From Jimgerdemannia flammicorona (lineage: Eukaryota), in NCBI GenBank assembly GCA_003990765.1, contig RBNJ01000239.1, positions 1 through 35,793 on the forward strand: a stretch of 35,793 bases of DNA, in the 5' to 3' direction. Positions 1-35,793 of this stretch are shown here, in pieces. The notes beneath the pieces were generated by a model. It was not told the DNA's origin, searched no databases, and was given only the letters and a program-made list of their open reading frames with translations. A program made the position numbers and the translations under genes. Within the stretch, counting starts at the first letter, position 1, and every line of letters starts with the position of its first letter.

Positions 1-181
1 GGATGATTATTCATCAAATTATTGATGTAAACATTTAATTGTCTAATTTGGAAATCAAAACAATGGTTGATTCGAATCCGATTCGAATCCGATTCGAATC
101 CGATTCGAATCCATCCGGATGGGATTCAATCCGAATCAATCCGAATCCAATCTGGATTAAATTGACTTGTTAGGAGCACTA
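1..181. mobile_element. Right end of hAT-like non-autonomous DNA transposon/MITE (continues left of window), inserted in Gypsy pol
   Basis: Ends ...TAGGAGCACTA, the reverse complement of the TAGTGCTC terminus of the MITEs at 18870, 19772, 19945 and 33238. Has subterminal GATTCGAATCC tandem repeats (69-112). Bases 1-24 resemble 20151-20174 of another MITE. The pol frame resumes at 183. Confidence 0.8.
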
Positions 182-182
182 G

Positions 183-746
183 GCAGCACCTCTCCGAGAT
201 ATCTCCAAGAAGGACCAACCATTCTACTGGAAAAAGGAACAACAAAAGTCATTCGACCTACTCAAGAAGGCCCTTACCGAAGCCCCTGTCCTGGTGTGAC
301 CAGACTTTGGCAAACCATTCATCCTGGCAACTGATGCCTCAGCCTTAGGACTTGGATCAATTCTGTCTCAGCAAGATGACCAGAAGAGGGAGCATGTTAT
401 CGAATATGCTAGCAAGGCCACAAATGAAATACAAGCGAACTATGGAGCCACTAAGTTGGAATGCCTAGCAGTAGTTTGGGCTATGGACCACTTCTGACAC
501 TATCTCTTGGGAAAGAGATTTGCCCTCATTACTGACCATCAAGCTCTACAATAGTTGTTCAACAAGCCAGAGCCCTCAGGAATCTTTGCTAGATGGATCA
601 TGTCTCTGCAAGAATATCAGTTCACTATTGTCTACAAGAAAGGTGCTAAGAATTCCAATGTCGATACCCTGTCAAGAATCCCATGAAACCAACAAGAAGG
701 GAAGGAGCCCCCACAAGAGAAGGCTGCTTCCTGCTCACCCAAATGA
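183..746 (+). pseudogene. pol: RT connection/RNase H domain of element A
   Basis: Frame from 183 reads AAPLRDISKKDQPFYWKKEQQKSFDLLKKALTEAPVLV*PDFGKPFILATDAS...KLECLAVVWAMDHF*HYLLGKRFALITDHQAL...NSNVDTLSRIP*...SPK*. Internal stops are CGA>TGA or TGG>TAG type. Confidence 0.93.
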
Positions 747-1961
747 ACCAAGAATTGCACCTCGCCCTCACCTGGAGTCTGCACCATAGAAGCTTCAAGA
801 AAGGAATCCAACCAGCCCACAAGTTGTTTATCCAAAGGAATTTCAAGAAATTCCAAGAAGGCAATGGTGAACTTTGGAGAGTAGAAGGAGAGCAGTATAC
901 TCGAGTTCCAAGAGAAGAAGAAATATTGAAGATCCTGACAACAAATCATGACCAAAATATACACCGAGGAATTGGTGCCACAATTGCAAGAATTAAGAAA
1001 CGATACTGGTGGCCCAAGATGAGAAAACAAATTTCAATGCACATTCAACAATGTGATACCTGCCAAAGATACCGACAAAAGCCTACCAACAGAGTACCAT
1101 AATACTGATCGCAGCACCAGCTGGAGTCTTTCAAAAACTAGGAATAGACATTATTGGACCTCTACCAGTAACCAGCTGAGGAAGATGCTACATCCTCACT
1201 ATCGAAGACCACCTGACAAAATGGCCCAAAGCCTTTGCCATCGAGACTGCTGATGCCCAGACAATTATTGGGATCCTGTATGATGAAATTTTCAGCGCCA
1301 TGGTGTGCCCAAGGAAATCATTACAGACCAAGGCTGAGAATTCGTCAACCAAGCCATGAAGACCTTTGCGAGCAACTTCAAGATTAAGCTATGACCAACA
1401 ACAACCTACCACCCACAGGCAAATGGACTCACTGAATGAATGAACCAGACCATCAAGCGAGGTCTCAGTAGAACCAGAGATCAACTAAACTGAGATATCT
1501 ACCTACCGGCAATTCTGTTCAACATCTGTACCTCTAAGGCAACCACTACCCAACAGACCCCCTTCTATTTGGTGTATGGCCAAGAAGCACAAGATCCTAC
1601 TGAACCAGTTCAGCTAGATCTGTCAAAACGAGTCACAGAAGAGATCACCCAGTTACATGACATACGCCAGCAAGTACGAGGATTTATCACCAAGGCACAA
1701 GAACGACAAAAGAGGTACTATGACCGCAAAGCCGACCTCGAATCCCTGCTCATTAGACAAAAGGTTCTGGTGTACTGTACCATCATAGAAGGAAATTGGA
1801 GTGCCAAGCTTGAACCAAAATGGGAAGGCCCCTATCTCATACACCAAGTATTCTCGAACCACACTTATCAACTCAAGACCTTGGATGGAGTTATACTCAA
1901 GACCAAGATACATCACAACCACATAAGACTCTACTACTCAAGAGAAGCAAAATGCATTTGA
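743..1961 (+). pseudogene. int: Integrase of element A (separate ORF; HHCC, DDE, GPY/F-type C-terminus, no chromodomain)
   Basis: Starts MNQEL. Motifs: HDQNIHRG...YWWPKM...CDTCQR; GIDIIGPLP; IITDQG; YHPQANGLTE; KLEPKWEGPY. Contains stops and frameshifts. Confidence 0.92.
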
Positions 1962-2569
1962 ACAATCCTGTTCACTCTGTCTGTGTTGTCTCCACTGGAG
2001 ATACGATGGACATTTCACTTGAAACTTAAGAAAGCCAACAACGTTGGAACCAGACTCAAGCCCATCCACATGACAGACATTGTTACTAAGAAATTACCTC
2101 AGATTACAAGTAATACTATTTCCAATGGGTTCGAACCCCCAGCCACGACTATGGGAGCCCTCGCCCTAGACAAGGATGGCCAGTCCTCACAAATGCACCA
2201 ACATTCTGCTTATCCCTGGAGTTAAGACCACCCAACTTTGTGTAACCCTCACCGCCGAGGACGGCTCTAATTTTGCAAGGGGCAGATGTGACATACACAA
2301 TTGACAATGGAGTACTGGTGACTGCTAAGATCAGACGATATAATGGCATGACAATCATAGACAGCCTGACCCATTAGGTGATCATCCCAAAAGAAGACAA
2401 GATGATCCGAGCCAAAATGAAGACCATATTATTTAAGGAACCATACTCCGCCTCAAGGGATCAACACCAAAGAACCAAGTACCCACCACACAATGCCTCC
2501 CATTTGCTGAACCAACCGGACCTCCCGCCACTCTACCCCTTTGCCTGGCCCAAAGATCCTGATCTTTGA
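1952..2569 (+). pseudogene. Unknown ORF between integrase and accessory ORF (about 205 codons, disrupted)
   Basis: ATG at 1952 overlaps the integrase stop (1959-1961). One frame continues to 2569, or to ~2638 if that TGA was CGA. Five internal TAA/TAG stops are explicable as C>T or G>A changes, and there is no frameshift. Confidence 0.55.
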
Positions 2570-3317
2570 AGCTATCAAGAAGGCCATCTGGCACTCAGAT
2601 ACTTCCGAACACTTGAACTTCTACACCGAGGACCTTAGACACTTCATCAACTACCAGTATATAATGACCCAACAGCTCAAAGATACTACTGAACAAATGA
2701 CCCTCTGGTATGACTATGAAATTGGACACCGCCTTTGCAATGAGACTCAAGAAGTCGACCAGGAAGACCTCATTGCCGAAATGTTAACCACTAGCTGGCT
2801 AATCAAGAGAGCCCTCCATGTCTATCAAATCTTCTGCCATATTCCCTGGGCTATAGCACACTTGCAAGGAGTAACAGCTGGCAGCCTCTCCCACCTTTCA
2901 ACTGAAGATGCTGACTGGATAGAATCTGAAGTAGCCAACGCTATTGGCAGCAACTGCATTGCCATAGGAAGCCAACAAACTGAACCTACTCAGCCAGGTT
3001 TCCACACTACCCCACTCCGAGACAACCATCAAGGTCACCTAATGAGTCTTATGGAGATATTTGAAGGACCGCCCATCACTATAGAGGCACCCGTTGGAGC
3101 TACCCCAACCACCCACCACCCCATTAGCCACAATTCACACCTCATCATTTGGAAATGGAATCAAGAAGAAGCCCAAGAAGTTCCTGTCTTTAAAGAGAAG
3201 GCCCAAGAACTCCAAGGCCCTGCCTCTGAAGAAACCCCCTCTGATACTGAAACTGATGAGTCTTCAGAAGAAGAAGAGGAGCAACAGAGAGTCTACCAGT
3301 CCTCTGTCTGCATTTAA
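2493..3317 (+). pseudogene. Accessory 'env-position' ORF of element A (unknown helical protein with acidic tail)
   Basis: ATG 2493 gives MPPIC*TNRTSRH..., open from 2511 to 3317. Homologous to the minus-strand ORF starting at 10641 and, in the VYQIF...AIAHLQGVT core, to 21070-21531 and 12388-12852. Confidence 0.8.
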
Positions 3318-3401
3318 GCTGTTCAAGGGTTGGAGAATGTTGTTGAAGATGACTGGCCACTTTTCTACCCCCTCACCTCTTGGCCAGCACTTCCCCCCTT
3401 T

Positions 3402-3410
3402 GAGGAGAGA
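3402..3410 (+). promoter_or_regulatory. Putative polypurine tract of element A
   Basis: GAGGAGAGA lies immediately before TATGAT (compare TGTGAT, the LTR start of elements D and E). It is preceded by a CTGGCCA...TGGCCAG inverted repeat. Confidence 0.5.
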
Positions 3411-4611
3411 TATGATAAAGAAGAAATCACAACCCAGCAAGATTTGCCTGCCATGGACGAAGGGTACTATTTCCTCTAGAGTACCGCCCATCAGCCATGA
3501 GAACCCAGCTTTTGTCAGCAAGTCCATTTCCAGCATTGCTACCCAGTACCACTATTTTCAGCATTTTGTCAGCAGGTCCGAATCCAGTGTTGCCACCCTC
3601 CACAACCGCTTCTGGCAACAATCATCATATCATGTCAGCTCATCTGAATCCAGTGTTGCCACCCTCCACAACCGCTTCTGGCAACTATCATCATATCATG
3701 TCAGCTCATCCGAATCCAGTGTTGCTATCCCCTACAACCCAATCTGTAGTAAACAATAGCCTGCACCTCGCATTATGCAAACCAATAGCATAAGTTCGCC
3801 ATAACGTAGTATACCTTAGCCTTAGTCATGCCCCCTCCTCCATAGCTAGCAAACTTGTATAAATAACCCATATTCTTAAAGTGAATAAACCTCAGCCAGA
3901 TAGTTTTACAGAGAAAACACACTGCCTCCAAGAGACTGGATAAATTCTGAGAACAAGATAACAACCTAGAGCAATGGATCGCTCGGAAGTTTGAGTTAAA
4001 GAATTTTCCCTTGCCACAGAAAGAAAACATTACCCGAGACCCAGCCAAGGATTCAAGACCACGACCACCGCGCATTTAGACTGCGCATTCGAGCGCCATT
4101 CGGGATTCAAGACCCCGGCAATACAGCTAAGGAACCCAAGGAACCCAAGTTACCCAGCCAAAGACCGACCCACTGTCAAAGATCTGAACGACTGCCAAAG
4201 ACCCAAGTTATCCTGCCCTCTCAAGCTATACAAGATGGACGAGCAAGCCATTGACCATTTTCCCGACCTACTGCACCACAAACTGCTTAAAGTCAAGACC
4301 GTCGCCCACTTTAATTGACCACATAAAGAGCAAGCCCATCGTCGCCGAATTTGCCACCAAGTTAATTGCCACCAGGAAACTTAGCCAGCATAATCGCCAC
4401 CCTTATCCACTAAACAATTGAGCCATTGACGTCCTGAGCCGCCATCATTGAACAATCGAAGTCCTGCTATTATCGCACATTTCGAACGACCCGATCATGT
4501 GACCATTGACCCATAACCATCGCGAACGCACTCACATCTATCGTGTGCTTCACCAAGTGGCACACATTGAGCTATGCAGTCAAAGTTCATTATACATAAC
4601 CAAACGCCACA
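3411..4611 (+). repeat. 3' LTR of element A (~1.2 kb; boundaries provisional)
   Basis: Termini T(A/G)TGAT...CCACA. Contains U3-like tandem repeats and the TATA/poly(A) core (3841-3895) shared with other LTRs. The partner LTR is not in the window. Confidence 0.6.
3567..3739 (+). repeat. 66-bp tandem repeat, ~2.5 copies (U3)
   Basis: GAATCCAGTGTTGC recurs at 3580, 3646 and 3712. Confidence 0.9.
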
Positions 4612-5467
4612 TTATATATCTTCTTCCATTCTTGTGAGCTCAAAGTATTGATCTAACTAGAAGATTCATACATCTGTAGATAGTCCTTCTCAATGACTAT
4701 CAAAGATATCTGACTTGAGTGGCTTAAAACTAACTAGTGCTACAGTGGAATATGATATACTTACAGTTTTTGTTTTCTATTATTCTAGTTATACTTGAAG
4801 TTCTTGAATTTGGTGGGCCATAGTGGTGATCATTTCCTCTATACCAACTTATAGTCCTCTTACTTCTTCTGTAGCAGAGGGGTCTGGCTAGTAGGCTGAC
4901 TCTTCATAGCTCATTTTAGATTTGTGTAACTGATTGTAGCTGGTTTCTAAATTTTGTATAAGGTTTCTTAATAAGACAAGGTATAATAATACTACTGCTA
5001 CTAAGTGTAATGGTTCTAGTTTCTTTAAGAGGAAGCAGCTTAATCTTAAAGTTCTAGTTGGCCTAAAATAGCTCAAAGAGATACTTAAGTTCAAGTATTC
5101 TTAAAGGATTTCTGAGAGAAAATATTCTGAGCTTTATTCAGGCAGAGAATAAGGATATTTATATATGATCTAAAAGAAAGATCTGGAAGGATCTTGGAAA
5201 GAAAGAGAAATGCCAAGAAATAGGTTCTCAGCAAAGCTGACTAATACTGTTCTATAATGTTTCAAAAGGTTCTATAACTAGCTAAGACAAGATACTTGAT
5301 ACCAAGAAAAGACAAGAATGTTCTAGTGGTGTTTGGGTACTAAGAAAAGGTTTCTAAGCAAGTAGAAGATAGTGGAACATAGTAGAATGTTCAAGAAATG
5401 ATAAGAAAAGACTAACTAAAAGACATGAAAATGTACTAAGACTAAATGTAACTGTGAAATTATTATA
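4612..5467 (-). repeat. Degenerate LTR-like sequence (element H)
   Basis: Minus-strand TATATAAATA and AATAAA (5132-5165) are spaced as in the LTR at 8519-9078. Short U3-like repeats at 5210-5400. It abruptly truncates the adjacent LINE. Confidence 0.5.
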
Positions 5468-5468
5468 A

Positions 5469-7800
5469 CCCCCATTAGTTCTATCTATCCTTCTATCATA
5501 TATTATGTTAAAGTCTCCCCCTAGACAATCAATCCCTACCTCTACCAATACTCCAGACTCTTGTAGTCCTTGGATTCATTTCACTCTCTCCTCCCTTTCT
5601 GCCAGACAATAATATGACTCAACTGTCAAAGACCTCTAGCCCAGCCTCCTCCAAACTCTCCACACTACTCTACTTCTCCAATGTCCAATATTGCCAATGT
5701 CTCCTTTACTCTTCCTAATCAGAATGCCTACACATCCTCTCTAAATAGCCATGCCCCTCTATTTCTTTGTCCAATCCTGACCATCTAAGTCTCTATCACA
5801 CCTAATATCCTACAGTAAGAACAAGTTGGTATCTATTCTCTTCAGCTATCTAAAAATATTCTATCACCTCACTGCTCCTTATAGCTTATTGACATTCTGA
5901 GATAAGATTCTAGTTATATATACTATTCATAATGAAAAATGTTTTTTGAAGTATAGTCATCTACTCTACAATTCCATACTTACTTCATCTCTAGTAATAT
6001 CTATAATCTTCTCTGCCTTCAGTTCATCTGTCTCTCCCTATTAAGTCTCTAATACCTCCAAGATCTCCTGACAATCTACACCATCCACAGCCTCTATCTC
6101 TGTATAGTACTCCTTATATACTATCTGCCACTTTGCCAATCTTTTTCTTAGGCCCTACATATAAGTGACTTTGTTATTCATAATTATCTATAGTACTATC
6201 TCTCTGGTATCATTTACCTGATAAGTCTCAGCCTCCAACAATGCCATCATTATCTCATCTCTAGGTTTCTGCAGCATCTTCTCCCTATATAAGATTTCAC
6301 CCCAGTATCTCTCACTCAGTATCCTGAAATCTTCTCCTCCCAGCTCCTCAGCCACTATATTCTCCAGTATCTTCCATAGCTATTTCTCCTCAAATTTGGC
6401 CTCTGCCACTCTCTGAACCACTCCCATCCCCCCTTCTACCTGCCCCCTCTCTGCATTCCTCCTTGCTGACTTATCTTAGTCCTTCTATAGAATATCTTAC
6501 AATTTATCATCAACTCTAGCCCCATCTAGTACTCCATACTAAGGGCCCTCCCTCTCTGCTATCTCCACATCCTCCACAACAATACTCAGTCCTACACTCT
6601 CCTCCCTCCTGGAGTCTCCTCTGGTGCCACCTTCTTCTCTTCTGTCCAGGTACTTATCTTTAATCCAGCCATATCAGTGGTATTCCCCCCAGCTGCCCCC
6701 CCTTCCAACTTAGCCAGTAGCTCCTTCTGAATATACCTCTCCTGTATTCTCTCCCAGGCTGCTTAATCCAGCTGCACCTTCTTGCTATTAACAATCTTCA
6801 CAACTATCTTGGCCTCATACTTCTTCCAGACCAATCTCCTCCTTTCAACAGCTCCAATCAGATCCTCTAATATCTCTAGCAGATTCTCTTCTTCCTTCAG
6901 TGTCCCTTTCACTCATGAGACCTTGCACTCCACAGGTCCTTACTTAAGAACTGCTGACTAGTTCCTTGCCTTTCCTATATTCTTCTTGCCTGTCAGCTAT
7001 ACTCTGATGTCCACATCTCCTATTCTGAACTCAGTACCTTCCCAGACCTAGAACCCTATATCTATAATCTCTCTATACTCCTTGATAGCCTCTACAATCA
7101 ATCTCTTAGCTATCTCCTTTGATACTATAGAAATATCCAGTACTATTAGTTGCACTATTTGGGAATCCCAGTACAAGTACTGAGATATAGAGATCACTAC
7201 TCCCCCCACTATCACTCTCTTCTTCATTATCTCCAGCAGTACCTCTTTCTTCTCAAAGTCTATCTCCACTCCTTCCAGACCTTTCAAAAACTTCACTGAT
7301 GTAACTCCCTTTACCTTCTAGACCAGAAGCCTCAGAATCATCCTCACCATTACCACTAAGCCTCTGAAATACAATGTATTAGTAAATTTCAACCTCAATT
7401 TCTTGAGTAACAGTACTGCCACTAGGTCTGTCACACTATCTACCAGATCCCCAGGCCTCTTGCCCACCCCCTGCCCAGCTCCACCATCAACTGTCATATC
7501 TGGATTTTTTTCCAGATTAGCAGTCTCCTTGCTATCAGCAGTTCCACTCCTCCCAGCTACTACTCTCCAGCCCTACTGCCCTTACTACCATGGGCTTCTC
7601 TCCCAGTATCTATAGTCCTTGCTATCTCCTTGCTCTTCTTCAGCTAGCCCTCCAGTCCTATTGTCAGTCAACCACTCTTTATCTTGTCTATGAAGCTCAT
7701 CCTCTCAGTCTCCTATCCCCTAGTACTGCTCTCTCCTCTTCCATATCCTCTTATCAGTAAGCCCCTCATACTTTCTCCCAAACCATGACTTCTCCCCATA
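5469..7800 (-). mobile_element. Degenerate L1/Tx1-like LINE (ORF1 and start of ORF2 endonuclease), truncated
   Basis: Colinear with 28150-30605. Peptides KFLKGLEGVEIDFE (ORF1) and LGGDFN (APE endonuclease). ORF2 ATG at ~5930. Confidence 0.88.
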
Positions 7801-8397
7801 TACTACCAGTTGAATGCACTAAAGCTGCCCTGCTCTGGCTTTGATGGCTCTATCTTAATACCAGTTATTCTTTCTATTGAGTATTCAGCTGGATGTCTGG
7901 TAGTCCAATATCTCTATATAAAGACCACTTTCTGATCAAGGGTTAGAGTAGCTGGAGTAGATCAAATTACTAGGGTGATTTTATAGTAGACTCCTTTTAG
8001 GAAGATTGAATCAACTATTTATTCCTTGAGAGCATTATTATAGTTAGCCAAGACAATCTGATGGTAGATTTGGGTGTAGAATGAGTTGGAGTCTTCATTG
8101 AGTCCTTAGCAGATAGTGTTGAGTTGATCTTTGAGAGCTTGTTTGATCTCTTCAGTATATGTAGTATATAGTTCTGAGAAAGTTCTTTATATTGATAAGT
8201 TTGGCTACACTAGTATTAGCAATGGTGACTGTATTGAACTTGTCTCTGGTAGATTCTCTGAGGCTAACTGGTAGAAGGGCCAATTATACTTCTACAGTAA
8301 GAGCTTATATAGTGGCAAATTGTTCAAAGTCTTCAATGAAGGTCAGGATTGACTCTTCAGTGGTAAATTCATAGAATGTAGAGAGATGTATTTCTAT
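7801..8397 (-). pseudogene. gag: gag N-terminal part of Gypsy element C
   Basis: Reads (M)EIHLSTFYEFTTEESILTFIEDFEQFAT..., homologous to MDIRPPVFYGYTSDESIITFIDDFEQY at 32603. Confidence 0.85.
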
Positions 8398-8497
8398 CTT
8401 GTCTTGAATTCTTGCAGAGAGTAACTCTTATAGTCAGGATAGTTATTATAGTGGTTGTTCATTTTTCAACTTGAAAGTGAGAAATCCTAATGATATT

Positions 8498-8515
8498 ATC
8501 AGCTAATGAGCACCA
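8498..8515 (-). promoter_or_regulatory. Primer-binding site of element C
   Basis: LTR end ...TGTGACA + ACT + TGGTGCTCATTAG, the same arrangement as in elements D, E and F. The tRNA identity was not determined. Confidence 0.75.
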
Positions 8516-8518
8516 AGT

Positions 8519-9078
8519 TGTCACATAGTGGGTGCTAAGTTCTTCAAGTATATCAGATTCTCTTCAAGGTATATCTCTTAGACCAACTATAAGTTTCTTA
8601 TAAGCAAGTTCTATTGGAGTGCCTTCCTAAGATCTTATAGTCTTCAAACTTCTTATTTTTAAACTATTCTGTTATCTTCTGGATTCACTTGCTTAGAATT
8701 GAGTAGAGGACTGAAACTTCTATACTTCTTGAGTAGTTGTGGACTTGAGTGTTTGAGTATTTTTAATACTTAACTACTGACTTTATTTCAAAGAAATGAG
8801 AGAGGTATTTATATAAAATATAATTCAATGGTTGCTAAGTTATAAAACTAAATATAAATTCCAATAACTAAATAAATAAGATATATACTTAAACACAGAA
8901 AACTTCAGATTATAAGTACAAATTCAAGTATCTGTACAATTGGTTGTATAAGATCAGAATACTGGAATAATTTCTGACAGTTATGTAAGATCAGAGTGCT
9001 AGAAGAATTTCAACAGTTATACAAAGAACTCAGAGCAGAATATTCAGAATCCTGGGGACTTCATCTTTATTACTGTCA
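8519..9078 (-). repeat. 5' LTR of element C
   Basis: TG...CA termini, TATA box and AATAAA at ~8790-8817, ~37-bp U3 repeats at 8940-9035, followed by PBS and gag. Confidence 0.75.
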
Positions 9079-9229
9079 TTAAGACTAAAGGTTAGAATAT
9101 CTTTAAAGGAAATGAGATCAGCCAATGTTTTTTTTATTTTATATATTTCATATATATCATATATTTTATATATATCATGTGTTTCACATACTTTGTATAT
9201 ATTAATTAGCAGGATGATATCATTATATT

Positions 9230-10641
9230 CAGCAGTAGTGGAGGGAGTAAGGAGATCAGAGACTCTCTAATCTATGACATTTTCCTCCACAAAGTAGGAA
9301 ACAAAGGTGGGATTCTGAGAGGGTTGAATCTAGATACTAGGGCCTTGGAATATCAAGATTAATCCTTATAGAAATTGATCTGAGTTGTTCTTGAGAATGG
9401 GATTCCAGAACTCTTCTATCTTATCACTTCTGAGAATGATGGTGGATTGGACTTCTATGGTCACTATGGCCTCCAGTACATCTATATAGTGGGCTGATAA
9501 TTTCTTAAAGTCTGAGACTCTGGTATACTTCAAGTTGATGATTTTTTTTTTTTTTTCACTTGGACTTCCTTCCTTTATTATGCCCATCTATCCTATATAA
9601 ATACAGTGATCTCTTCTACTATCCAATCCCCCTAGGGGGGCCCCTCCCCCCTACCCCTTCTCAATGAAAGGCCACTTTGTCTAACACAATCTCCACCCTC
9701 CCTCCACTCTGTACACAGATCCTTGCCACCAAACTGCAATGTTGCCCATCCTGAGGACCCCAACCCACCCACCATCTAGTCAACAGATCCTCCAACAGCT
9801 CCTTCCACTGGGAAATCTTCTCCCACAGCCCCATCTATCACCCCTCCTCAAATACAAAAAGCCAATGTCCCACCAGTCCCACCCACACTACCAACACCCA
9901 CCCTACAGTGAGCCAGCTATCCCCCACCCCACCTACTAGCCAAGACCTCAAGTCCTCCCAGCGACCTCTCACACCTGCCAGCCTCTGTCCCACATCTAAT
10001 CTATCTCCTATTTCTACCCAAAAGTCTCCCAAGACCTCACACTCTCCCAGCCAATGTTCTGGCATCTGCACAATTCTCCCTGCTTGCCCTACATTATAAC
10101 ACTCCTCACAATCATAATGGCCACTCTCTACCAGATACCCAGTGCAAAAGTTTAACATAACATTCCTTTATAGCATTTGCCACCATATCACCCAGAACTT
10201 GGGAGAAAGCCACCTCTGCACCTCAGCACTCCAAGACCAGATACCTGCCCAGTCCCACTCCTTGCCAATCCCCTTCAAGTTGAGAATTGACCAAGGTATA
10301 TACCTAAAGACCTAATGGACCTTTTAGCTACTCTCAATTCACATATCTCTATAAGAGTAGCATCTTATATCTCTTGGGGACTAGTCTGAGAGAATTCCTG
10401 ATAGAAGAGATTTTTTATTTTGTATTCTTGCCATATCTAGAGATATTTGATAGTAATAGTGATCCTTGTTTCCATTTCATAGTAATAGAGAATAAAGTAA
10501 TAAGAGTCACCAGTACTTAGATTGAGACTAAGAGTTCTTTTAGTATAATCTTATAGCTCTTCTGATATCTTGAAACATCCTTTCTTAAACTAAGAAGCCT
10601 TGATGGTTCCTGGATCTTGAGGTTTGGCAGATAGCAGACAT
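9230..10641 (-). pseudogene. Accessory ORF of a further degenerate Gypsy-related element G, split by a LINE fragment (3' end approximate)
   Basis: Reads MSAICQTSRSRNHQ...MFQDIRRAI...LNLSTGDSYYFILYYYEM...IWQEYKI...VH*VFRYIPWSILNLKYTRVSDFKKLS after removing 9544-10272 and allowing frameshifts. Aligns to 2493-3317. Confidence 0.75.
9544..10272 (-). mobile_element. 5'-truncated LINE copy (ORF2 C-terminus, 3' UTR, poly(A))
   Basis: Poly-T at 9542-9556 with TTTATT signal. Homologous to 24880-25620. TSD CTTCAAGTTGATGATT (9528-9543) / CTTCAAGTTGAGAATT (10273-10288). Confidence 0.92.
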
Positions 10642-11178
10642 TTTATTTATAGTGAATCTTTGAACTATTTTAGGATTTTGTGAGTTTTGTTTGAGTTGCT
10701 GCTGCTGCAGTTCTTAGTCCTTCTTTTATATTTCTTGAGATATCTATCTTATAGTTATGATGACTCATAGTTAGTCATCATTGCTCATCTTATAGTCTGG
10801 GTGAGTCATACTATATGATCTTCTTATACTCTAATCTGGTAGCTTATAAGAAAAGACTGTCTTCTGTGATAATGTCATCATTCTGAGGTCACCATTATAC
10901 TATATAAATATAGTAACTAATTCTAATCTCTTTAATAGTAAATTAAAATTATTTTTAACTACTATATATATTTAAGTCTGAACTAAGAATAACTAAAATA
11001 AAAAATAATAATAATTATAGAAAAATATTTAGTAACAAAAAACTTCTTTTAAAAGATATGAGTAAGTATAAGCTAAGAAATAAAATCTATTTCAATTTAA
11101 AAAGTTATTAAAATATATTAAAGATTTTTTAATATAATAAGAATTATATAGGCTATACTAATATATTTAAATATATAT

Positions 11179-11573
11179 TATAATAGTTAATCTGAATTAG
11201 AAACAAGGATCAGAAGAATAAATATTTAATTATAGTATCTAAATCAAATTTTCAAAATATAGTAGCAGTTATCTAATCTTACAGATATAAGAATCTTATA
11301 GTTATAAAAGATAACTTATAGGAAAAAAAGTTCTAACTTAGCCACTATATAGCTAATAAACTTATATAAATATTTCCAATATTTAGAGTGAATAAATCTC
11401 AGATTAAAAAGAGTTTGAGCCTTACTTTAGTAGTCTGATAATAAGATCAGATAAATATTATCTATAATTGACTCTGAGAAGTCAAGTAGATTATAAATAC
11501 TACTAACTCTAAGAGTTAAGAAGAGATATAGAAATTTACTATACTTTTTAAATTATATATCTACTATATTATA
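11179..11573 (+). repeat. 5' LTR of element F (followed by PBS 11577-11594)
   Basis: Starts TATAATAGTTAATCTG (from TGTGATAGTTGATCTG), carries the shared TATA/AATAAA core, and ends ...ATTATA + ACT + TAGTATCTATTAACTGG. Confidence 0.8.
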
Positions 11574-11907
11574 ACTTAGTATCTATTAACTGGTAATTTA
11601 AGTTAAATCTCTTACTTTTTAGCTAAATAATAAATAACTACCACTTAACTACTATCTAAACTATCTGTCTACTATCTATAATATATGAGCTCAAACCTAT
11701 TACTTATAAGTTTACAAAAAGACTATCTTATAATATATAGTTTGTCTAATTTCCTTAAAGTTTTATAATATATAATTTGCTTTCAAAATATAATTATTAA
11801 TATTCTAAATATTATATAATTTTTTTATTTGAATTATTTAAGTTATCTAAATTATTTGCTATTAAAACTATACTCATTAAGTCTAGAAGCTATTCTATAA
11901 CATATAT

Positions 11908-12350
11908 TATAATATAGTAGATATATAACTATATAAGTATATCAGATTTCTATATCTTGAAAACTTGATCTTCTTTGACTCTGCAGAGTTCTTAGAATGC
12001 AGGAGTGGGTAAGTTCGAAGTATATCTACTTATAGACTTACTAGTTCCTTTGCTTTCTCTTTACTTTAAACTATTTCAATCTGAGGTTTATTCACTCTAG
12101 ATACTGGAGATATTTATACAAGTTTGCCAGCTATGGTGACTAAGTTATAATTATATTTTCTGTAAGTCATTTTCTACAAGTATAGATTCTCTATATCTGT
12201 AGAACTTCTATATTTGTAAAGTTTCTATATTTGTGAAAATATGACTACTATTTGCAAGCTATACTATATTTGAAAATCAGATTTAAGTACTATGTATAAT
12301 CAAATGTCTATTTCTCTAATTTATATTACTAATTCAGATCAACTATCACA
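11908..12350 (-). repeat. 3' LTR of element D
   Basis: Direct repeat of 18095-18540, adjacent to the PPT. Confidence 0.92.
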
Positions 12351-12387
12351 ACTTCCTTCTGAATAGATGATTCATCCCTGAAACATT

Positions 12388-12852
12388 CTATTAACTTGAA
12401 CTCCCAAGTCTCCACAAGCTATATCTCCTTATACTGTACAATCTGTACCATCATATTCTTCCAATGATATCTTCTGATTTATATAAAGTCTCCTGAAATC
12501 ACTTCTCAAAAGTGAGTTAGGGCTGGCTCATCCTCCTTAAATGACTTATATACTCATTTAGCAATAGTGATCTGAACATGGGAGAGCTGGCACTCTCTAA
12601 TCCAATCTTCTTTTCTTATTTCTGGTGCAAATTCAATAATTATCCTAACTTGAAGTATTCTTGAAGCTCTGTCTAATTCTGATAGGCCTTGAAGTGTGAA
12701 ATTTATAACAAATATGTCTATACTATACTTTGAATATTATTGAAGAATTCCTCTATTATGGGCAGCTTAGTAGTATACCATTGTCTTTCTATGGCTTATT
12801 GTACAGTACTAGTGATCTTGAGAGCTATGGCCATTCTTCATTAACTAGCCAT
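12388..12852 (-). pseudogene. Accessory ORF of element D
   Basis: ATG 12852 gives MAS**RMAIALKITSTVQ*AIERQWYTT..., colinear with 21070-21531. Confidence 0.75.
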
Positions 12853-14024
12853 AATACTTCTTGAGTCAGTTTTGGTAAATGGTAGTGGGGATGATTATGT
12901 CTAAGAGTTTTCATAGTCAAAAGGTTATTCCTTTTATATCTTATATAAGATAAGGTTCTTCTCACTTAAACTCCAGTTTTTGTGATCATAAAGCTTCTAC
13001 CATATTCTGATATATCAGGAATTTGTCTTCTATCTTGATAATCTCTAGGGACTTGTGCATTATTCCATTGTAGTACCTGTGCCTTAGTTATATAATTCTC
13101 AGTCTTCTTTCTGATTTGGTATAGTCTCTATATCTCTATATCCATATGTTTTCATATAGTATCTCTATTAGATAATAAGATTTCTTAAGAACTTTCTTCT
13201 CTAAACAGTATCTCTTAAGGGGTAAAATGGGTACTTTGTGATTAGATATCTTGAAGAATAGATAATACTATTGACAGATAGTGATTTCAGTTTTTATAGT
13301 TATTGCAGATCTTGGTAATATTATTCTTGAGAGTCTTATTTGTTCTTTCTGCTTGTCTATTTCTCTGAGAGTAATAGGCTGTAGTCTGAATATGCTGGAT
13401 CTTATACTTCTTATAGAGAACCTCAAAGAACTGGTTTATAAATTCTGTTTCTCTGTCTGTAGTTACTTATATTGGGATCTTGAACTTGCAGATAATTTCT
13501 TTATAGAAGAAATCAGCAATTGACTGTAAATTGGTTTCTTTAAGAGGTCCTGCCTCTATCTATTTTGTGAAAAAGTCTATGATAATAATGATATATTAGT
13601 TACCAGTCAAAGTTAAGAGTAGAGGGCTAATTATATCTATTATAATATATGCAAAGAGTACTAGTTCTATGTGTGCTTATCCTGGGGTCTGATTTCATTC
13701 ATCTTATTTCTGTTTCTGGCATTTATTACAGATCTTGACAAATCATCTGATGTCTTTCTCTATTCCTGGCCACTACATTATTCTTCTTACTTTATCATAG
13801 GTATTTGTTCCTTCTAGATAGCTAAGTTTGTATACTGATTTCATTACTTAATCCTTCTTGTATTTAGGTATAACTAGTAGCTTTTCTTTCTTCAGAATTT
13901 CTCCATCAGTCTCAAATTGTTTCTATATTCTGTTAATAATTATTTGTGTCCATTCTTCCAGATATTGGGGCATTTTTCATTGTCTCAGATAGATGATAAT
14001 TCTATAGTAGAGTTTCTTATTCAT
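12845..14024 (-). pseudogene. int: Integrase of element D (separate ORF)
   Basis: Starts MNKKLYY at cATGAATAA overlapping the RNaseH-frame stop. Colinear with 21521-22714. Confidence 0.88.
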
Positions 14025-17000
14025 GGTTGATTTACTGGTTAGGAGTCCTTTAGAGTGTCTATGAGAGGGTATTTGCATTAGCATTGGTTCTTTCAGGGTA
14101 GTATACAATGGTTATATTATAAGCTTGTAACTTTATAATCTATCTGACATAGATTCCTTTGGATTGTCCAGTGGTTAGCAGCTAAGTCAGAGCAGAGTAG
14201 TCTGTCTGAATAGTGAAGTGTCTTCCTACAAGATAGTAGTGGAACTTCTCTATAGCCCAGATGACTGTAAGATATTCCAACTTATAGGATTAATACTCCT
14301 TTTCAGCTCCTTGGATTTCTCAGCTGAGATATATAATGATATATTCTATTTTATCTTTCTTTTGGACCAGGACAGCTCTTAGTTCTTGGGTACTTATATC
14401 TATCTCTAGGATAAATTTCTGAGTCCAATCAAGTCTTCTGAGAATGGGTACCTGGATCAGCCTGATCTTGAGTTCATCAAATACTTTTTGTTGCCTATCA
14501 GTCCATTGAAACTTGATATTCTTCTTGTTGAGTTTGTAGATTGGGCCTGCAATATTGGAGAATCTTCTAATAAATCTGTGATAATATGAGATAAGTCTCA
14601 TAAAGACTTGGGCTTCAGTGATAGTGGTGGGCCTTAGATATGCTGCTACTGCTTGAATCTTAAGTAGATCTGTATATATTTCATCTCAATTGATGATGTG
14701 TCTAAGATAGGAGATCTTGATTTCTACAAACTTGCACTTCTTGGACTTGATATATAGGCCATACTTTCTTAGCTTCTCTATTATTTGCTGGATGTGTTGT
14801 AGATATTCTTTGACTATCTTGCTATAGATGATAACATCATTCACATAAATCATTATCCATCTTTCTATGTTATAGCAGAAGATTTTGTTCATCATTCACT
14901 GAAAGATTATTAGTATATTACATATTTCAAATAATATTCACAGATAGATATAGGTTCTATCTGGAGTAATGAAGACTGATTTTTCACTTACTGCTTCAGT
15001 GAGGTCTATTTAGTAGAACTCTGAGTATAAATCTAAGATACTGTAATACTGTACTTCATCTCCTAGAGTTATAAGGATATCACTGATGAGGTATAGTGGT
15101 TGGTGATCCTACTTCATAGTTAGGTTGAGCTTCCTGTAATTGGTGTAGAACCTTAGAGCAAATTCTCCTAGTTTGCTTCCTTTTTTTAGAGCCAATATAA
15201 CTGGTAAAGCTCAAGGACTGCTGGATTTTTTGATAATACTAGCTTCTTCCATCTACTTGATTTCTTCTCTGAGCCATTCATAATAGGCTAGTAGAATTGG
15301 TCTTGCTTTTTGATATATTGGTTCAGTGTCTCCTATATCTACATAATAATAGTAGTATAGAGTCTTTCTCTTGATATCCTTGAAATATATGACCAGAATA
15401 TTCTCATATTCATAGAGTATCTTCTTGAGTTCCTTCTTGAGTGAGAATTTATTTCTAATAGTATAGCTATGTTTATTTGTAGTTTCCTCCTTCTTGTGAT
15501 CTAGTTCTATGATCTTAGTGCTGGTGAATATTTCTCTTCCAGTAGATCTGAATCCTTTCCTTTCTCTTTCTATTTCCTCTAACTTCTTGACTTCCATGAT
15601 CTTTAGCTGAAGAACTGGGAAGATTAACATCTGTATTAATTGGTCCTTCTTCTTGATTGAAAATAGAATTATAGGATTATAGTTCCTAGCAATGAGTAGT
15701 ATTTTCTCAATATAGTCTGAATTAATAACTTCTCCTTCAATAGTAATCTCACTCTTGGCCAGGCTACTTCTTGTATTGAGGATCCTGACATAGTTCTTTG
15801 GAATGGTCATTTCCAGACCAGTTTCAAGCAGAGTAGTTGTCTGGAGCTCTAGTATAGTTTTCTCTACTGGCAATATCTATTCTAGCTGCATTCTCTGACT
15901 TATATTCTGGTAGAACTGCATTAAAATGGATTTTCTGAATCTTGACCTTGATGATTTTTTCTTCATTATTGCTGTTCTCTAAAAGAGCTAGTGATTTATC
16001 ATCTTTTTTCTTCTCCTTTTCTTACCTTGTCTGTTTCTTGAGGGTCTTCTGTCTTCTTTTATAGTAGATTTTCTTAATTCTATTAATATACTGATAGCAA
16101 TTGTCAATATTTTTCATACAGTACATCTTGATTCTGTGAGGGCAGACTCCTTGTAGTATATATCCTCCAATGATCCTTTTACACTATTCTTTCTCACTGA
16201 TTCATCTGACTTTTTTTTTTTTTTTCTGGGTAGTTACTATATTGGCTTCTTCTTGCTCACTTTCTTCTTCTTCTATCTCAGATAGTACTTCTTTATTGAT
16301 ATTGATGGGAGTTTGCATCTTCTGAGCATTGAGGTCAATTATTGCTCTGGCTTTATAAAGTCACTGGTTACCAATGAGAATGTTATAATTAGTAACATTG
16401 GTTATGATTACATTTACTGAGATAGTTGCTCTTTCAGACTTGATGGAAACATCTCAAATCTTTCCTAGAGGTGTGGCTCTTATGCTATCTACTGTAATAA
16501 ATACTAATTTAATTACTTCTTCAACCTCCCAAACTAGGCAATCTACTGCTTTCTTACTAAGAAGACATCTTTCTACTCTAGTATCAATGATGGTCTCAAA
16601 GATTCTATCTTCAATTTGACAGGTTGCATAGACAGATATCTTGTAATTATCTTTACTCTCTTCTCTAGAGTCTTCTTGAACATTATTGACTTGGTTATCT
16701 TTCTTAGTTGTCTCAGCAAGTCTATACTTTATTTGCTGTCTAAACATGGGTATTTCTGCCAGCTGACCAAAGGTTATATTGACCTTTTGTTGACTGAGAT
16801 TCTTGAAGATATCATACTTGAAAGTCTTGGTCTTGTGAAGCTTCTTCTTCTTTTCTCCTTTACTGACTGGAGTAGTTTCTCAGATGATATCTTGGACAGT
16901 CTGTTCTAGCTCTATATCTTGATCCATTTCTTCATCTTGGCTTTCCATAATAGTTTCTATCTATTTTTTCACAAGATTCTTCTTGGGTCTTTCTGGTGGT

Positions 17001-17980
17001 CTTTTGTAGGGTTGCTTGCAGACATTCTTCTTGACAGTCTCAGTGAGGTAGGCTTCCCATTCTTCTTTATCTGATTCTCCAATCTTCTTGAAGATAATAG
17101 TATTGGCCTGTTCTTATTCCTTATAATATTGCTTGACTGAGCTTTGTGCTTGGTCTTGCTCATACATTTATATAAATAGTGACCTTCTTTTCTACAAGTA
17201 TAGCAGATATCTCTCTTCTTGTCTGAGGTAGTGGCAAAGGTTCTGAACTGGGCAGCAGTCTCTTTCTCTAAATTCCTTTACTATATCTCTGAGATAGGCA
17301 GTCATTTTAGCAAACTTCTTAGCAAGTTCCTATATTATATTACTGTTTCTCTACTACTCAGTAGCTCTTGACTGAGGTGTGTTTCAATTGATCACTATGG
17401 TAGATATGTATCATACTGATTGCCTTGGGTGCTTCAATTCTAACTTCAGTAACTCTTCTCATTGTATGATCTTATAGATATCTGGCTATCTAATATCACT
17501 GGACATAGGTAACCTTTTGTACTAGGTCCAGAACTACTGATGATGAGCAGATAGTCAGAACTATCTCTGGGTGAACTTCTTTTATAAAGATTATCTTGGC
17601 TACTTGATCTTAGATAGTGATAGCATAATCTACAAGAATTATTTGATATCAGATTCTAGTATAGAATGTGTTTAGATCCTCACCCATTCCTTGATAAGTT
17701 GTATTGAGCTAATCTTTCAGAGCTTACTTAATCTCATCTGTATAGTATGTGGTTTGGAGCCAGGTCTTCTGTGTATCAGTATAGCATCAGCATCATTTCT
17801 TATATAGATTGCAGTTATAAATACTACTCTTACAGGACCTCATAGACTAAAGGGTATGAGGGCTACTTGCTGTATAGTTATCAGAGTCCTTATAGTAGTA
17901 TATTGCTCAAAATCATCAATTAAGGTGATGATTGATTCATCTGAAGTATATCTATAGAATACTCATAGTCTCATATCCAT
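14017..17980 (-). pseudogene. pol: gag-protease-Cys/His finger-dUTPase-RT-RNaseH ORF of element D
   Basis: Gag ATG at 17980; IIDTR (protease); GVCPHR...NCYQ; EGEVINSDY and KGFRSTG (dUTPase, ~15538-15954); YVND (RT YVDD); FILEIDIS (RH). Many transition-derived stops. Confidence 0.92.
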
Positions 17981-18094
17981 CTTGTCTAGATGTTTTTATT
18001 TTATTTATATAGTTGTTCAGGTGGTAGCAGTTGTTTATTGTTCAGCTTGAAAGTGAGGGATTCATTTTGAATTACTAATTAATAGGTACCAAGT

Positions 18095-18540
18095 TGTAAT
18101 GTAGTAGATGTATAACTATGTAAGTATGTCAGATTTCTGTATCTTGGAAATTTAATCTTCTTTGACTCTACAGAGTCCTCAAGATATAGAAGTGAATGAG
18201 TTTGAAATGTATCTGTCTGCAGACTTACTAGTTCTTTTACTTTTTCTTTACTTTGAACTATTTTGATCTGAGGTTTATTCACTCTAGATACTGGAGATAT
18301 TTATATAAGTTTGCTAGCTATGTATAAGGTGGCTAAGTTATGACTATGTTTTCTATAAGTCATTTTCTATAAGTATAGATTCTCTATATCTATAGAATTT
18401 CTATATTTATAAGATTTCTATATTTGTGAAAATATGACTACTATTTGCAAAACTATACTATATTTAGGAATTGGATTCAGATATTATAATCAAATATCTA
18501 TTCTCCTGATTCATATTACTAATTAAGATCAACCATTATA
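18095..18540 (-). repeat. 5' LTR of element D
   Basis: Direct repeat of 11908-12350, followed on the minus strand by ACT-TGGTACCTATT PBS. Confidence 0.92.
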
Positions 18541-18869
18541 ATATATAGATTATTTATTTTTTTTATTAAAAAGTTTAAGCCTGTTATCTATAAGTTTATA
18601 AAAGAGAAATAAATTTATATATTATTATTTATTACTTTAAAAAAGTCTCAAGCCTATTACTCATTTTTGATATCTATATAAATACATATTACCATCTGAA
18701 TTATTTACTACTAAAATACTCATTTTTCTATTAAAAAGCTCAAGCTCATTATCCACAAATCTATATAAGAGAAATAAATTTACACATTACTATCTACTAC
18801 TCTAAAAAAGCCTTAAGTCTATTATCTAATTTTCCATAAGCTATTATTTATTAAAAGTCTATATAGGAA

Positions 18870-19239
18870 TAGTGCTCTCAAATAAATTGAATTGAATTGA
18901 AGATCATTTAAATCAAATCAAATTAGAGATTTTTTATTTAAATAAATTTTAAATTAAATCAAATTTAAATTAAATAAAGGGTCTAATTCAAACCCTATTT
19001 TTAGAAATATAATAACTTGATAAAAATATATCTAAGTTTAACTATCTTTAGCTTGTTAGATTTATCTTATGTATATAGGGAAATCTAACAAACTAAAGAT
19101 AGTTAAATTTAGAAATATATTTATTAAGTTATTATATTTCAAAAAATAGAGTTTGAATCAAATTTGGAATCAAATTAGTCTTTGATTCAATTCAAATTAA
19201 ATTAAATTGAACTTTTGATTTAATTTATTAGAAGTACTA
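18870..19239. mobile_element. hAT-type foldback MITE
   Basis: Termini TAGTGCTC...GAAGTACTA, palindromic body with central hairpin, degenerate 8-bp flanks TATAGGAA/TATAAAAG. Confidence 0.82.
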
Positions 19240-19276
19240 TATAAAAGAAACTAAATTTACATATATTGTTATCTAT

Positions 19277-19756
19277 TGTAATATAGTAGATATGTAATTA
19301 GAAAAATGCAGTAGATTTCTATAACTCTTCTTAACTTCTCAGAGTTATAAGTAGTATCTGTCTGATCTCATTATCAGACTACCAGGGTGAGGCTCAAACT
19401 CTTTTGATCTGAGGTTTATTCACTTTAGATACTAGAGATATTTATACAAGTTTACTAGCTATAAGGTGGCTAAGTTATGACTATATTTCCTATAAGTTAT
19501 TCATCATAAGTATTAATTCTTAATATCTATTAATATCTGTAAATACTTTAACATTTGCAAATACTTTAACATCTGTGAATACTTTAATATCTACAAATAC
19601 TTTAATATCTACAAATACTTTAACATCTGTTAAAGTTTCTATATTTGTGCAATATAACTGCTATTTGTAAAGTTATACTATAATATGTAAATCAGAAAAT
19701 CAGATTTATATATTATGATCAAATATCTATTTTCTGTTTCAATTTCATATTATATA
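19277..19756 (-). repeat. Solo LTR (F-like subfamily) with 18-bp U3 tandem repeats (19538-19630)
   Basis: TGTAAT left terminus, shared TATA/AATAAA core, U5 matches the F LTRs, no PBS or PPT adjacent. Right boundary approximate. Confidence 0.8.
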
Positions 19757-19771
19757 TTATATTATATAAGA

Positions 19772-20544
19772 TAGTGCTTTTAAATAAATTAAATCAAATC
19801 AAATTTAAATCAAATTAAAGCCTGATTTAATTTGATTAAATTAAATTAAAGTCCAATTTAATTTAAAATATTTAGCCTAAATTCAAAATGTAATAACTCA
19901 ATAAAAATATATCCAAATTTAATATTCTTTATTATATAATATTCTAGTACTCCCAATGAATTAAATTGAATTGAGGCCCAATTCAATTTGAATCAATTCA
20001 AATTGAGGTTCAATTCAATTTGAGGTCTGATTTGAACTCTATTTTTAGAAATTAAATAACTCGACAAATACACATCTAAATTCAATAATCTTTAGCTTGT
20101 TAGATTCCTATTATATAGAGGAATCTAACAAGCTAAAAGTCATTAAATTTGGACATGTATTCATCAAGTTATTACATTTCTAAAAATAGGTTTAAAATTG
20201 GACTCTCAATTCAATTTGAATTCAATTTAATTCAAACCAATTCAATTTGATTCGAATGACTCTCAATTTGATTTGATTCATTTGGGAGTACTACTAGATT
20301 CTCTATTATAAAATATATTGAATAAGCTAAATTTATTAAATTTAGATAAGTTTTAGTCAAGTTATTAAATTTTGAAAAATTAGATTTAAATTGGACTTCA
20401 AATTAAATTGGACCTCAATTTAATTTAAATCAAATCAAATTGAGCCTCAATTCAAATCAAATTGATCCTTAATTTGATTTGAATATTTTAAATTAAATTA
20501 AATTGAAGGTAAATTTAATTTAATTTAATTTATTCTAAGTATTA
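19772..20544. mobile_element. hAT-type MITE interrupted near its centre by a second MITE
   Basis: Termini TAGTGCTT...AAGTATTA; 8-bp flanks ATATAAGA/ATATAGAA. Confidence 0.7.
19945..20293. mobile_element. hAT-type foldback MITE (nested, less degraded)
   Basis: TIRs TAGTACTCCCAA / TTGGGAGTACTA; central hairpin AGCTTGTTAGATTCCT...AGGAATCTAACAAGCT. Confidence 0.88.
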
Positions 20545-20565
20545 ATATAGAAGAAATATATATAT

Positions 20566-21032
20566 TGTAATGTAGTGGATGCTTACTCTTGAAAGTACAT
20601 CAGATTTCTGTATCTTGAAAACTTGACTGTTCTGACTCTTGCAGAGTCTCTTGAAGTTGCAGGGGAGAGTGGGTGAGTTCGAAGTATATCTGCCCACAGG
20701 CTTACTAGTTCCTTTATTATCTCTTTGCTTTGAACTATTTCGATCTGAGATTTATTTACTTGAAGATACTGGGTTATTTATACAAGTTTGCTAGCTATGA
20801 GATGGTTACTGGGTTACATGGCTAAGTTATGAGTCATTTAACACTTTGCAAAATATTTTACCAGTTGTGAAATGCTATACCAAATCAAGAAGCTCGATCT
20901 TGCACTTTGCAAAATATTTAGCAAATGGCAGAATCAAGGACTGCTAACTATGTGGCTATACTACTTTAGGACTGGGTGTGATCAAGTATCTGTTCTCTAT
21001 TTTCTTCTTCCAAATCTGGCTATACCATCACA
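20566..21032 (-). repeat. 3' LTR of element E
   Basis: TG...CA termini; ~92% identical to 32718-33184 by manual count. Confidence 0.96.
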
Positions 21033-21069
21033 ACTTCCTCCTGAATAGATGATCTCGTCCCTGAAGCAT

Positions 21070-21531
21070 CTATTCAAACTCCCAAGCTTCAATGGTCTGT
21101 ATGGTCTTGTATTGTGCGATTTATTGCATTACTGTTTCCCAATGATATTGCCTGACTCAGTCGAAGTCTGAGGGAGTCACTCCTCACAGGTGGGCTAGTG
21201 CTGATTCATCCTCTCAGAATAGCTTATAGATTCTCTTAGTAATGGTGATCTGGGAATAGGAGAGCTGGCATTCTGCGATCTAATTTTCTTTGGTCATTTC
21301 TGAGTCTTGATTGAGTACTTGACTATGTTTGAAGTACTCTTGGAATTCATTTTGATGCTGATAGGTCTTGAAGTGTGAGATCCAAGAGAGATGAGTCTGC
21401 ACAATGCTTTGGATACTGTTATAGGACTCCTCTATAGTTGGAGGCTCAGTGGTGCACCATTGTCTCTCAATGGCTCTTTGGGCAGTGCTAGTGATCTTGA
21501 GTGTTATCACAGTACTTTTGTTACTGGCCAT
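21070..21531 (-). pseudogene. Accessory 'env-position' ORF of element E (153 codons)
   Basis: Reads MASNKSTVITLKITSTAQRAIERQW...KEN*IAECQLSYSQITITKRIYKLF*EDESALAHL*GVTPSDFD*VRQYHWETVMQ*IAQYKTIQTIEAWEFE*. The ATG overlaps the integrase stop and the ORF ends at the PPT-proximal hairpin. Confidence 0.82.
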
Positions 21532-22714
21532 GATATTTCTTGAGTTGGTTTTGGTGAATAGTGATGAGGATTATTGTGCCTGAGGGTTTTCATAGCCAAA
21601 AGGTGGTCCCTTTTATATCTTGCACCAGGTAAGGTCCTTCCCACTTGGGCTCCAGTTTTCATAACCAAGAAGCTTCTACCATATTCCAATACACTAGAAC
21701 TTTATCTCCTATCTTGATAATCTCTAAGGGTTTGTGGGTCTTTTCTGCATTCCTCCATTATAGTGTCTGTGCCTTGGTTATGTAATCTTTAGCCTTTTTC
21801 CTGATTTGGTGTAGTCTCCATATTTCTATGTCCATATGTTTCCATATGGCATCTCTATTGGAAGATAGGGTTCTCTGAGAACATTCTTCTCCAAACAACA
21901 TTTCTCAAGGGGTAAAGTAGGTACTTTGTGATTGGATATCCCAGAGAGCAGATAATGCTATTGGCAGATAGTAATCCCAGTTCTCGTAGTTATTGCAGAT
22001 CTTGGCAATACTGTTCTTGAGGGTTTTGTTGGTCCTTTCTACTTGTCCATTTCCTTGAGAGTGATATACTATGGTCTGAATATGCTGGATCTTGTACTTC
22101 TTGTAGAGAACTTTGAAGAACTGGTTCACAAATTCTGTTCCTCTATCTGTAGTTACTTGTGTTGGGGTTTTGAACTGGCAGATAATTTCCTTGTGGAAGA
22201 AATCAGTGATTGACTATGCATTGGCTTCCATAAAAGATCCTGCTTCTATCTATTTTGTAAAAAGGTCTACGATGACGATGATGTATCGGTTGCCAGTCAA
22301 AGTCAAGGGTAGAGGGCCAATTACATCCATTGCAATGTGGGTGAATGGTACTGGTTCTATGTGTGCTGATCCTGGGGTTCGATTTTGTTGGTCTTGTTTC
22401 TATTTCTGGTATTTGTTGCAGGTCTTGATGAATTGTCTGATATCTTCCTCTATCCCTGGCCACCATATTGTTCTCCTTGCCTTGTCATATATATTCGTTC
22501 CTCCTAGATAGCCAAGTTTGTATACTGATTTCATCACTTGCTCCTTCTTGTGTTCTGGTATGACTAGTAGTTTTCCTTTTTTCAGTGTTTCTCTGTCAGT
22601 TTCAAATTGTTTCCATGTTCTGTTGATAATCATTTGTGTCTATTCTTCCAGATGTTGGAGCATCTTTCGCTGTCCCAGGTATATGATAATTCCATAATAA
22701 AGCTCCTTATTCAT
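21521..22714 (-). pseudogene. int: Integrase of element E (separate ORF)
   Basis: Motifs MNKELYY...; IWWPGI...CNKYQ; YHSQGNGQVERTNKTLK; KLEPKWEGPY; ends KKYHGQ*. No chromodomain. Confidence 0.93.
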
Positions 22715-24878
22715 GATTGATTTGTTGGTTGGAGGTAGTTCAGGGTGTCCATAAGAGGGCATCTACATTGGCATTGGTTCTTTCAGAGCGATGTACAATG
22801 GTTACATTATAAGCTTACAACTTCATTATCCATCTGGCATAGATTCCTTTGGGTTGTCTGGTTGTCAGTTGCCAGGTGAGAGCTGAGTGATCCATTTGGA
22901 TGGTGAAGTGTCTTCCAGCCAAGTAGTAGTGGAACTTTTCTATAGCCCAGATGACTGCAAGGCATTCCAACTTATAGGATTCATATTCTTTTTCAGCTTC
23001 TCGGGTTCCATGGCTGAGGTATGCAATGACATACTCCACTTTATCTTTCTTTTGAGCTAGGACTGCTCCTAGTTCTTGTGCACTTGCATCAGTCTGTAGG
23101 ATGAATTCTTGAGTCCAGTCAGATCTTCTGAGGATGGGTGCCTGAGTCAGTCTGACCTTGAGTTCGTCAAATGCTTTTTGTTGTCTACCAGTCCACTGGA
23201 ACTTAGTATCCTTCTTGTTAAGTTCATAGATTAGTCCTATAATATTAGAAAATTCTCTAATAAATCTGCAATAATAGGAGGCAAGTCCCATGAAGGCTTG
23301 GGCTTCTGTAATAGTGGTGGGTCTTGGGTATGCTGCCACTGCTTGTATCTTGAGGGGGTCTATGTATATTCCATCTTGGTTGATGATGTGGCTGAGATAG
23401 GAGATCTCAATTTCTGCGAATTTGTATTTTTTGGGCTTGATGTATAGGCCATACTTTCTCAGTCTTTCCATTATCTGCTGGATGTGCTGCAGGTATTCTT
23501 CTGGTATCTGGCTGTAGATGATTACATCATCAACATAGACTATTATCTATCTTCCCATATCATAGCAGAAGATTTTGTTCATCATTCGCTGGAAACTTGC
23601 TGGTACATTGCACATTCTAAATGGTATTCATAGGTAGACGTAGGTTCCATCTGAGGTGATGAAAGCTGATTTTTCACTTGCCATGTCTGTGAGTCTGATT
23701 TGGTGGAATCCTGAGTATAAGTCTAAAGTGATGTAGTACTGTGCTTCATCTCCCAGTGTTATGAGGATGTCATTGATGAGGGGCAGTGGTTGGAAATCCT
23801 ACTTGGTAACCATGTTGAGCTTTCTGTAGTCAATACAGAGTCTTGGGGGCAAATTCTCCAGGCTTGCTGCCTTTTTTTGGAGCTAGTACAACAGGTGAGG
23901 ACCAGGGGCTGCTTGCTTCTTTAATGATGCTGGCTTCTTCCATCTGCTTGATTTCTTCTCTGAGCCATTCTCAGTAGGCTGGCGGGACAGGTCTTGCCTT
24001 CTGATAAATTGGTTCAGTGTCTCCAGTATCTACTTCATGATAGTAGTGTGGGATCTTTCCTTTGATATCCTTGAAATCTGTGGTAAGGATATCTTCAAAT
24101 TTGTGGAGTATTTCCTTGAGTTCTTTCTTGAGTGGAAATTCATTTCCAATGGTGTAGCTGTGCTTGCTTGTGTTTTCCTCCTTCTTATGCTCAAGTTCAG
24201 TGATCTTGGTATTGGCAAATACTCCTCTTCCTGTGGATCCAAATCCTTTCTTTCCTCTTTTCGTTTCCTCCAGCTTCTTAACTTTTATGATCTTTGGTTG
24301 TAGTATCAGAAAGATCAACATTTGCACCAATCGGTCCTTCTTCTTGACTGGAAATGGGATTGTAGGATTGTGATTCCTAGCAATGAGTAGAATTTCTCCC
24401 ATATAGTCTGAATCAATGACTCCTCCTTCAATTGTGATTTCGCTTCTAGCCAGGCTGTTTCTTATCTTGAGAATCCTGACATGATCCTTTGGGATGGTCA
24501 TCTTCAGTCCAGTTGTGAGTAGGGTAGTTGTCTGGGGTTCCAGTACAGTCTCTTCTACTGTAGTGATGTCCATTCTAGCTGCATTTTCTGACTTGTATTC
24601 TGGCAAGACTGCATTAGGGTGGATCTTTTGAATCTTGACCTTGATTTCTTCTTCATCATCACTGTCCTCCAGGAGAGCTGGTGGTTCATCATATTCCTCC
24701 TTCTCTTCTTCCCTGATCTGTTTTTCGAGAGCTTTCTGCCTTCTTTCCTGATGGATCTTCCTGATTCCAATGGTGCACTGGTAGCAATCATTGACATACT
24801 CCATACAGTACATCTTGATCCCATGAGGACAGACTCCTTGTGGTACATAACCTTTTGCCATCTTCTTGTACCATTCTT
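22707..24878 (-). pseudogene. pol: Cys/His finger-dUTPase-RT-RNaseH portion of element E pol
   Basis: SPWSSPVVL, YVDD at 23526-23537, FILQTDAS, KLECLAVIWA. One +1 frameshift near 23845 relative to element D. Confidence 0.95.
24229..24645 (-). other. dut: dUTPase domain within pol
   Basis: Trimeric dUTPase motifs: AARMD (AGxD), RNSLA, GGVIDSDYMGEI, RLVQM, RGKKGFGSTG. Confidence 0.95.
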
Positions 24879-24955
24879 TTTTTTTTTTTTTTTATAGTCC
24901 CTTGGACTCCATCTTTATTACTAGTCTATGAATAAGTATACAATATCACCACCCA

Positions 24956-27900
24956 CTATCTGATCCCCATTGGGGGGCCCCTCCCCACCTCTTCACAGAC
25001 AAAGACCACCCTCTCACCAACAACTCCAACTCTCCCACCACTCTGACCACAGATTTTCACCACTAAGCGGCGCCTCCGACCCCCCTGCAGCCCCCAACCA
25101 AGCCACCAGCCCATCAAGACATCCTCCATAAGGCACTGCCACCTTGATAACCAACTCCCCAAGCTCTGTCGCCTCTCCTCCTCAAATACAAATAGCCAGT
25201 GACTGGCCAGCCCAACCCAAATAGCCAATGCCCAGCCCAGAGTAATCCACTCCTCCTCTACCCCTCCTATCAATCAATCCCTCAGGTCCTCCCACCTCCC
25301 CCATATATCATCACCCCTACATCTTACCCCCAAGTAGTCCCCAATAGCCCGCCAAAAGTCTCCCAACACCTCACACTCCCCTAGCCAATATTCTGGCATC
25401 TGTACAAATCCCCCTTCCTGCCCTACATTATGGCACTCCTTGCAGTCAAAGCAGCCCCCTACAACCAGGTGTCCTGAGCAGAAGTTAAGCATTACATTTC
25501 TCTTCAGCACACACCACCAGACCACTCAGTACTTCGGCGGCATCCAATTCTTCACCATGGCACTCCAGGTCTAGACCCCATACCAGTCCCACTCCTCACC
25601 AATTCTAACTCCTTGCCAACCACTAGGCCACAGATCCTGGTCTGGTCCTCTTTGGCATTTGATGCCATCACTAATGTTGAACTCAAGTAAAGGCATATCT
25701 CCCAGAAGAATGCCATCCCATCTCCACATCGCCAGGCCCCAAGCTCTCTCCTCCTCATCCCCTCACCAGTGAATACCAATGCAGTGTGCCCCCTTGGCTA
25801 TCCCCCACCAGAAGTCTTTATATCTCAGTTGCGCAGTGTTCTGAAGCCCAACTAATGATAGAAGATCACTAGTCAAGCCTCTTGGTGATGTCCGCCTCTC
25901 CTATACCTTCTGTAGTAGAGAAACCCAGTCCCCTCCACACAACTCCACTGCCCTCCTCAGCTACCATGCCCTCAAGCAGTGTAGTCTTTTGGAGAAGTCC
26001 ACCAGCCCAAGACCATCTCTCACCACTGATAGGGACAAAGTCTCCCAACCAATCTGACTATGTCTGCCAGCCCAAATTCATCCCTTGGCCACCTTCACCA
26101 ATCTCTTCACCACCCAAGCTGGGAAGTCCAGATGATAAGCCAAATACCACAGCTTCGGCAGCCAGTATACATTCAAAATCGAGATCCTTCCTGCCAGAGA
26201 GAAGTGTCTACCCCCCCAACCCCATAGATTCTCCTCCCAAATTCCAATCCTCTGCTCCCACCACAGCCTGGGCAAAACAGACCCATAGACCGACAAATAG
26301 ATGCCCAAGTACCACACTGCCCCTCTGGTGGGGACAATTGTTCCAATAACTTCTCCGCCCACCAGACCATTGCCCAGCACCATTGTTTCACACTTGTGCC
26401 AATTCAGCTTTGCCCCAGAGTTCTCCTCATACCACTCCACTGTCTTCTTGAGCTCCTCGACATCTGCTGTCACTTCCAAACCAACCACCATATCATCTGC
26501 AAAGGCTCCAACCTTCCAGCCAACTCTATAGATAAAGAGCCCCACTATCCTCTACTGAATCCTGTCCATTAGAGGTTCCAAAGAAAGAGCATACAAAATG
26601 GGGGACAGTGGGTCCCCCTGGGGCACTCCCCTACCTAGAGGGAAAGCTACTCCTCTATGCCCATTACACACAAGCACAGCCCTACTCCTTTCCAGTAGGC
26701 TGACCATCACTGACCGAAATGGGACCAGAACCCCAATTCTATCTAATACTTTCACCAGCCAGACTCGCTGCACCCTGTCATAAGCCTTCTCCTGATCCAA
26801 GAAGATGAGATGCCCATCTAGTCTACAGGCTCGAGCACCTTCAATAACTCCATGAATCCAGGCCATGCCATCTCGAATAAGCTGACCCCCTATGAAGCCC
26901 CTCTGCTCAACACCCACAATTTGCTGGGCTACCTTCTGTAGCCATGCGACCACCACCTTAGTCACCAACTTTCTGTCCATATCAAGTAATATTATTGGTC
27001 ACCAGTTCTTCCAATCCTCTCGCCTACCCTTATTCTTATAAAGCAGCATCACCAGCCCAAGATCCTGCTCCCCCACCTATCTCCCTGACTGTAATATAGA
27101 GTCGCACATTGCTGTCATCTCCCCCAACATGCCCGGGACTCCAACCATTCACTTCCAGAAGTCCTAGGGGAGGCCATCCTCCCCAGGCGCCATACCCGAG
27201 GCTGTCATGGCAAGAATCTGGTAGATCTCATCCTCCTTTACAGGCACCACCAGGTCACCTAGTCCTTCAGCTTGTGGTGGGTGCCAATCTTCCAATGTTT
27301 GGTCAATGGCCATAGCATCCACCCCACCCTCTTTCTTACTCTACAATCTACTCCACCATGCCTTCAGCGTTCCAAGGATGTCCTGTACACCATGCACTAG
27401 TACACCATCCATGTCAAGTACCCCTTCCCACCACTGCTGTACCCTTCTTGCCTGAAGTGCCCTTGTGAGGAACTTGGAAGGCCTCTCCCCTTCCTCCAGC
27501 CCCTGCCAATGAAGCTGTGCCACCAGGCCTTGCACCCTGGACTCTTCCTCTTCCCGCAGCACCTGTTGTAGTTCCCCGACCTCCATCTTCACCCTCGTTA
27601 TTCTCCAATTCTCTTCTCCCTCCACTACTGTCAGTCTCGCCCACTCCTCCAGGAGCCTAACCAATCTAGTAGAAGCCCAATGCACTTTCTGCCTTCACTG
27701 CTTCCCAGCCACTCTGCCAGCCTCACTCCAATACATCTTAGCCATCTCTTTCATCCTCATCCACTGAACCCCAATCACGGCCCCTTCCTACTGCCAATTC
27801 ACCACCTTCATCTGAATGTCATTTGCCCATTCCTCCCACCATGACTCATCATCCAACAAGGAGGAATTTAGGTGCCAATGTCCAGGCCCATCACCACTTC

Positions 27901-28612
27901 CCCCAAAACACCCCTGTCCCAAAAGGCCCCAGTAATCTGACCACAGACACCATTCTACCTCTAGTACCTTCCAAATGTCACAGCCCCAACAGTCGGCCAT
28001 CAGAATCCAGTCAATCCTTGTCCCCAAACCTCCAGCCCAATGCGTATATACCCTCCTCTCTCCCCAGTACTCTCTACCAGCATCCATCAGTGCTCCTAGT
28101 CTTTCAACCTCCTCCCACATCACCAGCCCCCCACTCCTGCTCTCAGCACCCCGTCCTCCATCAGTTCTATTCAGCCATACATCCTGAACCATATTGAAAT
28201 CTCCTCCAAGCATATCCAACCCAGCTTCAGCAAGGATCCCACTCTCTAGGAGCCCTTTCACCCAATCTACATGCTCCCCCCACACAGCAGGGCAGTAACA
28301 GGAGCCAACTGTGACTGGCTCCCAACCTGCATGAATCCACTCACCCCAGACCAGTCTCTCTCCCCAGCTCCTCACATCCCTTATCTCCCCTCTGCCTTTT
28401 CGAACCAGAATCCCGACCTTGCTGTTCCAAATTGCCATACCACCCCATTCCTTAGTCCATTTCATCCTATCAGAGTCATCCTCGCACCTGACATCCTGCA
28501 AGAGGAAGAGATCGGCCTCCAATCCCTTCAACCAAATAAAAATGTTCCTGCATCTAACTGCGCCCCTTAGCCCATTCATATTCAAAGAAAAAATGTTGGT
28601 TGTACTGTTCAT
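24956..28612 (-). pseudogene. LINE ORF2 (APE endonuclease, RT, C-terminal Cys/His motif)
   Basis: Motifs SLNMNG, LQD, GGDFN, RIDW, SDY (SDH); LDQEKAYDRV, GVPQGDPLSP, FADD, YLGI; DCKEC...E(H/Y)WLGEC. Fragments share one frame and are broken by stops. Confidence 0.95.
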
Positions 28613-28642
28613 AATGAAATACTATTTGTTTGCAATCAATCT

Positions 28643-30673
28643 CTACTGCTCTATACCCATCTCCTCCTGTGCCTTGTCCAGATTATGTTCAGCCATCACC
28701 TCCTCCTCTTCAGCCCTCTGAGCCTCCAGTCCAGCCAACAGCTCATTCATCTCCTTATCAGCCTTCTCCTCAAACTCCTCTCTGTACTTGATGCAAGCCT
28801 CCTGCCAAAGCTGCAACCCATGATGCCTGTTCCAACAGTACTCAGCCTTCTCCCCAGCAACAACTGCTAACTCTGCCTCCCTCTCCTTGTCCACCTCATA
28901 CCCTTCCTCCTCCAGATACACTGCGAGAATTTCCACCTTCAGCACTATCACCACTCCTTCCCTCTGCAGAATTCTCGTCCAGTACTCATCACCCATCCCA
29001 CGCAAGTCCACCTCCCCTAGCTCTTCTGCCGCCAGGTTATTCATCATCCGACACATCCAAAGTAGGTTCCCCACCTCCTTCCCCCCCGGGGTCGCTGGCC
29101 TCCCTCCACCCAGCATTGTGGTGTCAGCTCCCGCACTCGCGTCCTCATCCTATACCTCCGGGACATCTACCAGTTCCTCCTCCCCAGCCACCACTACTTG
29201 GTCCCCATCCATCACCTCCGGAATGCTGAATTTCACCTGCTGGGTCCCCAGCATCATCACGTCCTCCCCAGACTTGTTCCTGGAAGCCAGGCCATGCCTG
29301 ATAAGTGGGGAAGGGGTGGGGGAATTCTCCCAGCCTTCATCCCAAACCTCCAAGGTACCGTCAGCATATGGGTTGCTAATCTTCACCTCTTGAGCCTTCC
29401 CTGTCTTTGTCCCATCATTCCCACTCCTCTCACCAGCCCAGACACTTGCTCTAGCTCCTTCTACACCCATCTTCACACTCACATCCTTCTGTGATCCACC
29501 CCCCAGTTTAGCCAGCAGATCCTTCTGTCTTTTCTGCCCCTGAGCCCTTTCCCACTGCACCTTGTCCACTTGAATCCTCTTTCCATCCACCACCTCCAGG
29601 TGCATCAACTCCTCAAAAGTCTTCCAGGCCTTAGCTCGCCATTCCACAGCTCCATCCAGCTCCTCCAGTGCTTCCAATAAATCCTCCTCCTCTTCTTCAC
29701 TTCTTTTCACCCACGTCACCTTGCACAGGAATGCTCCCCAAACTATCACTGAAGGCCAGTCCCTTGTCTTCCTGGTAGCCTCTTTCCCAGCCAGCCGAAT
29801 TCTCACATCCACATCTCCAGTCCTAAGTATGGTCCCTTCCCAGACCCTGAATCCAATATTCACCACCTCTCCATACTCAGCCATGATATCCTCCACTCTC
29901 TTTCTTGTCTCCATTGCCATCACTGTGGGTACTCCTTTCACCAGCAGTTGGACCACCCTCAGATCCCATTTCAAATACCTCGCCATCGGAACACACACCT
30001 CCCCAACCACCAACCCAACCTTCAGTGCCTCCTCCAGTGGTTCAACCTCCTCAAAACCCACCTCCACCCCCTCTAGTTCCTTCAGAAACTTCACCAAAGC
30101 TGCTTCTGCCACCTGCTTAGCGATAAGCCCCAACACCATTTTTGCCATCACTGCTAAGCCCTGGAAGCACAGCATGACCGTGAATGCCAAGATTGACTTC
30201 TTGAGTAATGGAGCCACTGTCAGTCCCATTACACCATCTGCCAAGTCCCCGGGCCTCGTGCCCTTCCCACCACTTGGCTCACCATCAGCAGTCCCATCTA
30301 GATTTTTTTCCAGATCACCCATCACACCCCCATCAGCAGTCCCTGCCCCAGCTGCAACCCCCCCAGCTCCACCCCTATGGCCCTCCAGAGAGGTACCCCC
30401 AAGAGGTTGCTGTCTGGAAGTCTTCACCGGTACCTTCCCCCCTCTCAGCCAGCTCTCCAGTCCAGCTCCCTGCTGACCCCCCTTCACTTTCTCTGCAAAG
30501 CTCACCCTGCCAGACCCTTGACCTCCAGCTCCACCCCCTCCTCCACTGCGGCCTCCCGCCAGCAGGCCACTCATACTTCCCCCCAAGCCGGGGCCTCTCC
30601 CCACTTGCTGCCATTCAAATACTCCAGGGCCACCCTGCTCAGTATGCACCTCTGGCTGCTCATTGGTCGCTAT
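28643..30673 (-). pseudogene. LINE ORF1 (Gly-rich N-terminus, RRM-like core, coiled-coil C-terminus)
   Basis: ORFs 29150-30649 and 28643-29116 are in frame across one stop. The likely start is ATA (from ATG) at 30673, and the ORF lies 30 nt upstream of ORF2. Confidence 0.85.
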
Positions 30674-30777
30674 GATACTAGTAGCTTTTCTCCAGAAACT
30701 GTGTCAAAAGTGTTGCCAAAAGATTGTGTAACCTGAATGTTACTAGAGAAAGATACTCTTCTTCATGCACTATTCTT

Positions 30778-32603
30778 CTTTACTCATCCATCCAACTTTC
30801 TTCTTCTTTAGAGTAGTCACTATATACATAAGCTTCCTCTTGCTTACTCTCTTCTTCCTCCATATCAGGCAGGACTCCTTTGTTGACATTGATGGGAATT
30901 CATATCTTCTGTCTCCAGTAGATGATCTGCATCTTCTGAGCATTGAGATCGATTACTGCCTTGGCTTTGTGAAGCCATTGATTGCCAATAAGGATGTCAT
31001 AGTTAGTGGTATTAGTTACAATTATATCTACTGGGATTGTTGCTCCTCCAATCTTGATGGGAACATCTCAAATCTTTCCCAAAGGTGTGGCTCTTGTGCC
31101 ATTAGCTGTGACAAACACCAGCTTAGTTGCTTCTTCCACATCCCAACCTAGGCAGTCCGCTGCCTTCTTGCTGAGAAGACATCTTCCTGCTCCCATATTA
31201 ATGATGGCTTCAAAGATTCTATCTTCGATTTGGCATATTACATATGCAGAGGTTTTGCAATTGTCCTCACTTTCTTCTCCTGAGTCCTCTTGAATATTAT
31301 TGGCCTCTGTTATCTTCCATCCTTGTTCCTTAGTTGTTTCGGTAAGTCCAAACCTCATTTGCTGTCTGAATGTTGGGATTTCTGTGAGCTGACCAAAGGT
31401 TGCATTGATCTTTTATTGACTGAGGTCCTTGAAGATATCATACTTGAAGGTCTTGGTCTTGTGAAGCTTTTTTTCTTTTTCTCCTTCACTAACTGGAGTG
31501 ATTCCTCAGATGATATCTTGAACTGCTTGCTCCAGCTCAATATCTTGGTCCATCTCTTTGGCTTGGCTTTGTATGGCAGTTTTCATCTGCTTTTCCACTG
31601 GGTTCTTCTTGGGTCTTCCTGGTGGTCTCTTGTAGAGTTCTTTGCGAATATCCTTCTTGGTGGTCTGAGCAGGATAGGCCTTCCATTTCTCTTCATCAGA
31701 TTCTCCGATTTCTTCAAAGGTGATTGTATTGGCCTGCTCCTTATTTTGTATAGCATTGCTTGGTTGAGCCTTGCACTTAGTTTCGCTCATACATTCATAG
31801 GAGTAGTGGCCTTCTTCTCTACAGCTGTAGCAGGTACCTTTCTTCTTGTCTAAAGTGGTGGCAAACTTCTGAATAGGGCAGCAGTCTCTTTCTCAAATTT
31901 CCTTTATCATGTCTCCTAGGTGGGCAGTCATTTCGGCAAACCTTTTGGCGAGTTCTTCCATAGGGTCACTGTTCTTTTGCTGCTCTATAGCTTTTGGCTG
32001 AGGTGTGTTTCAATTGATCATTGTAGTAGAGATTATACTGGTTGCCTTGAGTGCTTCAATTCTGACTCCTGTGACCCTTTCCATTGTATGGTCTTGTGGA
32101 TGTCTGGCTATCCAGTATCGCTGAGCATAGGTGACCTTCTGTGGCAGATCCAGAATCACTGGTGATGAGCAGATGGCTATGGCTATTTCTGGATGGACTC
32201 CTTTCATGAAGGTTGCTTTGGCTACTTGATCTTAGATAGCAGCAGCATAATCTATAAGGATTATCTGATATCAAATTCTGGTATAGAATGTGTTTGGATT
32301 CTTGCTCATTCCTTGGCATATTGTATTGAGCTGATCCTTCAGGGCTTGCTTGATCTCATCTGTATAATATGTATTATGGAGCCAGGTCTTCTGTGCTGTC
32401 AGTATAGCATCAGTATCATTTCCTGCATGAGTTGTGGCTATGAATGATGCTCTGGCAAGACCTTGTAGGCTGAAGGGCATGAGGGCTACTTGCTGTGCTG
32501 CTGTCAGGATTCTTACAGTAGTATACTGTTCGAAATCGTCAATGAAGGTGATGATTGATTCATCTGAGGTATATCCATAGAATACTGGTGGTCTTATATC
32601 CAT
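30778..32603 (-). pseudogene. gag: gag-protease portion of element E
   Basis: MDIRPPVFYG; zinc knuckle CYSCREEGHYSYEC (~31791-31832); RPPGRPKK; protease IINMGAG (DTG in consensus with D) ... DILIG. Single frame with stops. Confidence 0.93.
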
Positions 32604-32696
32604 CTTATCTGGGTATTGGAACTCAGTTTGTATGGTTGTTTGGGTAGTGGCAGTTGTTCATTGTTTAGCTTAAAAGTGAGGGATTTGTCTTGAATT

Positions 32697-32714
32697 ACCA
32701 GCCAATAGGCACCA
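32697..32714 (-). promoter_or_regulatory. Primer-binding site of element E
   Basis: TGGTGCCTATTGGCTGG begins 3 nt after the 5' LTR; TGG pairs with the tRNA CCA end. Confidence 0.8.
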
Positions 32715-32717
32715 AGT

Positions 32718-33184
32718 TGTAACATAGCAGATGCTTACTCTTGAAAGTATGTTGGATTTCTGTATCTTGAAAACTTGACTGTTCTGACCTTCGCAGAGTC
32801 TCTTGAAGTTGCAGGGGAGGGTGGGTGAGTTTGAAGTGTATCTGCCTACAGGCTTACTAGTTCTTTTACTATCTCTTTGCTTTGAACTATTTCGATCTGA
32901 GGTTTATTCACTTGAAGATACTGGGTTATTTATATAAGTTTGCTAGCTATGAGATGGTTACTGGGTTATGTGGCTAAGTTATGAGTCATTTAACACTTTG
33001 CAAAATATTTTGCCAGTTGCGAAATACTATACTAAATCGAGAAGCTCAATCTTGTACTTTGTGAAATATTTAGTAAATGGCAGAATCAAGGACTGCTAAC
33101 TATGTGGCTATACTACTTTGAGACTGGGTGCAATCAAGTATCTGTTCCCTATTTCCTTCTTCCAAATTTGGCTATACCATCACA
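32718..33184 (-). repeat. 5' LTR of element E
   Basis: Direct repeat of 20566-21032. Confidence 0.96.
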
Positions 33185-33237
33185 ATATATATTACTAGAA
33201 CTATATATTTTTAGAAGTTTAAATAGATACTTTAAAG

Positions 33238-33530
33238 TAGTGCTCTTAATAAATTAAATCAAAAGTTGAGATTCAATTTAAACTCTATTTTTTAAAATAT
33301 AATTACTTAATGAAAATATGTCCAAATTTAATAATATTTAGCTTATTAGATTTCTCTATATAAGAGAAATCTAACAAGTTAAATATTGTTAAATTTGAAT
33401 ATATTTTTATCAAGTTATTATATTTTGAAAAATAGGGTTCAAATTAGACTCTCAATTTAATTCAAATTTAATTTAATTTGTACTTTATTCAAATTGAAAA
33501 ATCTCTAATTTGATTTATTTGAGAGCACTA
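33238..33530. mobile_element. hAT-type foldback MITE
   Basis: TIRs TAGTGCTCT / AGAGCACTA; 8-bp TSD CTTTAAAG / CTTTAGAG. Confidence 0.9.
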
Positions 33531-33564
33531 CTTTAGAGATAAAGTAATCTATTTAGAAGAAAGT

Positions 33565-33890
33565 TATAATAGTTAATCTGAAATAAAAATAAGAATTAAA
33601 AGAATAGATATTTAATTATAGTACTTAAATCTAATTCTCAAAATATAGTTAATAGTTACTCAATCTTACAGATATAAGAAATATATGGTTATAAGCTTTC
33701 TACAGATATAAGGATCTTGTAGTTATAAAAGATAACTTATAAGAAAAAGAAGTTTTAACTTAACTACTATATAGTTAGTAAACTTATATAAATATCTTCA
33801 GTATCTAGAGTAAATAAACCTCAGATTAAAAAGAGTTTAGGCCTCACCCTGATAGTCTTATAATGAGATCAGATAGATATTATCTATAAT
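33565..33890 (+). repeat. 3' LTR of element F, truncated at its 3' end
   Basis: Colinear with 11179-11468 and preceded by a degenerate PPT (33547-33564). Confidence 0.82.
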
Positions 33891-33926
33891 ATTCTAAAAA
33901 AATTCATAACTAAGATAAGATACTTA

Positions 33927-34036
<110 letters not shown>

Positions 34037-34107
34037 AACACTAAATGGCGCGAGTAACTCTTAAAACAATTAAAATACAAAGAAGTCCAACCGAAAGCCC
34101 CCGCAGA

Positions 34108-34497
34108 CTACGCTGGCCAATAAAGGGCGATATAAGACAAGCGCTCGCCGACCGACGTGTCCCACAGGCCATCCTTTTGATCCTTCCTTTCCGCCTCGGG
34201 CGGGACCATAGTGAGGCTGTCGGCCTCTCCGCCTCCATCGCGCCGCTTCAAGCCGAGCCAGTTCGTCTTAGAGTGCATACTGCCGGTCGGATTCTCGTTC
34301 GTGTCGAGTCGCTTCCACGACTTGTCCGCATGACGGGGACACCATAGGGACCTCCAGGCACGTTGGAGACCGTTGTGCACGGCGAATTGCGGCGGAAGGG
34401 CGCAGGATTCTTCCGTCTTGACGCGAGTGGTCGATTCGCGTGAGGGTTGGGCCGCGGGAGAGGTTTTGCGGTTGCGGAGGGTCAGGGTGGAAGACAT
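34108..34497 (-). CDS. Possible small hypothetical protein or first exon
   Basis: 129-aa ORF in CpG-rich DNA, ATG in CCAAATGT context, TATA-like TATAAGTATAA about 50 nt upstream. No recognisable domain. Confidence 0.3.
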   Translation of the reverse strand: MSSTLTLRNRKTSPAAQPSRESTTRVKTEESCALPPQFAVHNGLQRAWRSLWCPRHADKSWKRLDTNENPTGSMHSKTNWLGLKRRDGGGEADSLTMVPPEAERKDQKDGLWDTSVGERLSYIALYWPA

Positions 34498-35056
34498 TTG
34501 GGGTGTGGCTGTTTGTTAGAAGAGATTCTAGGATTCTGTGGGGCCTTGTTATACTTATAGGGACAAACAACAATTATTTCAAATGCTGATTGGAAAGTGG
34601 ACTACCAACCTGCGGGGTAGTGACAATAATGCGGGGAGGGTAATTCTTGGACTACGACTCCGCCCGATCAATCATGCTTGACAAATCTGCACGCCTCCAA
34701 ATATGGGGCACTAGAGATTCGGGAAAGAGGGCAGTTCCTAGTTTCTCAGACGCCGACTTCCAAAAGAAGTGTTCGCTCATCAATGGTATTCATCTCTACC
34801 AACTTTTTGTATTCAATTATATATTACACGTTTTTCGCATGTGGGAAAACATGCAGTCTATCAATTTCTCTAATTATCTATATCCGTTCGCTCCCATAAA
34901 CGCGCTCCTCCTCCTCCCTCCTATGCGCGTCGCCTCCGCCTTTGCCACACTCTGGCTGAAAAAATCTTCTTCCTTCCCTCCTCTTCCCTCTGCAATTCCC
35001 ACTCCCGTTCCACGTTCGCTTCATACTCTCGTTCTATCTCCGCCTCTCAGTTCTGC

Positions 35057-35702
35057 TCACCCCTTCCGACATCCCACCCGACCTCCTCCTCCCCCATTTC
35101 CCTCATTATACTGCGCCTCTTCCCGTGCCTCCTCTCGCACCTCCTCCCGTGCCTCCTCCCGTGCCTCTTCTCGCGCCTCCTTCCGCCCCTCTTCCCACAC
35201 CTCCTCCAGTTTCGGCTCCGTCAACCCTTTTCGCATCCTCTCCAATACGTGATGACCCGGCACCAGCGGCGTCCCAAACACGCCGCCCGCGCCATCCGCG
35301 CCGCTCATCTCGGCGAAGACGCACACAGCGCCCGGCGTGTCGCCGTGGTCGAGCAGGGCCGTGACGAGGAAGCGGAGGGTACGCTGGTTGGGTCGGATGC
35401 TGAGACGCTTCATGGCCGCATAGAAATGGTGGAGAGTTCCGGCGGGGTCCGGGTGCGAGGAGAAGGTGGAGGATTGTTCATTTTGGACACCTGACTTCTC
35501 TCGCGGCACCTCGTCTCGCGCCGCCCCGTTCTCTGACACGTCCACGAACCCAGCAAAGACCATATTGAATATGCTGACGTTTAGCCTCCTCCCTTCCCTC
35601 ATCAACTCCTCCACCATTTCCACCGCCCTCCCAATCTGCCCGTTCCTCATCAGCGCCTCGACAAACACCTGGTATGTCACCATGTTCGCCCGCGGGACCC
35701 TC

Positions 35703-35793
<91 letters not shown>
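35057..35793 (-). CDS. Pentatricopeptide repeat (PPR) protein, 3' part (5' end beyond window)
   Basis: ANMVTYQVFVEALMRNGQIGRAVEMVEELMREGRRLNVSIFN and MKRLSIRPNQRTLRFLVTALLDHGDTPGAVCVFAEM match the 35-aa PPR pattern. The C-terminus has EEAR repeats. Confidence 0.85.
35704..35793. repeat. Poly(C) homopolymer, probably an assembly or sequencing artefact
   Basis: At least 90 C within the PPR reading frame. Confidence 0.7.

Follow-up and report, generated by a model that had tools for sequence, protein, structure and literature searches.

Does the stretch between the integrase and the 3' LTR of a Ty3/Gypsy element encode a protein, and what might such a protein do for the element? The question arose from element E, one of four elements (A, D, E and G) in the 35,793-nt stretch of DNA analyzed here (the window), for which the initial annotation had claimed a third ORF in the env position at 21070-21531. 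Non-env ORFs at this position are, to our knowledge, common in LTR retrotransposons, and nearly none has a known function, CERV being a rare exception. The third ORF was borne out: it comprises 153 codons, and intact relatives exist. We conclude that 21070-21531 is probably what remains of a true third gene (ORF3) carried by a small clade of Ty3/Gypsy elements. The sequence itself is a decayed remnant, and all four copies in the window are dead.

The ATG of E ORF3 at 21531 lies 8 nt ahead of the TAA that ends pol (21523-21521), within the last integrase codons, and the 3' end of ORF3 is 36 nt short of the 3' LTR (Table 1). The spacer between them terminates in a purine run, AGGAGGAAG, which is likely the polypurine tract, and ORF3 fills the space between its start and that tract. 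The same ORF3-spacer-LTR arrangement was found in a whole element on a metagenome contig (L001); in E, D and L001 alike, ORF3 follows the integrase and precedes the polypurine tract and LTR. Eleven soil-metagenome contigs continue past 20565 into primer-binding-site-like sequence, marking the LTR edge at that position.

Upstream, the E integrase has a zinc-binding domain (22394-22561), a catalytic core (22061-22348) and then a C-terminal KLEPKWEGPY module. The L001 dUTPase (PF00692, E 2.7e-28, residues 648-775) sits between the protease (418-507) and the reverse transcriptase (892-1057), and a Gag with a CCHC knuckle lies upstream. As the initial annotation had supposed, the chromodomain is absent: Pfam gave no PF00385 match in the integrases of E, A and L001, nor in 18 members of the ORF3 family, though PF00385 is present in some more distant dUTPase-bearing relatives. 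The element order is gag(CCHC)-protease-dUTPase-RT-RNase H-integrase-ORF3, with an integrase lacking a chromodomain. Among the 120 matches listed for pol, the full-coverage, dUTPase-bearing ones were metagenome proteins of at most 51% identity; the named ones were animal and plant Gypsy elements (39-42% identity, RT and RNase H only), with no named fungal protein among them.

Table 1. Coordinates of ORF3 copies and of the elements that carry them, in window positions.
Feature	Position	Strand	Basis or remark
ORF3, element E (short form)	21070..21531	(-)	153 codons + stop, 5 internal stops
Spacer, ORF3 stop to 3' LTR of E	21034..21069	(-)	read from sequence
3' LTR of E	20565..21033	(-)	self-blastn, 91.7% identity to 32717-33185
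5' LTR of E	32717..33185	(-)	self-blastn
Integrase of E	21521..22561	(-)	Pfam PF17921 E 1.3e-12, PF00665 E 8.2e-11
dUTPase domain, E polyprotein	24229..24612	(-)	PF00692 E 2.7e-21; upstream of reverse transcriptase
Non-LTR (LINE) retrotransposon inserted in E	24854..30767	(-)	gap in D/E alignment
ORF3, element D	12388..12852	(-)	E family, hypermutated; many stops, 1-nt deletion
3' LTR of D	11907..12346	(-)	self-blastn, 83% identity to 5' LTR 18094-18536
ORF3, element A (long form)	2493..3479	(+)	328 codons, 2 internal stops
RNase H + integrase part of A pol	3..1961	(+)	PF17919, PF17917, PF00665; cut by window edge
ORF3, element G, 5' part (long form)	10273..10641	(-)	stops + one frameshift
ORF3, element G, 3' part to its stop	9030..9542	(-)	tblastn P0018
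LINE 3' fragment (730 nt) within G ORF3	9543..10272	(-)	68% identity to 24880-25603

The internal stops of E ORF3 (codon 84 TAG; codons 106, 116 and 125 TGA; codon 137 TAA) are all of the transition type. The earlier reading through them, F(R)EDESALAHL(R)GV, was right, as intact relatives carry W, R or Q at the stops: this holds for codons 84, 106, 116 and 137 in at least two of the three proteins P0009, P0023 and P0027, and codon 125 is R in P0023 only, with L and H in the two other intact relatives. In the R-x-Y-x-x-F motif that had been proposed, the 'Y' is H in most of the intact relatives. E ORF3 is 76% identical to P0009 over 153 residues. These three proteins and the element on L001 provide four distinct open versions of 153 codons, with 69-85% amino-acid identity among them. 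The L001 element is itself damaged, with a stop in gag, another in integrase and a single frameshift, so chance may partly explain why its ORF3 is open. Intact long-form relatives of A and G have 247-342 residues. The start is conserved as MAN(N/Q) in short forms and MPP in long forms, and the ORF3 start codons always have A at -3.

Searches placed these relatives in metagenomes. Queries with E and A gave 6 family proteins among 8 candidates and 3 among 431, respectively. An exhaustive profile search of 1.84 billion representatives gave 8 clusters, all of metagenome proteins and including the intact G-type P0018, a result that lends no support to the likeness to expanded Glomeromycotina proteins suggested in the initial annotation. 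Locus searches gave 126 pattern matches with one relative (L001) in metagenome contigs, and 86 and 19 pattern matches with no relatives in viral contigs. Full-text searches of open-access papers, which are no proof of absence, returned no description of the family. We conclude that a lineage-restricted accessory ORF3 of dUTPase-bearing, chromodomain-less Gypsy elements is real; the family is new, and its kind, a non-env ORF in the env position, is already known.

Selection on the reading frame was assessed by comparing E with L001, whose ORF3 sequences differ at 142 positions (41/27/74 by codon position). For this one DNA pair, with dS approaching saturation and E subject to neutral decay ever since it inserted, the ORF3 frame gave dN 0.235, dS 1.65 and omega 0.14; the other two frames gave omega 0.83 and 1.90, and the integrase control 0.097. 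Transversions alone were distributed 13/12/30 by codon position (p 0.004), so the earlier proposal of a selected protein stood on either measure. There is good support for ORF3 as a real protein-coding accessory gene under purifying selection.

The other copies in the window extended this picture. D ORF3 is colinear with that of E, as had been stated, with 84% mean column identity and one 1-nt gap; P0009 matched it by tblastn at 12831-12631 and 12640-12395. A ORF3 begins 531 nt past the A pol stop and in the pol frame, downstream of integrase and upstream of LTR-like sequence, and is 74% identical to the intact P0001 over 323 alignment columns. Its internal stops are at codon 6 and at 3315-3317; the initial annotation had the start right but ended the ORF at the latter, a CAA-to-TAA change beyond which the frame continues. 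Similarly, the start given for G ORF3 was correct, but the ORF ends at 9030 instead of ~9230 and is interrupted by a LINE fragment. P0018 matched the 5' part at 10544-10320 and 10323-10273, and its residues 99-247 matched the 3' part with 47% identity (tblastn, E 1e-38). The fragment belongs to the same LINE family as the insertion in E, which is G+C-rich, terminates 3' in an A run and has Pfam matches to Exo_endo_phos (E 2e-9) and RVT_1 (E 1.3e-14). Codons for (I/L)NLK flank the fragment on both sides, which suggests that the insertion made a target-site duplication.

How closely are the short forms (D, E) and the long forms (A, G) related? The shared N-terminus and core of A and G are clear: intact P0018 matches A at E 2e-21 (tblastn). 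Between A/G and D/E, BLASTP of the window copies aligned 16/49 identical residues (E 3e-5), and of the intact forms 21/67 (E 2e-6). The profile alignment was also significant (hhalign probability 84.9%, E 6.4e-6); its failure would have counted against the kinship proposed in the initial annotation. When an HMM was trained on the long forms alone, 5 of 7 E-type proteins outscored every one of 2000 shuffles. In the reverse test, just 3 of 8 long forms beat the shuffles, all of them A-type; G is thus tied to E solely via A, and the G-type proteins, P0016 and P0017 connect to the short form through A-type only. The core claimed for all four elements therefore holds clearly for A with G and significantly for A/G with D/E, but reaches from G to E only through A. 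Judged from these alignments, the A/G-D/E kinship is above chance but modest, weaker than that of A with G but significant. The A and E integrases are 36% identical over 215 residues and their ORF3 cores about 31%, which fits descent of ORF3 along with the elements. The protein-level likeness persists across lineages without detectable DNA similarity, and ORF3 has been retained in at least four deeply diverged lineages.

The features of the encoded protein are not those of an envelope. In 7 family members the highest 19-residue Kyte-Doolittle mean was 0.17-1.07, with no membrane segment, and GRAVY ranged from -0.48 to -0.70; the earlier statement that ORF3 is not Env was confirmed by the lack of a hydrophobic segment in these proteins. 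The product is predicted to be hydrophilic, soluble and helical throughout. Its conserved N-terminal domain of ~140 residues makes up the entire short form (153 residues; D, E). The long forms (247-342 residues; A, G) have in addition a conserved ...L..L..(I/V/M)F(E/Q)GP(P/S)I... module and end in a strongly acidic tail (net charge -20 to -31) that contains short hydrophobic motifs such as DLISF and DLITF. Because this second module and the tail are absent from the short form, any role of theirs cannot be the shared function.

AlphaFold models were helical but poor (pLDDT 49.7 for P0009 and 55.2 for P0018). A self-dimer model of ORF3, run without a family alignment and on a chain of modest confidence, scored 0.47, and the best of 3 controls 0.00; its runs shared at least 65% of contacts, with partner pLDDT of at least 65. 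The mark used for dimers was reached by 21 of 30 microbial proteins solved as same-chain pairs and by 0 of 23 single chains; for eukaryotes the counts were 17 of 29 pairs and 0 of 30 single chains, with 1 of 7 reaching it where no older solved relative existed. The modelled interface, residues 40-94, is the conserved core. The model supports self-association of ORF3, the binding itself being predicted.

Domain and fold searches did not connect ORF3 to a described family or hint at any biochemical activity. Pfam gave nothing above cut-off for the window ORFs, P0001 and 18 family members; the A ORF had weak rows only (P-loop_TraG, E 0.042; PH_SPT16, E 2.8). The family profile against PDB sequences gave two non-significant rows (GspF, E 0.2-0.26), Foldseek against PDB and BFVD gave no match at E <= 0.001, and VIA-align, run over 48,161 chains, reached Z 3.8 at best with none at Z >= 5, which for models this poor is uninformative on fold. 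Homology supported none of the roles that had been proposed (anti-silencing, transactivation, integration targeting). An origin from Gag was rejected, the best BLASTP match of P0009 to the gag region of L001 having an E of 14. So was HTH_Tnp_Mu_2 (PF09039), matched by 3 of 18 members at 13.0-14.8 bits against a gathering score of 20.5 (E 0.031-0.11); these sub-threshold matches occur in short forms only, at residues 4-63, and are kept as a lead. In the ESM Atlas, P0018 had a best score of 0.86, below lead level, with Basidiomycota the commonest phylum in the clusters. P0009 scored 0.95 to small helical proteins of bacteria, phages and archaea, and its lower rows included Translat_reg, HTH_3 (15% of members) and Closter_coat; all are leads only.

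Could these observations be explained without a separate gene? One reading dispenses with a protein altogether: the conserved features would be nucleotide signals in the 3' terminal region of the element, and the frames open by chance. The region does adjoin the polypurine tract and LTR, but this explanation is almost certainly wrong, given that substitutions, transversions included, are concentrated at codon position 3, that the low omega is confined to the ORF3 frame, that four distinct versions are open over 153 codons despite their divergence, and that protein likeness links lineages whose DNA does not align detectably. More can be said for a C-terminal extension of integrase, produced by frameshift or read-through as a fusion in place of the chromodomain, since the ORF3 frame overlaps the end of pol by 11 nt in E and 44 nt in L001 (counted from the ATG), is open from 5756 in L001, and is the pol frame in A. 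Nevertheless, the Met start with A at -3 is conserved in every lineage, and it is from this residue onward that the sequence is conserved. The A spacer (1962-2492) has 11 stops in its 177 in-frame codons, and no likeness was found between it and the sequence upstream of G ORF3. No integrase-ORF3 fusion occurred among 8 all-length HMM matches, none of which was longer than 342 residues, and gene calls on short contigs begin at Met rather than at the contig edge. We regard an integrase extension as very improbable. ORF3 might also be a piece of a host gene captured by one ancestral element, carried either as a passenger or for a product directed at the host, for example a suppressor of silencing. 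Extra ORFs in LTR elements are often captured genes, as reported for bdelloid rotifers (PMC5408684) and plant aORFs (PMC7264820), and some of the metagenome relatives, known here as proteins alone, could be host genes. Searches of Pfam, PDB and the 1.84 billion representatives, however, returned no cellular homologue, and ORF3 has been kept in at least four lineages with integrases just 36% identical. Purifying selection makes a passenger without any role less likely but leaves a role directed at the host untouched; overall, capture from a host is highly improbable.

A genuine third gene could still serve in several ways. From its position, ORF3 might be an integration-targeting or chromatin-tethering adaptor that binds integrase and a host mark, replacing the chromodomain: it lies where a chromodomain would be appended, the integrase lacks one, whereas PF00385 occurs in some relatives with a dUTPase that are more distant, and the long-form tails carry motifs such as DLISF and DLITF. 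ORF3 has no chromatin-reader homology, however, and the short form has no acidic tail, and we think such an adaptor quite unlikely. The reading we prefer is that of an accessory gene serving the element's own cycle in the nucleus. ORF3 would be translated from its own, probably subgenomic, mRNA and would act in trans as a dimer through a conserved helical hairpin. Its likeliest role would be that of an adaptor or regulator of the element RNA or the pre-integration complex, like CERV for Cer1, with the long-form acidic tail as a part that docks host factors. This molecular role is a guess, and a doubtful one. A dimeric, trans-acting nuclear factor that arose within a chromodomain-less branch of dUTPase-bearing Gypsy elements, and that either tethers the pre-integration complex to chromatin instead of the lost chromodomain or licenses export and expression of the unspliced element RNA in the manner of Rev and CERV, with the long-form tail for docking, is likewise unlikely as a full account.

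The comparison with CERV draws on one account (PMC10309623), in which CERV derives partly from the env-position ORF of Cer1, a Gypsy/Ty3 element of C. elegans, via a spliced mRNA, is required for export of genomic RNA and has a predicted dimerization motif. Like ORF3, it is there described as a non-membrane protein at the env position with no relatives beyond a narrow host range. The likeness in position, in the lack of wider relatives and in the dimerization motif makes a trans-acting nuclear role plausible for ORF3. The two, compared here by description, also differ: CERV has 517 residues, a five-exon spliced mRNA and an N-terminal half overlapping gag/pol (PMC10309623), whereas ORF3 has 153-342 residues and its own start.

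Described plant aORFs are mostly much longer than ORF3. ORF3 resembles this class in being a sense-strand ORF outside gag/pol, placed after integrase and ahead of the polypurine tract and LTR, and in its retention as coding sequence across copies and lineages. Plant aORFs (PMC7264820, PMC10309623) are likewise without known homologues and retained within element lineages. ORF3 is unrelated to them in sequence as far as tested (no Pfam family), is common to at least four deeply diverged lineages, and apparently has a host that is no plant. Errantivirus Env and the env-like ORFs of Athila-type elements resemble ORF3 in position only; unlike Env, ORF3 has no signal peptide-like or transmembrane segment, and at 153 residues it is acidic to neutral.

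The initial annotation held that gag and pol are normally the only genes of fungal Ty3/Gypsy elements, which is too strong: the 2010 survey by Novikova et al. (PMC2864245) shows some fungal Gypsy elements with an 'add. ORF' whose function is given as unknown. In the same text the dUTPase of PosPlaTy3-5 from Postia placenta follows protease and precedes reverse transcriptase, as in E and L001. Its fungal elements are described as chromodomain-containing, unlike E, A and L001, a comparison made by description.

If ORF3 is indeed such a dimeric nuclear factor, a probably fungal retrotransposon, from a group thought to have gag and pol only, encodes its own accessory regulator. In this small and compact family the 153-residue short form isolates the conserved domain and so offers a tractable case for the function of such genes, through which RNA export, targeting and defence against silencing could be questioned. 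Genes borne by transposable elements of abundant soil eukaryotes are missing from named protein databases and surface in metagenomes only, and in genome annotation such ORFs should be treated as part of the element and not as host genes.

A search of sequencing runs for the E stretch matched a soil metagenome solely (word share 0.06) and no RNA run. In that run, 940 contigs matched the stretch at a likeness of at least 85%, falling 54/192/463/231 by identity class. Coverage of ORF3 was thinner than that of pol, at contig depths unable to rank parts. The soil run contains the E family, from which we draw no reading of habitat or expression. No tRNA gene was found in the window. An in-frame gag TGA is common to D and L001, where E has Q; we considered a programmed stop and rejected it, reading the codon instead as recurrent CGA decay.

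The 3' end of these elements was shown to carry a separate, selected gene for a soluble helical protein. This gene, ORF3, lies 3' of integrase and has a short form in elements D and E and a long form in elements A and G, four decayed Ty3/Gypsy elements. Self-comparison and Pfam scans resolved the window into a nest of dead retroelements (see table), in which D and E are ~76% identical and represent one family.

Features of the window
Feature	Position	Strand	Details
Element A, RNase H and integrase	3-1961	plus	begins at window edge
Element A, spacer from pol stop to ORF3 start	1962-2492		531 nt; 11 stops in the pol/ORF3 frame
LINE piece	6813-7545		further diverged member of the E/G LINE family
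Element G		minus	3' part alone present
G ORF3, tblastn matches to P0018	10544-10273 and 9542-9033
LINE 3' fragment in G ORF3	9543-10272		730 nt; same family as the insert in E
Element D	11907-18536	minus	LTRs 11907-12346 and 18094-18536, 83% identical
D ORF3	12388-12852		many stops; 1-nt deletion
A+T-rich stretches between elements	18537-20560 and 33186-33900		19-23% G+C
Element E	20565-33185	minus	LTRs 20565-21033 and 32717-33185, 91.7% identical
E ORF3	21070-21531	minus	153 codons and stop; 5 internal stops
E dUTPase	24229-24612	minus	PF00692, E 2.7e-21
Non-LTR (LINE) element in the polyprotein of E	24854-30767		G+C-rich; AP-endonuclease and reverse transcriptase (Pfam); strong C skew on plus strand
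Homopolymers	33932-34034 and 35704-35793		A runs of 37 and 62 nt; C run of 90 nt up to the last base

In E, pol ends in ...LKKYHGQ followed by TAA at 21523-21521, and the ORF3 ATG at 21531 is made from the H and G codons of this pol tail. Between the ORF3 stop (21072-21070) and the LTR lie 36 nt with AGGAGGAAG at their end; the ORF therefore takes up the entire interval from integrase to the polypurine tract. All five internal stops are products of C-to-T or G-to-A changes, the transition decay that the initial annotation had assumed, and an equivalent of this ORF, colinear with it, was found in D. At four of the five stop positions, most of the intact relatives P0009, P0023 and P0027 have W, R or Q; at the remaining one, codon 125, the three full-length 153-residue relatives have L, R and H.

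These relatives are metagenome proteins. With the E peptide as query (stops as X), a word-indexed search yielded 6 proteins from 8 candidates, the best match being P0009 (153 residues, 76% identical, 99% of the query covered), and cluster look-ups gave P0023 and P0027 as two further full-length 153-residue forms. The A peptide yielded 3 proteins from 431 candidates. The A-type protein P0001 is 325 residues long and shows that A's ORF extends to 3479, beyond a Q-to-stop change; P0018, an intact G-type protein, was brought in by exhaustive profile search. Every ORF3 relative comes from JGI or ENA metagenome records, "hypothetical protein" being the sole name. The resemblance to Glomeromycotina proteins suggested in the initial annotation found no support.

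The only metagenome locus recovered (126 pattern matches, 1 confirmed) was L001, a 6479-nt contig with a complete E-family element in the order LTR, primer-binding site, gag (CCHC knuckle), protease, dUTPase, RT, RNase H, integrase, ORF3, polypurine tract, LTR. Its ORF3 is open (5795-6256) and shares 44 nt with the end of pol. In this copy gag is broken by a TGA and integrase by a stop, and one frameshift is present. Since gag occupies its usual upstream place in L001 and ORF3 showed no relatedness to Gag, ORF3 constitutes a third gene. Positions 1-80 contain the last ORF3 codons, polypurine tract and LTR, and positions 6200-6479 contain ORF3, polypurine tract and the LTR start, so the contig is either a tandem or a circular assembly with a single LTR. 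Within U3 there is a 21-nt tandem repeat.

Selection was assessed on one sequence pair, E and L001, of which one member is a dead copy. Their ORF3s differ at 142 sites, distributed 41/27/74 by codon position, and the Nei-Gojobori method gave dN 0.235, dS 1.65 (near saturation) and omega 0.14 in the ORF3 frame, compared with 0.83 and 1.90 in the other two frames of the same DNA and 0.097 in the neighbouring integrase. Transversions alone, the measure proposed in the initial annotation, were distributed 13/12/30 by codon position in this pair (p 0.004).

P0018 matched both parts of G's ORF3 and, at E 2e-21, that of A; the A and G ORFs are clearly related. The LINE fragment that interrupts G's ORF3 has (I/L)NLK codons on both flanks, resembling a target-site duplication. 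The spacer in A does not resemble the DNA that precedes G's ORF. The link between A/G and D/E is weaker than that between A and G: BLASTP gave E 3e-5 for the window copies and E 2e-6 (21/67 identical) for intact long and short forms, and hhalign aligned the two forms over 92 columns (probability 84.9%, E 6.4e-6). Independent control came from an HMM trained on long forms alone, which placed 5/7 short-form proteins above the best of 2000 shuffles (25.2 bits vs 10.4); with the reverse HMM, 3/8 long forms, all A-type, beat the shuffles. We accept on these alignments that long and short forms are homologous over a ~140-residue core. The link from G to E is transitive, via A. In the four-lineage alignment 11 consensus columns are identical and 21 similar, with a block AK(K/R)IH(Q/K)(I/L/V)F followed by (I/L)..V...D(F/I)..(L/V). 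Between A and E, integrase identity is 36%, close to the value for the ORF3 core, which fits inheritance of ORF3 together with its elements.

The protein is hydrophilic, with a highest 19-residue hydropathy mean of 0.17-1.07; it thus lacks a membrane segment and is not Env, as had been noted from sequence. The short form is near neutral in charge. Long forms carry an extra conserved L..L..(I/V/M)F(E/Q)GP(P/S)I module and tails with a net charge of -20 to -31, in which short hydrophobic motifs occur (DLISF and DLITF, for example). Structure models gave an all-helical core at low confidence (pLDDT 49.7 and 55.2). No match to the family was found in Pfam, PDB sequences or fold libraries; a sub-threshold HTH_Tnp_Mu_2 match in 3/18 members and the Atlas neighbours are leads only. 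The self-association model of P0009 passed (score 0.47 vs 0.00 for the best of 3 controls), with at least 65% contact agreement between runs, partner pLDDT of at least 65 and a symmetric interface at residues 40-94, the conserved helical core. The mark used was reached by 21/30 one-chain pairs and 0/23 single chains from microbes, and by 17/29 pairs (but only 1/7 of those lacking an older solved relative) and 0/30 single chains from eukaryotes. The model supports probable self-binding of P0009.

The ORF3 start codon is conserved, always preceded by A at -3, and its distance to the stop of pol ranges from -44 to +531 nt. From these two features we infer that ORF3 is made from its own mRNA; the variable distance argues against a single coupling mechanism. 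Its product may act as a dimer. The leading, and still doubtful, candidate for its role is action in trans in the nucleus, on the element's RNA or pre-integration complex, by analogy with CERV, the protein of the env-position ORF of the C. elegans Gypsy/Ty3 element Cer1 (PMC10309623). The possible role in integration targeting suggested in the initial annotation is compatible with an integrase that has no chromodomain, and its support is positional only. Env-position ORFs of obscure function are a known kind in LTR retrotransposons (PMC10309623 and PMC7264820), and an "add. ORF" was drawn earlier for fungal Gypsy elements (PMC2864245). The ORF3 family adds to this kind; it corresponds to no database family, and a full-text literature search found no description of it.

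The profile search returned 8 clusters at E <= 0.001 from 1,835,955,588 representatives, none a pol-ORF3 fusion and none above 342 residues, and the family is therefore narrow. The carrier elements encode a dUTPase placed after protease and before reverse transcriptase (in L001, polyprotein residues 648-775, PF00692 E 2.7e-28), a placement reported for a few fungal Gypsy elements, e.g. in Postia placenta (PMC2864245). The dUTPase-bearing pol relatives are metagenome proteins of at most 51% identity, some more distant ones with a chromodomain; among the 120 matches listed, the pol relatives that carry a name come from Gypsy elements of animals or plants, with no fungal one among them. In the D lineage, 350/452 polarised changes were C>T or G>A, i.e. 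C-to-T hypermutation, with rates by 3' neighbour of 0.59 (CpG), 0.41 (CpA), 0.29 (CpC) and 0.16 (CpT), a pattern that resembles repeat-induced point mutation on one copy. This hypermutation and the dUTPase placement hint at a fungal host. One soil-metagenome run contains 940 contigs at least 85% like the E stretch.

Across D (11902-18536), CpG observed/expected is 0.01 and G+C 33%; decay in the E lineage was much milder (C>T or G>A in 130/284 changes). One gag codon is an in-frame TGA in both D (17842-17840) and L001 (771-773) and Q in E (near 32470), most simply through recurrent decay of a CGA codon; a programmed stop was set aside, recurrent decay being simpler. The terminal C run may be an artefact of assembly or of the reads. 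The very A+T-rich stretches between elements are built of short repeated units, which match each other in both orientations.

Follow-up and report, generated by a model that had tools for sequence, protein, structure and literature searches.

The window analyzed here, a 35,793-nucleotide stretch of Jimgerdemannia flammicorona contig RBNJ01000239.1, contains three retroelement copies (E, D and A), which are interpreted, from the LTRs of E and D, the domain order and the Ty3-type DDE integrase (IN), as dead copies of a Ty3/gypsy (Metaviridae) lineage (Table 1). Element E is bounded by direct LTRs with TG...CA ends, ~92% identical over a 300-nt stretch, with (AT)n on both flanks; element D likewise has direct LTRs, in a decayed state. 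The order gag-PR-RT-RNase H (RH)-IN, with IN after RH, was found in the window elements and in their relatives. In the gag/PR region of element E, which was judged by eye to be collinear with the ORF at 774-4619 of the intact relative L001, Pfam zf-CCHC scored above and gag-asp_proteas below the cut-off. The LINE inserted into this element has a poly(A) tail at ~24874-24894; it is a passenger and no part of the junction described below. The best solved-structure match of the family IN profile was Ty3 Gag-Pol (7q5b, 3e-57, profile positions 26-412), and foamy virus IN was matched at 1e-38. In element A, a further ATG at 1952 overlaps the IN stop by 10 nt.

Table 1. Features of elements E, D and A in the window.
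Feature	Positions	Strand	Remarks
Element E 5' LTR	32718..33184	-	467 bp, TG...CA; then TGG primer-site-like stretch at 32714
Element E gag (zinc knuckle) and aspartic protease, decayed	30750..32603	-	ATG 32603; inner end approximate
LINE (non-LTR retrotransposon) inserted in element E between protease and dUTPase	24874..30750	-	Exo_endo_phos, RVT_1; 5' end approximate
Element E dUTPase-RT-RNase H, decayed	22707..24873	-	Pfam dUTPase, RVT_1, RT_RNaseH; frame end TAA 22709-22707
Early in-frame stop in element E RNase H tail	22740..22742	-	decay stop; sense codon in intact relatives
Element E junction ATGAATAA	22707..22714	-	ATG 22714, TAA 22709-22707; 8-nt overlap, IN +1; identical in L001 at 4612-4619
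Element E integrase cistron	21488..22714	-	408 codons, single frame, 9 decay stops, 0 frameshift; rve
Element E ORF3	21070..21531	-	153 codons; ATG in +1 within IN's terminal Tyr-His codons; 44-nt overlap
Element E 3' LTR	20566..21032	-	purine tract just upstream
Element D	11908..18540	-	family of element E, ~79% identical; more decayed; both LTRs present; 5' end approximate
Element D junction ATGAATAA	14017..14024	-	ATG 14024, TAA 14019-14017; same as element E
Element D ORF3	12390..12841	-	frameshift-broken; ends approximate
Element A RNase H and tail	300..746	+	divergent family; upstream part outside window
Element A junction	683..746	+	two ATGA overlaps in IN's frame, 683-686 and 743-746, both -1
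Element A integrase cistron, decayed with frameshifts	743..1961	+	Integrase_H2C2
Element A downstream coding region	1952..3317	+	broken; open piece 2511-3317; no family assigned

The initial annotation had placed the IN start of element E inside the end of the RH frame, within CATGAATAA, and that of element D at an identical junction; both were borne out when coordinates and sequence were rechecked. For element A it had reported the ATGA at 743-746 (ATG 743, TGA 744-746, IN in -1). This overlap is present, but the second ATGA, 60 nt away, had been omitted, and IN may start at either. The difference in frame offset between D/E (+1) and A (-1), with the Met kept, was likewise confirmed, and across the wider set of loci the offset was +1, -1 or 0. 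An earlier in-frame stop occurs at the same codon in all three elements, just past the RH end motif D-x-L-S-R-x-P (22742-22740 in E, 14052-14050 in D and 684-686 in A), and element D has a second early stop in its RH tail. The shared one was dropped as the true pol stop, since in the intact relatives L001 and L002 this codon is sense (Arg) and the frame continues to N-H-E-stop; the junction first named is therefore the real one for D/E.

The pol of L001 is intact and consists of a single 1281-codon Gag-PR-dUTPase-RT-RH frame, which ends at a junction identical to that of element E. The pol frames of L002 (1493 codons) and L007 (1791 codons) also end on the IN start, and in L007 and L009 open pol and open IN frames lie on either side of the junction. 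Decay or assembly error, by which the split would be a frameshift in dead copies, could be suspected from the window copies, which are full of C-to-T / G-to-A type changes, with many stops and some frameshifts elsewhere, and whose differences from the contigs of run X1 are mostly A>G, T>C, G>A and C>T. However, among 1065 X1 contigs aligned to element E (such contigs drop rare variants) there were four indel rows and none at the junction, and the intact relatives refute this explanation, whose probability we regard as negligible. The earlier statement that the split is not decay thus agrees with L001, L002, L007 and L009, which all keep it.

IN was separate from RH in 16/16 close loci read (5 in +1, 11 in -1), and the intact copies with a continuous RH-IN frame that the initial annotation had named as contrary evidence were absent from this set. 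Stop and AUG overlapped by as much as 11 nt or lay up to 2 nt apart, with AUGA, UAAUG/UGAUG and AUGnnUAR as overlap types; in the window and at every close locus, stop and restart overlapped or lay within ~20-30 nt and out of frame, as coupling would require. The tail from the RH end motif to the stop varied from 11 to 29 codons, yet the stop stayed at the IN AUG. Release of IN from a Pol polyprotein, which is typical of Ty3/gypsy elements and not a taxonomic criterion, does not describe these split loci.

Fused RH-IN forms were found only among distant matches (7 of 46 read). Another 19 of the 46 had a spacer of 9 to ~260 nt with no overlap, that is, longer or in-frame spacers which do not fit the stop/restart arrangement and speak against coupling there; in five of these (L034, L050, L060, L071 and L077) IN is in the frame of pol behind a single stop, where read-through is possible, with just 9 nt between pol stop and IN AUG in L060 and L077. 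When IN was searched without a length filter, 9 of the 150 matches listed had at least 40% identity, all of at most 448 aa, and those above 1000 aa had at most 34% identity. With the RH of element A, the best 15 of 35 pol relatives were without integrase domains and ended 3-25 residues past the end motif, while such domains were present in 15 of the remaining 20. Scans of viral and prokaryote genomes detected distant integrases at 42 loci, the junction being read in L099 and L100 only. The Met was invariant in 60/60 aligned integrases (the query and 59 of 95 matches, chosen for full coverage), to which we give no independent weight, since Met is where gene callers begin and the search was length-limited.

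A programmed frameshift or read-through that fuses RH to IN as ordinary Pol, the Met being incidental, would account for the five in-frame loci, and a fusion would solve the packaging of IN. This is in contrast with the occurrence of offsets +1, -1 and 0 among relatives and with an alignment of 19 junctions, in which no slippery site was shared. Further, the pol stop lies at or before the IN AUG in L006, L007, L010, L014 and L015, and in E and L001, where the Met is kept, the pol stop follows after only 8 nt. RH and IN are separated by other frames in L038 and L078 and could not be joined there by one recoding event. We therefore consider this explanation very unlikely, in line with the earlier rejection of a fixed-direction frameshift.

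In these loci and in L052 and L079, the IN AUG overlaps whatever frame precedes it. The order in L038 is RH, a NUDIX and deoxynucleoside kinase (dNK) frame, UAAUG, a 127-codon frame, an 11-nt overlap and IN, and in L078 it is RH, two short frames, an 8-nt overlap and IN. L052, on a contig without RH, shows AUGA, an Mrr-like frame, AUGA and IN; a motif match that seemed to place RH there arose by chance within the Mrr-like frame. In L079, IN follows a non-RH frame through UAAUG. The long RH-to-IN distances of L036 and L057 were also considered as intervening genes and rejected, as they represent acidic C-terminal pol tails.

Downstream, ORF3 is conserved and overlaps the end of IN, the copy of element E being 64% identical to the L001 ORF at 5795-6256. 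Its overlaps with IN measure 29-68 nt, which exceeds the ~20-30 nt tolerated by TURBS (see below) and argues against coupling at this position, where stop and restart are not clearly close enough. No Pfam family was found for ORF3, and only hypothetical clusters stood at the top of the atlas list. The predicted model (pLDDT 77 from 7 rows) was all helical; its best VIA Z was 4.0 and no viral match reached E 0.001, which does not imply a novel fold.

Alternatively, IN could be translated from its own subgenomic RNA, made from an internal promoter in RH or by splicing a leader to an acceptor 5' of the AUG, the overlap then reflecting compaction. The distant spacers, by which an overlap is not required lineage-wide, are compatible with this, as is a pyrimidine-rich stretch before the AUG shared by one subclade (L034, L041, L048, L049, L058 and L068), a possible promoter or branch-point-like signal for which no consensus fold was found. 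The -3 position of the aligned IN starts, scored by eye, was a purine in 12/19, as fits scanning, but a pyrimidine in the other 7. Moreover, no AG upstream of the AUG was shared by the 19 rows, with none at all within ~50 nt in E and L002, and in the three- and four-cistron overlapped chains of L038, L052 and L078 each cistron would need its own RNA. This explanation thus appears unlikely, and the comparative evidence leans to reinitiation. Prokaryote-style coupling was set aside, as the 19 rows share no Shine-Dalgarno-like stretch and a LINE, a PPR gene and LTRs make the setting a eukaryotic one; a PPR search gave no match, and the atlas matches were generic eukaryotic PPR clusters only.

RNA structure at the junctions was also analyzed. 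The D/E-type junction showed no shared structure (z-scores of +1.1, +0.5, -0.8 and +1.1 for L001, L002, L013 and E), and the N-H-E-stop clade gave no consensus fold or pairs; z was below -2 in 3/16 junctions folded. A hairpin ends 4-5 nt 5' of UAAUG in L006/L007/L010, and L014 also has an upstream hairpin; covariation was modest (5/13 pairs, a score reached by 13/500 shuffles, with hand-picked rows). By contrast with these elements upstream of the stop and with D/E, where none was detected, a distant subclade (the L036 group) carries a covarying two-stem RNA element of ~40 nt downstream of the stop, just 5' of the IN AUG. All 84 of its 84 cells were paired, 13 of them changed on both sides (0/500 shuffles; slid controls at most 43% paired), and the one out-of-sample match, L070, kept the pairs with new letters and ended 5 nt before the AUG. 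It consists of an outer stem, an unpaired conserved stretch, an inner hairpin and a short linker to the AUG, in a non-coding spacer, 3-12 nt before the AUG in most loci and ~33 nt in L100. It was absent from D/E/L001 and the window, and a search of Rfam with 8 sources gave no match.

Such an element might point to internal entry, in which structured RNA would bring ribosomes to the IN AUG on full-length RNA independently of upstream termination; its covariation in a non-coding spacer close to the AUG suits this idea. Nevertheless, it is only ~40 nt long and lacking in D/E/L001, and internal entry leaves the stop-on-AUG arrangement of the close loci unexplained. We consider it quite improbable.

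In the intact relatives, the layout is a long Gag-PR-dUTPase-RT-RH frame followed by IN and then ORF3, and IN is shown, as far as sequence can show, to be a free protein from its own AUG, so that the independent translation proposed earlier is supported by the comparison of loci. Our main reading, to which we assign a probability of about 60%, is that the Ty3/gypsy RNA is polycistronic and is translated by coupled termination-reinitiation. On terminating at the RH end, some ribosomes would remain attached to the RNA and begin again at the AUG that overlaps or adjoins the stop. Because Gag and RT share one frame here, this step would be the one that keeps IN scarce relative to Gag. To reach the particle or cDNA, free IN would have to bind RT, Gag or RNA, for which its synthesis on the same RNA would help. 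The cis signals seem to differ by subclade: the hairpin before UAAUG, the covarying two-stem element in the spacer and, for the D/E clade, none detected. Part of the overlap pattern could stem from compaction by itself; the IN start, Met-Asn/Asp-x-Glu/Asp, itself supplies stop codons in both other frames, and an overlap therefore comes cheaply once the tail is open.

Compared with known Ty3/gypsy elements (yeast Ty3; the dUTPase-bearing fungal PosPlaTy3-5 and Tmt1), the present ones share LTRs, domain order and a Ty3-like IN. PosPlaTy3-5, according to a section of PMC2864245, has its dUTPase between PR and RT, as found here. Excerpted descriptions give these elements either a single Gag-Pol frame or a frame each for gag and pol, and have the protease release IN from Pol; in the present elements gag is fused to pol, whereas IN and ORF3 are separate cistrons. 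Precedents for termination-reinitiation in fungal viruses, the victorivirus HvV190S and CHV1 (UAAUG), are covered in part of PMC10275272, as is a pseudoknot proposed upstream for HvV190S, which the sequence-predicted hairpin before UAAUG in L006/L007/L010 resembles. They have in common with our loci a long upstream frame, a stop/start overlap and, probably, fungal ribosomes, but they are two-cistron RNA viruses, in contrast with a DNA-integrating LTR element of at least three cistrons and several overlap geometries. The victorivirus analogy drawn initially was thus apt for the overlap, while a shared RNA structure at the D/E junction was not found. Likewise, SART1 (UAAUG) and LINE-1 (63-nt spacer) reach a downstream enzyme frame by stop-restart, as treated in a section of PMC5972666. 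Their overlap and spacer match both junction classes seen here, although the split there separates ORF1 from a whole EN-RT frame and here falls inside pol, between RH and IN.

The TURBS of caliciviruses and influenza B are elements upstream of the stop, with a UGGGA motif tuned to mammalian 18S rRNA, and tolerate ~20-30 nt between stop and start, a figure from part of PMC10275272. Stop and start within 20 nt and a two-stem element of similar layout are points of likeness; however, our element is without UGGGA, lies 3' of the stop, is restricted to the distant subclade and is missing at the D/E junction; its position and its restricted occurrence weigh against our main reading. UGGGA was found neither in L001 4253-5347 nor in the 19 aligned junctions, and a fungal analogue would differ. 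A more far-reaching proposal, which we put forward tentatively and consider rather doubtful, is that this undescribed 40-nt element could be a fungal TURBS counterpart that holds the post-termination ribosome. It would act within a widespread soil-eukaryote LTR-retrotransposon operon (Gag-Pol, NUDIX, deoxynucleoside kinase, Mrr-like nuclease, free IN and ORF3) passed by stop-restart, with IN entering the particle outside the polyprotein.

The literature covered, which stopped short of subscription journals, Repbase, GyDB and Additional file 1 of PMC2864245, yielded no account of an LTR element whose integrase gene is separate and overlapped. Pipelines expecting a continuous pol will mis-annotate such elements as broken or integrase-less. 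In the general view, LTR retroelements package integrase within Gag-Pol, and to our knowledge most cases of stop-restart come from a few viruses and two non-LTR elements. Natural junctions of several kinds (AUGA, UAAUG, overlaps of 8-11 nt, spacers with and without structure) are available in these loci, together with a short covarying RNA. A large putative lineage with a gag-RT fusion but a separate IN raises the questions of how a eukaryotic ribosome restarts after a frame of 4-5 kb and of how free integrase finds its cDNA.

The RNase H (RH) frame had been reported in the initial annotation to stop across or beside the ATG of integrase (IN) in three decayed LTR retroelement copies, A, D and E, and the positions of stop and ATG were recovered exactly in each of them (table). 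An earlier stop was also found in all three at one homologous codon, directly after the RNase H end motif. For D and E, its candidacy as the real pol stop was ruled out by L001 and L002, two intact database loci related to the integrase of E. L001, 77% identical to the database integrase closest to that of E (P0002), carries a single 1281-codon gag-protease (PR)-dUTPase-RT-RH frame, with Arg at the codon of the earlier stop, and this frame terminates N-H-H-E-stop within CATGAATAA, identical to the D/E junction. The pol frame of L002 ends in the same way but with a TAG stop. In A, two ATGA overlaps lie 60 nt apart in the IN frame; a natural instance of the first type occurs in L037, and the IN offset is -1 whichever of the two serves. 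Further, 1065 contigs of sequencing run X1, which contains the D/E family, covered E in each of its 30 bins; most differences were transitions, with four indel rows and none at the junction.

Features of the window and of related database loci
Feature	Coordinates	Strand	Content
Element E	33184-20566	minus	467-bp LTRs, gag with zinc knuckle, protease, dUTPase, RT, RNase H, integrase, third frame
LINE nested in E	about 30750-24874	minus	517-codon ORF1-like frame, endonuclease, RT, poly(A) tail
Second LINE fragment	near 9755-10270		same family as E-nested LINE, 74% over 252 nt
Element D	about 18540-11908		E's family, about 79% identical, decayed further
Element A		plus	divergent family, truncated by window start
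Junction, E	ATG 22714; TAA 22709-22707		
Junction, D	ATG 14024; TAA 14019-14017		
Junction, A	ATG 743; TGA 744-746		
ATGA overlaps, A	683-686; 743-746		
Earlier stop codon	E 22742-22740; D 14052-14050; A 684-686		
PPR-repeat gene exon	35057-35793	minus	continues into an extended poly(C) tract closing the window
Poly(A) run	33920-34040		
LTR stretch in common	A 3830-3895; D/E family 20733-20799		55-66 nt, about 80-90% identity
AT-rich arrays	18880-20530; 33240-33500; 11170-11570		AATTT/AAATC units, long inverted repeats
Inverted LTR pieces (examples)	19397-19462; 33742-33889		
Short palindromic repeat array	60-165		GATTCGAATCC type
Tandem units in A	3480-3760		3 units of about 60 nt, two frames open
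Accessory enzymes, within or next to distant relatives	L038 6969-8249; L038 12108-12749; L052 521-1237		NUDIX + deoxynucleoside kinase, Mrr-like restriction endonuclease domains
Lone TGA	L038 5468-5473		
Acidic pol tails	L036 4961-5719; L057 to 4441		

Besides the three retroelements, the window carries passengers, and the PPR gene at its far end together with the LINE indicates a eukaryotic host, probably an early-diverging fungus. A Rhizophagus irregularis protein (P0090, 29%) was among the distant integrase matches to E. The PPR gene matched generic protein clusters, and the one sequencing run listed was a soil metagenome with a low proportion of shared words. A and the D/E family share an LTR stretch despite coding regions that are far apart, which could mean that the LTRs have exchanged sequence or that a core of the LTR, perhaps a promoter or poly(A) signal, is conserved. 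The AT-rich arrays and the inverted LTR pieces have the appearance of elements, solo or nested, that contain palindromic repeats. In A, a short palindromic array breaks up the element 5' of its RNase H, and tandem units lie between its last frame and the LTR. Both homopolymer runs, poly(A) and poly(C), may be assembly artefacts.

The RH-IN layout was surveyed in 80 loci (close, L001-L028; distant, L029-L080) by three-frame read-outs and ORF lists. In the close group, 16 of 28 loci were read, the other 12 being omitted because their upstream DNA was too short, and RH and IN were split in 16/16 (near-duplicate pairs L003/L005, L008/L009 and L007/L010 included), the stop lying anywhere from an 11-nt overlap to a 2-nt gap. 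The offset was +1 in five (L001, L002, L004, L013 and L026) and -1 in 11, and the tail past the RNase H end motif, 11-29 codons long, was open up to the IN AUG. Among the 46 of 52 distant loci read, RH and IN were fused in seven, which look like ordinary gypsy elements. Seven others were split with an overlap or with no more than 2 nt in between, and in 19 a spacer of between 9 and about 260 nt separated the two, five of these having IN in the frame of pol. Five more carried a structured-spacer RNA element, with RH not seen in the part read; four had a frame other than RH immediately 5' of IN, and four were assigned to no class. Eukaryote-type retroelement contigs (L099, L100 and others) were also filed within bacterial metagenome-assembled genomes, most likely through binning contamination.

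At the protein level, the integrase of E, with X at stops, was employed as query, the length-limited set comprising 95 proteins of 219-699 aa. With no length filter, nine of the 150 listed matches were at least 40% identical, all nine being of at most 448 aa, and those above 1000 aa showed at most 34% identity and aligned only from query residue 27 on. For the RNase H of A, the best 15 of 35 longer relatives had no integrase domain and ended 3-25 residues past the end motif, a few of them on short contigs and possibly cut; integrase domains were found in 15 of the remaining 20.

The RH/IN split is real, and the reading frames establish IN as a separate, complete predicted cistron with its own Met, while the route by which ribosomes reach it is what we infer. 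Termination-reinitiation at the end of RH would give IN (probability about 0.6), a reading favoured by the open tails, the AUGA/UAAUG geometries, the absence of a fixed frame, the successive overlapped cistrons and the RNA structure beside the AUG. Against it stand the long spacers of many distant loci, the stops that the IN start by itself gives in other frames, and the nature of the comparison, made on DNA sequences. Production of IN from a subgenomic or spliced RNA is unlikely, splicing being disfavoured by the lack of an acceptor in common, and a frameshift or read-through joining RH to IN is very improbable and suits the in-frame spacers only.

Other cistrons were found 5' of IN in four loci, each a single contig in which some inner breaks are possibly decay. 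In L038, gag-PR ends at a stop and is followed by RT-RH; next come a 427-codon frame, whose NUDIX and deoxynucleoside kinase domains exceed the Pfam cut-off, and, after a UAAUG overlap, a 127-codon frame, which overlaps IN by 11 nt. Between RH and IN, L078 has two short frames, the overlaps measuring 13 and 8 nt; in L052, whose contig is without RH, an Mrr-like nuclease frame is connected by one AUGA to the frame upstream of it and by another to IN; and in L079 a UAAUG follows a non-RH frame. IN thus cannot depend on a single recoding event from RH, and, in the loci compared, the conserved property is the closeness of its predicted start to the preceding stop.

In L038, gag-PR and RT are in one frame, interrupted by a lone TGA that is not followed by an early Met and is either a read-through site or decay. 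L036 and L057 have acidic pol tails of 250-320 residues past RNase H that share a Cys/His cluster, a possible zinc finger; a Pfam search with the L036 tail gave no match. A C-terminal peptide resembling E-R-L-P-K-x-G-P-F-L lies directly 5' of the pol stop in P0250, P0253, P0254, P0255, L006, L007 and L014-L016.

Folding of the D/E-type junction gave no structure that stands out, and UGGGA was absent from the 350 nt upstream of the L001 junction; this failure to detect a signal in the D/E clade counts against termination-reinitiation. A hairpin ending a few bases 5' of UAAUG/UGAUG was found in L007, L010, L014 and L006 (z of -4.7, -4.1, -2.3 and -1.6, respectively), and none of 12 other junctions folded had a z below -1.0. 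In seven hand-picked rows, both sides changed in 5/13 pairs, a score reached by 13/500 shuffles, so that covariation is only suggestive of this predicted hairpin; the C-terminal peptide overlaps it, and the conserved entity could be peptide or RNA.

A distant subclade shares, in its spacer, a 40-nt element made of an outer stem, an unpaired A-rich stretch and an inner hairpin that has a bulged A and a loop of three bases. Over seven rows, 84/84 cells were paired with both-side change in 13, which 0/500 shuffles matched, slid controls being at most 43% paired; RNAalifold with no structure supplied gave 6/13 compensatory pairs. A small middle stem, as first drawn, is invariant and not supported. 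Across 85 sources, the model gave nine strong matches. Seven are the training rows and one is L063, nearly identical to L057; the ninth, L070, was outside the training set, forms the pairs with different nucleotides and has the end of the element 5 nt before the IN AUG. The element is absent from Rfam and from the window. IRES-like entry at IN suits this structured-spacer clade only and is improbable overall. A third subclade has a pyrimidine-rich spacer in common, in which folding gave no structure.

Downstream of IN, a 153-codon frame (ORF3) is common to E, D and L001 (E vs. L001, 64%). Its ATG lies in +1 within the final conserved codons of IN, at Tyr-His in L001, L002, L007, L009 and E and one codon upstream in L003, with an ORF3/IN overlap of 29-68 nt, a length that also speaks against termination-reinitiation. 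A weak pattern (Tyr..Leu/Ile-Gly, then Arg-Ile/Thr-Tyr-x-Leu/Ile-Phe) links L003, L036 and L057 to this ORF3, and the third frames of L002, L007 and L009 are more remote. A Pfam search with ORF3 returned no family and fold comparison no convincing match.

The LTRs, the order of domains and the type of integrase place the elements in Ty3/gypsy, and their dUTPase has the position seen in PosPlaTy3-5 according to passages of PMC2864245 and PMC6431247. Passages of PMC5911963 and PMC7175516 describe no recoding other than that between gag and pol, and have IN released by protease. Reinitiation after long frames is described in caliciviruses, influenza B, pneumoviruses, CHV1, HvV190S, SART1 and LINE-1, and the sections consulted of PMC10275272 and PMC5972666 name no LTR element among such cases. 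The arrangement is not that of TURBS, the calicivirus/influenza B reinitiation element, as defined in the relevant part of PMC11921876. In the literature searched, we found no account of an LTR element with a separate, overlapped integrase cistron. Gag and RT share one frame in L001, L002, L007 and L009, so the enzyme dose would be lowered at the restart for IN.
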